Source: Candidatus Latescibacterota bacterium (GTDB lineage Bacteria > Latescibacterota > UBA2968 > UBA8231). Taken from it: a stretch of 64,000 nucleotides of DNA. This document shows positions 1 through 64,000 of the stretch, piece after piece; position 1 is the first letter of the stretch, and each line of letters begins with the position of its first letter. The position numbers were made by a program, and so were the translations under genes. Location of the stretch: positions 2,598,936-2,662,935 of the forward strand of contig CBDCNM010000002.1 in the NCBI GenBank assembly GCA_965219385.1. The letters run 5' to 3'. Under the pieces are notes generated by a model. The model did no database searches and was not told where the DNA came from. It saw only the letters and a list, made by a program, of their open reading frames with translations.

Positions 1-93
1 AAAAAGTGGGTACTTCGTACACCCATGATGGCCGAAGGGCTGACGGATCATGTATGGACGTTGGAGGAACTCCTTTCGTTTCGGGTGCCACCA
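1..93 (+). mobile_element. C-terminal remnant of an IS1-like transposase, fused in frame to an unrelated gene fragment
   Basis: Frame 1 reads KKWVLRTPMMAEGLTDHVWTLEELLSFRVPP, resembling the 'TPAMAAGLTDHVWTLEELL' tail of IS1-type transposases. Confidence 0.6.
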
Positions 94-820
94 AGGCACC
101 TGTGGTACAACCTCTTGGTCTCGGACGGGTCCAGGGCGCCGGATGGCTCGCTGAGCTGGGAGCTTCTGGGCGAACTCCCCTCGAGCCGCCGCAACCTCCA
201 GGGCATCGTCCACTTTGAGGAGCGCTTCCCGCTGCGCAAAGTGCGCCACGGGCGCCTGGTCTTCCCCATGACCGAAGGCCTCCAGGCCTTCGACGGCCGC
301 ATCGGCACCACGGCCGAGTGGCAGTTCTTCGGCGCGGGCTACCCGGCCGGGGTCGTGGTACGCTCGCCGCTGTACGACCTAGAGAGCGTCCAACACGTCT
401 CGTCGATCAGCTGGACAGCCGACGAGTCGCCCTCTACCCTGGTCGAGCTCCGCAGCCGCACCGGCAATCTCCTCGACGAGGAATACGTCTACTACGACAA
501 AAACGGCAAACAGGTCACCGAGAAGAAATACAACAAGTTCATCCCCAATTTCCGGGGCCGCATCGACACCACGCGCACGCCCGGCGCCGACTGGAGCAAC
601 TGGAGCCGGGCCTACGACGCACCCGGCCAGGCGCCCGGCCCCCGGCGCTACCTGCAACTGGAGGCGCACTTCCGCTCCGAAGACCCCTTCGACACCGCCG
701 TCCTCGACGATATCGTCCTCGAATTCAACAATCCCCTGGCCCAGGAGACCCGCGCCGAGATCTTTTCCGCCGAAGCCCAGCCCGGCGAACAAAGCCTTTT
801 CACGTACTACCTCCACTTCC
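94..820 (+). pseudogene. Internal fragment of a large secreted hypothetical protein
   Basis: GC-rich coding-like frame (ELRSRTGN...WSNWSRAY...RRYLQLEAHF) with no start or stop of its own; both ends join unrelated sequence. Confidence 0.5.
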
Positions 821-821
821 T

Positions 822-1150
822 CCTGGGGAGCATCGTCGATACCTTTCCCCAGTCGACGGCTTCCTCCGGCTCCCCCTCCCGGGTAAAGTGGTGTTCCTGC
901 AGTATGCGATCCGCTTGCCGTTCCAGCTGCGCCAGAATCTGTTGTCCTTCTCCTTCGGCGGTATCGCACAAGGTGCGCGACGGCGTCCCTGCTTCGGCCG
1001 ATTGATGACGGATCCGGTTAATCAAGTCCGTCGTCTTGCGATACGAGTCTTCGACTACCCCATGCACCAGCGCCAACTCCTTGAAACCCCGCGTCCGATA
1101 CCATTCCTTGGCCTGCAACGGCGGAAACAACCACCGACTCGTCCGATGGC
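822..1150 (-). mobile_element. Possible transposase fragment
   Basis: SYRKTTDLINRIRHQ...GTPSRTL helix-turn-helix-like segment; truncated at both ends; family uncertain. Confidence 0.3.
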
Positions 1151-1530
1151 GCAGCTCGGTGGGGCGCGATGTAGACGCTGGGCAGAAAACGGACCCCAAC
1201 CCCTGCTGATTCAGCCAGAAATTCAGGTTCAGGATAGCCGGCCCGTACACATAGCTCGACAATCATCTGGGTGCCTCGTCCCCACTGTTCCACCAACCGG
1301 CGGCGATAGAAGACGCCCGCAATGAGCTGGTTGCGTGGCAACGAGCGGTGGTTCTGCTTCACAACGATCTTCCCGTCCGAAGTAACGCCGATCAGCACGC
1401 GACCCCCTTGCCCGTTCAGGAAGGCGCAGAGCGTCTCGCCAGCCCGGGGAAGCTGAGCCGTCGATTTCTTGAACTCGACGGTCTCGGATTCGCCGGACTC
1501 CGCGAGGCGCTGTAGCTCCTTAAGCTCCAC
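1150..1530 (-). pseudogene. AlbA_2/Schlafen-domain plus HATPase-type protein with a large internal deletion
   Basis: N-terminal GESETVEFKKST...LCAFLNGQGGRVLIGV joined directly to C-terminal PRNQLIA..F...LVEQWGRGT motifs. Confidence 0.65.
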
Positions 1531-2031
1531 AGACCACTCCTTCAGATCAGGAGGGTTGGCAGTACAGTTTTACTCCACCCAGCCTTGAACGCCGATGGGC
1601 CCTCAGTCTGGATGATCTTTATCCTGACAACAAGGGCGAGGAGACCAGGGCGGCCGGGCCCAGGCCGCCGATGGCATGGCGCGTTCTCATAGAAGCCTTG
1701 GCTGGTGTTGGTCAGTCGTAGAACAACTCAAGGGGATAGATGCGCAAGCGCCGTGAACGCGAAAAGATGCTCGCGGCCCTGCCGCAGAGCGGATGGAAGA
1801 TCTACGGATCCGGGGGGCGGCCGAACGCCTTGGCGTGAAGCCAACAACCCTCATTTCCCGTATTAAAAAGATGGGCCTCAGGAAGCCAGAATAAGAGGTA
1901 ATCGTCAATTGGCTTTACATAAGTCATTGTAAATTATACAAGTCACTCCGGCTTTTTGAGCCGGCGTCTTAAATGCTTGCGTACAATCCACGTTACATAT
2001 TCATAAGTGATTGTAAATACAGTAAGAACTT

Positions 2032-2081
2032 CTGGCCTGTCACGCCGGAGGTCGCGAGTTCGAGTCTCGTCGGTCCCGCCA
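2032..2081 (+). tRNA. 3' fragment of tRNA-Asp(GTC), not a full gene; probable att site
   Basis: CTGGC-CTGTCAC-GCCGG anticodon arm, GCGAG-TTCGAGT-CTCGT T-arm and CCCGCCA end; the 5' half is replaced by AT-rich DNA. Confidence 0.85.
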
Positions 2082-2248
2082 TTTTTAAGCCCTGAGAGGA
2101 CTTGGGGCCTTATGAGGGCGCCGTTACTTGAGGGACCCGACCCCGCTCTGTTTGGGCTCCAATATGGAGATTCTTGCATTCTAAAGGCCGGGTCTGTAGA
2201 TTTACCCATGCTATTCCCCCCTCTCATCTATCTAAGAGGAGACCTGTC

Positions 2249-3031
2249 ATGCTGCGCCTTACAGCTATCATATGCGCTCTATGGGTCTTGCCCGCCGCCG
2301 GTCAGGACGGACTGCTGGGCACTTGGGAACGTAGCCAAGACGGAATTGAGCAACTCACCGTTTTTTGGGAAAACATTGACGACCCAGACGAGGCGACCAT
2401 TGAAAACGCCACCGTTCTCTACGACACGTTGGACGGCCAATCCACCCGGCGCTGGACCTTCAGAGAAGACGGGACCTTCCGCCTCAACTACGTGAATGTC
2501 TATGACTACAGCGACGTCCCCGACGACGAAGAGTGGGCGGAATTACTCGCGGAATTGCTCGTAGAGTGGCCCTACGACGGGACGGGCGCTTCGGGCACTT
2601 GGCACACCGCTGGCGACAGCCTGTGGATCGAGTTCGACGCACTCATTGTGTATGAGGGCGATACCGAGGTCAGGTTCTCCGAAATTTCCGCGGCGGATCT
2701 TATCCGGAAGTTGCTAGAGCGTTTGCAGCAGGTGTTCGGAGGCGAGATAGGCGATGGGGAAGAGATAGAGATCCCTGAGGAAGAACTCGCCGCCTTTGAA
2801 GCGTTTTTTGAAAAAACCTTTCCCATCTTCCTCAACCTCTATAAAGAGAAAATGGATTTCGCCGGCACGTACCAGCTCGAAGGCGATAGCCTCTTTCTCA
2901 CCTCCCTGGGCCCGGACGGCGCGGACCGCACCCGCGTGTACAACCGTGCTACCGGCTTTACGGACAACCGTGCTACCGGCTTTACGGCCGTGGCCCGCAT
3001 CAGTTGGGGGGCCCTGAAGGCCGGCTGGTAA
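2249..3031 (+). CDS. Secreted hypothetical protein with C-terminal TAV..ISWGALK tail
   Basis: RBS AGAGGAGA, signal peptide MLRLTAIICALWVLPAAG, ends TAVARISWGALKAGW. Confidence 0.75.
   Translation: MLRLTAIICALWVLPAAGQDGLLGTWERSQDGIEQLTVFWENIDDPDEATIENATVLYDTLDGQSTRRWTFREDGTFRLNYVNVYDYSDVPDDEEWAELLAELLVEWPYDGTGASGTWHTAGDSLWIEFDALIVYEGDTEVRFSEISAADLIRKLLERLQQVFGGEIGDGEEIEIPEEELAAFEAFFEKTFPIFLNLYKEKMDFAGTYQLEGDSLFLTSLGPDGADRTRVYNRATGFTDNRATGFTAVARISWGALKAGW
2940..2987 (+). repeat. 24-bp tandem duplication, in frame
   Basis: ACAACCGTGCTACCGGCTTTACGG x2. Confidence 0.95.
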
Positions 3032-3504
3032 ACGCGCCGGCGAGCGACCCTGTCTCCCATTTTATTTTATCGCTCCCTGTTGCCCCAAGCTCTGGGCGAA
3101 TTCGTCATTCTGGCCGTGGGAGCGGCATGGACGAATTCCCCTCCCGCGCCCAACAGAGCCAACAGGCCGCCGCAGCCCTGCGCCTCGCAACGGCCCTAGA
3201 GCCGGATTTTTCGTCCATCTGGGCGATGTGATGCAGGAATATCCCGGCACGGCGGGTTTTGCTCAGGCCCTGGACCAAACCCCTAAAGTAGATATCCGCC
3301 GGCGGCCTGGAGCCGCGCTGGTTGAAGCGAATACCTTGTTGCCATTGAAAAATATAAGATGTAGTGGTAAAAGCCTATTTAATGGCCATTTATCTCGTGG
3401 CTGAAGGGTGTCCTTTTCAGCTGTAGTAGGACACCAGGGATGATTGTTACACCATTCAAAAGATAGACTTGGTGTGTTACCTCAAGGAAGGCAGAAAACC
3501 ATTA

Positions 3505-4662
3505 TGAACATCGGACCCGGAATAAAAGCACAGGTCGCGGCACGGCGCATCGGCCACCCGTGGCTAGAGGGCGACCACCTGGCGCTGGGGCCTGGACCGC
3601 AGTTATTCACCGACTGGCGCCATGTGCTGCCCGGCGAGATCGGCGTGCTGGGCCCCTATTGGGCCGAGCCGGACGGCACCCCCATGCCGTTGCGCCTATG
3701 GGACGATGCGGATTGGCAGGATCGACCCATCAACGCACACGCTTCATGGCCGGCGACGTGCCTAGCGGTATCCGCATCGTCGCGACAACAGCACAGCGGG
3801 AAGGGCCGTTGCCGGCGGGTGCGCCCCCCGGGCGAAAAATCATTTGCCGCGACGGGCTGTACCAGACCTGGTTCGACCGCGGCACAGGCGAAGCCACCTG
3901 TCCCCTGTGGTACGCCGAATCCGGCGACGGCTGCGAGTACGGTAGCGAACGCGAATGCCGTTTCGATTGGAGCGCCGCACCCGAGGCCGCCGGCCGCGAG
4001 CGCCCGGAGATCTTTTTTGACCCCTCCGCCCCGGCTGAGGAAAGCTACAAGATGTTCTTCCGCTGCGGCGTACCCGGGGACGGCGAGGCCCGGCGCCGGC
4101 TGGTTGAAGATTTCGCCCGCGAGCGCCCCAACGCCATCCATGCCCCGGGCGGTGATTTCCGCCACCTGTCCGGCATGTGGGGGACGAGGGCACCTGGGAC
4201 GCGGGGTGTGTCTTCGGCGGTACGGACCTGATACCGCTCGGCACCGACCGGGTGGCGCTACCGTATGGCGGCTATCGTTACCCGCACAAGTATCCGCGCA
4301 ACCGGCACACCTTCAGCCACGACCGCGGCTATGCCGTGTGGCCGGCCGAGCGCCTGGCCGCGTTGGAGGCGGAACAGGATGGCGGCTTTGTCACCCTGCC
4401 GATGGTCGCAACCGGCCGGCGCCTGAGACTGAACGCCGCGGCCAAGGCTGCCGGCCATATTCTGGTGGAGGCTGCCGATCACAAAGGTCAACCCCTGACC
4501 GGTCACACCTTCGACGACGCCGTGCCGGTCCTGGGCGATTCCCCGCACCACCGGGTGGCGTGGCGCGGCGGGGACCGCATACGCCTGGAGGCGGGGCGGC
4601 CCTTCATGCTGCGCTTTCGCCTGCGCTGTGCCAGGCTCTTCGCGTTTGAGGTCGACGAATGA
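3505..4662 (+). pseudogene. Frameshifted beta-propeller glycoside-hydrolase-like protein
   Basis: Coding sense passes through three frames (ORFs 3444, 3560, 4177); C-terminal RLAALEA..G.FVT.P....RLRLNA..G.I.VE resembles the end of ORF 35906-38392. Confidence 0.6.
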
Positions 4663-4859
4663 CACAAGCCGAGTTTCACCTGCACGGGAGCGGCCCAAGA
4701 CGGCGGGCCGGGCCTCAAAAATAATCCACACCTCCTCCAACCAAATGAGGAGCCGACGGGGCACGATCAGGTTCCAGCGGGATTGTAATGATCGGGATCG
4801 GCCGGAAGATGGCGACCAGAATAGGCAAAAATAGTGGACAAATAAGCACGTTGTCCGCC

Positions 4860-5039
4860 AATTAACAAAGTAGTATTAGGCCCCAGCCGGGCCAGACCAC
4901 ACAGGGTCGCTTTGTCCGAATTGACGAGGACCAAGATCAACGTCCAGCTAAAGACCAGATGATGCCGGTAGCGAAAAAAATATTGCGTTCCACGCAAAAA
5001 ATAGGCTATTTTCTGGGGCAATCGGGTCAATGTCAGCAC
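4860..5039 (-). mobile_element. Possible N-terminal remnant of an IS4/IS701-like transposase
   Basis: MLTLTRLPQKIAYFL...FRYRHHLVFSW.LIL...KATLCGLAR; lower GC; truncated. Confidence 0.3.
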
Positions 5040-5177
5040 GGGGTTTCTCGCGCTTAGAGGACAATTGGCGTTGTACGTCTAAGCTAAAATAGGGAGACTC
5101 CGATGCTTTTTCGACCCCAAATAAAAATTACCTGTCAATTGCAACTTATTGCGTTTTACTGATAACCACAACGAGCC

Positions 5178-6563
5178 ATGAAGCTGCGTCTATTTGATAC
5201 CTACGAGCGCCAAGTGCGCGACTTTGAACCCCTGAATCCAGGCAAGGTTGGTCTCTACGCCTGCGGACCGACGGTCTACAACTACGCCCATATCGGCAAT
5301 CTGCGCACCTACCTTTTTGAGGATATTTTGCGCCGCGTCCTGGAACTGAACGGCTACCAGGTGTACCACGTCGTCAACATCACCGACGTCGGCCACCTCA
5401 CTTCGGATGCCGATACGGGCGAGGACAAAATGGAGCAGGGCGCCCGGCGGGCGGGGCGCTCGGCCTGGGACCTGGCGGCCGAATACACCGAGGCGTTCCA
5501 GAAGGACCTGCTCTTGCTCAACGCACTGGAGCCGAATCAGTGGTGTCGGGCGACCGATCACATACCCGAACAGATCGAAGTCATTAAGCTCATAGAGGAA
5601 AAGGGGCTTTCCTATTCTACCGCCGATGGCATTTATTTCGATACCTCCAGAATCGCGGATTACGGTCATTTAGCGCGCCTCAATATAGAGGGCCAGCAAG
5701 CCGGGACCCGGGTGGAAGTGGCCGACAAGCGCAACGGCACTGATTTTGCCCTGTGGAAATTCAGCCCGACCGATCAGCAGCGGCAAATGGAATGGGACAG
5801 CCCCTGGGGCGTGGGTTTTCCCGGCTGGCACATCGAGTGCACGGCCATGTCCGCCAAATACCTGGGTTCTTTTTTTGACATTCACTGCGGCGGCGAAGAC
5901 CACATTCCGGTGCACCACACCAACGAAATTGCCCAGAGCCAGGCCTGTTATCACACGCGGCTGGCCAACTTCTGGATGCACGGCTATTTCCTGCAGACCA
6001 ACCAGGAGAAGATGTCCAAGTCGTCGGGAGAATTCCTGCGGCTTCAGACCCTGATCGGCCGCGGTATCGATCCGCTGGCCTATCGCTATTTCTGTCTGAA
6101 TGCCAGCTATCGGTCCAAGCTGACCTTTACCTGGGACAGCCTGGAAGGTTTTGCCCATGCGCTAGATCGTCTGCGCACATTGGCTCACGAATGGGGGCCG
6201 GCCGGGGAGGTCGATGCGGATTTTGTCGAGCGCTTTAACTCCCATGTAAACGGCGACTTGAATACGCCGCGGGCTCTGGGACTGACCTGGGAACTGGTCA
6301 AAAGCGATGTGCCCGGTGCGACCAAAAAGGCCACCTTGTTGTACTTTGACCAGGTGTTTGGGCTGGGGCTGGCGGACTGGCAGCCGGAGGCTGGTGCAGA
6401 AGAAACGATTCCCGCTCAGATCCAGGCCCTGGCCGCCCGCCGCCAGGAGGCGCGATCCGAGAAAAATTGGCGAGAAGCCGACGCCCTGCGCGACCAGATC
6501 CAGGCGGCCGGCTACGAAATCGAGGACGCGCCGGAAGGCTACCAGATTCGCAAGCGCCAGTAA
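5178..6563 (+). CDS. cysS: Cysteine--tRNA ligase
   Basis: [26 protein letters not shown] motifs; 461 aa. Confidence 0.98.
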
Positions 6564-6705
6564 ACGCCCAGCTCGCTCGCGCTTCAGGTGCCACCCAATT
6601 CTCGAATTGGAGAATTGGAGATGTATGTCCTTGACACATTCCACCCCAATAATTTTCTTAAAAACAGCATCTTGGTCCAGAGTAACAAAAATAGGAGGCA
6701 CGGTC

Positions 6706-7713
6706 ATGGTTGCACTTACCCGCGCACAGCGCCAACACTTTGAAGAGGAAGGTTACGTGGTCGTCGAGGATGTGCTCGACCCCAAAGAGGTGCTGGATCC
6801 GGTCATCGAGGAGTACGCCGGGGTACTGGAGCGGCTAGCTGACGAGCTCTACGACTGTGGTGAGATCTCCTCGCGCTACGAGGACCTGCCGTTCGGCGAG
6901 CGCTATACCAGGATCTGCGAGGAGAGCGGCAGGGTGCACAGCCAGTTCTTCGACTTTTCCCTGCCCTTCCAGGACGTCAAGCCGGACACCCCCTTCTGGG
7001 CGGGACCGGCGGTGCTGAAGGCCCTCACGGCGCCGGCGCTGCTGGATGCGGTGGAGTTTTTCATCGGCCCGGAGATCTACTCGAACCCGGTGCAGCACGT
7101 GCGCATCAAACCGCCCGAGCATCTCCTGCCTGAAAACCAGTACGGCAACCCCATCCTGGGCGCCACCATCTGGCACCAGGATCACGGCGTGGTCACCGAG
7201 GAGGCCGACGACACCAAGATGCTGACGGTGTGGTTCTCACTCCAGGACACCCCCGTCGAGCAGGGTCCCCTCTACGTGGTGCCGCGCAGCCACAAGCACG
7301 GCTTGCTGACCCACTGCCCCAGCTACCACGGCAACGGACCCCGGTTCGCCGGGGCAGAGCAGATCCCCGAGAAGCTCTTCGCCGAGGACCAGGCCCTGCC
7401 CCTGCCGATCAGGCGGGGCGACGTGATCTTCCTGACCAGGCACACGGTGCACGGTTCGCTCGCCAACGAGAGCGAGGATGTGCGCTGGAGTTTCGACCTG
7501 CGCTACAACCCGATCGGCCAGCCCACGGGCCGCTCGATGTTTCCCGGTTTTGTCGCCCGCAGCCGCGCCAATCCCTCGAGCGAGTTGCGCGACCCCGAAG
7601 AGTGGAACCGGATGTGGCTGAGGGCACGCGAGAACATGAGCCGGATCAACCAGGGGGGCCAGCACGAGGCGAGGTTCAGGCGCTGGGAGGCTGGTCATCC
7701 GCAGTGTGCTTAG
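6706..7713 (+). CDS. Phytanoyl-CoA dioxygenase (PhyH) family protein
   Basis: RBS AGGAGG; FEEEGYVVV, WHQD, HGSLAN, RWSFDLRY. Confidence 0.9.
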   Translation: MVALTRAQRQHFEEEGYVVVEDVLDPKEVLDPVIEEYAGVLERLADELYDCGEISSRYEDLPFGERYTRICEESGRVHSQFFDFSLPFQDVKPDTPFWAGPAVLKALTAPALLDAVEFFIGPEIYSNPVQHVRIKPPEHLLPENQYGNPILGATIWHQDHGVVTEEADDTKMLTVWFSLQDTPVEQGPLYVVPRSHKHGLLTHCPSYHGNGPRFAGAEQIPEKLFAEDQALPLPIRRGDVIFLTRHTVHGSLANESEDVRWSFDLRYNPIGQPTGRSMFPGFVARSRANPSSELRDPEEWNRMWLRARENMSRINQGGQHEARFRRWEAGHPQCA

Positions 7714-7755
7714 CTCTCGTTAAGCCACAATTTCAACCTCGCGGCCCTGAAAGCA

Positions 7756-8187
7756 CTAGAGACCGGCAGGTAGTTTAATGCCAAAACGTTGCGCTGCGTC
7801 GCGCAGCTTCTGGGCAGTGCCGGGCGGCAGGGGGATGCCGTTCTGGGTGCGGTCTTGGTGGACCTTGTTCTCGGGCTCGCCGGGGACCAGCACCTCGTCG
7901 ACCCCGTCCACGGTGGGCAAACCCTTCAAACCCGAGTCATGTAGGCTTTTTCTACATTAGCGATGACGGTGGGCAAACCCTTCAAACCCGAGTCATGTAG
8001 GCTTTTTCTACATTAGCGATGACGGCGGCAATCAGCTGGACTCCGTGGGAATCCACGCCGCGCTGGTTGGCCCAGACCAGGACGCTTCGGTGGCGGCGTG
8101 TTCGGGGGATATGCCGAGGAGGACGAATACTTGCTTGGTGAATTCGAAGAGGGATTCCCGGGGGATGCGCAGGGTGTCCTGATCCAT
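7756..8187 (-). pseudogene. Ldh_2 (malate/L-lactate dehydrogenase-like) pseudogene with internal deletion and frameshift
   Basis: N-terminal MDQDTLRIPGESL.../VLVWANQRGVDSHGV and C-terminal GVDEVLVPGEPE...NGIPLP...L*; the middle is missing. Confidence 0.75.
7910..8021. repeat. 56-bp perfect tandem duplication at the deletion junction
   Basis: ACGGTGGGCAAACCCTTCAAACCCGAGTCATGTAGGCTTTTTCTACATTAGCGATG x2. Confidence 0.95.
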
Positions 8188-8365
8188 GTATTTGCTTCTT
8201 TGGGGGGTTCAAGGGTCGGGTGTGAGGGAGCTGCTCTGGTGTTTTGCGGGTTGTGGGGCTTTGTTCGGGCGTTGTCCGGAGGTTATATGGGGAGGATCCA
8301 AAATAAACAAGATTTCTGTTTGGTTCAATCTTTCAATGTTAGGATGAAGACATAAAGGAGCCCCC

Positions 8366-9463
8366 ATGACCGAACCGTCTCCTCAGGACGCGGAAAAAAT
8401 ACCGCCGGGCGTGGCCCACAACGACGACACCGACCTGATGTTTCTCGCCGCGGCAAAGGCCCCGCCCGCCGATGTGCTGGAGGTGCGCACCGTGGTGCGC
8501 GACGGGTGGTACAATATGCCCACGGATCTGGCCTGGTGGAAGGGGTACTACTGGCTGTCCTACCGCCGCGGTACGGGGCACAGCTGCGTGCGCGGCAACA
8601 GCGCCGTGGTCCTGCTGCGCTCCAATGATTTGCGGCGCTGGCACCAGGTGCGGTTGTTCGAGCCCCCCGGAGGGGTGGTCGATGGCCGTGGGATTGCGGC
8701 CGGTCACTTCACCCAGGAAGATGACAAGCTGTACATCTTCTGCCCGGTCCAGTTCCCGGGCGAGAGCGGCGAGCCGTCGCGGATTTTCATGTCGTGGACC
8801 GAGGATGGGCAAAACTGGTCCGCCCTCCAGGTACTGCGTCTGGACGACTACTACCCGTATACCTGGCGGGTGCGTTTGCACCAGGGCCGGTTCTACTCGG
8901 CCATCTGTTACCTCGAACGCGATGAAGGGCCCTTTGATCTGATCGTCTCCGACGACGGGGTCCAGTGGAAGCGGCACGCCGAAATCGCCGCCCGCGATCC
9001 CCGAAAATTCACCGAGGAGTCCGATCTGTACTGGTGTGCGGACGGCGAGTTGTGGTGCATAGTGCGGTCGCACGGACAGGCGTTGATGTACTGGTCCGGG
9101 CCGCCGTACGAGAAATGGGAAGGGGGGGTAAATCTGGAGGTCCGCTGCGATGCCCCGGCGACTTGTGCATCGGGAGAGCGGGTCTACCTGGCCGGCCGAG
9201 TGGGGACGGAGGGCAATCCGCATGGCACCACCGGGGTGTACCAGCTGGAGCGCGGACGGGCCCGGCTGGTCCTGTCCATGCCCGCGGGCGGGGATGCGGC
9301 CTACCCCGGCCTGATCTCCCTGGGCCCCGGGCACCTGGCCATGTCCTACTACTCGGACGTGGCCTACTGGTCCGGGATGGTCAGGCCCCAGCACTTCGAC
9401 CAGTACCGGCGCAAGCGCTCGGAGTGCGATATCTACCTGACCGAGTTCAGGGTGGGGGGGTGA
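8366..9463 (+). CDS. Sialidase-like (Asp-box) beta-propeller protein
   Basis: S.D...W Asp-box-like motifs, YTWRV, GGDAAYPG; paralog of 38504-39436. Confidence 0.7.
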   Translation: MTEPSPQDAEKIPPGVAHNDDTDLMFLAAAKAPPADVLEVRTVVRDGWYNMPTDLAWWKGYYWLSYRRGTGHSCVRGNSAVVLLRSNDLRRWHQVRLFEPPGGVVDGRGIAAGHFTQEDDKLYIFCPVQFPGESGEPSRIFMSWTEDGQNWSALQVLRLDDYYPYTWRVRLHQGRFYSAICYLERDEGPFDLIVSDDGVQWKRHAEIAARDPRKFTEESDLYWCADGELWCIVRSHGQALMYWSGPPYEKWEGGVNLEVRCDAPATCASGERVYLAGRVGTEGNPHGTTGVYQLERGRARLVLSMPAGGDAAYPGLISLGPGHLAMSYYSDVAYWSGMVRPQHFDQYRRKRSECDIYLTEFRVGG

Positions 9464-9717
9464 AGCCCCGGCCTTGAAGCTCGTCGCACACCACGTGGAT
9501 TGGATACTCCTTCAGATAGATTGGAGCCGCTCATGATCAAGCCTGCAATACCCTTCCTCATGCTGTGGGTCGGCCTGTGGTGCTATCCCTGCGAAGGGGG
9601 TACAAAGATGGTTGATTTCATACCTCGGATCTGATCCTACCGGCTGCCAATGCGATAGCAAATCACTGGTTGCTGCATCTTGGAGATGCCAAACTTGTAT
9701 GAACTCGTGAAGCCCTC

Positions 9718-10815
9718 TTACTCGACCCTGGCGCCGCCCAGCGGACTGGAGGCGGACGAGTGGATCATCTCCGCGTACTTTTCGCCGTAGACTTCCTTCT
9801 TGTTTAAAAAGCGGCTCTGGTGGGGGACGATCTTGAGGCTGCGGTCCCGCAGGGGGAATTTCACCGGTGCGAAGTTGTTGCGGTGGGATTCGCGCAGGCC
9901 AATGCCGATCTCCAGCACCTTGCGCATGTTGGCCCCGCTGCAGCGGGGTTCGATGCCCTGATCCAGGGAATCGACGATGGCCTGGATGCCCGACCTTTGC
10001 CGGGTGCCGCTGGGCTGGACCCAGTCGCTGCCGAACTCGTCGAAGAACCCCTCGACCTCCTCGAGGGGGCCGTGCGCCTCGCCCTTCCAGAGGTGGCCAC
10101 TCAGCCAGTTGCTGTGGTAGACCCCCTGGCTGCAGAGCACCTCGATACCTTCGAGAGGGGTCCGCTTGTTGTGGACGAAGGCGTCGAGGCCGCTGGCGAA
10201 GCGAATGTGGCCGCCCATGCTCTGGTCCCAGTCGTCCCAGGGATCGCCCTCACACCAGCCCGTCACCCAGTCCACCTCGGCATCGTCGGCGAAGAGTCGC
10301 AGGACGCTCAGACCCTGGCAGCCGCCGCCCGAGATCTCGCTGGTGGATTGGTAGAGGTTGATGCTCTGGACCGCGCCCAGTTCGCCGGTGTCGATGAGGG
10401 CCTTTACCTTCCAGTGCGGAGGCATGTTGCGGTAGGCGTCACCCGAGGCAAAGGCAATCTTGCGCGCCTCGCACTCGGCCACCATCTGGTCGGCCTCCTC
10501 CAGGCTGGCGGCCATGGGCTTTTCGCAGTAGATGGCCCGGACCCCGGCGCGGGCGCAGTTGATGACGACCTGCGGGTTGGGCTTTACCGGCAGGATCGGC
10601 GCGGCGATATCCAGGTCTTCCTGGGCCAGCATTTCGTGGTAGTCGGCATAGCCGGGGACCTGGAAGCGGTCCACGAAGATCTGCAGGTTCGAGGGGTCGG
10701 GGTCGGCTCCGGCCACGACCTGGGTCCGGGGGTTGCCTAGGTAGCCGCGGGCGTGGCCGTGGCCCTTGCGGCCGATGCCGATCATGCCGACGCGATAGAT
10801 TTTTTCCTGGATCAT
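9718..10815 (-). CDS. Gfo/Idh/MocA family oxidoreductase
   Basis: VGMIGIGRKG Rossmann motif; YCEKPMA. Confidence 0.9.
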   Translation of the reverse strand: MIQEKIYRVGMIGIGRKGHGHARGYLGNPRTQVVAGADPDPSNLQIFVDRFQVPGYADYHEMLAQEDLDIAAPILPVKPNPQVVINCARAGVRAIYCEKPMAASLEEADQMVAECEARKIAFASGDAYRNMPPHWKVKALIDTGELGAVQSINLYQSTSEISGGGCQGLSVLRLFADDAEVDWVTGWCEGDPWDDWDQSMGGHIRFASGLDAFVHNKRTPLEGIEVLCSQGVYHSNWLSGHLWKGEAHGPLEEVEGFFDEFGSDWVQPSGTRQRSGIQAIVDSLDQGIEPRCSGANMRKVLEIGIGLRESHRNNFAPVKFPLRDRSLKIVPHQSRFLNKKEVYGEKYAEMIHSSASSPLGGARVE

Positions 10816-11084
10816 GGGTGTGCTCCTGAGGGGACGGGTTTCGGTCCGTGCGGACCCTGTATAATCATGCTCACATGATTAATTCCTTTCAGTATCTCGC
10901 AGCGTCAAATTTTAGTCAAAAGATCCATCGTCTGCAATGTCTCAGCTGATTGAACGGGAAGGGCTCCATGGTTAGATTGGATGGTTCTGAAGGGGTTGGG
11001 CGGCAAAGTCGATGTGCTGCTGGCCGGCGGGCACCGCGGCAATGGCTCTCTGGTCGGGGTTAAAAGTAAGGTGAATAGATTGAC

Positions 11085-13028
11085 ATGAACGAGAAAGAGG
11101 TTTCTTCCACCCCTGCCTCGGCCCCGCTGGCCTACAGCACGCCGGGACAGCTGGTGCAGGACTTTGCCAGCCGGGGGCTGGTCGTACTGGCCCCGGAAAG
11201 CCTGGGCGTTCCACCCGAGGTCCACGAGCGGATCTACCAGCGCGAAAAGCTGGCGGTCGGCGCTGGCGAGCTCGTTACGCCCGGACTCATTCCGGACGTG
11301 CTCGAGGTAATCAACGCCCCCGGCGTCGTCGCCGCCTGCAACCAACTGGCCGGCGAGAATTGGGCCATTGTGCCGTTCACCCACAATGCGACCTTCTCGA
11401 GCGGCGCCCGCGACCAGCACTGGCACAAGGACGACAACGGCCCGTTCAATAGCCGCAAACAGCGCCACCACCAAGCCGTGCAAATCGAAATGCTGTACTA
11501 TCCGCAGGCGGTGCGCGAGGACATGGGCCCGACGGCAACCGTGCCCTACTCCCACTACTGGACCTTCAACCACGAAGAAAACCACGACAATTTCGCCGGG
11601 GCCGATCACCTCGATTTCGCCTACCACCTCAGCGGCATGGAGGGCCAGCCGGTCAGCGGTCCAGATTCCCAATACGACCTCGACGATATTGTCCATCGCC
11701 GCACGGCGCACGACGTTCGCATGAGGGAGGCGATCGCCAACTTAAAGTGGCCGCTGGTACAGCCGTTTGAAGCGGCCCCGCTGCGGGCCGGCAGTATCGT
11801 GTTGTATTCGCACAATACCTTCCACCGGGGCAACCACCGCCGCGACGATTGGCGCACCTGGGAAGACAACCCGCGCTTTATGTGGCGTTTCTGGATCTAT
11901 CGCACCACCGATCCCGCCGGCGGCAATGGCTCGCCGGCCGAAGTGCGTTGGAACGGGCTCGGTGTGGATCCGCTGACCCATATCGATCTGACCGGGGCCA
12001 ACGACGACGTCACCGCGGTTTGGCGCTACCACCACCACTGGATACAGACGGGCCAAACGCCGCCGCCGCGGCCGGAGGCAGCGGCCCTATCGCCTATGGA
12101 ACGGGAAAGGGAGGCCAGCCGCTTATTTGCCCAGCTGCACGCCAAAGGCGAAGAGGCCGAGCCAGCGCGCATCGGCGCGGCCTACAAACTGGCCTCCATC
12201 GGCGACCCGGCGCTGGCGGTGCGGCTTCTCGGTCGGGCTCTGTACAACGACCGGGAGAGTGTGCGGCGGGCCGCCACCTATGGCCTGATTGCCGTTGGCG
12301 CGGAGGCTACCGGCGCCTTGCTCGAAGCGGCGAATTCACCCATCAAGTGGGTCCGCAAGGCGGGCGTGTACGGCCTGGGCGATGTCAGCCTCCTCAACGG
12401 CGAGGTTTTGCCGGCCGTGGTGACGCGCCTGAGAGAAGATCCGTCGGTATATGTCCGGGCCGTCGCCGCTGGGACCCTGGGCTGTCTCGGCCGCCGCGCG
12501 GTCGCCACCGGGGTCGGCCAAGCACTGATTCCCGCCTGCCTCGAAGCGCTGGCGCAGAGTCTGGGCCGCGAGGAAAACCGGCTGGCCATGGACCGGGCGC
12601 AAGGGCGGAGCATAAAGTTCGTGCGGCCCACCGATGAGTGCGATGTGTGCGAGGGCGGCGGCGTTGATTTTGACCTCGAGCGGTTCAAGCCGGTGCGCTC
12701 GGCGGTGCGGGAGAATGCGCTTTGGTCAATGGTCATTCTCTGTTCCCACGGCACCGCGATTACCGGCCCTGCGCTGGGGCCGACCGCACAGGCCCTGCAA
12801 GAGGTTATCCGCGGCGACGAGAACGCCATTTGCGTTGGCTTTGCCATGGACGCGCTGAGCCGCCTGGCCCACTTGCGTCCCCAGGGCGAGACGGCGGCAT
12901 CCTCCATCGGCGACCTGCAGGCGGATGTCTTGGCGCTACTCGAAGAGTCGCCCATGCGGTGTTGGGAAGCCCTGGTCCGCAGCGGCCTCAGCGCCAAGAC
13001 GGCGGCCGAGTTTGAGCGGGCTGGTTAG
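11085..13028 (+). CDS. PhyH-like dioxygenase domain fused to HEAT repeats
   Basis: WHKD and HRGN in the N-terminal half; VRRAATYGL, VRKAGVYGL, VRAVAAGTL HEAT-like repeats. Confidence 0.75.
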   Translation: MNEKEVSSTPASAPLAYSTPGQLVQDFASRGLVVLAPESLGVPPEVHERIYQREKLAVGAGELVTPGLIPDVLEVINAPGVVAACNQLAGENWAIVPFTHNATFSSGARDQHWHKDDNGPFNSRKQRHHQAVQIEMLYYPQAVREDMGPTATVPYSHYWTFNHEENHDNFAGADHLDFAYHLSGMEGQPVSGPDSQYDLDDIVHRRTAHDVRMREAIANLKWPLVQPFEAAPLRAGSIVLYSHNTFHRGNHRRDDWRTWEDNPRFMWRFWIYRTTDPAGGNGSPAEVRWNGLGVDPLTHIDLTGANDDVTAVWRYHHHWIQTGQTPPPRPEAAALSPMEREREASRLFAQLHAKGEEAEPARIGAAYKLASIGDPALAVRLLGRALYNDRESVRRAATYGLIAVGAEATGALLEAANSPIKWVRKAGVYGLGDVSLLNGEVLPAVVTRLREDPSVYVRAVAAGTLGCLGRRAVATGVGQALIPACLEALAQSLGREENRLAMDRAQGRSIKFVRPTDECDVCEGGGVDFDLERFKPVRSAVRENALWSMVILCSHGTAITGPALGPTAQALQEVIRGDENAICVGFAMDALSRLAHLRPQGETAASSIGDLQADVLALLEESPMRCWEALVRSGLSAKTAAEFERAG

Positions 13029-13030
13029 CA

Positions 13031-13061
13031 CCCTTGGGTCACCGCCGAGCTGAAAATCCAG
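13031..13061 (+). repeat. 31-bp direct repeat, left boundary of the CRISPR-Cas cassette
   Basis: CCCTTGGGTCACCGCCGAGCTGAAAATCCAG, identical to 30242-30272. Confidence 0.95.
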
Positions 13062-13071
13062 GCGACAACGG

Positions 13072-14427
13072 GCTTCAATGAGGCCGGGGCGTTTCCACCC
13101 CGGAAATCTCGCCGAAGATCGGCAAGAAAGGCCGGATTCAAACGCTTCAATGAGGCCGGGGCGTTTCCACCCCGGAAATCTGGACGATGCAGGGCCTCGC
13201 CCTGGTCGGTGGTATCGCTTCAATGAGGCCGGGGCGTTTCCACCCCGGAAATTTTCTAATCGTGTTCCGTATGTTTGGTATCAGAAATTGCTTCAATGAG
13301 GCCGGGGCGTTTCCACCCCGGAAATCGCGCCGGCCACTACTACGCGGTCACCTGGGCCGAGAAGCTTCAATGAGGCCGGGGCGTTTCCACCCCGGAAATA
13401 CTGATTGTTGAGGTAGAGACAGTCGTGGACATCCTGCTTCAATGAGGCCGGGGCGTTTCCACCCCGGAAATTTCGATGCGCCGTAAGACTGGAAAAAGAG
13501 CGGGCGGTAACGGCTTCAATGAGGCCGGGGCGTTTCCACCCCGGAAATCGCACCATCGACCCGCGCAATGCCCTGGCCTGGTTCCGCGCTTCAATGAGGC
13601 CGGGGCGTTTCCACCCCGGAAATCCGTTCGTCCGTAGGCTTGGTGTCGGCGTAGGTCCGGTAGCTTCAATGAGGCCGGGGCGTTTCCACCCCGGAAATCA
13701 TGTACGGCCCGTCCGGACGGCCACGGTCTACCAGCGCTTCAATGAGGCCGGGGCGTTTCCACCCCGGAAATCCGTTCGTCCGTAGGCTTGGTGTCGGCGT
13801 AGGTCCGGTAGCTTCAATGAGGCCGGGGCGTTTCCACCCCGGAAATCCCGTCGGCGTCAGCGTGTCTATATGCTCCTCGCAGGCTTCAATGAGGCCGGGG
13901 CGTTTCCACCCCGGAAATCCGCGGGCTCGGTGCCGGTCGTCGATCATGATATGATTGCTTCAATGAGGCCGGGGCGTTTCCACCCCGGAAATAAGGCCGC
14001 CTGCCTTGCCGGAAGATCGGTTCAATCCGCTTCAATGAGGCCGGGGCGTTTCCACCCCGGAAATTACACCGATCCCCGAACACCGGCGCGTGCAGTGGCC
14101 GCTTCAATGAGGCCGGGGCGTTTCCACCCCGGAAATAGTCCCGCCCGATGCCAGATAATAATCTGGCGCACAGGGCTTCAATGAGGCCGGGGCGTTTCCA
14201 CCCCGGAAATGAGGTCGAGGGGTCCGCTTCATGTTGCTGGCTGATAGCTTCAATGAGGCCGGGGCGTTTCCACCCCGGAAATGCGCGTCGAGGCCGCTCC
14301 CTCCCCCGCGAAAGCGGTCGCTTCAATGAGGCCGGGGCGTTTCCACCCCGGAAATGACAGATAGGCGGGTAATATTTTCGCTGAAGTGCGCGCTTCAATG
14401 AGGCCGGGGCGTTTCCACCCCGGAAAT
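13072..14427 (-). CRISPR. CRISPR array: 19 identical 36-bp repeats and 18 spacers of 36-41 bp
   Basis: Minus-strand repeat ATTTCCGGGGTGGAAACGCCCCGGCCTCATTGAAGC with hairpin CCGGGG...CCCCGG and a 3' ATTGAAGC handle typical of I-G; leader is on the cas2 side. Confidence 0.99.
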
Positions 14428-14636
14428 AGTCCCTGCGGAAGTCCTTGTGCGGCTTGGGCTTTCCACACGTTTTGCGAGCGCTCCTTCCTCAAATGAGGCC
14501 GGTCGGATATTCTGCTCCCAAACGCATATCATAGTACGACCTATCTCCTTGTAATACAAATAGAAAACGCAATGCGAGGGCTACCGGCAATTTTTCCTCC
14601 ACCGGAGCGCTCGCAGGGGACACGGCAAATGCCCCG
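14428..14636 (-). promoter_or_regulatory. CRISPR leader
   Basis: Non-coding DNA between cas2 and the first repeat; AT-rich core; 12-bp inverted repeat at 14473-14484 / 14604-14615. Confidence 0.75.
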
Positions 14637-14930
14637 CTAGACAATTGTGGCCTGTCGGGTCGGCACCTCATACGTTTTGCCCAGGCTTTCTACCAGGGGA
14701 TCGACCCGGTCGGCAGGCCCCAAGTCCACGATCAGGATATGATCCTCCGCCAACTCGATCAAGTCTTCCAAACGCGCGGTCATCTCGGCGCGCCGCCGAG
14801 CCGTCAGCCGACACTGGAAAACCGACAACTGCAGCCAGTATCCATAGCCTTTCATCACCTTAAACACGCGCCGCCAGCGCTTGGGCTCGGCTATGTCGTA
14901 CGCAACGATGTAGAGACGCTCGTTGGCCAT
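14637..14930 (-). CDS. cas2: CRISPR-associated endonuclease Cas2
   Basis: YIVAYDI, LQLSVFQC; 97 aa; adjacent to the array. Confidence 0.97.
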   Translation of the reverse strand: MANERLYIVAYDIAEPKRWRRVFKVMKGYGYWLQLSVFQCRLTARRRAEMTARLEDLIELAEDHILIVDLGPADRVDPLVESLGKTYEVPTRQATIV

Positions 14931-14935
14931 ATCGG

Positions 14936-16648
14936 CTACCGGGGAAGATAATGCGGATAGGTGACGATCTCGCCCTGCAGATGCCGTGCGAGCAACCTAA
15001 CCTGCACCTCTATCAGCCGCCGCATGGAGACGCGGTAGCCGAAAAGCGGATGGGTGGTTTCCTGGTCCATACGGCGCTCAAACGCAGCGATGAAGGCCTT
15101 GCGGCCGCCGGGCTTTAGCGAGCAGGCCGGTCCATTGAACACAAAGTCGCCCGGTTTGACCTCACCGTTGTTGATGGCCTGGATTACACAGGAATCCGCG
15201 ACGATGGGCCGGAACGGCTCCATCAGGTCGAGGGCCAGTGCCGGGCGGCCGTGGCGCGGGCGATGGTAGAGGCCCATGTAGGGGTCCAGCCCGGTCGCCG
15301 AGATCGTCGTCGTGAAAACCCGCGTCAACAAGGCGTAGGCCAGCGACAGCATCGCATTCACCGGGTCGGTGGGCGGGCGCCGATTGCGCTTTGAGAAGGA
15401 AAACGCGGCCATGTCCTCTTTCGCACCCGCGGCGAGCATATTCTCAAAGCAAGCGAAATAGATTGCCGCGGCCTCGCCCTCAATGCCCAGCAGTTGACGG
15501 TCGTCTCGGGCGCGGGGCACCCGCTGGACGATTCGCTTTAATCGGACCAGGGCTTCGTTTTTGGCCTCCGCGTCCCCATTGACGCGCCAGTTGCGGCGCA
15601 ACATCGTGCGCGAGTTGCGCACCTTTGCCGCCACCAAGTCGCGCGCAAATGCGAGGCTGCTAGGCTCGTCAAAGGCGGCCCGGTACTGCGCCTGGCGCAC
15701 GGCCACGTTGCCATTGCCGGTCCCCACGGTGTGGCCGAGAAACCAGCCGCCCGTGGAGAACCACGACACCGGAATCTCGGCGCGCATCAGCGCGTGCAGG
15801 GCCGGCGTGGTCACCGAGACCGGGCCGAACAGGGCAACCTGGGAAACGTCGATCATGGGCACTTCCACAGATTCTTCTTCGGTCTCCACCACCAGGCGCT
15901 CGCCGCTTTTGCGCAACCGCGCCCCCGGCGTTTGTACGTAGAGCGGCAGAGCCGGATCGTCGGACGGGTTCAGCGGGCGCGGCGGATACCCCTTGCGGAA
16001 CAGGTTGGTCTCGTCCGGCAGGCAGATTCCAGCAAGCGAACAGCGCGGGCACTTGGGGCTATTCTCGAGCGGCGGTGGCCGACGACCATTGGCCGCGGCG
16101 GAACGCAGGCCCGCAATCGCCTCCAGAGTCCGGGCGCGGAGTTCATCGTCGAGAACGACCTGCACCCGCTCGCGTGAGCCGGCGTACCAAAGCACGCCCT
16201 GCTCGACCTTGTAGCCATTGTCCTCAAGAATCATGGCCTGGGTGCAGATTTGGACGCGCTCGGGTTCGTAGGCGCCGGCGGCGACGTGGGGCCGCTTGCC
16301 TTTTTTGAAGTCCACGGGCATTGCGGTTCCCTCGTCGGCCTCCACCACATCCATCTTGGCGATAACGCCGAGACGCTCCGAGGAAAGGGTGACGGCCCGG
16401 GCGCGGGCCATATCCTCGCCGAGCTCGTCGGGCGCGGGCAAGCGGCCCCCACCTTCATCAACCCGGACATGGGCGCGCCGCCCCTCGGCCGTGTCCCCGC
16501 TCTCGGCCCACTCGCCTTCCACCCATTCCAAATAGGCCAGCCGGGGGCAATAAACCCATTCGTTGACCATGCGGGCCGGGGCCAGCGGCGTGTTGGCGTC
16601 GGCTGGCGGTGGGGGCAGGGCGAGGATGAGTTGGCGGTCGTGGGTCAT
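14936..16648 (-). CDS. cas1: Cas4-Cas1 fusion (type I-G)
   Basis: YCPR...DFKKG...KCPRCSLAGIC Cas4 domain; LLGIEGEAA, RNRRPPTDPVNAMLS, LALDLMEPFRP Cas1 domain. Confidence 0.97.
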   Translation of the reverse strand: MTHDRQLILALPPPPADANTPLAPARMVNEWVYCPRLAYLEWVEGEWAESGDTAEGRRAHVRVDEGGGRLPAPDELGEDMARARAVTLSSERLGVIAKMDVVEADEGTAMPVDFKKGKRPHVAAGAYEPERVQICTQAMILEDNGYKVEQGVLWYAGSRERVQVVLDDELRARTLEAIAGLRSAAANGRRPPPLENSPKCPRCSLAGICLPDETNLFRKGYPPRPLNPSDDPALPLYVQTPGARLRKSGERLVVETEEESVEVPMIDVSQVALFGPVSVTTPALHALMRAEIPVSWFSTGGWFLGHTVGTGNGNVAVRQAQYRAAFDEPSSLAFARDLVAAKVRNSRTMLRRNWRVNGDAEAKNEALVRLKRIVQRVPRARDDRQLLGIEGEAAAIYFACFENMLAAGAKEDMAAFSFSKRNRRPPTDPVNAMLSLAYALLTRVFTTTISATGLDPYMGLYHRPRHGRPALALDLMEPFRPIVADSCVIQAINNGEVKPGDFVFNGPACSLKPGGRKAFIAAFERRMDQETTHPLFGYRVSMRRLIEVQVRLLARHLQGEIVTYPHYLPR

Positions 16649-16658
16649 ATGATGGGGC

Positions 16659-17921
16659 CTAAAACCCGTTCTCTATAATGGTTAAAGGCAGCTTCAGTTC
16701 CAGTTGCGGCCAACGTGGGATATCCGAGTCGCAAAGGCCGAGGGCTGAGAGTGCTGATTTCCAAAACGACTCGAAAGACTCTTTCTTGACGGGCAGCAAG
16801 CCGTGAGCCAGCAGCGAGTTGTTCCGTTTTTGTAAATGGTCCTTGAGGCAGTCGTAAGTATGAGCTTGTTCACTAAGCGCCTCGTCTTCGCTGAACTCCA
16901 AAATCTGGAACAGATTCTGGATACCAAGCTTATATGGGCCATCGTCAGGTTGGCCAAGTTTCTCGATAACTTCTTCACGACGAACAGCCGGAAAACACTC
17001 TATCGAGACCTTGCCCAACTCAGCGCCGAACGCTTGCTTTACCAGTTGCTGACTGCGCAACTCGACGGCGCGGTAAAGCCTACCGACGGCGTCGTCATAG
17101 CGCGACTGTTTTGCACATCTGTCGGCGTTGGCAACGAGTTTAAGTAGAGTTTCTCGCCCCGCAGTCTGATCGTTGTGCTTCACCTGATCCCCGACAGCTT
17201 TCCAATGCTCGTGCAGAGATACTAGCCTTTGGTAGAGCGGATAGTCGAGCGAGAGTTCCAGTTTCTGGTGCCAACGGAGAAATTCACTGTGGGCTCTCTT
17301 AAAGTCGAACCGATCGGCCAGCCCAAGAGCCTTGGCGAGCCCGGCGAACGCCTCCAAGCGCGCGCGCTGCGACTCGTCACACTTTCGTGCGGCATCCTCG
17401 AGAACCGCGGCGGCGGAATCGGCGTAGAAACCCTCCAACAATCCGTTTGCACGATCAAGCTCTCGCACGGCATACGTAACCCACGGATTTTGGCATCTGA
17501 CGACAAGTTCGGAGCCGGTAACGACTGTACCGAGATTGTTGGAGTCGCGGCTGGAGCCGCCTACATAAGTAAAATTTTTGAACCGCTCAACAGCGGCAAG
17601 CATGAGTGCAGCCGACATGGCCTTGGTACCACCAGTGATGTCTATATACACCTCCTCCGGGTCCAGCTTGCGCTCGCTGAGCCACCTCTCTATATCGGTC
17701 CGAATCTCCTGATAGCAGATCCCGATATCTTGGTGATCTGAGATCTCCAAATACCCGTATTGAGGAACGTAACCCAGCCCGGGCAATATCTCATCTTCCA
17801 CCTGAGACCTTGAAGCGCCGGAGACAACAAATAGCGCGTAAGGGGGTCTCCCTTCACCCAGTACTTTCCGCACCGGCTCGGGTGAACCTCCAACACTGGC
17901 GATCATGCCGCGTAGCCTCAT
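16659..17921 (-). CDS. CARF-HEPN effector (TIGR02710/Csm6-like), putative cOA-activated RNase
   Basis: SVGGSPEP and DITGGTKAMS CARF motifs; RYDDAVGRLYRAVEL; C-terminal RNNSLLAH (R-X6-H). Confidence 0.85.
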   Translation of the reverse strand: MRLRGMIASVGGSPEPVRKVLGEGRPPYALFVVSGASRSQVEDEILPGLGYVPQYGYLEISDHQDIGICYQEIRTDIERWLSERKLDPEEVYIDITGGTKAMSAALMLAAVERFKNFTYVGGSSRDSNNLGTVVTGSELVVRCQNPWVTYAVRELDRANGLLEGFYADSAAAVLEDAARKCDESQRARLEAFAGLAKALGLADRFDFKRAHSEFLRWHQKLELSLDYPLYQRLVSLHEHWKAVGDQVKHNDQTAGRETLLKLVANADRCAKQSRYDDAVGRLYRAVELRSQQLVKQAFGAELGKVSIECFPAVRREEVIEKLGQPDDGPYKLGIQNLFQILEFSEDEALSEQAHTYDCLKDHLQKRNNSLLAHGLLPVKKESFESFWKSALSALGLCDSDIPRWPQLELKLPLTIIENGF

Positions 17922-18868
17922 CGGTCGGTTTCCTCTCGCCAGATCATGGGGACAGCGAGTCCGAAGGTCGCTTGGACCGGGTGGATACCACGTGCTGCAA
18001 GCGATTCACGAGCGCTCTTGCTTAGCAGGCGTTCCGGCCCAATAGGGGCACCGTAGAACGGTTTCGGGGGGTGTTTCGTGCGGAAGCAGGCACCGGCCGC
18101 CAGCATGACCTGTGGACGTTTGAACACGGCGCTAGAGTGGAACTCCGGAGCCAGTTTTCCGTACTTGACGAAGAGTCGCCAGAAACCTTCCACCGGGTCA
18201 GTGGCCGCCGGCTGGAACGTTGAGAGGGATGTGAATCCGTCGGCTCCATGAACATTATCCAGTTCGGGACTAGGGGTTGGATCGCCGTCTAACTCGAAGC
18301 CGCCGTGGCCCACCGAGGCATCGGCACCATATCCGGTCTGCCCCAGTATTTCCAAGGCTTCAAGCAAAATTTGCAGGCCGCCATCGGCAGCGCGAGCAAA
18401 AATGGTCAAGTCGCCTTCGGACTTGCTGAGCTTTGAAAACGGCACTTCAAAGAGTTCACCACCAGCACCTGTGGTATTGGAAACGCGGGAGATGGTGTTG
18501 CGCAACCGCACGCGATCGTGGATAGAGATACCGGGATCTTCTAGATTGGGTTTCTTCCCCTCCTGGACTCGACAAAAATCGGCCATAGTCATCCAGCGAT
18601 ATTTCTTGACGTTCTTGCGCTTCTCTGGAGGCCAATCCCACCACAACGGCAGGCTAGCCGGTGCTGGCAGTGAATCGCCGGGAAAGGCGTCGGAGATGAC
18701 AAACAGCGGCTCCTGAGCGACCCACGGATCCAGGAAATCCCTCTGGAGCGCGTCATGACCACGAGAACGCGCCCATGCACACGCCATCGCGCCAAGTAGC
18801 GAATCCGCCTGCCAAGGCGTGGTCCAAACCCCGAGGGGATTCAACCTCAGGCGGAACAATGTGTCCAT
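17918..18868 (-). CDS. csm4: Type III Cas5-group RAMP, Csm4-like
   Basis: ADSLLGA, ISDAFP, glycine-rich GYGADASVGHGGF loop. Confidence 0.85.
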   Translation of the reverse strand: MDTLFRLRLNPLGVWTTPWQADSLLGAMACAWARSRGHDALQRDFLDPWVAQEPLFVISDAFPGDSLPAPASLPLWWDWPPEKRKNVKKYRWMTMADFCRVQEGKKPNLEDPGISIHDRVRLRNTISRVSNTTGAGGELFEVPFSKLSKSEGDLTIFARAADGGLQILLEALEILGQTGYGADASVGHGGFELDGDPTPSPELDNVHGADGFTSLSTFQPAATDPVEGFWRLFVKYGKLAPEFHSSAVFKRPQVMLAAGACFRTKHPPKPFYGAPIGPERLLSKSARESLAARGIHPVQATFGLAVPMIWREETDR

Positions 18869-19512
18869 GGTTTACCATCCAATTTGAAATCGTTGAAGCT
18901 CACCGCTCCCGAACCCCGGCTCGTCCCGCCCCCCAGGCCCGTCATCTGCACTAGATTCAAGCCGTCGGCGACGACTGCTTGGAAAGCTTCACTGTCTTGA
19001 TGCGAGTTGCCGTTGTGGTCTGTGTACGAGAATTGTCTGTCGAGATCGAAGACTTGCAGAACGATCTGCATCTTGAACTCCGTACCCTCGATGACCCGCT
19101 CGTTTGACCGCGGATGTTCGGCCGCGCCAGTTTGGCGGTTTATGACGTTTTCCGTCTTGTTCTCAATGCGACCGCCCTTGAGGAGCCGGCCGTCACGGAC
19201 GATGATGCGAGAAGGGCCAAGATTGCTCCGGGGGTTCATGTGCGCTCCAAACAATCGACAGACGGGACACTCTCCACATCCACAGGGCCTGTCTTTTCTC
19301 TCTCCACCGAATTTGCCCAGCTTTTTCTCTAACTCGCCTCGCATCTTCCCCTTGAGCGACGAGCCTGGAATGTAGGGATCGCGAGTTTCCGGGTTCTTGA
19401 TCACCGGATTATCGGAGCCGCCAATTGCCAACTCGTCTTGCGAACCCCCGATATGAAGGCCGCTTTCGCAACGAGCGGTAAAGGTAATGGTGTGAATGGC
19501 AGTTCTTTGCAT
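18847..19512 (-). CDS. csm3: Type III Cas7-group RAMP Csm3
   Basis: GLHIGG, IGGSDNPV (catalytic Asp position retained), PYIPGSSLKGKMR, GLGGGTSRGSG. Confidence 0.95.
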   Translation of the reverse strand: MQRTAIHTITFTARCESGLHIGGSQDELAIGGSDNPVIKNPETRDPYIPGSSLKGKMRGELEKKLGKFGGERKDRPCGCGECPVCRLFGAHMNPRSNLGPSRIIVRDGRLLKGGRIENKTENVINRQTGAAEHPRSNERVIEGTEFKMQIVLQVFDLDRQFSYTDHNGNSHQDSEAFQAVVADGLNLVQMTGLGGGTSRGSGAVSFNDFKLDGKPWTHCSA

Positions 19513-19513
19513 G

Positions 19514-20044
19514 TCAGGAATCCTTCCTCATGTATTTGGCCCCAAAGCCGACCAGCGCCTCGAAATGTGGTAGAAAGCCATCCAGAAAGGCCCTTTCCGG
19601 CTCTTTCGCGGAGCCTACCCGTTTCACGTTGTCATCGATGAAATCTTGAAATTCTCCCGGAATTTTGTGGGCCGCGACGGCGTTCTGAGCATGGTAACAG
19701 AGTGCCTCGAAGCCAGCAGCTACTTGATGCCAGCTTTCGTTGTCAACTTTCAATTGACGTTCAAGCTCGCGGCAGTGATTGAAGAAACGGCGCATCTGGC
19801 CAGTAGTCAGCTTGGGGTTAGACCGATATGCAAGCTGTTGGGCCAAAGGATCGACGTTTTTCTTGGAGACGAAGTCGGGTTGAAGATAGCTTCGCCCTTG
19901 GTTATCAGTCTCGAAATACGAGCCTGGAAATTTTGGCAAGGCTTCCCTTGGCGGCCTGCTACGATCACCGCCACCGCGATCTCGCCGTTCTCGTTGTTTA
20001 GGTTGAAATCCCGCCTTTTCCATAGCATCCTCCATGCTATTCAT
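19514..20044 (-). CDS. csm2: Type III small subunit Csm2 (Cas11)
   Basis: LTTGQMRRFF and HFEALVGF motifs; lies between cas10 and csm3. Confidence 0.88.
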   Translation of the reverse strand: MNSMEDAMEKAGFQPKQRERRDRGGGDRSRPPREALPKFPGSYFETDNQGRSYLQPDFVSKKNVDPLAQQLAYRSNPKLTTGQMRRFFNHCRELERQLKVDNESWHQVAAGFEALCYHAQNAVAAHKIPGEFQDFIDDNVKRVGSAKEPERAFLDGFLPHFEALVGFGAKYMRKDS

Positions 20045-21506
20045 CGCGTCTTTCCTTTCTCGGTCGTGTTGCCAACAAGGCATAGCGGAGACTTGCCGCC
20101 AATTCGTTTACGCGCTGTTCATCGCGCTCTAGATATTCGAGCACATGGTTCGCCCAGCGATGAAAGTCGGTGTGGCGCCGGGGCACGTTGCGCTCGATTT
20201 GATAAGCCCAACGAGCCGCTCGCAGAGGCTTGCCGCTCTCCGCGAGACGCAGCAAACGATGCAGCAGCGAGCGAGGAGCCACGTCGGCTTCAACCCAGTC
20301 TGCCAGCCGCTTACCATCGCCTACCACAGATTCATGTTGCTTCCAACTCCAATCCGTCCCGAGGGCGGCGCACCGATTCTTGCCCGGACGTTGCTTGGCC
20401 GACTCCAAGAGTTCCTCCGCACGCTCGACTGCGTGACGAATCGGTATGCGGTAAGGGGTCAGAGCGATTCCAGCGCTTAAGGTTAGCGGTGAATACTCTT
20501 GGGCCGGACCCACCTCGAACTCTCTTGCCAGAGACCCGGCAAAGTCGAGCACGATATTCCAGGGGCCAACCAGCAGCAGATCATCCCCGCCGGCATACAG
20601 CGTGTAGATTAAAGGCCATGACTCTGCCAACAATTCCTGAATTGTCTGCCCGAAGAACTCATGCAAACTATAACTGAAAGACCGCAGCCGGTTGTACGAT
20701 CGGTCTTCGCCGGCAACTTGTCCGACCCGGACACCCATGTCGTCCACATCGGCTTTCAGCACGGCCAGACGACGGTCGTTGCGGGCTTGCTCGGCGATCT
20801 CCTCGAATGTCAGCGGTTCGCCGGAATCGGAATGGCGCGGTATCCAGCGGCCCACTCGGAAGGATTCCGGCGTCCGGCTTTCTAATGCCTCAAAGGCGAC
20901 GCCCAGCGCTCGCGCCGAGCCGCCGCCGGGGCGCATCCATTTCCACCGTGTCAGCTTTTCACCGAGCTTGCGGGCCTCCAGACAGCTTCTACAATGTAGA
21001 ACCTCCTCACCTTCGTCCTGTACGCTCTGCTGCCCCGGAGATTGGCGGCAGACTTCACACGGCTCGTCAAGTGGAGATTGGCTCCAACTATCCGGGTTCC
21101 AACCGCCCCTGCTTTGCAGCATGGAAACGCCTATACGGCGCTTCTGAAGTTCCAGACGAGCGCGGGCGGCGAGTGGCGTCTCACCCCAGCCCAGCGAGAA
21201 CTGGACTTCTCCGCCGGATTCACCCCACAGCTTGCGTTGCAAGCCGGAACGAATCTCCTCAAGGCGAACGGGGTCGGTATCAGGTGGAATCCGCATCAGG
21301 AAACCACCTCCGCCCCGGACCAGAACATCATCGTCGGCAATACGAAATCGTTCCTTTATCGTCCAAAGTGCGGCATGTTCGAAGAGTTCGAGCAGGAACG
21401 ACCGGGCTCGCAAGCGCTTCGCCTGCGCCTTGCCCGCGCTCTTCACACCCAGCACATAACGCTGGATTCCAGAAAAATCACCAGCCAAATAGACTGCTTT
21501 GCTCAT
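20037..21506 (-). CDS. cas10: Compact Cas10 lacking the HD nuclease domain
   Basis: Starts at Palm1 GDFSGIQ, then LRARSF, CxxC/CxxC, KADVDDMG, YAGGDDLL; 489 aa. Confidence 0.93.
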   Translation of the reverse strand: MSKAVYLAGDFSGIQRYVLGVKSAGKAQAKRLRARSFLLELFEHAALWTIKERFRIADDDVLVRGGGGFLMRIPPDTDPVRLEEIRSGLQRKLWGESGGEVQFSLGWGETPLAARARLELQKRRIGVSMLQSRGGWNPDSWSQSPLDEPCEVCRQSPGQQSVQDEGEEVLHCRSCLEARKLGEKLTRWKWMRPGGGSARALGVAFEALESRTPESFRVGRWIPRHSDSGEPLTFEEIAEQARNDRRLAVLKADVDDMGVRVGQVAGEDRSYNRLRSFSYSLHEFFGQTIQELLAESWPLIYTLYAGGDDLLLVGPWNIVLDFAGSLAREFEVGPAQEYSPLTLSAGIALTPYRIPIRHAVERAEELLESAKQRPGKNRCAALGTDWSWKQHESVVGDGKRLADWVEADVAPRSLLHRLLRLAESGKPLRAARWAYQIERNVPRRHTDFHRWANHVLEYLERDEQRVNELAASLRYALLATRPRKERRDE

Positions 21507-21575
21507 AGATTAGGGTATCCAACCGGAATGAACGGTGATGTCAGAAGTTCAACATGCGCCTTAAACCCACTGCGT

Positions 21576-21983
21576 TTATGGAATGACTTCAAATCCCACC
21601 TGTCGGAAGTGATGGTCCAACGTCAATGCCCGGCAAATTCGCAGTTCTCGCATGAGAACAAAGCTACAGCAGTCGGTAAAGGAGAATTCCTTATCCCGAT
21701 AGCCGAAGAAGAGCGACCGTGCCCGTTCTCTTCGCGGTTCGTCAATGGACTCGATCCGCAGTCGAGCCGAGCCGTCGATTTGCAGCCACCAAGCTTCAGC
21801 AGCTTTAAGACCAAGGCGGAACCGGATGGTGGTCAGAGTCTCGTCGATCACATAGTCGGTCGTCGTCAGTATGCCTCCGGACGACAGCCATTGATCCCGA
21901 GCTTCCCGTACAGCCGAACCTGCGGTATCGCGGCTATCCGCAGCCGCAACCCATGCGGCCGTATCCACGAACATTTGCTTCAC
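21576..21983 (-). CDS. vapC: PIN-domain toxin (VapC family)
   Basis: FVDT, VIDE, SFTDCCSF, TLDHHF. Confidence 0.92.
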   Translation of the reverse strand: MKQMFVDTAAWVAAADSRDTAGSAVREARDQWLSSGGILTTTDYVIDETLTTIRFRLGLKAAEAWWLQIDGSARLRIESIDEPRRERARSLFFGYRDKEFSFTDCCSFVLMRELRICRALTLDHHFRQVGFEVIP

Positions 21984-22225
21984 CTGTACAGCACTTCGTC
22001 ATGCCGTGCGGCAGCGTCACCCGATTCAGATGCCCCAACGGCTGGAGCCTGGTACAGCGAATCCGATTCCAGTGGCGCGCTTTCGATAGGTGGACTGCCA
22101 ACCGGGACGATGTCGAAAGCCGGACGACTGCGGTAAAGAACGGTAAACCGCTCCCCGTGTCTCACTTTCTCGACGACATCCTGCAGTCGCTCTCGGAGCT
22201 GTTTGGCGCTGATAAATTCTGGCAT
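21980..22225 (-). CDS. Phd/YefM-family antitoxin
   Basis: ISAKQLRERL..VVEKV..GERFTVL...RP; overlaps the toxin start by 4 nt. Confidence 0.85.
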   Translation of the reverse strand: MPEFISAKQLRERLQDVVEKVRHGERFTVLYRSRPAFDIVPVGSPPIESAPLESDSLYQAPAVGASESGDAAARHDEVLYR

Positions 22226-22240
22226 CGTAGCACCTTTTTG

Positions 22241-22262
22241 AAGTTTAACTTAAGATAAACTT
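22241..22262. promoter_or_regulatory. Palindromic putative TA operator overlapping a candidate promoter
   Basis: AAGTTTAACTTAAGATAAACTT near-palindrome; minus-strand TTGCTT-N17-TAAGTT. Confidence 0.55.
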
Positions 22263-22280
22263 TTATCGAAAGCAATACAA

Positions 22281-23909
22281 TCACCTGAACTCTACTGGAT
22301 GTGGACGTGCGAACATTCCAAGGCCAAAATGACAGGCATAGCCAAGAGCTAAAGGACCCTCGATTGGTTCAGGAAAACTCAGGCGCAGCAAGGCCCCTTG
22401 CGCGTCGGGTTGTTTCTCTCGCCCCCGCGAACGGAACCGGTGAAAATGGACTGGTCGTCGGGAAACACCATGGACCTCGATGTCGGGCAAGCGCTCGACT
22501 TGAACAGGCCCAATACTCGATCCAGACGCGATCTCTCTACGCTTCCAAAGCCGATGTACCTCGCCCTCATAGCCAGCCTTTTTCAAATGACCGGCCGCCA
22601 AAAAGGGCGTTACACTGACCCATTCAGCGGAGCGGCCAAATAGCCGCGATGTGTCCGCAAAGTCCTCCGGGCGGCCAAAGCCCTCTAGGGCCAGCCGCCA
22701 TTCTTGGCGGCCGGTTTCTTCGTTCCCTTCTTCTCCGCTGGGATCTTTTTTGCCAACCCACAATCGGGTCAAGCGATCCAGCTTCTCGCGCACTTCGGCG
22801 TCGAAACCTTCCTTTGCGTAAACCGATATGTGGTCAATCCAGCCATCGCCATCGGCGTCTTCGGGCAGCCAAAAAGCGTGAGAATGCCGACCATCTCGCA
22901 AAGGTTGGTCGTCGGGGCCACGGCCCGAGATCACCGACGGCGCTTTGGGTTTCTTGTTCTCCCAACCGAACTTGGAAAGCGCGGCCAGCCGCATGAGTTC
23001 GCCGATCTTAACTGCGTCCTCAATGCGAGGTTGGGGACGGCCAGCTAGGAGATAGCGGGCTACGGTGAAACGACTGCGGTCATCAATCGCTTCATGTCTC
23101 TGTACGGGCCGCGGAACGGGCGACAGTGGTGAACGTGTGTAAACGATCTCGCGTGCGGCCGGCGGCCGGTTCCAGCGGTATTTCTGGTAATCGGCCGTAT
23201 CGAGTGTCAAGGCGTCGGACAAGCGTTCGGGCAGGGTCGGCCCGAACGCCTTGTTGTGCGCTCTTTCGAGTGCTTTGGGCGTGGGGGGCCTCTTGCCGGA
23301 AGCAGCGGCGCGGGAACGCTCTGCATCGTCGGCTTCCTCTAACAGGCGCGTGCGCTCCACCGCATAGTCCCTGGCACTGCGCGGCGCGAGCACCCGCACC
23401 GCCTCCCCATCAGTGGCCCCATTTTGGCCGACCGGGCGGCAGTTTGCCTCTCCTCCCCAGTCAGTTGTCGCTTCGCAGTCAACCCAACTCTCGGCACGGC
23501 CCAAGTAGCCGATCCCCTCGGCGAGATCGGCCGCTAATTCAAAAAGTTCGGCGTCCAAGTCGAGTTCCGGCCAAACCGTTACGATCTTCTCGCCTTCGGG
23601 AAGGTGTGCGAAGGCGTCAAAGACGAGCGTCGTCTTCAGCGGCGCGGGCATGTAGTGTTGGGTGTGTGCGTGGATTGCGCCTTCGGGCAGGCGATAGATC
23701 GGCGCATCTTCCGCGAGCGCGTCCATTAGCCGGGCGAGCGCGTCCTCGGACCAGCGCACCCGGTCTCCTTTGCGCCAATAGCTAGCAACGAGCGCACGGA
23801 GAATGCGCCACGGCTCCGGCGGCCAAGCGACATCAGCTTCGTTGACATGGCGTCCCCACGGCGTAGCGTGATAGCGGCCCGCGGGGAAGCTGAAAGTAAG
23901 CGCGAACAT
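22281..23909 (-). CDS. csb2: Type I-G Csb2 (Cas5/Cas6 fusion)
   Basis: FPAGRYHATPWG...WPPEPWRILRAL, YLGRAES, GPLALGYACHFGLGMF. Confidence 0.95.
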   Translation of the reverse strand: MFALTFSFPAGRYHATPWGRHVNEADVAWPPEPWRILRALVASYWRKGDRVRWSEDALARLMDALAEDAPIYRLPEGAIHAHTQHYMPAPLKTTLVFDAFAHLPEGEKIVTVWPELDLDAELFELAADLAEGIGYLGRAESWVDCEATTDWGGEANCRPVGQNGATDGEAVRVLAPRSARDYAVERTRLLEEADDAERSRAAASGKRPPTPKALERAHNKAFGPTLPERLSDALTLDTADYQKYRWNRPPAAREIVYTRSPLSPVPRPVQRHEAIDDRSRFTVARYLLAGRPQPRIEDAVKIGELMRLAALSKFGWENKKPKAPSVISGRGPDDQPLRDGRHSHAFWLPEDADGDGWIDHISVYAKEGFDAEVREKLDRLTRLWVGKKDPSGEEGNEETGRQEWRLALEGFGRPEDFADTSRLFGRSAEWVSVTPFLAAGHLKKAGYEGEVHRLWKRREIASGSSIGPVQVERLPDIEVHGVSRRPVHFHRFRSRGREKQPDAQGALLRLSFPEPIEGPLALGYACHFGLGMFARPHPVEFR

Positions 23910-23916
23910 TCGAGAC

Positions 23917-27172
<3,256 letters not shown>

Positions 27173-27183
<11 letters not shown>

Positions 27184-29656
27184 ATCCATCCTCCTGTTCT
27201 TCTTTTGCCGATGCCCGCCAATCCGCAATCCGCACCAGTGCCTCCAGCCACGCGAGCCGGAAAGGGCCATACTGGGAAAGCAAATTGCGTGTACGCTCGG
27301 CCCAACTCGCGCCGGTTTCTGGATGCTCCCCCAACTCCATCACGGATAGTGTGAGCGGCCCCCCTGCCCAAGTTTCTCCACCACCTAAGTCAACCGGCGG
27401 GACCACATCGCCCTCCCATATGCCGCGGACAAAACGGGATTTATCCTCTCCTGTTGCCGGACGTTCGGCGGGAAGCGGACGCAAATTCAGGCGCACCTTG
27501 CCGTGATGGGCGGCGATCAGGTACGCGACCAGATCAGCCTCCCGTGCCCAGTCCGCTTGTGAGAGGAACGCGAGCGCAGACGCCAGTTCGTGCCGTAAGT
27601 ACGCCCGCCCCTTCATACGGTCGTACTTCGGGGCCTTGGCCAACAGACCCTCTGGCCGTGAATCAGACTCAGGGTCATTGGCAACCATTCGCGCCTGAAA
27701 CTCAGCGTGTGCCTTGCCGAGGTCGTGCCAGTATGCAGCCTGGACAATCGCGGCTTTCCAGTCTCCACAAACGCCGAGGCCATCGCACAGTAGTCCAGCT
27801 TTAAAAGCCACGTTGTCCAGATGCTTCACCAGTCCCACGAATCCCCTCTGTCTGCTGCTGTCGGGATCGGCGTCATTCGACTCGTCTGCTGCTGACAACT
27901 CCGCTTCTAGCTCCACAGGCTCGACCGCTGCTTTTATGTCCTGATCAAACCCCGTCTCCGGCGCGTACCCTCCGGTACTTGCAGAAACCAACAAGACCAA
28001 ACCCGGCCAAGGTTCCTCCCGGAACGCGGTCCAAGCCTTCATGTTATATCTCGCCTGCGGGTCTATGCGGAACACCCGCTGCCCTTCCTTTTGCCGGACA
28101 TTCTTGAGCCAGTCTCGGGCTTGTCTTATCGGAACTGCACAAAGCTCGTCCCGCGTCGGCGCGAGCTGATCCTCTAGTCCAGCCGACAAATCGCGCCAGA
28201 AGACGCGAATATCAGTATCCTCGGCATCGCGGATATAGGGAGCAATATCGACATCAAAGCCAGTCAAATCTGGATCAGTGTCGTATAGATCTATCATATC
28301 CCTAGATCGTATCACCCGCTGATGGTCGCAGTCATCGGGTGCAGGCGGCGCGAGATTGGACGGTCGAGCGTCCGTCAACGCGGCAATCCGCTCGCGTCCG
28401 ATTTTGAGCTCGTCAATCTCATAAGGAGCGGCCAGCAAATCATCGAGACCGCCACCGATGAGATCAATCCAGCGAATCGTCCCGCCGCCGGAATCGTTCA
28501 ATTCTCCGTAGCGGTTCACCCGACCAAACCGCTGGATGAGGGACGAGGCGGGCGCGAGTTCGGTGAGCATGACCGCCGCCGAAAGATCGACACCCGCTTC
28601 AATCGCCTGCGTCGCAACGACGATCAAGTCTTTCGCCTCCCCAGGCTGCGGCAGCTTATCCATCTGCGATTTGCGATCTTTGGGCCGAAAGCGCGAGTGG
28701 ATGAGGGCGAGGCGAGCGGGCGAATCCTTTTTCTTGAGTGCCTTATGCACAGCTTGAGCTCGGACGACGGTATTGACTACCACGAGCGTCGTGCGGTTTT
28801 CTTGATGCAGCCGCAGAGTTTCTTCCGCCAACGCCGTGGCGTAAGCATCCAGACCGGCCTTCTTGGCACTCACCGGCGCAACGGACGCCTGCTGAATCGG
28901 CTTGGGTGCGTCAATCAGCTTGAGGACATGCGGCGACTGCCCGTCTTCAGGGAAATCGTCTGGAGCGCACCAAACCTTCGGACTTTGCTTGAAATCAACC
29001 GTGCCTAGCCAGTCTGGATGAAGGGTTGCCGACACCCAAAGACTGCGCGAGGCAATCTCCGTCCCCAATTTGCGACGAAAGCCTTCAAGTTGTGTGGAGG
29101 TTGCCAATCCCGAGCCCATGAGTTGCACCTCGTCAAAGACCCACTGCGCGTCGTTGTGCAGCAACGCGAAGTCCACCGGCCAGCGGAAGCGGCTCATGGC
29201 GTACCCCCGCATCAGAGCGCGACTGAGTAGCATGTCTTGGGTCCCAATCAGGATGGCTGGATGTTCGGGTCTTTCAAACCAGCGCGGCTCGTCAATGCCA
29301 CCCAAGCGCGGCTTGTCAATGCCACCCATAAGAACATGGACTCCGGTTTGGGGATCCGGGAGGCGCGATTTCCAGTCCGTATTTGCCTCTCCTAGCCGTC
29401 GCAGCCATTCTCTTACATTCCGCTCCGTCTGGTCAACGAGCGTGCGCATGGGCAGGCAATAGACGAGGCGACGCGGCAGTGCATACTCAGCGGCGATGTG
29501 CTGCCAAGCCCAGCCGAGTACTACCGCGGCGGTCTTGCCGAGGCCGGTCGGAGCAATAAGCGCGTCCGGCCAAGCTCGCTTTGCTAGCGCCTGCTGATAG
29601 GCGAAAGGGCTGATATCTTTGCCGAATGCTGTGGAGAAGAATTGATCGAAGGTCAT
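27173..29656 (-). CDS. cas3: Type I-G Cas3 (N-terminal helicase, C-terminal HD nuclease)
   Basis: APTGLGKT, DEVQ, SAT, TQAIEAGVD, QRFGRVNR, HDLGKA, HELASA, HHG. Confidence 0.96.
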
Positions 29657-29668
29657 ACACCTATTCCA

Positions 29669-29881
29669 TTATTTATTATTGTTTTTCCCCGCGAGAACTT
29701 CGCCCACGATTTGGTCGATTTCCCGCTTGCTTTTCCTCAGCAAGTCGATTTCGTAGGGCGTCAGCATCCGGTAAGCGGGCGAGGTGCCCATTATTCGCTT
29801 GAGTTTGGCCGTCGAAGGAGTGAGTCCAGTGTTCTCACCATCACTTTCTAAAGGCTGCTCCGCGTCGTTTCCTGAGTTCAT
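29669..29881 (-). CDS. Small hypothetical protein (70 aa) at the head of the cas operon
   Basis: AGGAG RBS 8 nt upstream; ends 12 nt before the cas3 start. Confidence 0.55.
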   Translation of the reverse strand: MNSGNDAEQPLESDGENTGLTPSTAKLKRIMGTSPAYRMLTPYEIDLLRKSKREIDQIVGEVLAGKNNNK

Positions 29882-30241
29882 GCGATTGCTCCTGTGAGGG
29901 TTTAACTTGGCATCCCTGCCGCTGCATTCGCGACAAAACCGCTGACGCGAGGGTACTCAGCGGCGCATGGACTTTCCGCGGTCGCGCTCACCATTTGAGC
30001 CATGCCGGGTCTTCCAGATGGATCGTCACACTATCGATATTCATATTGGTCTCTCGCTGAACTTCGCTTTGGGCTCTCCCAACTTCCAGCCGGGAGTCGG
30101 CGCCGGATCGGAATGCTTTGCGTGATGAGACTTGCTTGGTTAAATATATGTGCAGTGGCGATAAGCCCCAAGTTGGCTGTCGACCTGACTGGCGTAGCGC
30201 CGGTCCATTCCGTATTTTGAATCCCTGGCGAACCCGCGCTT

Positions 30242-30272
30242 CCCTTGGGTCACCGCCGAGCTGAAAATCCAG
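30242..30272 (+). repeat. 31-bp direct repeat, right boundary of the CRISPR-Cas cassette
   Basis: Identical to 13031-13061. Confidence 0.95.
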
Positions 30273-30296
30273 AATCCAACCAAGGAGAGCCAAGCC

Positions 30297-31295
30297 ATGA
30301 GTGAACAAGAAGGCCAGGCAAGAAAAAAAGCCGCCATGCACGTCGGCGTCCAGGGCATAGGGACCTCCAGACACGAGCTGCAATTCCTGGTGCGCCACGG
30401 CGTCACCCACATGAACGCCGCGGTGGACGGCTTCGACACGGATACCCTGGCGCGCCACCGGGAAGAGGCCGCCGCCGAAGGGATCAGCCTGGAGGCCACC
30501 CACGTCGGCATCGCCGAGAGCATCACCCTGGCCGAGGACCCCCAGCGCGATCGCGATATCGAGGCGCTGGGCCGCCTGATCGAAAACGCGGGCAAGGCCG
30601 GCCTTAGATCCCTGTTCTACAACTTCTGCATCCTTACTCACCAGCGCACCGAAGCCACCCCTGGACGGGGCGGCTCGATGTACAGCACCTTTGATATGTC
30701 CAAGTACGACAACAAGACCCTGACCAAGGCCGGCCGGGTGAGCCGCGAAGAGGCCTTTGAACGAGCCGCCTATTTCCTCGAACGGGTGATCCCCGTGGCC
30801 GAGGAAAACAAGGTGCAGATGGCCTGCCACCTCAACGATCCCCCGGCCCCGGTCCTGCGCGGAGTGGAACGGTGGAATTACCCGGTCTTCGAAGGGTTGA
30901 AGCGCTTTTCCGAGCTGGTGGACAGCCCGTATCACGGCTTCAATTTCTGCTGTGGAGTAGCCTCGGAGGGATTGGAGGATCCCGGCACGGAGCTTTACGA
31001 AATCGTGCGGTATTTCGGCGAGAAGAAGAAGATCTTCAACGTTCACTTTCGCAATATCAAGGGCGGGCTGCACCACTTCCAGGAGGTCTGGCCCGATGAA
31101 GGGGTCGTCGATATGTACAGGCTGGCCCGGGTGTTCAGGGATGTGGAGTACCCCTACATGCTGATGCCCGACCACGCGCCGGATCACCCGGACGACGTAC
31201 CGCCCCCCGAAGGTTCCGGGCGGGTACGCCAGGCCTGGGCCTTTCAGTTCGGCTATATCATCGCCCTGGTCCAGGCGGTGAATTCGGAAGCCTGA
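30297..31295 (+). CDS. Mannonate dehydratase (UxuA)-like protein
   Basis: YFLERVIPVAEE...HLNDPP, HFRNIKG, PDEG.VDM, MPDH. Confidence 0.85.
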   Translation: MSEQEGQARKKAAMHVGVQGIGTSRHELQFLVRHGVTHMNAAVDGFDTDTLARHREEAAAEGISLEATHVGIAESITLAEDPQRDRDIEALGRLIENAGKAGLRSLFYNFCILTHQRTEATPGRGGSMYSTFDMSKYDNKTLTKAGRVSREEAFERAAYFLERVIPVAEENKVQMACHLNDPPAPVLRGVERWNYPVFEGLKRFSELVDSPYHGFNFCCGVASEGLEDPGTELYEIVRYFGEKKKIFNVHFRNIKGGLHHFQEVWPDEGVVDMYRLARVFRDVEYPYMLMPDHAPDHPDDVPPPEGSGRVRQAWAFQFGYIIALVQAVNSEA

Positions 31296-31390
31296 ATATC
31301 AGCACTGCGCGAAATACCGTAAATATTTGGGCCTTAAGGCCGGGAGGGGATGTTGCCGGCGGCGTTTTATGAGGGGGTGGAAAAGCCAAC

Positions 31391-32503
31391 CTACTCGACT
31401 ACGAATGCATGAATCGTGGCCGCCTGCATGGCCTCCCAGTCCACTTCGAGGCCCAGTCCCGGACCCTGGGGCGCCTTCACGTAGCCATCGGGCTGCGGGC
31501 GGATGACATCCTTCATCCCGTACTCGTACGGCTCGTAGGGAACCGATTGCTCGAAATAGGAGCAGTTGTCGTGGGCCAGCATGAGGTGGAGATTGGCCGC
31601 CGACACCAGGCTGTAGCCCCACGACATGATTTCGCACTTCATACCGGCGGCTTCGGTAAGGGCGATCGCCTTGTTGGTCTGGGTGATCCCGCCCATCATG
31701 GCCACGTCCGTCCTGGCGCGTCCCCATGCCTTTGCAAGGATGGCTGCGGCAAAGGTGTGGAGGTCCTGGAACCAGTTGCCGGACGGAAGGATGGGGATCT
31801 TGACCCGGCTTGTCAGCTCCTTGTAGCCATCCAGGTCCGAGTCGTGCAGGGGGGCCTCGAACCAGGTGAAGCCCATCGCTTCGAGCTCCTGGGCGACCCG
31901 CAGCGCACCGTCGCGGTCGTAATTGTTCTCGGCGTCGAGCATGAAGGCGACGTCGTTGCCAGGGTAGTGCTTCCGGACGGCCCGGGCGAGTTCGAGATCC
32001 AGCTCCGGGATGCACCAGGTGTGGAACTTGATGGCCTTGAATCCGCGGGCGATGAACTCCTCGGCATTCTTCAGGTAGGAGTCGACGTCCTCAAAGAGCG
32101 GGGTACTGGCGTAGGCCGGCATTTTGTCGCACGCCCCCCCCAGTAGCCGGTAGATGGGCAATCCCGCCACCTTGCCGGCCAGGTCCCACAGGGCGATGTC
32201 GATGGCGGCGAGCGCCTGGGGCGGCAGCGGAAAAACCCGCGGCCGGATCTGGTGCCAGATCAACTCCCGCAGCAGCGGATCCTTTCCTATCAGGATGGGG
32301 GCCAGGTGGCGTATCGCCTCGGCGGTATAGCGCTCGAAATCGAACGAGGTCGCGTTCCAGACGCCTGCTACGCCCTCGATGCCTTGGTCGGTGTAGATCC
32401 TGACGATGGTGTTGGTGGAGTACTGGTCGGGTAGATCGTCCGACCACGTGAAGCGGTCGACCGGCGGCGCCACGGTTTGCACTTCAACTCTGGTGATTTT
32501 CAT
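31391..32503 (-). CDS. Mandelate racemase/muconate lactonizing enzyme family protein
   Basis: AIDIALWDLAGKVAGLPIYRLLGG, WFEAP, PQGPGLG; probable start MKITRVEV. Confidence 0.9.
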   Translation of the reverse strand: MKITRVEVQTVAPPVDRFTWSDDLPDQYSTNTIVRIYTDQGIEGVAGVWNATSFDFERYTAEAIRHLAPILIGKDPLLRELIWHQIRPRVFPLPPQALAAIDIALWDLAGKVAGLPIYRLLGGACDKMPAYASTPLFEDVDSYLKNAEEFIARGFKAIKFHTWCIPELDLELARAVRKHYPGNDVAFMLDAENNYDRDGALRVAQELEAMGFTWFEAPLHDSDLDGYKELTSRVKIPILPSGNWFQDLHTFAAAILAKAWGRARTDVAMMGGITQTNKAIALTEAAGMKCEIMSWGYSLVSAANLHLMLAHDNCSYFEQSVPYEPYEYGMKDVIRPQPDGYVKAPQGPGLGLEVDWEAMQAATIHAFVVE

Positions 32504-32612
32504 TCGAGGTGCCTCCTCGATACAGGCTCTGGTCCATTTCGTTGTGTCCTGATGCTGAATTGACGCTTGTTCTGTAGATTCCACCCGGGTCGGGTGGATC
32601 GGTGTCGCCGTC

Positions 32613-32684
32613 GTAGGGTTGTTCAGTGCCATAACAGTAGGGTTGTTCAGTGCCATAACAGTAGGGTTGTTCAGTGCCATAACA
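32613..32684. repeat. 24-bp perfect tandem repeat x3 in a divergent intergenic region
   Basis: GTAGGGTTGTTCAGTGCCATAACA x3. Confidence 0.95.
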
Positions 32685-32761
32685 TAAGAACGGGAAACGT
32701 GGTTGTCACCCCTGCAGACGGACTATACCTTGACTAACCTGCCGAAGAGGAGAAAATACTC

Positions 32762-33658
32762 ATGCTGACTGGTATTGCCCATCTCGAGATGCGCGTGCGC
32801 GACCTGGCCGCGTGCCGCACCCTGTACGGCGAACAGCTTGGCCTGAAGGAATTGGCACATGGAGTAGGTCCGCACGGCGATCGCGTATCGATGTTTGCTA
32901 TCGGCGATTCGGTCCTCGAGCTGTGCGAAGACCCCGATGCCGTGACGTCGTTGCTGCCTTCTGGCGAGAGAAAGGACCCCATGGAGGTGCCCGGTTCCGT
33001 GGGGCACTTTTCTTTTTATACGAAAGACAACCACGAAGCATTCAAGGTGTTGAAAAATGCCATGGCGAGCAATCCGCTCACTGCCTTGGGAGACGGCCCC
33101 AGCCTGCAACCGATGGACCATGCGTACATGCAAAGATCCCTTCTTCAGTTCAACGACCCGGATGGTTACATCATTCAGATATCCGACCTGATCGACCCGC
33201 GCGAGCATCTGCAGGGTCGCCTCGACGAGAAAAGGGCACGGGCGGAGGCCTGTGGCCCGGGCCTGCTGCAAGGCATCGATCACGTGCACATCGTCTGCAG
33301 CGATGTCAGCGCCGCAAGGGACTTTTGGGGCCAACTGGGCCTGGAAGAACTCAGCCACAGAACAGAAACAGTACCGGCCGTAGAAGGGTTCGAAGAAGCT
33401 GTTTTCGCCGCGGGTATGACCGACCTGGAGATCACGCAAAGCGAATCCACCAGAGGATGGCCGTTGGGACCTGGAGCGGTCAGCGCCCTGGGCTTTTGGA
33501 CCGACGACATTGTCCAGGCCTACAGCGAACTGACTCAAAGGGGTGTGGTTGTTGGGGATCCACCGTCCGCTCGAACGCCCCTGCCAGGCATGTCAAGGCG
33601 TGCGTTTGTTTTCGAAGGACTCGATGGGCTGCGGCTGGAGATCGCCCAAAGAATCTGA
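32762..33658 (+). CDS. Two-domain VOC/glyoxalase family protein
   Basis: GIAHL...V.DL, DPDGYIIQI, GIDHVHI, LDGLRLEI. Confidence 0.8.
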   Translation: MLTGIAHLEMRVRDLAACRTLYGEQLGLKELAHGVGPHGDRVSMFAIGDSVLELCEDPDAVTSLLPSGERKDPMEVPGSVGHFSFYTKDNHEAFKVLKNAMASNPLTALGDGPSLQPMDHAYMQRSLLQFNDPDGYIIQISDLIDPREHLQGRLDEKRARAEACGPGLLQGIDHVHIVCSDVSAARDFWGQLGLEELSHRTETVPAVEGFEEAVFAAGMTDLEITQSESTRGWPLGPGAVSALGFWTDDIVQAYSELTQRGVVVGDPPSARTPLPGMSRRAFVFEGLDGLRLEIAQRI

Positions 33659-33775
33659 GAAGCCGTGTGTGCCTCCACCGGATACACCTTTCCATGCTAT
33701 TTCGCGATCTACTGATATTCATTAATTTGATCCGATGAATCCTTTGCAGACCATCCCCACATCCAGGAGGCCCTC

Positions 33776-34630
33776 ATGCGCGTAGGATCCGGCGATTTTC
33801 AATTCGAACCTGTGGAAAACTGGGAACGCGGGCCCGCGGGCCGCCCCTTCGGCGGGGTCGTGCCCTCGATGGCTACCGACTCGCAGGACCGGGTCTACAT
33901 CGCCCGTCGCGACCCACCGGCCATCCTGGTCTACGCCAGCGACGGCCGCTACCTGGAATCCTGGGGCGAGGAGGTGTTCCACAATCCCCACAGCGTGTGG
34001 ATCGGCCCCGACGACCGGATCTACATCACCGACACCGACGACCACACTGTGCGCTGCTGCAGCAGCGCCGGCGAGATCCTGCGCACCTGGGGCACGGTCG
34101 GCGCGCCCGGCGCGCCCGGCGCACCCTTCAACAGCCCCACCTGGGCCGTGTGCTCGGCCGAGGGCGAGCTGTTTGTCTCCGATGGTTACGGCCAGTTCCG
34201 CGTACATCGCTTCTCGGCCGCGGGCGACCTGGTGTGCTCCTGGGGCGAAGAGGGCACCGGTCCCGGTCAATTCGCCCTGCCCCACTGCCTGCGGCTGGAC
34301 TCCCGGGGCCGCGTCCTGGTGCTCGACCGCGAAAACAGGCGCATCCAGCTCTTCGATCTCGACGGCAACTATCTGGATGAGTGGACCGGTCTGGGCGGGC
34401 CCAACGATATCTTCATCGACGACGACCACGTCTTTGTCGCCGAAGGCGAGCGCCGCATCAGCGTCCTCGACCTGGACGGAAAGGTCCTGAATCGCTGGGG
34501 CGAACAGGGCGATGAGCCGGGTCAGTTTCCCGACCACCCGCACGGCATCTGGCTGGACTCCAGCGGCGATCTCTACGTCGCCGAGGTGCCCTTTCTCGCC
34601 AATCGCCTGCAAAAGTTCAAGCGGGTTTGA
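33776..34630 (+). CDS. NHL-repeat protein (PAL-like)
   Basis: Repeated WG..G..PGQF..PH.....D..G motifs. Confidence 0.88.
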   Translation: MRVGSGDFQFEPVENWERGPAGRPFGGVVPSMATDSQDRVYIARRDPPAILVYASDGRYLESWGEEVFHNPHSVWIGPDDRIYITDTDDHTVRCCSSAGEILRTWGTVGAPGAPGAPFNSPTWAVCSAEGELFVSDGYGQFRVHRFSAAGDLVCSWGEEGTGPGQFALPHCLRLDSRGRVLVLDRENRRIQLFDLDGNYLDEWTGLGGPNDIFIDDDHVFVAEGERRISVLDLDGKVLNRWGEQGDEPGQFPDHPHGIWLDSSGDLYVAEVPFLANRLQKFKRV

Positions 34631-34652
34631 GAAACCAATAGGAGATACCACG

Positions 34653-35894
34653 ATGAAGAAAAACCAGTACCCAATTCACCTATCGCGGTGTTGTGTGTGC
34701 CTGTTGATCACGACGCTGCAGTGGGCCCAAACCGTGCCCGCCCAGAACAGGTCGACCAGCACGAGCAGGAGCCCAAAACAGGTCATGGGGCTGGAGAAGG
34801 TTATCGCCTTCTACGGAGCCTACCCGGAGCTCGAATCGCAAACCTTTACCAGAGGCGGCGCCTGGAAGTATTGGAAGGATAGGGGCGGGATCGTCTCCGA
34901 AGGGGTGGTCCACTACAATTTTCTGCGCAAGAATGTCGCCGAGGCTTCCGACGTCCTGGCCCAGATGGACTTTGCGGACAATCCCAATCCGGTGGTCAAC
35001 ATCGACGAGTTCGGCTTTGACTACGACGGGGGCATTGACCAGCACACGGCAGCGGTCCTCAAGGCCGTGCGCCAAAAGAGGCCAGACCTGAAAATCACAG
35101 TCTGGCAGATGCGGGGCCCGGTTGCGCCGGAACTGGCGGCGGTGTACCTCCAGACGGTCGAGCTGGTTTTGCTGGAGACCTATTTCGACCTCAACGACGC
35201 GTGGATGATCCCGTTTCAGCTTCAGGCCGCGCGGCTTACCGGCCTCCTGGACAGGAGCGTGGTGGCCCTGGGTCTGGGCAAGGAGAGCGAGGACAAGGGC
35301 AACCATCGGTGGACCCAGACGGCAGAAGAACTGGAGCAACAGATCCGCCTGATCCGCTTCGTCGCGCCCGAGTCGCCCGGCGTGGGGTTCTTCGGCAAGT
35401 GGAAGCTCGAGGAGAACCATTGTCCGCTGACGGACGAACAGCTGGACGAGATCTGCGGCCGGTTCCTGGAGATTCCCACCGACGGCAGTGGCCTCGCGCC
35501 CGAGCTGCTTGAACTGGGGAAGGTATTCACCAAGCGCTACGAGAAGCCGGCCATCTTCTGTTCGTCGGAGTTCGCGTTGCCGCATTTCCACTCTGGTCAC
35601 GACGGAGGCCCCTGGGGCAGCATGCACGAACCTCCGACCACGCGCCTATTGATGATGAACCTGGGGCGGCAGGACGCCAGAGGCGTCAAAGCGCGGTTGC
35701 GGAGTCCGGGAAAGGAGGGCGAGGTCTGGGCCAGCGGCCAGGCCGACATCCCGGCCCGGTCCGTCGTGGTCGCCTCGCTGGACATACTGCCGGGCAAGCA
35801 ATTCAATGGATGGACTGGCACCGAGGTTTTGGAGGTTGAAGCACCGGGGTCCGCGGTGTTCAACTTCACGGATTCTCGTTTCCACGGGAAATAG
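34653..35894 (+). CDS. Secreted hypothetical protein
   Basis: RBS AGGAGA; signal-like N-terminus; GC-rich codon pattern. Confidence 0.65.
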   Translation: MKKNQYPIHLSRCCVCLLITTLQWAQTVPAQNRSTSTSRSPKQVMGLEKVIAFYGAYPELESQTFTRGGAWKYWKDRGGIVSEGVVHYNFLRKNVAEASDVLAQMDFADNPNPVVNIDEFGFDYDGGIDQHTAAVLKAVRQKRPDLKITVWQMRGPVAPELAAVYLQTVELVLLETYFDLNDAWMIPFQLQAARLTGLLDRSVVALGLGKESEDKGNHRWTQTAEELEQQIRLIRFVAPESPGVGFFGKWKLEENHCPLTDEQLDEICGRFLEIPTDGSGLAPELLELGKVFTKRYEKPAIFCSSEFALPHFHSGHDGGPWGSMHEPPTTRLLMMNLGRQDARGVKARLRSPGKEGEVWASGQADIPARSVVVASLDILPGKQFNGWTGTEVLEVEAPGSAVFNFTDSRFHGK

Positions 35895-35905
35895 CGGGAA
35901 ATAGA

Positions 35906-38392
35906 ATGGGCGCAACGCAGCGATACGGTCCCACCGGCGTGATCGCACTGATTGGACATAAGGCTCCTGAAAAACCCCCCATCTCCGTGCATGTGGTCGA
36001 TCTCTGGACCCTGTCGTTCGAGGTTGGCCTGGAGGAAAACGTGGCGCCGCTGACGGCAGCGCGCACCCGCATAACCCAGCCGCGGGGTTACAGCCAGACC
36101 CTGCAGGCGCCGGTGATCCTGCGGGATGGGACCGCCCACTGGACCTTGACCTACCCGCTCTGCGACGAGGGAGCGTACCAGCCGATGAACCGCCGCTGCG
36201 ATTGGAGGATGGGCGAGTATCGCTTCGAGGTGGAGTTGCTGGAGGGCGACCAGGTAATGCACCGGGCGGCGGCGGCACTGTCCCCGCTGGACTTCATGCC
36301 GCATATATTCAGGGGCGAAGGGCCGCTGATCGGCATCTACAGCCAGCACCTCGTGGAGTGCGCCCCCGACCGGCCGGTCTACATCGACGAGGATGAAATG
36401 AGCGTGAGCCTTCGCACCATTCCCGAGCGGGTGGAGCGCTGCACGGCCACCATGGACGTGGTCGGGGCCGGGGACGAGCAGGTGCTGGCCGGACCGTGGC
36501 AGTTGCAGCTGAACGGAGAGTTGGCGCGGCAGAAGTTTTCCTCTGCGGGCTGGGAGCGCGGGGAGTACTGGGTGCGGCTGCGGCTGCACTGGGAGGGCCG
36601 GCCGGTCGGGGCCTGCATGGTGCGCTCGGTCTGGAAGGAAATCCTGCCCCCGGAAAAAGAGGCGGGCCTGCGGCCTCTGGCAGGCTTCCAGCCCGCGGCC
36701 GGAGCGTGGGGCTACAGCCGGGTGCACAACGTGCGCTTCAAGGCCGACCCGATGCAGCCCCGGCCCGACGACTGGATCGTGGCCCGGGAAAAATCGTGGG
36801 AGTCGGAGTTCCTGGCGCTGGTGAGCGAAACGGTGCGCTACGATCCGGAGAAGGGGCACTACAGCCTTGACCTGGCGGTGAGCGATGTCAACATCCACCA
36901 CCCAGTGGAGCCGGTGATCTGCCGCATCGTCTCGGACGACGGGGTGCACTGGGAGCGGCCCAATATCGGGCAGGTGGCACACCAGGGCTCGACCGACAAC
37001 AACATTGTCGGGTACCCGGGCGTGGACGAGGAGGGGAAGCCCACCTGGCCCCTGCGCTCGATCCACCGGGTGCGGGTCAAAGAGGAACCCGATCTGCTGC
37101 CGGATCTCGAGCAGCTGTCGATCCGCTTCTACGATCTGGAGCGCGACGGCCCGGTCGATCCCCGGAAGTGTTTCGTGAAGACCACCGGATGGGATTTGCT
37201 GCAGCTGTGCAGGACCATCGACCCCGAGGTGAGGGCCCTTTTCAGCGACAGTGTGAGAAGCCCCGAGCACATCCGCTTCCAGGCCCATGCTATAGAGCGG
37301 CGCGGCAACGAGTTGCTGCTGCTGAGCCGCGAGCCCCTGTTGCGCTCCGGCTCCGGCATGGACCTGCACCACACCACCGAGAGCTTCCGCTACACCCTCG
37401 AGGATCGCTCCACCGGGACCTATTACTACTACTTCCGGCCCGGGGCGCATCCCTATCCACCTCACTATGCGCCGATCGACAACATCCACCAGATCCGGCG
37501 GGTGCTGGCGGTGATGTGGACCCGCGACTATCTGCACTGGGAGCGCCGCTTCGTGCTCTCGCCCGACGAAGAGGACCTGGAGGGCACCCAGTTTTACCAT
37601 ATGTACCTGCACAGCCAGCCCCAAGAGGCCGCGCAGAGTTCGCCGGGGGCCCTGCTGGCGGGTCTACCGGCGGCGGACGGCGGGTGGGTCTACTTCGGCT
37701 CTTTGTCCTGCTACGACGCCCAGCGCAGCCAGATGTGGCCGGAGCTTTTGTGGACCGCTGACTTTTTGCACTGGCACCGCTTTGAGCGTCGGTGCAAGAT
37801 GATCCCGAACGGCCCGCCCGGCTCCTACAGCTTCGGCGCGGTGCGGCACAGCGGTATTTTCGCTGAAATCGACGATACCTGGTGGATGACGTTCAGTGGC
37901 TACAGGCTGCCCTACAAGTACCCGAGCACCTTCCGGCGCGACTGGTCGGTCGAGGAATTCAAACAAAGGAGTTTGCACTTCGCCCATGCCCCCGACTTCG
38001 AGGACTGGGAGCAGTTTTACCGGTTCTGCCGGCAGGGCTACGGCATCAACCCGGGACTGGCCGTGGTCCCGGCAGGCCGCCTGGCGCACGCCGAGCCGGC
38101 CGCGGCACAGCAGCCCGCCGAGCTGGTGACCACCCCGGTGTCGCCAGCGGGAAACTCGCTCTTCATCAATGCCGCAGCCGAGGAGGGCGGGTCCGTGCAG
38201 GTAGAGTTGCTGGACGCGGGGGGAGAGCCTGTGCAGGGGTTCGAGCTGGCGTCGTGTCGACCGCTGCAGGGCGACGAACTGCGGCACGAGGTGAGGTGGA
38301 GCGGCCAGGACCTTTCGGGGCTGGGGGACAGGCCGGTGCAAATCCGCTTCGTACTCGACCGGGCCCGGCTCTACGGCTATTACACCCGATGA
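35906..38392 (+). CDS. Large hypothetical protein with beta-propeller glycosidase-like C-terminal part
   Basis: 828 aa; SDDGVHWERP Asp-box; LFINA...GSVQVELLD..G.PV.GF C-terminal domain. Confidence 0.7.
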   Translation: MGATQRYGPTGVIALIGHKAPEKPPISVHVVDLWTLSFEVGLEENVAPLTAARTRITQPRGYSQTLQAPVILRDGTAHWTLTYPLCDEGAYQPMNRRCDWRMGEYRFEVELLEGDQVMHRAAAALSPLDFMPHIFRGEGPLIGIYSQHLVECAPDRPVYIDEDEMSVSLRTIPERVERCTATMDVVGAGDEQVLAGPWQLQLNGELARQKFSSAGWERGEYWVRLRLHWEGRPVGACMVRSVWKEILPPEKEAGLRPLAGFQPAAGAWGYSRVHNVRFKADPMQPRPDDWIVAREKSWESEFLALVSETVRYDPEKGHYSLDLAVSDVNIHHPVEPVICRIVSDDGVHWERPNIGQVAHQGSTDNNIVGYPGVDEEGKPTWPLRSIHRVRVKEEPDLLPDLEQLSIRFYDLERDGPVDPRKCFVKTTGWDLLQLCRTIDPEVRALFSDSVRSPEHIRFQAHAIERRGNELLLLSREPLLRSGSGMDLHHTTESFRYTLEDRSTGTYYYYFRPGAHPYPPHYAPIDNIHQIRRVLAVMWTRDYLHWERRFVLSPDEEDLEGTQFYHMYLHSQPQEAAQSSPGALLAGLPAADGGWVYFGSLSCYDAQRSQMWPELLWTADFLHWHRFERRCKMIPNGPPGSYSFGAVRHSGIFAEIDDTWWMTFSGYRLPYKYPSTFRRDWSVEEFKQRSLHFAHAPDFEDWEQFYRFCRQGYGINPGLAVVPAGRLAHAEPAAAQQPAELVTTPVSPAGNSLFINAAAEEGGSVQVELLDAGGEPVQGFELASCRPLQGDELRHEVRWSGQDLSGLGDRPVQIRFVLDRARLYGYYTR

Positions 38393-38503
38393 GCTTCCAC
38401 GGCGATCTCGATGGTGTTGGGCCCGGGCTCCGGCAGAGTTTCCCGGAGCGGGTAGCCGGTCCAGGCATAGCTGTAACCCAACCGGTCGCATTTCAGACAT
38501 CAA

Positions 38504-39436
38504 CTACACTTCGATGCGCGCCAGGTAGATGCTGGTCTTGCCTTCGTGGGAAGAGTAGTAGCTCATCCACAGCAGACCGCCGTGCTCGACCATGCCGGGG
38601 TAGCTGCAATCGCCGCCGCTGGGCAAGCGCAACACCGGCTCGTAACTGTTCCTGGTCATGCGGGCCAGGACCGTGGCGGCTCCGCCGTCCTCGTGCCGGC
38701 CGCGCGCCCCGGCCCACAAGGTGCCATCGGACCAGAGAATAAAATTGGGCCCGCCCAGGCGTTCGCTTATCTGCGTCCACTGCCAGTCCCTGTAGGGCGC
38801 CTGGCTGGTCCCGATCCAATCCGGCCGCACCAGCGCCACCATTTCTCCGTCGGGCATGAAGCGCAGGGTGGTCTCGCTGGCGGTCCAGGTATCATTGGGC
38901 AGGATAAATTCGATAATCCACTGCCAGTCGAGCCCGCCGGTGCTGGAATAGAGGAAACCGCGGCGCGGATTGTTGCCCTCGCCCAGCTTGGAAACACAAT
39001 AGGCCACCCCCTCATGCCAGGTGACGCGCCACAGCCAGTGGTCTTCCGCCAGCACTTTCTGCGGCGGGGTCCATTCGCGCCCATCGGCGGAAAAGGCGAT
39101 GCGTGGCGACCGGGTGCTATATTGAGTGCCTTCGTAGAGGCTGCCGCCGGCGACCAGCATGAGGCGTCCATCAGGCGTCACCGAGAGTTTGGGGTCGCGT
39201 AAATCCACCTCCCGCTCCTCGAGCACCGCAGCCGATTCCCACCCCTGGCCGTCCTCCGAACAGATGACGCGCACGGTGCCGATGCTTCCTCCGTGGGCCG
39301 GCGCCTCGCGAAAGGTGCACCACCACTGGCCGGCGAAACGAATCAGATCGGTAAAGGCGTTGTGGGTGCCGCGATCCCAGATTTTGTGCACCGAGACAAT
39401 CCGCGGCAAAGGGTCGGATGTTCTGTTTGCAGTCAT
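38504..39436 (-). CDS. Sialidase-like beta-propeller protein
   Basis: HNAFTDL, SEDGQGW, DLRDPKL, WLWRVTW, GGDCSYPG, SYYSSHEGK. Confidence 0.8.
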   Translation of the reverse strand: MTANRTSDPLPRIVSVHKIWDRGTHNAFTDLIRFAGQWWCTFREAPAHGGSIGTVRVICSEDGQGWESAAVLEEREVDLRDPKLSVTPDGRLMLVAGGSLYEGTQYSTRSPRIAFSADGREWTPPQKVLAEDHWLWRVTWHEGVAYCVSKLGEGNNPRRGFLYSSTGGLDWQWIIEFILPNDTWTASETTLRFMPDGEMVALVRPDWIGTSQAPYRDWQWTQISERLGGPNFILWSDGTLWAGARGRHEDGGAATVLARMTRNSYEPVLRLPSGGDCSYPGMVEHGGLLWMSYYSSHEGKTSIYLARIEV

Positions 39437-39718
39437 TCTTTCCTCCAGTTTCACTACCGAATCAAGCGCCCTCGGCCCCCGTCCTTCAAACTATCACCCA
39501 CATATCCTATGGCTTCGATCCATTGACGGCAACTCGACAGCGTGCTTTATTATTGCTACAGGCTCTGGGGTATCCCTGCCGCCGGCTACTGAAACTCGGC
39601 CAGGCCGCGACGGCATAGCGTCCTACGTACGGCCTCAAACACTGCGGCACGCCGGCGTTGAGACCACACTCCAGAGCCTTTGGGTCGCAAAGATCGAAAT
39701 CAGGAGGTCCACGCAACG

Positions 39719-41275
39719 ATGCCTACCACCCACCCTGCCAGCGATCATCGAGAAATTCTCTACAATAGCGATTCGGGCAACGCCTTTGCCGAGCTGTGGC
39801 AAGCCGCGGCACCAATGGGCACGATGGACGGTGACGCAGTGGCGGCCATCATAGAAAATTCAATCGATGAGATGGCACGGGCCGGCATAGACAGCCTAGC
39901 GGTAGTCCTCAGTCACCGCTTCGAATCGGTCCTGGGTCCATCGCAGGTACTTGGCGGCGAATGGCAATTCGAGGACAAGGATGGGGGCTACCGCTCGCTG
40001 CGAGAATCGGGCGTCGATATCCGGCAACTTATGGCGAAGCACTGCCATGAGCGCGGCATGGAATTCCTGGGTTGTGTGCGGATGAACGACCGCCACACCA
40101 CGACATTGCCCGTGGGAAGGTTTATTCAGGACAACCCGCAGTGGCATTTGACGCAACTGAGCGGCGGACCGGGCCTTGACTTTGCGCCCGATCCGGTGCG
40201 GCAGATATTGCTGGATTACATCCAGGAGCTGATCGAAACTGTCGAGGTCGATGGTATCGTCTTCGACTACATGCGCTGGTGCCACCTGTTCGGCCCCGGC
40301 CTGGGGGCTGAAAACGCCCACCTGTTGACCGATTTCACGCAGAAGACACGCGCCATTTTGGACGCTGCGCCCGAGCGGCTGAGGCTCGGCGTGCGCGTGC
40401 CCCAGACCCTGGCGGAATGTGAGTACCTGGGCTTTGATGTGCCGGCCTGGATCAGACAGGAGCTGGTCGATTTTGTCGTGCCATCTGATTTCTTCTTCAC
40501 TGATCTCAACACCAAGGTGGAGGAATTCGTCGAGCTGACCGCAGAGACGGACTGCAAGATCTATCCGGCCATCCATCCGATCACCTGCCATGGCGACCAT
40601 ACGGGTATCAACGACCTGAGCCATTACCGGGCAGCCGCGAATAACTTTTACTCTAAGGGCGCTGCGGGCGTGGAAGCGTATAATTATCAATACCACTGGG
40701 GCAGGCGCATCGGTCGCACCGCGCCATGGCCGGCCCACCAGTGGCCCGCCGCTCTGGATTACCTGCGGCACCTGCGCAGCGCCGAGCAGATCGCTCAGCA
40801 CGATCGACACTACCGCTACTATCCCCTGTGGGAAAAAAGCGCGCCCACCGACGACAGGCCCAAGGATGATCGGATCCGCCTGGAGCGCGCCGCGCAAGGT
40901 GCGAGTGGCACCCAATTGTTTCGCCTGGCCGAAGATTTGAGCGACCAGAACCTGAGAGCAATGCTACAATTCAAAGCGGTTGGACTGAACGAGAGCGACT
41001 CCCTTGAAATCCAGCTCAATGGCGCCACCATCCCAGATATACACATCGCGCGCCACTATTACGCAGATGGGCAGAATGAATGGCAGGGCAGGGAATTACC
41101 GGCTTACTGGCTCTACATTGTCGATCTGGATTACGGCCAGCAAGCGCCACCGCTTATCCATGGCGACAACCAACTGACGGTCGGTTTTGTCGGTCGCGAA
41201 GGCAGTGGCGAAGGAATCGCGTGCATCGACGAGCTGGAGGTTTACATCTACGTGCGCCAGCGCCTGGACGCATAA
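39719..41275 (+). CDS. GHL10-like TIM-barrel glycoside-hydrolase-like protein
   Basis: LYNSD, RMNDRH, DGIVFDYMR, LGVRVP; RBS AGGAGG. Confidence 0.7.
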   Translation: MPTTHPASDHREILYNSDSGNAFAELWQAAAPMGTMDGDAVAAIIENSIDEMARAGIDSLAVVLSHRFESVLGPSQVLGGEWQFEDKDGGYRSLRESGVDIRQLMAKHCHERGMEFLGCVRMNDRHTTTLPVGRFIQDNPQWHLTQLSGGPGLDFAPDPVRQILLDYIQELIETVEVDGIVFDYMRWCHLFGPGLGAENAHLLTDFTQKTRAILDAAPERLRLGVRVPQTLAECEYLGFDVPAWIRQELVDFVVPSDFFFTDLNTKVEEFVELTAETDCKIYPAIHPITCHGDHTGINDLSHYRAAANNFYSKGAAGVEAYNYQYHWGRRIGRTAPWPAHQWPAALDYLRHLRSAEQIAQHDRHYRYYPLWEKSAPTDDRPKDDRIRLERAAQGASGTQLFRLAEDLSDQNLRAMLQFKAVGLNESDSLEIQLNGATIPDIHIARHYYADGQNEWQGRELPAYWLYIVDLDYGQQAPPLIHGDNQLTVGFVGREGSGEGIACIDELEVYIYVRQRLDA

Positions 41276-41302
41276 CTAGGCGACTTGCCGACGACCCGTC
41301 CA

Positions 41303-41375
41303 TCACCCCGCTATCACCGGCAGGCGGATGTGGGATGGACGGCGGGCGTCCGCGTAAACCGCGTTCGTGGCCTTG
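41303..41375 (-). pseudogene. C-terminal shard of a CocE/NonD-type hydrolase
   Basis: KATNAVYADARRPSHIRLPVIAG*. Confidence 0.5.
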
Positions 41376-41967
41376 AGGATCATCCGGGTGCAGCGCCAGC
41401 CCGGCGCCTGCTTCTTCGGCCACGGGAAGCACCACTTTCAGAAAGCCCTCGACATTTTCCAGCATCTGCGTCTCGCCCATCCCTGCCAGGGCTCTGGTAT
41501 CGGGCCAGGTGGCGCGCGCTGCCGCGGTGGGATGGGCCAGCTGGTCGTGCTCGTAGCGCGTGGCGCCGCCGCCGCGAACAGCCCCCGCCAGGTCCGTGCG
41601 CGTGCTGTAGCGGCCTGCAGAACCCTCCATCAGACAGTAGCCCAGAACCGGGATGCCGGCCCGGCCCATCCTGCGCAGGGGTTTCCTGCCATTTCTCGAT
41701 CTGTACATCGCGCTGCGGCCCACCGTAAAATATGTCGCCGTACCAGGGGAACGGCAGGTTTTCGACGGCGTGCAGATTCATTCCGGCCGCCTCGACCTGC
41801 TCGCGGGCTTGCGCCAGTTCTCCGTACTCCAGATGCAGCGGTCCGGAGGCGCTGCGACTGCGCGCCAGAGCCGCGCCGCCGGCTATTGCGTCGGTGGCTC
41901 CCAGTTGCCGGCCGAAGCTCAGCAACTCGTCGCTGATCGAGCCACGGCAATCCAGTCCCACTCTCAT
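41370..41967 (-). pseudogene. Mannonate dehydratase-like pseudogene (frameshifted, 3'-truncated)
   Basis: VEAAGM.L.AVENLP...RD.QIE / LRRMGRAGIPVLGY...FLKVVLPVAEEAG..LALHPDDP, then cut off. Confidence 0.75.
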
Positions 41968-43433
41968 GAAGACAGCCCCTTCAACGACGCGGGATACGGA
42001 CTGTAGCGGACGATGATCTGCACATCCCGAACTACGAGCGGACCGGCCAGGTTTTGCGCCCGTCCGTCGAGCGCGATTTCCAACAGGTTATCGCCTTTGC
42101 GCGGGCGGATATCTTGCAGATGGAACTCGAGTTGCTGGCCGTCGTAGGGGGTGATCTGCGACCCGAAACCACGCTGGCATATCTCGTCGGCAAGCGACTG
42201 GCCGTTGAGCAAAATGGTCAGTTTATCGGCGGATACCAGGTCCTGAATCCTTATCCTGAGCAGCACTTCCTGCAGGCGCCCGCCACTGCCCTCAATATCA
42301 TCGGAGATGTAGAAAGGGATGGGATGACGCGTACCAATATCGGTGGACGAAATTTCAAGCGGGATCGGAGATTGGTAGGATACATCGTCCTCGAAATCGG
42401 CCCTCTGGCAGAGAAGATAGTGCTTGTCCTCGTCCTGCATGAGATCGGGATGGCCCAATTCGGTGAGGATCCGGCGCTCCGTAGCGCCGAGCGGCCACTT
42501 CATGAACCAGGCATACAGACCATCGGCGCCCTTTGCATAGTAATTGCAGGCGGCGGCCCTTGCCTGCTCGGGCGTGGGATATATGCGCTCGGCCGATCCG
42601 GTCGCTTCGTCGCGCACGTACGGCTGCAGCACGGCGTACACCGCGGCGTCGACTTCGTGTGCCGCCTCGACGGCCCAATCGATGGGCATGTTGGAATCCA
42701 GGTTGAAGTACGCGTAGAGTACAGGCACCACGAAGTCCACCGAGCCGTTCTGCAGCCAGGCGCGGACATCCAGTCCCTGTGCCAGGTTCATCTCTTCGGT
42801 CGGGAGTACGCGCACCCCTATCTCCCCCGGCTTTCCCGGTCGACTCCGGACCATAGCGGCAATCTGTTTCACATACTCGGTCAGGACGGGCGTGGTCTCC
42901 TCGACGTCTTCGGGGCGCAACACGCGGGTCTGGCCACCCGGGAGCGCAAAGTCCAGTTCGACCCCCTCGATGGAATATTCGCTCATCAGTTCTTCGAGGA
43001 TGTGAAACTGATGGTCGCGCACTTCCTGGTGCGCCAGACCGCCGCCACCGTTCTCAAAGCGGTGCGCCGGGTCCATCATTTCGTGGATCGTCATGCGCAG
43101 ACTGGCAATGAAGTCCATGCCTTTTTCATGCGCCCGGTCGATGAGGACGGTCAGAGGATCCAGTCCCCGATCCATGAGGCTTTTCATGTTGTTGTAGGCC
43201 CGCCAGTACGCGGCCAGGCCAAAGGGGTTCATAGCCGCGCCGAACAGCCGGCCGATTTTCGATGGATAGAACAGGCCGTCTCCCCGCGCCAGACCGTAGA
43301 TGAAGGTATCCACCGACGTGCCCGCTGCCTCGTCGATCGGCACCTGGGCGTCCTCGAGGGTCATGGGTGGTTCGAACACGAACAGGTAGTAATGACGGGC
43401 ATCATTAAAATAAATGGTTCGACGTTTTGGCAT
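41964..43433 (-). CDS. GHL10-like TIM-barrel protein, paralog of 39719-41275
   Basis: IYFNDARH, SLRM, EGVELDF, IGVRV; RBS GGAGG. Confidence 0.7.
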   Translation of the reverse strand: MPKRRTIYFNDARHYYLFVFEPPMTLEDAQVPIDEAAGTSVDTFIYGLARGDGLFYPSKIGRLFGAAMNPFGLAAYWRAYNNMKSLMDRGLDPLTVLIDRAHEKGMDFIASLRMTIHEMMDPAHRFENGGGGLAHQEVRDHQFHILEELMSEYSIEGVELDFALPGGQTRVLRPEDVEETTPVLTEYVKQIAAMVRSRPGKPGEIGVRVLPTEEMNLAQGLDVRAWLQNGSVDFVVPVLYAYFNLDSNMPIDWAVEAAHEVDAAVYAVLQPYVRDEATGSAERIYPTPEQARAAACNYYAKGADGLYAWFMKWPLGATERRILTELGHPDLMQDEDKHYLLCQRADFEDDVSYQSPIPLEISSTDIGTRHPIPFYISDDIEGSGGRLQEVLLRIRIQDLVSADKLTILLNGQSLADEICQRGFGSQITPYDGQQLEFHLQDIRPRKGDNLLEIALDGRAQNLAGPLVVRDVQIIVRYSPYPASLKGLSS

Positions 43434-43720
43434 TTTGTGCCTCCTTTGGTTATATCCCAAGTTGGGCCCCCGGCAAGTTCCGGACGCAAGTGGTTTTTCT
43501 GTAATAGCGGATTGCTTCCGAAGGTATTGTGCTACAGGTACGCATCGTGGCTTAAAGGTAGGGCTGCAGCTGATTTCCGTCAACGAAGTTCCCACAGACT
43601 CCCTTCAACCCTTCAATTATTCACGACCACTACGGCAAAGCTCTCCGGGCCGCATACCCCCATGGTATTGCGCACCTTCACCCGCAGCCGGTTCAAGCCC
43701 TGGTGCAACATTGAGCCGGC

Positions 43721-45550
43721 TCAGTCGCCGGACACCGGTTGACCGGCCAGCAAAAAGCCTTCGGCCTGCATATTGAACAGTTCGGCGTAGAGTCCGTCCT
43801 GGACCAGCAGTTCCATATGGCTGCCGCACTCGGCGATGCGCCCCTGCTCAAATACGTAGATCGTATCCGCCATGCGGACGGTCGAAAAGCGGTGCGAGAT
43901 GAGGATGGTGGTCTTGCCGGCGGTCAGTTCGAGGAAGCGTTGGAAAATCTCGTATTCGGCGCGGGCGTCGAGGACGCTGGTCGGCTCGTCCAAAACGAGA
44001 ATGTCGGATTGGCGGAAAAAGGCGCGCGCCAGGGCGATCTTCTGCCATTGCCCGCCCGACAGGTCGGTGCCGCGCTCGAACCAGGAGCGGATGCGAGTCT
44101 GATAGCCCTCGTCCAGCGCCTCAATGAATTCGTGCACGCCGGCTTTCTTGGCCGCGGCCGCGATGCCGTCCAAATCTTCAAGTCGCTTGTATTGCGCATA
44201 GCCGATGTTCTCGGCGACCGTCCCGTGGTAGCGCATATAGTCCTGAAAGATGACGCCAAAGCGCCGGCGATAGGTTTCGACATTGTATTCGCGCAGGTCG
44301 CGGCCGCCGAGGTGAATTTGTCCTGCGGTTGGATCGTAGAGCCGGGTCAGCAGCTTTACAAAGGTCGTCTTGCCGGAGCCGTTCTCGCCCACCAGCGCAA
44401 TGCGCTCGCCGGGCCGAATGGTCAGCGACACCCCTTCGATTGCGGGTTTGTCGCTCGTCGGATAGGTCAGGGAGACGTCTTCGAACACAATGCCCGAGCC
44501 GAGATCGGCCGGCACTGCGGGAAGGTTCGGTTCAGGTCTGATTTGGGGCTGCATGTCGAGAAAGGCTTGGTAGCCCTGAATGCCTTCAAGCGAGCGTTCC
44601 CAGGCCCCCGTCATTCCGGAAAAACCCGACACTGCCTCCTGAGCGATGAAGACGACGACAAGAGCCATGAAGGCCAGTCCCAGGGAGATCTCCTTGGCCA
44701 TTACTTGCCCGACGAGCCAGTAGCCAAAACCAAGGGCGATTGCCAGGAAAGGCAGGTAGAAAACCAAGTTTCTGGCCGCATTTCCGATGGTGAATAATCG
44801 CCTACGGTAGATCCATTCGGCCAATTCCTCGGCCATGCCTTTGAAATAGGGGACGAGACCAAACAGACGGATCTCTTTGGCAGGATGCTCGTCCGAGAGC
44901 AGATGCTCAAGGTAGTATAGGGGGTTCCATTCCTCATCCCGGGACTTCTCCTTCGGCCGAGTCAGCCATTTGACGAGATGCACGACCAGCAGGGCCGCCC
45001 CGGCCGCAAAGATTGGCCAGCCGATAAGGGTACAGAGGACCACCAGTCCCACCGCCTGCACGCCGAGGAAAATGAAGTTATATATCGAATCCATCACCCC
45101 GCAGACGGTATAATCGAGTGAGTGTCGGTTCTCCAGCAGCTTTCGTTCGCCCGCGGCTTCGATTTCCGCTAAGTCGAGTTCCGAGGATTTGGTGATGAAT
45201 TCGCGCTTTAGAAGCAGTTCGAGGTGAAATCCCGCCCGCGAACCTAGCCAATAGGAAATCTGTTGCCCGACAGCCTCCACCGCCAGCAGGCCCCCGGCCA
45301 ACAGCGCCAGCCGGGTCAGCATCTGTTCGCTTTGCTGCGGATCCTCGAGCGCCACCATGAGCCAGTCCACTCCCCACCAGATGGCAACGCAGCGCAGGAT
45401 GACCCAAAGCCCCTGAATGGCCGAGTAAACGGCGCGGGCTACAAATAGGGCAGGAGAGGCTTCCCGCGATTTTTTGGTCGTCCACCGCATCACGTACAGC
45501 CATTCGTCTATTTTGCCCCTGAACGACTGCGGAAGTTTTATCGTTGCCAT
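43721..45550 (-). CDS. ABC exporter, permease plus ATPase fusion
   Basis: Transmembrane segments; GENGSGKT, LSGGQWQKIALAR, LVLDEPT, SHR. Confidence 0.93.
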   Translation of the reverse strand: MATIKLPQSFRGKIDEWLYVMRWTTKKSREASPALFVARAVYSAIQGLWVILRCVAIWWGVDWLMVALEDPQQSEQMLTRLALLAGGLLAVEAVGQQISYWLGSRAGFHLELLLKREFITKSSELDLAEIEAAGERKLLENRHSLDYTVCGVMDSIYNFIFLGVQAVGLVVLCTLIGWPIFAAGAALLVVHLVKWLTRPKEKSRDEEWNPLYYLEHLLSDEHPAKEIRLFGLVPYFKGMAEELAEWIYRRRLFTIGNAARNLVFYLPFLAIALGFGYWLVGQVMAKEISLGLAFMALVVVFIAQEAVSGFSGMTGAWERSLEGIQGYQAFLDMQPQIRPEPNLPAVPADLGSGIVFEDVSLTYPTSDKPAIEGVSLTIRPGERIALVGENGSGKTTFVKLLTRLYDPTAGQIHLGGRDLREYNVETYRRRFGVIFQDYMRYHGTVAENIGYAQYKRLEDLDGIAAAAKKAGVHEFIEALDEGYQTRIRSWFERGTDLSGGQWQKIALARAFFRQSDILVLDEPTSVLDARAEYEIFQRFLELTAGKTTILISHRFSTVRMADTIYVFEQGRIAECGSHMELLVQDGLYAELFNMQAEGFLLAGQPVSGD

Positions 45551-45939
45551 GAGTCGGTCTCCTGTTGAAAGCAGATTCGGGCAAAGGCCAGGCGCATCCG
45601 CCAAGTGCGCGAGTTAGGCGAGGCCGGGCTGCGGCTTCCGGCGGGCCATCGGATTTAACACGGGAATCTCAATGCGCGACACCAGATTTAAGTTGCGGTG
45701 CAGCACGAAGTTAGGTTTACTGGTGGTCAACCGACAATCTCAACCCAACCGACCAGAGCGACACGATAAATCTAATAAATACGCTAAAACCAGCGCTGCG
45801 TCAAGTGCCGCACACCATGTCTCGCTACCAAGAGGACCTCCTACCAGATCAAACCCTGCGCGCTTTGTATTCACCACAAAAAGTAGTATATTGATCCGCA
45901 CTACTGGATTTGGTCACCATTCCACCGAGGAGGCACACC

Positions 45940-46674
45940 ATGCAGGGGCCCTCGTTTGTCAACCAGGACATCGGCTTGAAAGAGCGCCTGATCCGCGTCT
46001 TTTACGAACCGCACACCAGTTTTGCCGCGGTCTATCAGCGGGAAACCCCGCACGATTGGTTTATCCCTGTGCTCCTGGCCATCCTGGTGGGACTGGCGTC
46101 GCACTACATGACCCTGGACATCGCCATGGACCTGGACGCACCGGCCGTCCAGCAGCACCTGGAAGGTCTGAGCGAAGAAGAACGCAAAGAGGCCATAGAC
46201 AACAGGGAAAAGATGCGGGCCCACAGCTGGATGATGGTGCCGGTCGGAGTTTTTGCCTCGCTGGTGCTCATCGGGGGGATATTGCTGCTGCTCGCCCGCT
46301 CCCTCTTCAAGAGCGAAGTCACTTACCAGCAAATGCTGATCGTCAAGGGGTACGCCTCGCTGGTGCTCATCCCGGAGTGGATCGTGCGCACCTTCCTGAC
46401 CCTGGTCAAAGGAAGCCCGGCGGTGCACACCGGACTGGGGATGTTCGTCCCCGAAGAGATGGTCAATACCTTCGCGGGCAAGGTGTTGATCCAGATCGAC
46501 TTTTTCGATTGCTGGCAGACCTGGGTACTGGGCATCGGGCTGGCGGTCATGGCCAATGTGCCGGCCAAGCGCGCCCTTGCCGCCATTTTTGTTTTGTGGG
46601 GACTGTGGATTGTGGGCGGGGCCGCGATCGAGCCTTCGGCACAGGCCCCTGGCTTCGTGCCACCCGGCGAGTAA
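45940..46674 (+). CDS. YIP1-family membrane protein
   Basis: RVFYEP..SF motif; several hydrophobic helices; RBS GAGGAGG. Confidence 0.75.
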   Translation: MQGPSFVNQDIGLKERLIRVFYEPHTSFAAVYQRETPHDWFIPVLLAILVGLASHYMTLDIAMDLDAPAVQQHLEGLSEEERKEAIDNREKMRAHSWMMVPVGVFASLVLIGGILLLLARSLFKSEVTYQQMLIVKGYASLVLIPEWIVRTFLTLVKGSPAVHTGLGMFVPEEMVNTFAGKVLIQIDFFDCWQTWVLGIGLAVMANVPAKRALAAIFVLWGLWIVGGAAIEPSAQAPGFVPPGE

Positions 46675-46734
46675 AAAGCCGGGTGTGCAGGGAGCCGCGA
46701 CCGTTTTGTAACCACGGAAACGGAGATTCCGCCC

Positions 46735-47493
46735 ATGAAACTACACCGCCTGGCCTACAGCACCTACCGCTGGAATACCCCCGACCTGGAGCGCGACCTG
46801 GTCACTTTGCGCCAGGCCGGATTCGCCGGCTGGGAAACCCGCCACCCCCTCGACTGGCTCGGTTCGGCCCAAAGGGTACGGCAAATCTGCGAACGAGTCG
46901 GCATCGAGACCGCGGCGGTCTGCGGCCCCAACGCCACCCTCAGCATTGGCGATCCATCCCACCAGATCAGCAAACGCCGCATCGAGTTCGCCGCCGATTT
47001 GGGGGTATCCACTTTCATGACCAAGGGACCGGGCCGGCTCGAACGCGCAACCACCGACGAGGACCTGGATCAAATGGCCGCGGTCTACGAAGACCTGGCG
47101 CTCCACGCCGCGCCCCTCGGGGTCACGGTCACCTTCCACCCGCACATCCATCACCTGGTGGACAGCGCCGACGAATGGAAGCGGTTTATGCGCCGGCTCC
47201 ACCACTGCCGCCTCTGTCTGGACATGTCGCACGCGGTCCACTGGGGCTACAATCCGATCGCCGCGGTCCACGACTTCAAAGAGCGCATCGCCTACGTCCA
47301 CCTGCACGACTATAAGGGGAAGCACGGTGTCGAACTGGGCGAGGGCCTCATGTGCGATTTTCCGGCCTTTCTGGGCGCGCTCGAAGAGATCGGCTACCAG
47401 GGCTGGGTCACGGTGTGCTCGGGACAAACCGAACGCAGCGAAGTAGACAAAATGCGGATCGGCCGGGCCTACCTGAAAAGCATCGGCTACTGA
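46735..47493 (+). CDS. Sugar phosphate isomerase/epimerase (xylose isomerase-like TIM barrel)
   Basis: FHPH, LCLDMSH, YVHLHD, LGEG..DF, GYQGW. Confidence 0.85.
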   Translation: MKLHRLAYSTYRWNTPDLERDLVTLRQAGFAGWETRHPLDWLGSAQRVRQICERVGIETAAVCGPNATLSIGDPSHQISKRRIEFAADLGVSTFMTKGPGRLERATTDEDLDQMAAVYEDLALHAAPLGVTVTFHPHIHHLVDSADEWKRFMRRLHHCRLCLDMSHAVHWGYNPIAAVHDFKERIAYVHLHDYKGKHGVELGEGLMCDFPAFLGALEEIGYQGWVTVCSGQTERSEVDKMRIGRAYLKSIGY

Positions 47494-47725
47494 CGGAGGT
47501 TCTTTGCCGTTGAGTTTGGCCATCTTTACGTCCACCCGGCCCCAGGTCTGCCTGCTCAGCCGGCTGGTGATCTGCGCGGTCATCGCCCGCTCGTGGCCGC
47601 TTTCGGCCAAGAGAGTGGGGATGGCCCTCGATGGCGATTATTGAATGCTTGTGCAAAACCTCGAAAAAGGCCTTTTTAGGGTGTGAGGATAGCGCATCCG
47701 ACTTCCAAGCCGGAAGGAGTCCTAC

Positions 47726-48817
47726 ATGCCCGAAAAACTCCGCGTCGGCGTCATTGCCAGCGGCCGCATCGCTCGCCAGCACGGTCGCGGCTGGAGCGAG
47801 TGCGAGCGCACCGAAATCGTCGCCATCGCCGACTCCCATCCCCAGGTTCTGGCCGACTACGCCCGGGATTTTGCCGTCGACAACCAGTACCTCGACTATC
47901 GGGAAATGCTGGAAAAGGAAAACCTGGACATCGTCAGCGTCTGCTCCTGGGACCCCCAGCACGCCGAGATGGTCATTGCCGCAGCCGCCCACAAACCCCG
48001 GGCCATCCTCTGCGAAAAGCCCATGGCCTGTTCCCTGGGCGAAGCCGAAAGCATGATCATCGCCGCCGAGCGCAACCAGGTCAAACTGGCCATCGGCCAC
48101 CAGCGCCGGTTCTACTCCTCCTGGCAGGAAGCCCGCCGCCTCGTCCAGGACGGCGCCATCGGCGAACCCCGCCGGCTCTGGTCCGCGGTCACGGGCGGCA
48201 TGCTCAACACCGGCACCCACTCGGTGGATTTCCAGCTCTTCGTCCTGGGCGATCCGCAGGCCGAGTGGGTCATGGGCTCGGTGGAGCGCAAGACCGATCA
48301 CTACATCTTCGGACATCGGGTCGAGGACCGCTGCAGCGGCATCATCGGCTATCCCCACGGTGTGGAAGGGGTCATCGAAAACGAAATGAACCAGACCTAT
48401 CAACTCGGAGCCGCGGTGTACGGCACCGAGGGCATGATGGAGGTGTGGGACAACAGCCTCAAGTACATGGTGGCCGCCAGGGCCGGCTGGCAGGAGTTCC
48501 AGCCCAGCGAAGAGCAGACCAGTGGTTACGGCAACGCCTTCACCGCTCAGGCCTGGGGTCTGTGCAAGTGGATCGACGGCGAGTTCGAGGACTACCCGGG
48601 GCAGGCCAAACACGGCAAGGCGGCGCTGGAGATCATGATGGGGGTCTACGAGTCGGCCCGCATGCACGAACGGGTCGGCCTGCCGTTGCTGACCCGGGCC
48701 AACCCCCTGGACGTGGCCGTGGAACAGGACGTCATTCCGGTGGAGCGACCCGGGGTGTGGGACGAGCGCTCGTTCCTGGTGCGCGGCGAAGCCATGAGCT
48801 GGACACAGAACCAGTAG
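47726..48817 (+). CDS. Gfo/Idh/MocA family oxidoreductase
   Basis: LCEKPMA, GHQRRF, GTHSVD. Confidence 0.9.
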   Translation: MPEKLRVGVIASGRIARQHGRGWSECERTEIVAIADSHPQVLADYARDFAVDNQYLDYREMLEKENLDIVSVCSWDPQHAEMVIAAAAHKPRAILCEKPMACSLGEAESMIIAAERNQVKLAIGHQRRFYSSWQEARRLVQDGAIGEPRRLWSAVTGGMLNTGTHSVDFQLFVLGDPQAEWVMGSVERKTDHYIFGHRVEDRCSGIIGYPHGVEGVIENEMNQTYQLGAAVYGTEGMMEVWDNSLKYMVAARAGWQEFQPSEEQTSGYGNAFTAQAWGLCKWIDGEFEDYPGQAKHGKAALEIMMGVYESARMHERVGLPLLTRANPLDVAVEQDVIPVERPGVWDERSFLVRGEAMSWTQNQ

Positions 48818-48899
48818 CGGAAGGATCGCAATGCAGAGAGGATATGTGGCGCGATTGGTCCGACGAGATGCGCGCTATTGATCTGGAGGAGTAAGCCTC

Positions 48900-49745
48900 T
48901 CAACCCCGCGACGGTTCCGAGCGTTCCTTCCGCAGCCTGGCGTGCACTTCCCTCACCTTGAAGTCGTTCTCGATCACCTGTCGCAGATGCACCATCCGTT
49001 CCGCCCCCGCCGTGCTCAGCATTACTTCTCCAATTATGTGGTCGATCCAGAACCGACCCTCGTGCGCCAGGGCATTCTGAAAGTCTTCCAGGCGATGGTC
49101 GGGCACATGCTCGTAAAAATTCATGGTGTACATTCTCCGGCGCACCGAGCCACTAAAGGCCGAATGCTTGGTGTTGTGCCAGAAAACCACGATATCGCCC
49201 GGCTCGGTCTCCACCACGATCGCCGGCACCTCATCGGGAGCCACGCCCCACTTTTCCCGGCTTTCACCGATGTCGGCTTGCAGGGTATCGGCGTAGACAT
49301 CGCCGCATCGGTGACTGCCCGGAATGAGGCGTACCGCGCCCGTGTCGCGCGTCAACTCGTCCAGGTAGAAGGCGATCTTGATACTTGGGATGCGGTTGCC
49401 GTCGTACCCGTCCGAGTGCCAGCGGGTATCGCCGACGTACAGATTCCCATCGCCGCTGGTGTAGTTGAAATCGTCTCCCAGCAGACCTGCGGCGATATCG
49501 TGAATACGGGGATCGTCGAGCAGGCTGCTCAGGTACTCGTTCTGATCCGGAAAGGGTACGATGCAGGAACGTTGCTTCTCGTCGTGGGTATTGCCGTGGT
49601 GCCCACCGCCGCGCCCGGCCCAGACCTTCTCGAACTCCTCGATGATCTTGTCGATGCAGTCTGCCAGGAGCCCGGGGAAGTGCAAATAACCGAAGGTGTT
49701 GAAGAAGTTGATCTGCTGTTCAGTCAAGCGTGTATCTTTCATCAT
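48900..49745 (-). CDS. PhyH family protein
   Basis: FFNTFGYL, WHSD, IPGSH, PGDIVVF..N.KH. Confidence 0.88.
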   Translation of the reverse strand: MMKDTRLTEQQINFFNTFGYLHFPGLLADCIDKIIEEFEKVWAGRGGGHHGNTHDEKQRSCIVPFPDQNEYLSSLLDDPRIHDIAAGLLGDDFNYTSGDGNLYVGDTRWHSDGYDGNRIPSIKIAFYLDELTRDTGAVRLIPGSHRCGDVYADTLQADIGESREKWGVAPDEVPAIVVETEPGDIVVFWHNTKHSAFSGSVRRRMYTMNFYEHVPDHRLEDFQNALAHEGRFWIDHIIGEVMLSTAGAERMVHLRQVIENDFKVREVHARLRKERSEPSRG

Positions 49746-49876
49746 GACCGTTCCTGTTTGTGGCACCGACTACGGTCCGTGCAAGGGCGATGGGCGGCTG
49801 GAAGTGGCATGGCATTGATAGAGGCCCTGGGTCTCATGCTGGCGGTCCGTCGTGTATTCATCTCTCCAGTATGCTC

Positions 49877-50719
49877 CTACCACCAGTCCAGGCCCAGCAG
49901 CTTCCGTCCCAATGGCGTCAGTTCGGCTGTGCGTCCGGTCGCGTTTTCCTTGGCTTTTTCAGGCGGACCATTGCCGGTCAACAGTTCCTTCCAGCTTCTG
50001 ATGCGATCGTGAGGTTTCTCCGTCTGCCCCGTTGGTGCCGGACTCATGGTGATGTACTGCGCCACGCGGGGCCGCTCCCCTTTGTTGGGCGAGTGGCCGT
50101 GGGGCAGGGCGCTGTGCCAGATGATCAGGTCGCCGGCTCCCGCGGCAATGGGCACGGGTTCGAATTCGCCGACCAGATCCTCTTCCGGGATGAACCCCGG
50201 GAACGGGTGCTTGGCCAGATGATCGACCCTATCGGACAGGCTGCGGATCCAATCTTCGATTCTGTGATGAAACCCGGGCACGCAGACAAAGGCCCCCTGG
50301 TGGGCAGGGGTGTCGTTCAGATAGAGCACGCCCTGGACCCCAAAACGGATCGGCAATTCCAGGCGCATGTCCCAATGCAAACCACCTTTGTGGTGAAAGA
50401 GCGGACCGATGGGAGGGTTGATGCTGGTGCGATCTAAGCTGACCCACAGCTTCTCCGTCTCCCAGATGTCGGCAAAGGCCTGGTGGAGGCGGGGGGACTG
50501 GCGGTTGTCCCACAGGGCCTGGTGGTGGTACATTTCGATCATTACGCCGGACCGCGGGGAGTCGGTATACCAGCTGGCCGGATCGCCGGGATCCATCTCG
50601 ACGAAGTCCCAAATGGCGCGTGCGGCGGCCTCCACATTTTCCGGCGGCACGGCGTCGGGCACCACGATATAGCCTTGTTGTTCCCAAATAGCGCGGTCCT
50701 CCTGGTTCAATACGGGCAT
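49877..50719 (-). CDS. PhyH family protein
   Basis: QGYIVV, LHWD, VPGFH, GDLIIWHSALPHG. Confidence 0.88.
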   Translation of the reverse strand: MPVLNQEDRAIWEQQGYIVVPDAVPPENVEAAARAIWDFVEMDPGDPASWYTDSPRSGVMIEMYHHQALWDNRQSPRLHQAFADIWETEKLWVSLDRTSINPPIGPLFHHKGGLHWDMRLELPIRFGVQGVLYLNDTPAHQGAFVCVPGFHHRIEDWIRSLSDRVDHLAKHPFPGFIPEEDLVGEFEPVPIAAGAGDLIIWHSALPHGHSPNKGERPRVAQYITMSPAPTGQTEKPHDRIRSWKELLTGNGPPEKAKENATGRTAELTPLGRKLLGLDWW

Positions 50720-50814
50720 AAGTGCACTCCTCTCTTTGCGGTTATCTCGTCCTTCTTTTTAGCCAACTCTTGGGCCTGTCCTAAAAATAATACTTAAACG
50801 AGATAACCGGAAGG

Positions 50815-50920
50815 TGGAGTTGACCCGGTTTGGTGGGTATCTTATCACTTGATAAAAAGAAGCCCACCATGCCTACATCGCGTATTCCCTATCCAGCCGA
50901 GTTTCGCCAGCAGAATGTTG
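50815..50920 (+). mobile_element. IS3-family left-end remnant
   Basis: TGGAGTTGACCCGGTTTGGTGG terminus-like sequence followed by OrfA-like MPTSRIPYPAEFRQQ. Confidence 0.6.
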
Positions 50921-50987
50921 GTGGGTGATTCCATATGGCCGCACCATAAATCTTGATAAGTCAGCATTAGCAGAGGAACCAACAGAT

Positions 50988-51066
50988 GAATACTACAAAC
51001 GCCGCATCCTCCAGGACACCCAACCCGGACAGGTGGGCGCGCTGTTGCGCCGCGAGGGAGTGTATC
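50988..51066 (+). mobile_element. Second IS3-type OrfA shard
   Basis: YKRRILQDTQPGQVGALLRREGVY. Confidence 0.6.
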
Positions 51067-52084
51067 AGAAACCGATCCGGACGGAGAAGGTGTGAAGGAG
51101 TTGGAAAAAATCTACCGTGGTGTAGGCGTAGTCCACCTTTACGTCCTGGCCCAGGCCCAGGCCCAAACCGAAGCTGGTGCCGAAGATATAGGTGTCGTCC
51201 TCTGCACCACTGGCATAGTCAAAGCCGCTGCGCAGGGTTAAAAATTGATTGTACCCGTACTCGGCCCCGACCTTCCACTGGTCGCGGGCGAAGTTGTGGT
51301 GCCGGAACATAGTGGACAGCTCGATCCGGCGCGCGGCGGCCAGGGCGCGACGATAGGCCAGGCCCAGTTCGAAGGTCGAGGGCAGCTCGGCCGAGCCGGT
51401 CTCGACCTTGTAGGGGGCCTCGGGCCGGCGCAAACCTTTGAGTTGGCCCGGTCGCAGCAGGGCCGGGCCGTCGAAGCGCAAACCCGGGCCAATGTGCTTG
51501 AGGGCCACCCCCAGATGGAAGCCGGGGATATTGCCCAGGTCGGCGTACTGCAGGCCGGCGTCAAAGGACAGCCCGGTGGCTGAGACGCGCTCGATGTGCT
51601 CGACGATGTAGTGGGTGGTGACGCCCACGGCGATGCGGTCGGTCAGAGCGCGGGCATAGGTGGTGCCCAGCGTGAAGAAGGTGGGAGTGAAGAACGCGCC
51701 GGTGCCGTCCGGGGCGCTTTCGGTGGTGATGGGGATAGCCCCAAAGCTGAGGGTCTTGAGGGCCAGGGCCAGGGATCCCAGGGGCTCGAAGGTGCCGCTG
51801 ACCGCAGCGTAGTTGACCCGAATATCCGCCAGGTACGAGGTGGTGGAGAACATCATGTCCGCCCGGGGCCGGGAGCGCGCCAGGCCGGCCGGGTTCCAGT
51901 AGAGGGCCTCGACGCCCGAGGTGGTGGCCAGGGTGGCGCCGCCCAGGGCCATGGCGCGGGCGCCCACGGGAATGAGCAACTCCGGGGCCGCGGCCGTGCC
52001 GGCGCGGTTCGGGCCGGCAGCGTGGAGAGCGGCCGCGGCCAGGATTGCCAGGATGAGGAGGATGCGGTGCAGCGGTCGTATCAT
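51065..52084 (-). CDS. PorV/PorQ-family outer membrane beta-barrel
   Basis: Signal peptide; LLIPVGARAMALGG, YWNPAGL; C-terminal VDYAY...HTFSVRIGF. Confidence 0.88.
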   Translation of the reverse strand: MIRPLHRILLILAILAAAALHAAGPNRAGTAAAPELLIPVGARAMALGGATLATTSGVEALYWNPAGLARSRPRADMMFSTTSYLADIRVNYAAVSGTFEPLGSLALALKTLSFGAIPITTESAPDGTGAFFTPTFFTLGTTYARALTDRIAVGVTTHYIVEHIERVSATGLSFDAGLQYADLGNIPGFHLGVALKHIGPGLRFDGPALLRPGQLKGLRRPEAPYKVETGSAELPSTFELGLAYRRALAAARRIELSTMFRHHNFARDQWKVGAEYGYNQFLTLRSGFDYASGAEDDTYIFGTSFGLGLGLGQDVKVDYAYTTVDFFQLLHTFSVRIGF

Positions 52085-52352
52085 GGGAGCCGGTTGAGAA
52101 CCTCACTGTACTCATATCCTGCCGCCACTCTAGTGCAGGATGCTCGCTTATGGGTTATTCATAATGTAGCATAAAACTCGATTTGGCCAAGAATCACCGA
52201 TTCGCATGAACGAACAGGCGCACCCGGCCTCTCCTCTTGACTGCAAACCGGAATCGGCTGATTTTATCTTGCGGACCCAGGATCGTTCCTCCCGTGCGTC
52301 GATCTCGTAGTCGGGAATCTACCCATTGGGCACAAAGACTCCAAGGACCGTC

Positions 52353-53138
52353 ATGAACGAGGACGAAAAGTACTTCTTCGACCTGAACGGCTATCTTATC
52401 CTCAGGGACGTCGTTGACCCCGAGCTGGTGGCCCGCTGCAACGCGGCCATCGACCACCACGACGATCAGATCAAAACCGCGGAGCGGGAATTCGAAGGAT
52501 CGTTCAAGGCGCTCAAGACCCCGGTCCGCCAGCGCTGGTCGGACGACATGATCCGCTGGAAGAAGCCCTGGCGCGAGGGATTTCTGGAGTTGCTGGTGCA
52601 CCCGCGCCCAAAGCCCTACCTGACGGAAATCCTCGGCGGCGGCTACCGCATGGCCTACCTGCCACGACTGCTCATGATGGATCCGGGCTGCGCCGGCCAC
52701 CTCATGCATGGCGGCCGGCTGGACCGCCAACCCTTCTCCGCCACGTACATGTACAAATTCGGCAAGATCTACTCCAGCCTGGTGATCGTCGAATTCATGC
52801 TGGCCGACGAGGGGCCGGGCGACGGCGGCCTGGCCCTGGTTCCCGGCGGGCACAAGGCCAATTTTCCCATCCCCGATGGCCTGAGAGGGTACGAGGCCTA
52901 CCAGGACCATATCCTAGAAGTCCACGCCAGGGCGGGAGATGCCGTTATTTTCAATGAAGTGACGATCCACGGCACCCTGGTGTGGCGGGGGAAACACCAG
53001 CGCCGCGTCCTGCTCTATCACTACAGCCCCCGCTATCAGTCCGCCTTTTCCATCTACCACGACATCACCTATCCGGACTACGTGGCGGACATGACCGAGG
53101 AACAACGGGCGCTGCTACAGCCCCCACACGAGGGTTGA
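52353..53138 (+). CDS. PhyH family protein
   Basis: YFFDLNGYL, MHGG, VPGGHKANF, HGTL.W. Confidence 0.88.
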   Translation: MNEDEKYFFDLNGYLILRDVVDPELVARCNAAIDHHDDQIKTAEREFEGSFKALKTPVRQRWSDDMIRWKKPWREGFLELLVHPRPKPYLTEILGGGYRMAYLPRLLMMDPGCAGHLMHGGRLDRQPFSATYMYKFGKIYSSLVIVEFMLADEGPGDGGLALVPGGHKANFPIPDGLRGYEAYQDHILEVHARAGDAVIFNEVTIHGTLVWRGKHQRRVLLYHYSPRYQSAFSIYHDITYPDYVADMTEEQRALLQPPHEG

Positions 53139-53159
53139 TTCCAGCCGCGCGCAGACCCC

Positions 53160-53939
53160 ATGAACGACGACGAGAAGTTTCTATTCGATCTGGAAGGGTA
53201 TCTGGTCCTCAGGAAGGTGCTCACGACGGACGAAGTAGCGCGCTGCAACGAGGCCATCGATCACCACAGCGACCGCTTTTACGAGACCGACCGGACCCTG
53301 GAGGGAGAATCCAGGGTCCTGGGCGGCTCCGCTAAGCAGAAGTGGATGGAGGGCATGCTGGCGTGGGAGCGCCCCTGGTGCGAACCGTTCCGGGCGTTGC
53401 TGGTGCACCCGCGGATCCGGCCCTACCTGGCCGAGGTGCTGGGCGGGGCCTACCGTCTGGATCACGCCCCCATGCTGATCGCCATGAACAAGGACGAGGG
53501 CGGCCACTACATGCACGGCGGCGGCTTCGAGCGGCAGGATTTTTCGCAGACCTACATGTACCAGTTCGGCAAGATCTATTGCGGTTTGACGGTAGTGGAA
53601 TTCATCCTGGCCGACGAGGGACCGGGGGACGGTGGGCTGGCCTTGGTTCCCTGTGGCCACAAAGCCAATTTCCCCATGCCCAAGAGCCTCTCCTTGTACG
53701 AGGAGTACCAGGAATACGTGAAGGAAGTGCACATCGAGGCCGGGGACGTGGTCCTCTTCACCGAGGCACTGACCCACGGCACCCTGGTGTGGCAGGGCGA
53801 ACACCAGCGGCGGGCCCTGATTTACAGGTACAGTCCCGGCTTCCAGCACGTGGCCAAGGGATTCCACCAGGCCGCGCACCCCGATTTCATCAAGGATATG
53901 ACCGAAGAGCAGCGGGCGATGATGCCGCCGCCGGGCTGA
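53160..53939 (+). CDS. PhyH family protein, tandem paralog of 52353-53138
   Basis: Same motifs and clear similarity to the upstream gene. Confidence 0.88.
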   Translation: MNDDEKFLFDLEGYLVLRKVLTTDEVARCNEAIDHHSDRFYETDRTLEGESRVLGGSAKQKWMEGMLAWERPWCEPFRALLVHPRIRPYLAEVLGGAYRLDHAPMLIAMNKDEGGHYMHGGGFERQDFSQTYMYQFGKIYCGLTVVEFILADEGPGDGGLALVPCGHKANFPMPKSLSLYEEYQEYVKEVHIEAGDVVLFTEALTHGTLVWQGEHQRRALIYRYSPGFQHVAKGFHQAAHPDFIKDMTEEQRAMMPPPG

Positions 53940-54121
53940 TGGCTCCCTACTTCCTGCTGCCACGGCCGCTCGCCGAGGCATGGAAACGGGTGCGGTCGCG
54001 GTGGCCCCGTCCACTTGTAGTTTCTCTTTAGAGGCCTTTTTAATGTTGTCCTGCTGTGGAAGCCGCCTAGACCCCTCTTGCGTGTCGATGGTTCAGGACT
54101 GCGCTGAGAGGCCGTTCAGGA

Positions 54122-57100
54122 TCAGTAATTTTCCAGGAACTGCTGCTCCTGCACGATGGCCAGTTTCAGCACCTTGATCTTGTGCAAATCCGGCATTTCG
54201 ATGTGGGCGATGTACATACCCCCGGCCACGGGCAGGCCGCTCTCGTTGTTCAAATCCCATTGCACAAACTGATCCGCGTCGTCCTTTTCCAGGAGCCGCA
54301 CCAGGGTCCCGGCCAGGTCGAAGATACGGATCCGGGCCTTTTGCGGCAGGTGGCTGAAGGTCACGAAGTGGCGGTGGCGGCTGGTCTCAGCCTGATTGAG
54401 GCCGTAGTAGGGATTGGGAAAGACATTGATCCTGTCCACGTCCTGGCGCGCTGCTTCGAGCGAAAACGACCGGACCCGGGTCGCGAACTGGAATTCGTCC
54501 ACCCCCGGGACGATGACGCTGGGGTACTCGAGGCGCAAAACATCTCCCGTGGACCAGGTCGACACCTTGCCCTGCCGGAAGAAAAACACCCAGGTGGCGT
54601 GCGGGTCCGTAAGTTGGTGGATCCGGGTTGAGTCGTAGTCGGTGGCGATCACGGTGATGTAGTCGCGGCCGGCCATGTTGTAGGTTTTGTGGTAGGCGGC
54701 GCGATCCCGGTCGAGCGAGCCGTCGGCGCCGCGGTCGAAGAAGGCCGCGTTCAATTGGCGCGGGTTTTCCGGGTCTTCCACGTCCCAGACCTCGAAGGGG
54801 ACGCGCTGCAGGAAGGGACCGCCGCCCGGAGCCCCGGCCGGGCGGAAGGGGTGGGCTTCCAGGCTGCGCTCGGCCGTTCCCGCCTCCACGCCGGCCAGGG
54901 TGGCCAGGGATCCCCCGGAGAGGATCTGGCTACCGTCCTGGCTGGCCACGCCGGTGAAGCGGATCTCCAGGTCCAGGCCCAGAAGCAAAGCATCGTCGGT
55001 GCCGCCGCCCTCCCAGAAGGTGGAGGCGCGGCCGTCCGGCAGGTCGAAAATGGTGCCGTCGCCCCACAAGTCCAGGTCCCCGTCCATGGGATCGGCATCC
55101 ACCACCACCGTGGCCTTGCGAAAGGTGAGGGGCGCCTCGAATACCGGGTCCCCCAGCCTGACCTGCACCCCGTCGATGGCTAGGTAGGCCTGGTCCAGGG
55201 CCAGGTTGCGCTGGTCCTTCAGGACGAAGACCCCGTCGCGCAGTAGGTTCCAGGATTGGTCCGGATTGAAGGTGATGGTGTAGGTGGCGCCCACCAGGGC
55301 GGAAGGATCGACGACCAGGGGCTCTACTACCACGTCGCCGGACCCCCGGGTGTGCTCGACCGGCAGCGCTTCGCCCGGCGCGGCCATATCCCGGATCCCG
55401 GGTGGCGGCGGCTGGGGGATGGCCACGATCTTCCGCGGCACCGACTCCAGGGCGGTGAACAGGGCGTCGGGGGCCGGGTTGTAGCTGTAGGAGGTAACGG
55501 CAAAGTAATAGGGTTGTCCATTGAACAGAGGACTGCCGCGGAAGGCGTCGCGGGTGATGCGCTCGACCCATCTCAGGCCGGTGTCGCGTCCGCTTTGCAA
55601 GGGGATCTTCACCACGGCGCCGGAGGCCTCGTCCAGCTGCAACCCCAGGATGGTGGTGACGTCGTTGACCAGATCGTAGGTGGCGATCTTGCGAGCCTGG
55701 GAGATACCGGCCTCGGCGGCGGGGAACTGGTAGAGGTTGTAGCCTTCAAAGGCAAAGGGGGCCTGCACCTCCTGCTCGGTCCGGCGCATGGCCTCCAGGT
55801 CGTGGCCCCAGTCCAGGGTGATGCTCTGGTCGCCCTGGTGCATCCGCACCCGGGGCGCGGCCGGAGGCGCGGGCACCTCGAAGAAGGTGTCGTAGGCCTC
55901 CTGGACAAAGCGGTCGTTGAATTTGAGCCTGGAGACGCTGCGCAGGTGGTCGCTGCCGCTGCCGCCCAGCAGGGCAATGACTACCTCCTGGGTATCGCCC
56001 AGGGCCATGTGCACCGGACCGGTGCTAAGCACGATGCGCCGGTCCGCCGGCGGCAGGGGGATACCGTCGTTCCAGCCCGTGCCCCAGACCGGGTCGCCCT
56101 CCAGGGCAAAAAAGGTATCTTCCCCGCTCAGGGGGTGGGTGTAGGGCACGGGGTTGTCGACATTGGGCTGGGGCTGGAAGCCGCGCAGCAGGTTGTACCA
56201 TTCCTCGGTGCCGGTGTACTCCCCCAGCTCGGGATCGCTGATGGCACTGCCCGAAGCAAAGTAGACAAAGGAGGTCATGGGCAGGTTGCGGTACCCGGGC
56301 CGGCGACCGAAATCGAAGAGGGCCTCCGCTCCCGCCTCCTCCACAATCGGCCCCTGGAGGAAATCGTAGCCCACGGCCGGCGGCGCCAAGTCAAAGGCCT
56401 GGTAGCGGACGTCCTCGGCCTCGGCATTGTAGCCGTAGCCCAGGCTCAGGGAGGTATCGGCGCCGGCAAAGTCATTGCCGAAATCCCCCACGTCCGGGTC
56501 GGCCCACTGGGCGAAGTACATATCCTCGATGAGGGCCTGGTCCGGGGCGTCGGCCGTGCCTTTGTAGATGATCTTGAATTTTTTGAAGAGGGCGTCGCCC
56601 AGCGGGTCGGTGCGGGCGTAGGCCCACAGGGTCACCTGCACCTCCAGACCGATGGGGCGGGAGCCGTAGAGCGAAGTGGTGGCGCCCGGGTCCAGGTCGT
56701 TGATGATAAAGAAGGCGATCTGGTCGGCGTTGGTCCTGCAGCGCTCCGGAGTCCGGAGACAGTCGGCGGAGCGGAAGGCTGGCTGGTCCACGTCCGGGTC
56801 GTACACGCCGTCTCCGTCCCGATCGTAAAAGGGGGCGCCCCATTCCCAGGGCCACTCGCGCCAGTCTTTCGCGTACTGGGCGCGGACCAGGGTCACGTCC
56901 GGGTCGGTGACCTGGCTCAGGCCCAGGCCGAGCAGTTCGGCGGTATCCAGGCGCAGGTCCGCGTCCTGGAAGTCGTTCCGCACCCGGTAGATCCGCACCC
57001 TCGGGTCGTCGCGGTCCTGGGCCACGCCCCTGGAGAGGATGCGGCCGGGCACGGTCCCGGAGCGGAAGGTCTGGCCGCCGACCCTGACTTCCTGGTCGTC

Positions 57101-57397
57101 GCCGTCGAGGACCCGGCCGCCCCATACCAGGCCGTCCTGGAAAACGACCGTGCCGGTGGAGCGGGGATAGGTGACGCCGGAGATGTCGGCGAGGGGGTTG
57201 TGGGCGGAGAGACCGTCGCGCTGGAACCACATGGAGATGTTGTTGATGTTGATGAGAGCGCGTTCCCCGAGGAAAGGTGCCCGGGTGGGTTTGGCAGCCG
57301 GGTGCGGAGGTGCGGTACTGCTTTTTGCAGCGGGCAGGGGTTGGACGCCGAGTAGGAGGGACAGGATGGAGAGCAGGTAGGCGAGTTTTTTTGTCAT
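54122..57397 (-). CDS. Large secreted protein with T9SS type A-like C-terminal sorting domain
   Basis: Signal peptide MTKKLAYLL...; C-terminal INVFPNPY...IRIFDLAGTLVR...WDL.N..G.PVAGGMY...KVLKLAIV. Confidence 0.85.
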   Translation of the reverse strand: MTKKLAYLLSILSLLLGVQPLPAAKSSTAPPHPAAKPTRAPFLGERALININNISMWFQRDGLSAHNPLADISGVTYPRSTGTVVFQDGLVWGGRVLDGDDQEVRVGGQTFRSGTVPGRILSRGVAQDRDDPRVRIYRVRNDFQDADLRLDTAELLGLGLSQVTDPDVTLVRAQYAKDWREWPWEWGAPFYDRDGDGVYDPDVDQPAFRSADCLRTPERCRTNADQIAFFIINDLDPGATTSLYGSRPIGLEVQVTLWAYARTDPLGDALFKKFKIIYKGTADAPDQALIEDMYFAQWADPDVGDFGNDFAGADTSLSLGYGYNAEAEDVRYQAFDLAPPAVGYDFLQGPIVEEAGAEALFDFGRRPGYRNLPMTSFVYFASGSAISDPELGEYTGTEEWYNLLRGFQPQPNVDNPVPYTHPLSGEDTFFALEGDPVWGTGWNDGIPLPPADRRIVLSTGPVHMALGDTQEVVIALLGGSGSDHLRSVSRLKFNDRFVQEAYDTFFEVPAPPAAPRVRMHQGDQSITLDWGHDLEAMRRTEQEVQAPFAFEGYNLYQFPAAEAGISQARKIATYDLVNDVTTILGLQLDEASGAVVKIPLQSGRDTGLRWVERITRDAFRGSPLFNGQPYYFAVTSYSYNPAPDALFTALESVPRKIVAIPQPPPPGIRDMAAPGEALPVEHTRGSGDVVVEPLVVDPSALVGATYTITFNPDQSWNLLRDGVFVLKDQRNLALDQAYLAIDGVQVRLGDPVFEAPLTFRKATVVVDADPMDGDLDLWGDGTIFDLPDGRASTFWEGGGTDDALLLGLDLEIRFTGVASQDGSQILSGGSLATLAGVEAGTAERSLEAHPFRPAGAPGGGPFLQRVPFEVWDVEDPENPRQLNAAFFDRGADGSLDRDRAAYHKTYNMAGRDYITVIATDYDSTRIHQLTDPHATWVFFFRQGKVSTWSTGDVLRLEYPSVIVPGVDEFQFATRVRSFSLEAARQDVDRINVFPNPYYGLNQAETSRHRHFVTFSHLPQKARIRIFDLAGTLVRLLEKDDADQFVQWDLNNESGLPVAGGMYIAHIEMPDLHKIKVLKLAIVQEQQFLENY

Positions 57398-57565
57398 AGG
57401 ACCTGGGCCGGGGCATTGCCGGGGACAAAAAACGCGGCGCAGATCAGCAGGACGATGGGCCGGGGCGGGTACTTGGAAGGGGCAGGGGCTCCGTTGACAT
57501 TGGGTGGGGGCATGAGTAGTTTGGGATTTTGTCTCGGTTTGAAATAATAGGGAATAATTATAACT

Positions 57566-57602
57566 AAATTCTGGAAAATTTCCATAAAATTCTGGAAAAT
57601 TT
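57566..57602. promoter_or_regulatory. AT-rich 16-bp direct repeat, period 21
   Basis: AAATTCTGGAAAATTT at 57566 and 57587. Confidence 0.5.
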
Positions 57603-57608
57603 TGTAAA

Positions 57609-57803
57609 TACGATGTCCGGGGAGCCCTGGTCCGGCACATCGATCTGGGCTACCAACAGGCTGGCCACTACCTGACCCGTGCCAGCGCCGCCCATTGGGA
57701 TGGCCGCGATCAGGGAGGCGAGCGGGTGGCCAGCGGTGTGTATCTGTACCGGTTGCAGGCCGGGCCGGTCGCCCACGTGCGCAAGATGGTCGTCCTTAAA
57801 TAG
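57609..57803 (+). pseudogene. Orphan FlgD/T9SS-like C-terminal domain, near-copy of 60141-60335
   Basis: YDVRGALVRHIDLG...HWDGRDQGGERVASGVYLYRLQAG...RKMVVLK*. Confidence 0.9.
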
Positions 57804-57856
57804 CGCGCCGGCCCCAGGCCACGTGCCGATGGGCCCCTGGACGCCGCCCCGGTCGG

Positions 57857-57898
57857 CGCTTGTGGGCGGCCGCGGCCTCAAGGGGCCGCCCACAAGCG
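57857..57898. repeat. 15-bp perfect inverted repeat (REP-like or terminator hairpin)
   Basis: CGCTTGTGGGCGGCC-N12-GGCCGCCCACAAGCG. Confidence 0.7.
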
Positions 57899-57932
57899 GA
57901 TGAATTCGCCTTCAGCCAAAGGAGAATCTCAG

Positions 57933-60335
57933 ATGAAACCGTCCCGGTTGTTCAACGTCACCCTGTTGTGGGTCGGTGTCCTGTTCGTGCCGGCCAGCAT
58001 TGCCCAGGAATTTAATCGCCAGGGTTTACCTGAAGGTGCCCAAGCGCGCCTCGGAAAATCTCGGATAAATAAAATCGCATATTCGCCCGACAGTAAGTGG
58101 CTGGCGGTGGCCAGTAGCATTGGTATTTGGCTCCACGATGCAAACACCAGCGCCGAAGTTGCCTTATTCACAGGGCATACGAAAGAGGTCCGTTCGGTGG
58201 TGTTTTCGCCAGATAGCCGCACCCTGGCAAGTGGGGGTGATGATTATGAGATCCGGTTGTGGGATATCGAAACCGGCCAGGTAAGAGAAACTCTGAAGGG
58301 CCATAAAAGTTTCATCCCTTCAATGGGTTTTTCACCGGATGGAAGCACCCTAGCTAGTGGAAGTTGGGACGAGACAATTCGGTTATGGGATGCGGACACA
58401 GGTCAACCTAAAGCGACCTTGAGGGGAGATAGTGGTTTTATTGAATCAGTGGCGTTCTCACCGGATGGGAAAACTCTAGCTAGTGGAGGCAGTGATTACA
58501 CAATACAGTTCTGGGATGTGGAATCAGGTCAGCTTAAAATAACCTTTGATGGAGAGGTAGAGTGGGTGTACTCGGTGGTGTTTTCGCCGGATGGTTCCAC
58601 CTTGGCCGGCGGGGGTTGGAAGGAAATTCGGTTGTGGTCAGTGAGCGACGGTTATCCTGATCAACTTAAAGCGACCCTTGAAGGGCATAGTGGTTCAATC
58701 CAGTCTTTAGCATACTCACCCGACGGTACCATCCTGGCGAGTGGCGGCGGCGACACCACGATACGATTATGGGACGTTAACACCGGTCAAAGTAATATCG
58801 TCCTTAGAGAGCATACGAATGATGTCCTTTCTGTGGCGTTCTCGCCGGACGGTCAAACCCTGGCGAGTAGCGGCAGAGACAACGTAGTACGACTATGGAA
58901 CCCGTCCACAGGCCAACTCAAAAGGACCATCGGAAAACATACATCCTCTGGATATAAGTCGCATAGGCCCATAGCGTTTTCACCGGATGGAAGGACAATA
59001 GCCACGACGCAGCGCGATGATGGTACGATATGGCTGTGGGACACGACTAGTGGTTATCTCCAAGTAAACCTTGAAAGAAGCAGTCCCCGGTGGATTCTAA
59101 CTACTATGGCGTTTTCTCCAGAAGGGAACATAATAGCCTACGGTGACGATAGTGGGATAATAAGATTGCGGGACGTGAACACTGGAGGTCTTTTAAATTT
59201 ACTTGAAGGGCACACGGACGGCATATCCTCAGTGGCATTTTCACCGGACGGAAACATATTGGCAAGCGGAGGTATCGATGGAGAGATAAGATTGTGGGCG
59301 GTAGACACCGGAGATATGATAATTTCACTCAGGGAACATATAAAGGACATAAATCCCTTATTGTTTTCGCCGGACGGGGAAACCCTGGCAAGTAGTAGTT
59401 CGGGCGGAATGATAAAGCTATGGGACCCTTATAGCGGCGACCTCAAATCAACCCTTTTTGGGGGTGAAGGGGGGGTAAGGGCTCGCATGATGGCATTTTC
59501 ACCGGACAGCAATCTTCTAGCCTGTTATTGTGGTATCGAAAGTGCGCTATTGTGGGATGTGAATTCCGGGGATCTTAAGGCGACTGTAGGAAGATTCCAA
59601 GACTTTAATTCTGTAACATTTTCGCCGGACGGGGAAACTTTGACTCTTATAGCTAAGAGGATACACGTATGGGACTTGAATACCGTATTAAATGTCAAAA
59701 AGATAGACCAATGGAACTTGAAAGAAAATCCACCCCTAATTTCTCATAAATCTAGCATCCTGAGTGGATATACTGAAGATTATTTTCCTCCATCGTCGAT
59801 ACTTGCGCCCGATGGAGTCACAGTAGCCAGCACTAATAGAAACACAATCTGGATATGGAACGTAAACCACAGTCAACCCCTCGCTATTCTCAGGGGACAA
59901 AGCGGCGAAATTACTTCCAAAGTATTTTCTCCAGATGGCTCTCTCCTGGCTACTGGTAGTAACGACGGCACGGTGCTACTGTGGGATATGTCGCCCTACA
60001 TCACCCCCCCGACGGCGATTCAATCTTCGCCGGCGCTGCCGGCGCAGACGGCCCTGCTGGCCAACTACCCCAATCCGTTCAACCCGGAGACCTGGATCCC
60101 CTATCAACTCCACGCGCCGGCCCGGGTGCGCCTGAGCATCTACGATGTCCGGGGAGCCCTGGTCCGGCACATCGATCTGGGCCAGCGAGCGGCGGGTCTG
60201 TACCTGACCCGTGCCAGCGCCGCCCATTGGGATGGCCGCGATCAGGGAGGCGAGCGCGTCGCCAGCGGCGTGTATCTGTACCGGTTGCAGGCCGGGCCGG
60301 TCGCCCAGGGGCGCAAGATGGTCGTCGTCAAATGA
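57933..60335 (+). CDS. Secreted WD40-repeat protein with FlgD/T9SS-like C-terminal domain
   Basis: Many GH...V.SVAFSPDG.TLASG..D.TIRLWD repeats; LLANYPNPFNPETWIPY tail. Confidence 0.95.
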   Translation: MKPSRLFNVTLLWVGVLFVPASIAQEFNRQGLPEGAQARLGKSRINKIAYSPDSKWLAVASSIGIWLHDANTSAEVALFTGHTKEVRSVVFSPDSRTLASGGDDYEIRLWDIETGQVRETLKGHKSFIPSMGFSPDGSTLASGSWDETIRLWDADTGQPKATLRGDSGFIESVAFSPDGKTLASGGSDYTIQFWDVESGQLKITFDGEVEWVYSVVFSPDGSTLAGGGWKEIRLWSVSDGYPDQLKATLEGHSGSIQSLAYSPDGTILASGGGDTTIRLWDVNTGQSNIVLREHTNDVLSVAFSPDGQTLASSGRDNVVRLWNPSTGQLKRTIGKHTSSGYKSHRPIAFSPDGRTIATTQRDDGTIWLWDTTSGYLQVNLERSSPRWILTTMAFSPEGNIIAYGDDSGIIRLRDVNTGGLLNLLEGHTDGISSVAFSPDGNILASGGIDGEIRLWAVDTGDMIISLREHIKDINPLLFSPDGETLASSSSGGMIKLWDPYSGDLKSTLFGGEGGVRARMMAFSPDSNLLACYCGIESALLWDVNSGDLKATVGRFQDFNSVTFSPDGETLTLIAKRIHVWDLNTVLNVKKIDQWNLKENPPLISHKSSILSGYTEDYFPPSSILAPDGVTVASTNRNTIWIWNVNHSQPLAILRGQSGEITSKVFSPDGSLLATGSNDGTVLLWDMSPYITPPTAIQSSPALPAQTALLANYPNPFNPETWIPYQLHAPARVRLSIYDVRGALVRHIDLGQRAAGLYLTRASAAHWDGRDQGGERVASGVYLYRLQAGPVAQGRKMVVVK

Positions 60336-60418
60336 AGGAAACATGGCCGGTAGAACCACCGATGCCAGTCAAACCGAGACACTACTGTACTTTGGAAAAC
60401 CTTATCGGGAGTACCTGA

Positions 60419-61228
60419 ATGCGCAATTGGATTCTTTTCGTCGTTGCTCTGGGTCCCTTGATCGCCTGCAGTGGTGGGGGATCTTCGGGACCGTCGCCGT
60501 CGAGCACGGCTGTCGTGGTGGCGGCGGAGGCACCCGATACCCTGTTTTCTGGCAGCCAGCCGGTCCTCTTTGCAGCGACCGTAGAGGACCAGGACAACGG
60601 GATAGAACATGTGGCCTCGGTCGTCCTGCGGGTAACGCGGCAGGACTCGGTATGGAGCACCAGCAGCCTGGAATTACAAAATACCACGGGGACCGCCAGG
60701 GGTCAATTCGGCGCTCGCTTCGATTCCACCTTCGCCGTTGGCAAACTGGGGGCTTACACCCTCGAATTCCAGGCCGAGGACCAGGGCGGTCTCTGGTCGG
60801 ATGTGCGGACAAAAAGCATATACCTGGAAAACGAGCCGCCGGTTTTATTCAACCCCGACGTATCCGATACCATCCTGACGGGATCGGCGGACTTCCAGGT
60901 GCGGATCTCGGCCACCGATCCGCAGGGGCCGGGCGATATTGAAGGGATCTTTTTTCAAAACCGCAAGCCAGACGGCACCTTTGGCGCCGCCGGCACCTAC
61001 TATCCACTGGCCGACATCGGCCAGAGTCTGATTCTTTCCGGAATCGACGTCGGCGATGAGCAAGAGGGGGACGGCATCTATTCGTGGGATTGCAAGCAGT
61101 GGGCTATCTGCCCGCCGGCGGACGCCTTGCTCGGAACCTATACCCTGATTTTCAGCGGGCGCGACAAGGCCGGCAATACAGCCGCTACGGTAAGCCGGGA
61201 TTTCGAGCTGGTGCTTCCGCAAAGGTGA
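60419..61228 (+). CDS. Putative lipoprotein
   Basis: Lipobox LIAC followed by a Ser/Gly linker; GDGIYS, DKAGN. Confidence 0.7.
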   Translation: MRNWILFVVALGPLIACSGGGSSGPSPSSTAVVVAAEAPDTLFSGSQPVLFAATVEDQDNGIEHVASVVLRVTRQDSVWSTSSLELQNTTGTARGQFGARFDSTFAVGKLGAYTLEFQAEDQGGLWSDVRTKSIYLENEPPVLFNPDVSDTILTGSADFQVRISATDPQGPGDIEGIFFQNRKPDGTFGAAGTYYPLADIGQSLILSGIDVGDEQEGDGIYSWDCKQWAICPPADALLGTYTLIFSGRDKAGNTAATVSRDFELVLPQR

Positions 61229-61297
61229 GTCTTGGCCCCGGAGGCGATCGCGTCCAACTTATTTTGTCCATGGAGAGAACTGCAAGGAGCACTTGAA

Positions 61298-62329
61298 ATG
61301 GCCGCTACCCTACAAGAATTCAAGGCCTCGAACGACGCCCTGGACGATCCCCAAGAACTGCGCCGCCGCCTAGACGAGGAAGGCTACCTCTTCATCCGCG
61401 GCCTCCAGGACCCCGACCAACTCGCCGCTTTGCGCCTGGACATCTTGAGGGTGTGCCGCGATGGAGGCTGGATCCGGGTCGGCACCGACCTGGAGGACGG
61501 CGTCGCCGATATCTCGAAGAGGTGCACCGAGGGCAACAACGAATACACCGAGGTGTACCACGAAATCTACAAGCTCGAGTCCTTTCACCGCGCCGGCCAC
61601 TTCCCCGTGGTCCTCGATACCATGGCCAAGGTCATCGGCCAAAAAGCCCTGGCCCACCCCCAGAAGATCGCCCGGCTGTGGTTTCCTAAATACACCGATC
61701 ACACCACCCCGATCCACCAGGATTTCGTGCACTTCCAGGGGAGTTTCGCCACCTATACCTGCTGGACCCCCTTGAGCGACTGTCCGGTCGAACTGGGCGG
61801 GCTGGCCGTGTTGCCGGGCTCCCACAAAATCGACGCAGTCCACGACCACCACTTCTCCCTGGGCGCCGGCGGGCTGGCCATCGACACCGATGTCCTGGAC
61901 GACCACTGGGCCACCACCGGCTACAAGCTGGGCGACACCCTGATCTTCCACAGCCTGACCGTGCACCAAGCCCTGCCCAACCTGACCCCGGACCGGCTGC
62001 GCATCTCGCTCGACAACCGCTATTCGGCTGTTGATCAGCCCATTGCCGCGCACATGCTGGAACCTCACCTGGTCCGTTTCAGCTCGCTCGACTGGGAACA
62101 GGTCTACCAGGGCTGGTCCTCCACCGATCTGCAGTACTACTGGCGCGACCTGGACCTGCGGATCCTGCCCAAGGACGAAACCTGGGTCCAGACCGGGTTC
62201 CGCGAGGCCCTGGAGCGGGCCCGGCGGGGCGACGAGGCGGCGCTTTTCGCCCTGCGACGAACCATCCAGCGCGATCCCTCCACCGACCAGGCCAGAGCCG
62301 TCCGGGAAGTTTTGCGGGCCCTGGAGTGA
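61298..62329 (+). CDS. PhyH family protein
   Basis: EEGYLF, IHQD, LPGSH, FHSLTVH, SLDNRY. Confidence 0.9.
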   Translation: MAATLQEFKASNDALDDPQELRRRLDEEGYLFIRGLQDPDQLAALRLDILRVCRDGGWIRVGTDLEDGVADISKRCTEGNNEYTEVYHEIYKLESFHRAGHFPVVLDTMAKVIGQKALAHPQKIARLWFPKYTDHTTPIHQDFVHFQGSFATYTCWTPLSDCPVELGGLAVLPGSHKIDAVHDHHFSLGAGGLAIDTDVLDDHWATTGYKLGDTLIFHSLTVHQALPNLTPDRLRISLDNRYSAVDQPIAAHMLEPHLVRFSSLDWEQVYQGWSSTDLQYYWRDLDLRILPKDETWVQTGFREALERARRGDEAALFALRRTIQRDPSTDQARAVREVLRALE

Positions 62330-62333
62330 AATT

Positions 62334-62431
62334 AAGTGGTAGCGCCCGGGTCCAGGTCGTTGATGATAAAGAAAGCGATCTGGTCGGCGTTGGTCCTGCA
62401 GCGCTCCAGGGTCCGGAGACAGTCGGCGGAG
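62334..62431. repeat. 98-bp near-copy (4 mismatches) of 56674-56771
   Basis: Direct comparison of the two segments. Confidence 0.9.
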
Positions 62432-62527
62432 ATGATGAATTGTAAACTTCGGCGATAATCCAAAATATCAATGTGCGCTGAGTATATTGCTGACCCTCGC
62501 CTATTTCCTTGATTTGAAGGCTACCTA

Positions 62528-62550
62528 AGTGTACATTCCGAATGTACACT
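62528..62550. promoter_or_regulatory. Perfect palindrome, putative TA operator
   Basis: AGTGTACATTC-C-GAATGTACACT, 22 nt upstream of the antitoxin start. Confidence 0.7.
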
Positions 62551-62572
62551 CTAAGCAAGCAAAGGAGACGCG

Positions 62573-62824
62573 ATGAAAGCTTCGTTTCTCGATCTCAGGC
62601 GAAGGATGCAGGAAGTTCTACACGCCTTGGAGCGCAACGAATCCGTGACCATTCTCTACCGCGGGAAAGAGCGGGCCGTCTTAGTGCCCGTGACCAGAGA
62701 CGAGCGAAAGGCTGGAAGGATCTCGGAACACCCGGCCTTCGGTATGTGGGCCGAACGGGAGGACATGCGCGACGTGGAAGGATACGTGCGCGAGTTGAGG
62801 CAGGGGCGTGGACATGCTATTTGA
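62573..62824 (+). CDS. Phd/YefM-family antitoxin
   Basis: DLRRRM.EVL.ALERNESVTILYRGKE.AVLVP; RBS AAGGAG. Confidence 0.85.
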   Translation: MKASFLDLRRRMQEVLHALERNESVTILYRGKERAVLVPVTRDERKAGRISEHPAFGMWAEREDMRDVEGYVRELRQGRGHAI

Positions 62825-63193
62825 TACGGACGTACTCATCTGGGTTTTTCGAGGCAGCGAAAAAGCAGCCAAGCTCGTCGACGAAACCACAGGCCGCCAC
62901 CTGTCGATCGTCACGTACATGGAATTGCTCCAAGGTGCTCGGGACCGGCAGGAGCTTCGGACGATTCGGGCGTTCCTGGCCGACTTCGGGTTTCGGATGC
63001 TGCCTTTGACCGAAAACATCGCGGCCATCGCGCTGCCATCTACCTGGAGGAGTACGTCCTGAAGACCGCCCTGAGCATGGGGGACGCGCTGATCGCCGCG
63101 GCGGCTGTCGAAAACCGACTGCCGCTCTGCACGGCCAACCGGAAGCACTACAAGGTGATCGGAGATCTGGATACCAGAGTAATCCGGCCATAA
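62814..63193 (+). pseudogene. vapC: PIN/VapC toxin, frameshifted near 63021
   Basis: MLFDTDVLIW...ELLQG...LTENI, then in a shifted frame GHRAAIYLEEY...DALIAAAA...TANRKHY. Confidence 0.85.
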
Positions 63194-63318
63194 CAAGGCC
63201 ACTCTCACGGGGCATACGGGGGATGTCTGGTCCGTCGAATTCCGGGCCGAGGCTTAGAAGCTGTTTTATCACCCGAAAACCATCTCACGAAATACCCGTA
63301 CCTACCTGGAGTGAAATC

Positions 63319-64000
63319 ATGAGCCATCCTCTCTTCGATCTGAGCGGCCGCGTGGCCCTGGTCTCCGGGGCGGCCCGCGGCCTGGGCCGGGCCATGGCCC
63401 TGGGTTTTGCCGAAGCCGGCGCCGATCTGCTGCTGGCGGACAGAGACACCGCGGGCATGGCGGACACGGCGGCCCACATCAAGGCCCTGGGTCGGCGGAT
63501 CCGGGCCGCCCCCTGCGACGTCTCCGATCCCGAGCAGATCGACGCCCTGTTCGCGCACCTCGACCGGGAGTACGGCCGCATCGACATCCTCGGCAACGTG
63601 GCTGGCGACGGCCTGCTGTGCCGGCCCGAGGACCTCAGGCCCGAGCAGGTGGCGCAGGTGCTGCAGAATCTGGTGGTCGGCCGCTTCCACTGCTCCCGGG
63701 AAGCAGGCAAGCGGATGCTAACGGCCGGCAAGGGCAGCATCATCAACATCGGCTCCCTGGCCAGCACCACGGCCCTGGGCCGCGGCCACATCGCCTACAG
63801 CATGGCCATGGGCGCGGTGGTCCAGATGACCCGCGAACTGAGCACCGAGTGGAGCGCCCAGGGGGTGCGGGTCAACGCCATCCTGCCGGCCCAGGTGCTC
63901 AACCGCGGCCTCGAAGAGCGCCTGCAGGCCGACCCCGGGCTCGAGCAGACCTACCTGCGCGGCATTGCCATGGGTCGCCTGGGCGTGCCCGACGACATCA
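63319..64000 (+). CDS. SDR-family oxidoreductase (runs off the window end)
   Basis: VSGAARGLG, GSIINIGS, GVRVNAILP; YSMAM at the YxxxK position. Confidence 0.9.
   Translation, partial: MSHPLFDLSGRVALVSGAARGLGRAMALGFAEAGADLLLADRDTAGMADTAAHIKALGRRIRAAPCDVSDPEQIDALFAHLDREYGRIDILGNVAGDGLLCRPEDLRPEQVAQVLQNLVVGRFHCSREAGKRMLTAGKGSIINIGSLASTTALGRGHIAYSMAMGAVVQMTRELSTEWSAQGVRVNAILPAQVLNRGLEERLQADPGLEQTYLRGIAMGRLGVPDDI

Follow-up and report, generated by a model that had tools for sequence, protein, structure and literature searches.

How does a whole CRISPR-Cas locus that carries no recombinase gene come to lie between two letter-perfect copies of a 31-bp sequence, and does such an arrangement mean that the locus is, or ever was, a mobile element? 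The question is raised by a window (the whole 64,000-nucleotide stretch analyzed, from a Candidatus Latescibacterota genome) in which an earlier note, made from the letters alone, had seen the att-like ends of an excisable defence cassette mobilized in trans. A plainer reading is preferred here, with a probability of roughly 0.55: that host recombination once duplicated 31 bases upstream of a uxuA-like gene as the locus entered a cassette-free chromosome.

The cassette, its repeat and its surroundings

The features are as follows (X19 to X23 are public sequencing runs, treated further below; handles beginning with G denote other genomes):

11085..13028, plus strand: left flank gene, chromosomal, 647 aa; its product has HEAT repeats and matches PhyH weakly (E 5e-5)
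13031..13061, plus strand: left 31-bp copy, which the X21 and X23 strains lack here
13062..13071, no strand assigned: array trailer-flank remnant of 10 nt; in X23 the same letters are preceded by at least 255 nt of other sequence
13072..14427, minus strand: CRISPR array of 19 identical 36-nt repeats and 18 spacers of 36-41 nt
14637..16648, minus strand: cas2 and the cas4g/cas1g fusion (TIGR01573 and NF049935, above cut-off)
16659..21506, minus strand: nested III-A-like module (CARF-HEPN, csm4, csm3, csm2, cas10)
21576..22225, minus strand: Phd antitoxin and PIN toxin pair
22281..29656, minus strand: type I-G effector genes csb2, cas7g, cas8g1 and cas3g
29669..29881, minus strand: ORF of 70 aa outside any known family; 13 of the 14 related loci have it at their cas3-side end
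29991..30171, minus strand: gene relics at the inner right end (a membrane-protein-like piece, 29991-30042, and part of a Phd gene, 30053-30171)
30242..30272, plus strand: right 31-bp copy; X19, X20 and X21 show it joined to the uxuA-like gene, as does X23 by depth
30297..31295, plus strand: right flank gene, UxuA-like (mannonate dehydratase family), below NCBIfam cut-offs

The layout described in the earlier note proved accurate in every distance: the two copies are exact and in plus orientation (two 31-mer matches arose in 0 of 100 shuffled windows), the left one beginning 2 nt past the stop at 13028 and ending 10 nt from the trailer repeat at 13072, the right one ending 24 nt upstream of the ATG at 30297, and removal of the cassette in silico leaves the flank genes 57 bp apart. 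As direct repeats at both ends of the locus, they have a length that falls within the 8-60 bp given for att cores in the available text on such elements (PMC5704250). The 5.8-Mb genome holds two copies, even when 7 mismatches are allowed, and each 14-20-mer within the 31-mer likewise occurs exactly twice. Among 180 loci searched at up to 7 mismatches only the five holding the window's own copies contained it, and it was found neither in the metagenome contigs scanned nor beside the orthologues of either flank gene in loci of other species. The 31-mer lacks dyad symmetry (z +1.25) and forms no hairpin, and inverted repeats were looked for at the inner ends of the cassette, where none were found. 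The genome-wide count, which the earlier note had offered as a way of exposing a multicopy IS end or REP-type element, thus leaves its reading unharmed, since the 31-mer is a unique pair with no hairpin and no inverted repeats, and an origin as IS end, MITE or REP was discarded on the same grounds. Two further candidates were dropped, namely a decayed CRISPR repeat, because 13% and 60% of random genome stretches align equally well, and a self-targeting spacer recombined with its protospacer, because no in-register CRISPR repeat precedes either copy and none of the 18 spacers matches the rest of the genome over more than 16 nt. A promoter and terminator scan of 29600-30320 returned nothing.

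What lies between the copies is a type I-G system, with cas3g, cas8g, cas7g (csb1), csb2, the cas4/1 fusion and cas2 above cut-off, plus an array whose trailer would be at 13072 and whose leader would point towards cas2, to judge from the repeat end and leader position. Spacers 8 and 10 (39 nt, window 13586-13847) are identical, a sign of recombination inside the array. The nested module is better called III-A-like than III-A (cas10 with HD and palm, csm2-csm5), as its 489-aa cas10 has the GGDD motif and lacks the HD dipeptide, and no ORF for csm5 lies between csm4 and the CARF gene; the same cas10 is 87-90% identical in G072, G062, G074, G055 and G057. The cas8g1 gene lacks one nucleotide of an A run near 26533 and is thereby split; since its frame of about 800 codons is open in G072 and G062 and the contigs of all four runs compared carry the extra base at this A run, the split would be a recent frameshift or a homopolymer error. 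The 70-aa ORF, a possible candidate regulator, has no Pfam or PADLOC match and is 50-87% identical among the related loci, including those whose cas3 is only about 30% alike. The GC content of the cassette is slightly below that of the flanks (58.9% vs 61.3-61.5%). Recombinase and transposase families gave no match among the 14 ORFs scanned inside it (NCBIfam, Pfam), which bears out the claim that no integrase is encoded there in one sense only: Cas1 is itself an integrase by mechanism, and the claim is therefore limited to site-specific recombinases and transposases.

The two flank genes, introduced in the earlier note as co-oriented and metabolic, are indeed both on the plus strand, but "metabolic" is a loose word for a HEAT-repeat protein with a weak PhyH match and a UxuA-like protein below cut-offs. 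DNA matches to the left gene occur in 21 of 40 relatives (19 of them long), and the two genes are neighbours neither in 14 left-gene loci nor in 80 uxuA loci of other species. Most of the close uxuA relatives are from records of Poribacteria or Latescibacterota, and many of the runs with a small share (not among the runs compared) are sponge metagenomes; the bacterium is probably a sponge symbiont of the Latescibacterota. Its genome gave ten matches to tyrosine integrases and one to a resolvase, and a 72.6-kb island (C2:2528346-2601029), bounded by a 61-bp tRNA-like repeat and with a tyrosine integrase at its left end, has its right end at about 2034-2094 of the window, which puts the cassette about 11 kb outside it. 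The genome also has comEC and dprA family genes, common genes that lend weak support to the recombination reading set out below. Around its three other array regions (1 kb on one side vs 20 kb on the other) no repeats of at least 14 bp were found. An enolase-superfamily ORF (31391-32680) has three tandem 24-nt units at its start (window 32613-32684).

Related loci and a second bracketed insert

Other species of the source genus were not returned among the relatives searched, and the nearest kin of the locus are found elsewhere in the family: 3 of the 75 family genomes, which belong to a single other genus, encode a cas3g 90% identical to that of the window, cas4/1 is 85-94% identical in 11 of the 75, in four other genera, and much the same I-G plus III-A cassette (86-89% nucleotide identity) occupies another chromosomal site in G072 and G062. 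Because these sequences are shared with other genera, horizontal spread of the locus, and its horizontal acquisition here, is likely as far as sequence comparison goes. In G071 (C1:1205746-1209686) the G072/G062 site holds a collapsed remnant, in which the small cas3-side ORF and a truncated cas3g are joined to a single degenerate repeat. Modules swap within this family of I-G loci. No relatives of cas3g were found in viral contigs.

If the 31-bp pair were part of how such loci move, one might expect other members to be bracketed too. In 14 related loci, the 3 kb past the trailer and the 3 kb past the cas3-side ORF were compared with each other for exact repeats; 11 of these loci could be judged (G015 has no matching array, and in G057 and G059 the cas3 end and the trailer, respectively, are off the contig); ends more than 3 kb away would escape this test. 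Bracketing repeats of at least 14 bp were absent from 10 of the 11, and the remaining one, G072, lies between two long paralogous genes (which we take to be AAA/PD-(D/E)XK genes); short isolated repeats were seen in 0 of 11. Neither a cognate integrase nor a related intact element turned up for this site, and the trailer junction of the window was found neither in the genome and metagenome contigs nor in 131 other genomes of the class.

The right end of the cassette is more suggestive. Window positions 30053-30171 match the 5' part of a second Phd antitoxin gene together with the region before it, the counterpart of which lies directly beyond the array trailer in G079 (E 7.6e-13) and G074 (E 2.3e-10), and by eye also in G018, G055 and G057, and within the operon in G017. 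At the aligned place the window retains 10 of the first 18 repeat bases, as do 1% of random positions. Joining the two ends of the cassette would restore the Phd-then-trailer order of G079 and G074, and the relic thus fits a circular intermediate of any origin, so far as its sequence goes; leftovers of an older, second array would account for it just as well. In G074 (C1, about 7152000-7153000) a phd-PIN pair 95% identical to window 21576-22225 sits inside the CRISPR array itself, separating blocks of 90 and 3 repeats, and small arrays adjoin the same pair in G055 and G057; in this family, array trailers and toxin-antitoxin pairs seem to move together.

The genome also contains a second insert of comparable form. 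At C1:732217-759706, 27.4 kb lie between two exact, genome-unique 36-bp copies of the pfkB 3' end, with genes of the surface-protein type (TPR, FG-GAP/ASPIC, FlgD-Ig, PPIase); none of the 13 ORFs scanned there matches a recombinase. A ribosome-binding-like site and an ATG come after the right copy, and in 19 loci of other species pfkB and the gene that follows the insert are not adjacent. As the 31-mer and the 36-mer are unrelated, one integrase cannot explain both duplications. Together, the Phd relic and this insert would favour some circular or att-like history.

The junctions in public runs

Four runs were compared (X19, X20, X21 and X23, of 24 listed), all as Logan contigs, whose graphs, according to the available part of their description, are built at k=31 and simplified (10.1101/2024.07.30.605881). 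This has a consequence that is easily overlooked: at k=31 neither an empty allele nor a circle junction has any 31-mer that the integrated form lacks. In X19, a 1000-nt contig with 0 differences starts in the left gene, crosses one 31-mer and continues into the uxuA-like gene, just as an "empty site" should look. The cas contigs of the same run, however, are identical to the window and stand at the same depth, while the spacers and both cassette junctions are missing, and so is the cassette-end edge, which an excised circle would keep; the read-through is for that reason more likely a product of graph cleaning, and the contig was dropped as proof of an empty site. If the recombination reading set out below is right, the case also cautions that, where a repeat has the length of the assembly k-mer, a contig reading through it does not testify to an empty site. 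A small unexplained excess of depth (6.7 vs 5.5) remains in the bin 13052-13067 of X19. In X20, the 31-mer is entered from the left gene at a depth of 8.3 and from the cassette end at 9.3 (by subtraction), and the outgoing 31-mer and uxuA contig have a depth of 10.2, where two separate alleles would sum to about 17.6; these depths fit one integrated genome carrying both copies. X19 and X20 do not count as independent support, as they come from one study and may include the source sample.

The two remaining runs, X21 and X23, come from two further studies and are the informative ones. By sequence they belong to the species of the window, the uxuA-like gene differing by 2-5 substitutions per 450-760 nt, and it is here that the left copy disappears. 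In both, the left-gene contig parts from the window within the stop codon, at 13026, without ever reaching the 31-mer; the bin depths agree to the decimal with the absence of the left copy. The right junction of X21 is nevertheless that of the window letter for letter (the 30 nt before the right copy are identical, and one contig spans 30077-30827). On its left side, the contig meets a CRISPR repeat about 75 nt past 13026, by a joint with a side of 29 nt, which is weak evidence, joints with a side shorter than 30 nt being able to arise from repeats. The III-A module has no cover in X21, where a joint skips it, and variants skipping it (16674/6 to 21606) are present in X19, X20 and X21. In X23, the 11 nt before the trailer repeat are entered from at least 255 nt of other sequence, so that the left junction of the window would cut a longer flank exactly at the repeat end. 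This trailer contig stands at a depth of 38-41 vs 18-21 for the flanks, about twice as much, and may come from another organism or site, in which case it would fit a fixed element end at a second target; its flank motif was sought in 132 genomes and not found.

Among the contig pieces listed, 0 of 4 runs show the left 31-mer leading into the array, and the two-copy state was seen only in the strain type of the window itself; gaps in contig cover at the left junction and the spacers were not counted as absences. The X21 and X23 data indicate a locus that is settled at this site in the species: its right junction is constant, its left junctions and its content vary. An element with att ends would be expected to keep both wherever it sits; the left copy is absent from two of the four runs (X21 and X23). 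What the earlier note got right, then, is a unique repeat at both edges of a locus that was likely acquired; the step from there to an att-like, excisable and trans-mobilized cassette is not supported, given this absence, the 10 of 11 related loci without a repeat, the missing dyad and the lack of the 31-mer beside orthologues of either flank gene.

A probable recombination scar, its rivals and what they would mean

Under the preferred reading, the 31-mer would originally have belonged to the chromosome, ahead of the uxuA-like gene. A cassette-bearing strain would have supplied donor DNA that recombined with a cassette-free chromosome through homology shared on the uxuA side, and the left end of this DNA would have been joined illegitimately to the final base of the 31-mer, with the trailer repeat 10-11 nt away; a circle closed at the same joint, followed by one crossover in the 31-mer, would be an equivalent route. 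Either would place the 31-mer on both sides of the locus without a dedicated integrase. The cassette-free allele that this requires is a putative state, from which the four bases leading from the stop to the left copy are likely to derive, as they are unlike both the right end and the X21/X23 path. Either the left copy was gained in the window strain or it was lost in those of X21 and X23. Flank genes that lie apart in the 14 and 80 loci of other species, and the doubled depth of the X23 trailer contig, count against this reading. Anchor-assisted illegitimate recombination of this general kind has been described (PMC2884548, PMC5361080), and its likeness to the present case lies in one fixed homologous and one variable junction and in module replacement at a resident locus; the cases in the available parts of these papers, however, concern replacement or displacement, whereas the 31-bp duplication here would follow from a joint inside the anchor, and none made in this way was found in the literature covered. 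With the RecA threshold at roughly 30 bp, as given in the accessible text of one of them (PMC2884548), the 31-bp pair could permit rare deletion of the locus by host enzymes.

Could the 31-mers instead be the attL and attR cores of a tyrosine integrase that is lost or acts in trans, the strains of X21 and X23 having lost attL later by trailer-side replacement? Such a decayed integrative element is unlikely in our view, yet it is the main rival, and several findings speak for it: exact brackets of att-core length, ten tyrosine-integrase matches and a resolvase match, cassette ends that when joined recreate the order of G079 and G074, and a second insert that duplicates the last 36 bp of the conserved pfkB gene in a classic att layout. 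Set against this are the left copy absent from two of four runs, the related loci that sit at other sites without repeats (10 of 11), a target that is a non-conserved intergenic stretch with no dyad, end relics of antitoxin and membrane genes rather than of an integrase, a 31-mer and a 36-mer that are unrelated (local score 5-7), and the distance of about 11 kb from the neighbouring integrase island. CIMEs, which the available text of PMC5704250 defines as cis-mobilizable elements without integration or transfer genes that keep attL and attR, resemble the locus in having cargo between short direct repeats with no recombinase or transfer gene inside (14 ORFs scanned here); they differ in that here neither a cognate integrase nor an intact relative was found, the left copy is strain-specific and the target is not a conserved gene end. 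As two of the defining features were looked for and found wanting, we do not class the locus as a CIME.

The left junction may also be asked to prove its own existence. An assembly chimera, in which the left flank of an empty allele was joined to the array of a filled one and the left copy exists in no single molecule, would account for the junction being seen in none of the four runs, and the repeat length equals a common assembly k. It is nonetheless improbable, for the window spacers are missing from the very contigs whose cas genes show 0 differences, which indicates that short array paths are being removed there (simplification of such graphs is described in the available part of 10.1101/2024.07.30.605881), the X20 depths of 8.3, 9.3 and 10.2 fit one genome rather than the 17.6 or so of two alleles, and the left junction shares one base with the array flank, which would leave an assembler nothing to switch on. 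Very improbable is the notion that the Cas4/1-Cas2 ruler integrated a long array-cas molecule at a repeat-like site, copying about one repeat length: the duplications are near repeat size (31 vs 36, and 36 in the second insert), a toxin-antitoxin pair does lie between repeats in the G074 array, and Cas1-Cas2 integrates in vitro at non-CRISPR sites with repeat-length spacing (PMC6698737), but 31 is not 36, the 31-mer is not significantly repeat-like, the substrates described in the accessible text of that study are only spacer-sized, and two strains lack the left copy. We regard as very improbable, too, though by a hair less so, a lineage-wide habit of moving large blocks by recombinase-less circles that leave 31-36-bp duplications at gene ends, the CRISPR circle being opened at its trailer and joined by its own Cas4/1-Cas2, that is, a self-mobilizing CRISPR-Cas. 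It is kept in view because of the right end that belongs beyond a trailer, the G074 toxin-antitoxin pair between repeats, the 36-bp duplication of the second insert, equal in length to the repeat, and the X23 trailer contig, which could show the same end at another target.

Whole CRISPR-Cas loci as islands already have a published precedent. GI-24 of Vibrio cholerae and V. metoecus is an island of about 17 kb with a whole CRISPR-Cas system, an integrase and conserved attL/attR, the excision of which was assayed by nested PCR, and V. albensis has an integrase-less 12-kb I-E region at the same site (all from the available text of PMC6360697). The likeness lies in size, in completeness and, for V. 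albensis, in the missing integrase; GI-24, however, is of type I-E and not I-G plus III-A, and it is set apart by its integrase, its conserved att sites and its assayed excision. By analogy, the locus might be said to work like an integrase-less CRISPR island. Casposons, marked by a solo Cas1, a family B polymerase and terminal inverted repeats, make target duplications of about 14-15 bp. The cassette resembles them in encoding Cas1 and in having a duplication at its ends, but the ORF scan and inverted-repeat search found no polymerase B among the scanned ORFs and no terminal inverted repeats, and its Cas1 is part of a Cas4g/Cas1g adaptation fusion. In the open-access text searched (supplements excluded), no paper on this locus was found, and none on an I-G/type III hybrid in a sponge.

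The locus is a testable case of how complete CRISPR-Cas loci spread between genomes without mobility genes: its right junction is fixed, its left junction takes three different forms across strains of one species, and its effector modules can be swapped. If the best explanation is true, it would be an ordinary example of host recombination moving defence loci; if the circle or the Cas1 reading were true, it would amount to a new route of CRISPR mobility.

Follow-up and report, generated by a model that had tools for sequence, protein, structure and literature searches.

Csm5 is regarded as one of the core subunits of type III-A CRISPR systems, and it recruits host nucleases for crRNA maturation. 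As a second Cas7, it caps the crRNA 3′ end of the five-subunit Csm complex (PMC11417356, PMC6468305); in Staphylococcus epidermidis, crRNAs fail to mature when csm5 is knocked out, and a point mutation in Csm5 abolishes anti-plasmid immunity (PMC5389561). A recognisable HD domain is found in only 65% of III-A systems (PMC11229360). The reductive types III-G and III-H (PMC12669027), like III-F (PMC11229360), keep the HD domain and have lost the cyclase and the CARF effectors, and III-A2, also a reduced III-A, lacks Cas11, is linked to NucC, and has a Cas10 predicted to make cyclic oligoadenylate (cOA) and a catalytic Cas7 Asp (PMC12669027). Among the type I systems, pre-crRNA cutting has been shown for the Csb2 protein of type I-G in Thioalkalivibrio sulfidiphilus (10.1101/2022.08.08.503147).

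How does the present locus compare with these systems? It lies in a 64,000-nucleotide stretch of a Candidatus Latescibacterota genome (the window), with all features given here on the reverse strand, and has the operon and 36-nt repeat of T. sulfidiphilus with a III-A-derived cassette added. Its type I-G components are all present: cas3g, cas8g and csb1 for interference (23917..29656; profile matches), the Cas5-Cas6 fusion csb2 (22281..23945; TIGR02165, 169 bits), the cas4g-cas1g fusion with cas2 for adaptation (14637..16648; NF049935, 782.8 bits, cut-off 560), and an array of 19 repeats and 18 spacers with a hairpin repeat (13072..14427; from repeat geometry). The split of cas8g into two ORFs is probably an assembly error, since contigs from all four sequencing runs carry one extra base at 26533. 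The type III cassette sits between csb2 and cas4/1 and has no cas1/2 and no cas6 of its own, the latter a point that the original prediction had missed. A Phd-type antitoxin and PIN toxin pair (21576..22225; profile matches) separates csb2 from cas10.

The cassette keeps the order cas10-csm2-csm3-csm4, the Csm1 fold, the GGDD motif and the Csm3 Asp of the III-A systems of Thermus thermophilus HB8, S. epidermidis, Lactococcus lactis and Serratia ATCC 39006, but differs from them in the deletion of the HD region (about 240 residues), the lack of csm5, cas6 and cas1/2, and the I-G repeat. All four products exceed the NCBIfam type III-A cut-offs. Cas10 (csm1; 20037..21506; 489 aa, Palm1-Zn finger-Palm2-D4) belongs to the Csm1 family, scoring 256.6 bits against TIGR02578 (cut-off 170) versus 51.1 against TIGR02577 (cut-off 79.4). 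Csm2, the III-A signature small subunit (Cas11; TIGR01870, 37.3 bits, cut-off 30.6; PF03750), has a low-complexity N-terminal tail; its longest ORF, read from the first ATG at 20083, has 189 aa, but the N-termini of aligned relatives favour M14 at 20044, so that csm2 probably spans 19514..20044 (176 aa) and overlaps the cas10 stop. Csm3, the only Cas7 of the cassette (18847..19512; 221 aa; TIGR02582, 165 bits), starts 1 nt downstream of the csm2 end and overlaps csm4 (Cas5; 17918..18868; 316 aa; TIGR01903, 82.5 bits, cut-off 55) by 22 nt. The gene for a CARF-HEPN ribonuclease of the TIGR02710 family (16659..17921) in turn starts at 17921, overlapping csm4 by 4 nt and therefore leaving no space for csm5. 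The coordinates thus agree with the original prediction of four overlapping or abutting ORFs without a csm5 gap. Its total of about 1200 aa holds for the gene payload, which is 1202 aa (1215 if csm2 is counted from its first ATG) where Csm1-5 of T. thermophilus have 1855 aa; it is not the size of the complex, and it leaves out the needed Cas6 function, here probably supplied by Csb2.

The cassette does not fall into the described reductive lineages. Csm2 is present, which sets it apart from III-A2, defined by having no identifiable Cas11 (PMC12669027); what is missing from the lineage here is instead Csm5 and HD. To III-F, III-G and III-H it is rather a mirror image, with GGDD intact, HD absent and a CARF effector present. 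It contains no Csx10, Csx19 or III-D Cas7, and the type III-D locus of this genome is a separate one.

The predicted absence of HD from Cas10 is borne out. The protein starts at Palm1 (G9-DFSGIQ-15) and has the Zn-finger cysteines C150, C153, C172 and C175, D253-VDDMG-258 and G306-GDD-309. An in-frame stop two codons 5′ of the ATG excludes a missed upstream start or N-terminal extension. Position 6 of the profile aligns to residues 235-249 in the solved Csm1 chains; the entire HD region is therefore missing. The structural model (pLDDT 88.8) matches Csm1 chains at TM 0.65-0.78 among the top 40 and has only Csm1 among its best Foldseek matches; as modelled, the fold is Csm1 minus HD. The L. lactis Csm1 reference residues D253, S277, D520, S546, Y572 and D576/577 (PMC11417356) correspond to D10, S36, D253, S278, Y304 and D308/309, all of them conserved without exception in 58 Cas10 sequences, although D10 is retained in only 37 of 57 sequences of a wider clade alignment. 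Judged by sequence, the ATP- and metal-binding residues are kept and the enzyme is catalytically intact. The catalytic Asp of Csm3 is likewise kept, as D34 (23 of 23; aligned to position 34 of PDB 9zs2_E), which predicts RNA cleavage. Together with the type I-G Cas3, which offers DNA cutting in the same operon, this speaks against the 'signalling-only' sensor that had been proposed.

Is the short Cas10 merely a decaying remnant of an ordinary III-A system, recently cut, for example, by the toxin-antitoxin insertion? The pair does occupy the expected HD-coding position, and the cas10 or csm3 frame is broken in three related loci (L018, L023, L024). However, the same start and gene set recur at identities between 90% and about 32%, and most of these loci lack the pair, which is optional (3 of 24 GTDB loci); loci without it have the same cas10 start, directly after csb2, and the HD loss is thus not attributed to it. 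A search for the empty site of a putative insertion at a 31-nt flanking repeat gave five related loci with the left-hand gene but neither the right-hand gene nor the repeat, and no such joint among the joints listed. The nearest homologs are not full-length: all 120 best homologs have at most 541 aa in a search that extended to 856 aa, and the 61 best-ranked of 150 Cas10 representatives (50% clustering) have at most 579 aa. As envisaged in the original prediction, phylogeny recovers a clade of similarly short proteins (487-580 aa; monophyly 0.992 and 0.998 in two Cas10 FastTrees) under purifying selection (dN/dS 0.17-0.23 for cas10, with none of 23 comparisons reaching 1), with invariant active-site columns. 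A recent deletion is therefore extremely unlikely, and the proposal of a stable, unclassified variant gains from the depth of the clade. Its genomes are mostly MAGs, some of them incomplete, and several loci are near-duplicates. Labelling HD domains by regular expression was rough, with P0188 (540 aa) called HD-bearing and several proteins of 714-796 aa HD-less, and groups were therefore assigned from protein length and the point where the alignment begins. On viral contigs, 25 pattern matches yielded no gene for a relative; plasmid protein searches returned no member of the clade, only distant III-A systems.

A short Cas10 as such is not new. Cas10s of 486-516 aa accompanied by csm5 occur in cultured bacteria: the plasmid-encoded Csm1 proteins of Fulvitalea axinellae (486 aa) and Arcobacter cloacae (516 aa) are of the same size and HD-less, but csm5 and cas6 are kept, and in Csm3+Csm4 trees both systems fall outside the csm5-less clade, their HD losses being probably independent. 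Of the two departures named in the original prediction, both are real, but HD absence is common in III-A; the distinctive loss is that of csm5, which is common to full-length relatives. None of the 33 clade loci that extend past csm4 into the next gene has csm5; among scorable loci with a long Cas10, 47 of 69 gave a csm5 match to the same profile. Natural loss of csm5 was not found in the literature searched; the figures and data files of Makarova 2025 could show the clade. A main survey of type III loci used a 500-aa length filter (PMC11229360), which a 489-aa Cas10 would fail, and this may partly explain why the lineage has gone unremarked.

From the csm5 dependence in S. epidermidis it follows that some compensating change must exist in the csm5-less clade; we looked for one and found none. 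A Csm5-like cap could be supplied in trans or be too diverged for detection, for example as a Cas7 of the III-D locus, which in this genome carries Csx10/Csx19 and Cas7-family genes; L023 has a second, diverged csm3 copy, and MAGs can miss genes. Yet csm5 above cut-off is absent from the genome studied and from 26 of 27 others (21 of 22 and five of five relatives' genomes), the one exception belonging to a separate locus with a 799-aa Cas10. Searched with a profile made from 22 Csm5 sequences, the genome studied gave csm3 itself (19 bits) and no other match, and the clade loci compared share no conserved unknown gene in the cassette. We consider such a cap very unlikely.

The Csm3+Csm4 tree nests the HD-less clade (100/100) in a larger csm5-less clade (100/100), the other members of which have a full-length Cas10; thus, csm5 was probably lost first. 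The Cas10 tree does not recover this order (deeper node 0.704); in it, the sister group of the clade (0.984) consists of two short Cas10s from loci with csm5, L150 and L166. In the scenario of the Csm3+Csm4 tree, csm5 would have been lost in a lineage with a full-length Cas10 and its own cas6, and HD would have been deleted later, in a branch that moved onto type I-G crRNA.

What could supply the crRNA? The type III cassette appears to borrow it from the neighbouring I-G system, processed by Csb2. The 19 array repeats are identical, each of 36 nt with an 8-bp hairpin, 4 nt and an 8-nt handle, matching the geometry of the T. sulfidiphilus Csb2 substrate (10.1101/2022.08.08.503147); the 18 spacers measure 36-41 nt, one is present twice, and none gives a self-match of note in the genome. 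In Csb2, to which no solved structure was matched by sequence, the C-terminal His of the H-x-GLG motif is invariant (12 of 12). Of 33 clade loci, 23 show csb2 or at least its Cas6 half, and 18 show the same repeat type. Unlike T. sulfidiphilus I-G, several relatives have only the Cas6 half of Csb2, adjoining cas10, some without an I-G Cas7; G012 combines this half with cas4/1, cas2 and a 58-repeat array, and its genome gave no match to Csb1, the I-G Cas7. Use of I-G is not universal in the clade: in L093 a cas6 gene and a repeat resembling those of type III are present, L023 adjoins type I-E, and six loci have no array or Cas6 nearby, the genome of one of these (G016) giving no Csb2 match.

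A possible, though rather doubtful, answer to the missing cap is an I-G/III-A chimera in which the Cas6 domain of Csb2, staying on the 3′ hairpin, replaces Csm5 at the end of the Csm3 filament; complex prediction of Csm3 with the L012 Cas6 half of Csb2, run without RNA, scored 0.00 twice, which counts neither for nor against it. If it existed, the crRNA would be type I-like and untrimmed, with maturation independent of host nucleases, the loci with only the Cas6 half would represent a minimal RNA sensor that works autonomously, made up of that half and the four genes and served by I-G adaptation, and the chimera would deserve to be named as a separate variant or subtype.

The CARF-HEPN protein, for which no solved structure was matched by sequence, is homologous to T. 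thermophilus TTHB144 (28% identity over 426 columns, E 2e-32) and keeps K100 and R366..H373, and with them the counterparts of TTHB144 K94 and H368 (PMC6599890). In the clade loci where the gene after csm4 can be seen, it encodes a CARF effector, except in L093, where such an effector lies upstream of cas10; the effector has been swapped among three families. The product of Cas10 is thus predicted to be cOA, most likely cA4. Minimal CRISPR polymerases can make a different messenger, or a constitutive or decoy signal. Could the short Cas10 do likewise, producing cA3, cA6 or SAM-AMP, or signalling without a target? In the near clade, Val or Ile stands at the Palm1 position of L. lactis Y304, a few homologs have a precomputed PF18182 (mCpol) match, and in two of the full-length relatives without csm5 the gene after csm4 encodes NucC. 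But the Y304-equivalent is non-aromatic in T. thermophilus Cas10 too, the linked effector resembles the cA4-activated TTHB144, the cA6-specific Thr is replaced by Leu274, and the Csm2/3/4 scaffold, which a stand-alone polymerase would not need, is complete. This makes another kind of signal unlikely.

Thus, we consider it likely that the four genes form a functional, long-established reduced III-A module, Cas10 without HD plus Csm2, Csm3 and Csm4, plugged into I-G loci. Cas4/1g-Cas2 would add spacers to an array presumably shared with type III, and the Cas6 domain of Csb2 would cut the pre-crRNA 4 nt past the hairpin, leaving an 8-nt AUUGAAGC handle that Csm may use. Csm4 and Cas10 would bind the handle and Csm3 polymerise along the 36-41-nt spacer without a Csm5 cap, the crRNA 3′ end being either held on the hairpin by Csb2 or trimmed uncapped by host nucleases. 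Target RNA binding would switch on the Palm domains to make cOA, probably cA4; by homology, this would activate the CARF-HEPN RNase and lead to growth arrest, and target cleavage by Csm3 would reset the system. The Csm complex itself would not cut DNA, a task for the host I-G Cas3.

The lineage represents a stable, widespread, stripped-down form of the Csm complex without the DNA-cutting domain and without a subunit that is present in every studied relative. Encoded in 3.6 kb, lacking a DNase and with about 35% less protein sequence than the Csm1-5 set of T. thermophilus, the predicted cOA-producing RNA sensor is a candidate tool for diagnostics and knockdown at the RNA level. With HD-bearing and HD-less branches in one csm5-less clade, the role of Csm5 and the ending of the filament become testable, and in the HD-less branch type III and type I-G would draw on a single crRNA supply, and the cutting of DNA would fall to Cas3.

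What kind of type III system does the cassette encode? As the original prediction had it, the four ORFs at window positions 17918-21506 on the minus strand are intact and abut or overlap, with csm4 overlapping the CARF gene by 4 nt, and Cas10/Csm1, Csm2, Csm3 and Csm4 each score over the curated type III-A cut-off in a profile search. The proposed lack of an HD domain in Cas10 is confirmed by alignment: the profile of 58 close homologs first aligns to solved Csm1 chains at their residue 235-249, which means that some 240 HD-holding residues are absent, and an overlooked upstream start is ruled out by an in-frame stop two codons before the cas10 start. The AlphaFold model of Cas10 (pLDDT 88.8, pTM 0.88) resembles Csm1 chains with a query TM-score of up to 0.78. 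The coding total of the cassette is 1202 aa (csm2 counted from its preferred start, M14), compared with 1855 aa for T. thermophilus Csm1-5. As the HD domain was not needed for interference in assays reported for M. tuberculosis (PMC6755085) and Serratia (PMC13737744), its loss is easily explained. At the N-terminus of csm2, several Dehalococcoidia loci (L009, L010, L019, L020, L021) have a CxxC...CxxC motif, and most others an 'M-x-D-A-M-x-K-A-G' helix and an Arg/Gly-rich tail.

Could the short Cas10 be a recent deletion, for instance at the insertion of the Phd/PIN toxin-antitoxin (TA) pair, with full-length proteins as its closest homologs? In a search admitting lengths up to 856 aa, the best 120 of 830 Cas10 homologs are all at most 541 aa long (53-90% identity), and among representatives at 50% identity the 61 best-ranked of 150 listed, fragments included, have at most 579 aa before the first full-length Cas10 follows. 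Only 3 of 24 GTDB loci carry the TA pair, so it did not cause the loss of HD. FastTree phylogenies of Cas10, which left out near-duplicates, fragments and one 1492-aa fusion, unite the short proteins in one clade (100 of 210 rows, 0.992; in a second tree, 65 of 161 rows, 0.998). The 24 loci, nearly all from MAGs, belong to Latescibacterota, Dehalococcoidia, Acidobacteriota groups, Opitutales, Rhodothermales, Binatia and Spirochaetia. In comparisons with five relatives, cas10 has a dN/dS of 0.17-0.23, and all 23 gene comparisons stay below 1, csm2 having the highest value (0.55). The short-Cas10 lineage is a clade, not an accident. At L018:11302-12728, some 1.4 kb of other DNA splits cas10 close to its 3' end. 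L023:10001-16496, a clade member adjoining type I-E, has a cas10 frameshifted in the assembly and a 527-aa frame that strings three csm2 domains together in tandem; of its two csm3 copies, the second has diverged. Two deep-branching loci with a short Cas10 each have a reverse transcriptase-Cas1 gene next to them (L083:1904-4645 and L093:11509-13486), which suggests that some clade members capture spacers from RNA.

Csm5 is absent as predicted, and not from the window alone. Local profiles were used to score 151 loci, made up of the window and 150 others. They found csm5 in none of the 33 short-clade loci with the gene after csm4 in view: 28 of these have it as a full-length ORF, in four it is broken or incomplete, and for L093 the call was made from 5.9 kb of DNA further downstream. 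Nine further short loci fell outside this scoring. The long-Cas10 loci divide into 47 with csm5, 22 without (four judged by room only) and 22 unscorable. In the window's own genome (two contigs, 94% complete), csm5 was detected neither by TIGR01899, whose control was positive in 5 of 14 known genomes, nor by a custom profile of 22 Csm5 sequences. Genome-wide, it exceeded the cut-off in one of 22 short-clade genomes, as part of a separate locus whose Cas10 has 799 aa (judging from coordinates, G011 and G151 are one genome with this separate locus), and in none of five additional ones. A maximum-likelihood tree of Csm3+Csm4 (62 of 98 usable loci, rooted on a csm5-bearing Bacillota locus) gathers all 35 csm5-less rows in one branch (100/100) and, nested within it, the 17 short-Cas10 rows (100/100), including L083, whose contig ends after csm4; a 98-row FastTree recovers both clades. 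Given these nested branches, a single loss of csm5 probably preceded that of HD. The Cas10 tree speaks against this order: its deeper node is weak (0.704), and two short, csm5-bearing Cas10s join the clade at 0.984, which we read as a probable long-branch artefact. The III-A loci with full-length Cas10 and no csm5 (L043, L056, L059, L062, L063, L065, L071, L072, L079, L088, L090, L092, L101, L105, L106, L153, L203, L205) group with the short systems as a single clade in the Csm3+Csm4 trees, and have CARF-HEPN, CARF-RelE, NucC, CARF-TM or cas6 after csm4.

The cassette sits within a type I-G operon, in the order cas3g, cas8g, csb1, csb2, Phd/PIN pair, cas10-csm2-csm3-csm4-CARF, cas4g/cas1g, cas2, CRISPR array; the array has 19 repeats of 36 nt, all identical, and its spacers 9 and 11 are the same 39-nt spacer (window 13587-13625 and 13735-13773). 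The split of cas8g at window 26533 is probably an assembly error, since it lies in a homopolymer and contigs of 4 of 4 runs, as well as two relatives, have one extra base there. A perfect 31-nt direct repeat (window 13031-13061 and 30242-30272) brackets the whole 17-kb CRISPR-cas locus and may be the mark of an insertion; its two copies, the only ones genome-wide, both lie between co-directional host genes, one of them 10 nt past the final repeat of the array, and related loci and related-strain contigs yielded no empty site. Contigs of related strains (2 of 4 runs) join 16674 to 21606, giving an I-G locus without the cassette; the sides of this joint are short and the organisms are relatives, but it is consistent with a plug-in module. 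The genome also carries a type I-C locus on contig C1 and a III-D-like locus (L025, G000:C2:1539600-1554700, and G000:C2:1555341-1559041) encoding a 531-aa Cas10, a TIGR03986 Cas7 with a cold-shock-like N-terminus, CARF-HEPN, a CRISPR primase-polymerase, an NE0113-family ring nuclease and cas6.

How would such a module obtain its crRNA? The window locus has no cas6 besides the Cas6 domain of Csb2, the type I-G Cas5-Cas6 fusion. This C-terminal domain is reported to cut 4 nt beyond the hairpin, leaving an 8-nt handle, to work in isolation and to stay on the 3' hairpin with a KD of 43 nM (10.1101/2022.08.08.503147); the geometry of the window repeat matches this substrate. Within the short clade, csb2 or its Cas6 half is in view in 23 of 33 loci, the window repeat type in 18, and no array in 11; the exceptions are L023 with type I-E, L093 with cas6 and a type III-like repeat, and the ambiguous L024 and L020. 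A stand-alone Cas6 half lies directly upstream of cas10 in six loci (L012, L022, L032, L034, L035, L151), and the five that were aligned keep a C-terminal His motif, by its position presumably the catalytic H503. As the one-chromosome assembly G012 combines a Cas6 half, cassette, cas4/1, cas2 and 58 repeats with no match to Csb1 in the genome, the module can apparently stand without an I-G Cascade. For the six orphan cassettes, a Csb2-like match exists elsewhere in five genomes and none was found in G016. The full-length csm5-less relatives have ordinary cas6 and weak-hairpin repeats, so the loss of csm5 did not need Csb2. Long Csb2 proteins of 786 and 822 aa (L002:3582-5942 and L008:7536-10004) show a weak phosphoribosyltransferase-like match mid-protein.

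Residues D10, S36, D253, S278, Y304 and D309 of the window Cas10 align with those named for L. lactis Csm1 (D253, S277, D520, S546, Y572, D577; PMC11417356), and none of them varies among the 58 close homologs. The GGDD motif, described as intact from the outset, is likewise invariant there and, together with D253, in a wider 57-row alignment, where D10 is found in 37 rows. Leu occupies the position of the cA6-specific Thr542, and Val that of L. lactis Tyr304, where T. thermophilus Cas10 is likewise non-aromatic. D34 of Csm3 is conserved in all 23 sequences and aligns to Ala34 of PDB 9zs2_E, presumably the structure from the paper in which D34A is the dead Csm3 mutant of Serratia (PMC13737744). 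The window CARF-HEPN shares 28% identity with a T. thermophilus protein recognized by T10/T11, K94 and H368 as TTHB144, a cA4-activated, self-limiting RNase (PMC6599890); it keeps K100 and H373, with G12/S13 in place of the two Thr. The slot after csm4 holds a CARF7/RelE-like protein in L001, L002, L003, L006, L019 and L020, and Csx1 + Csx16 in L016; such effector swapping is what one would expect if the cOA source works.

We consider it quite likely, judging from these sequences, that the system is an RNA-guided four-subunit Csm complex: Csb2 would cut its crRNA, Csm3 would cut target RNA, Cas10 would make cA4 for the CARF-HEPN RNase, and DNA cleavage would be left to Cas3. S. epidermidis Csm5 is reported to cap the crRNA 3' end and to recruit PNPase, and its knockout to yield 71-nt intermediates while a subcomplex still assembles (PMC5389561, PMC6468305, PMC9762709). 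That a retained Cas6 domain might cap the Csm filament is the boldest idea here, and less likely than not.

The lineage derives from type III-A and is predicted to work like it, but without two features of the canonical form, Csm5 and HD. Membership in III-A2 is rejected, as III-A2 lacks Cas11 whereas the cassette has csm2, and so is membership in III-G/H, where the cyclase has been lost but HD retained, the reverse of the window lineage (PMC12669027); two sections and the readable supplements of that paper contain no occurrence of 'Csm5'. Loss of HD and a small Cas10 are already known: a survey that left out Cas10 below 500 aa reports a recognisable HD in only 65% of III-A (PMC11229360). In Fulvitalea and Arcobacter, unlike the window lineage, a short Cas10 occurs together with csm5, and partial modules without csm2 and csm4 have been reported (PMC3396285). 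Searches of the open literature, including passages of PMC10910872, PMC6546367 and PMC3396285, turned up neither a natural csm5-less III-A lineage nor a III-A cassette on I-G crRNA; figures, data files and subscription papers lie outside this scope, and a prior mention is possible. The lineage is a real, old and widespread variant of type III-A, and a new one. What raises it above the routine is the lack of a core subunit throughout a large clade, together with a coupling to type I-G that is specific and can be tested.
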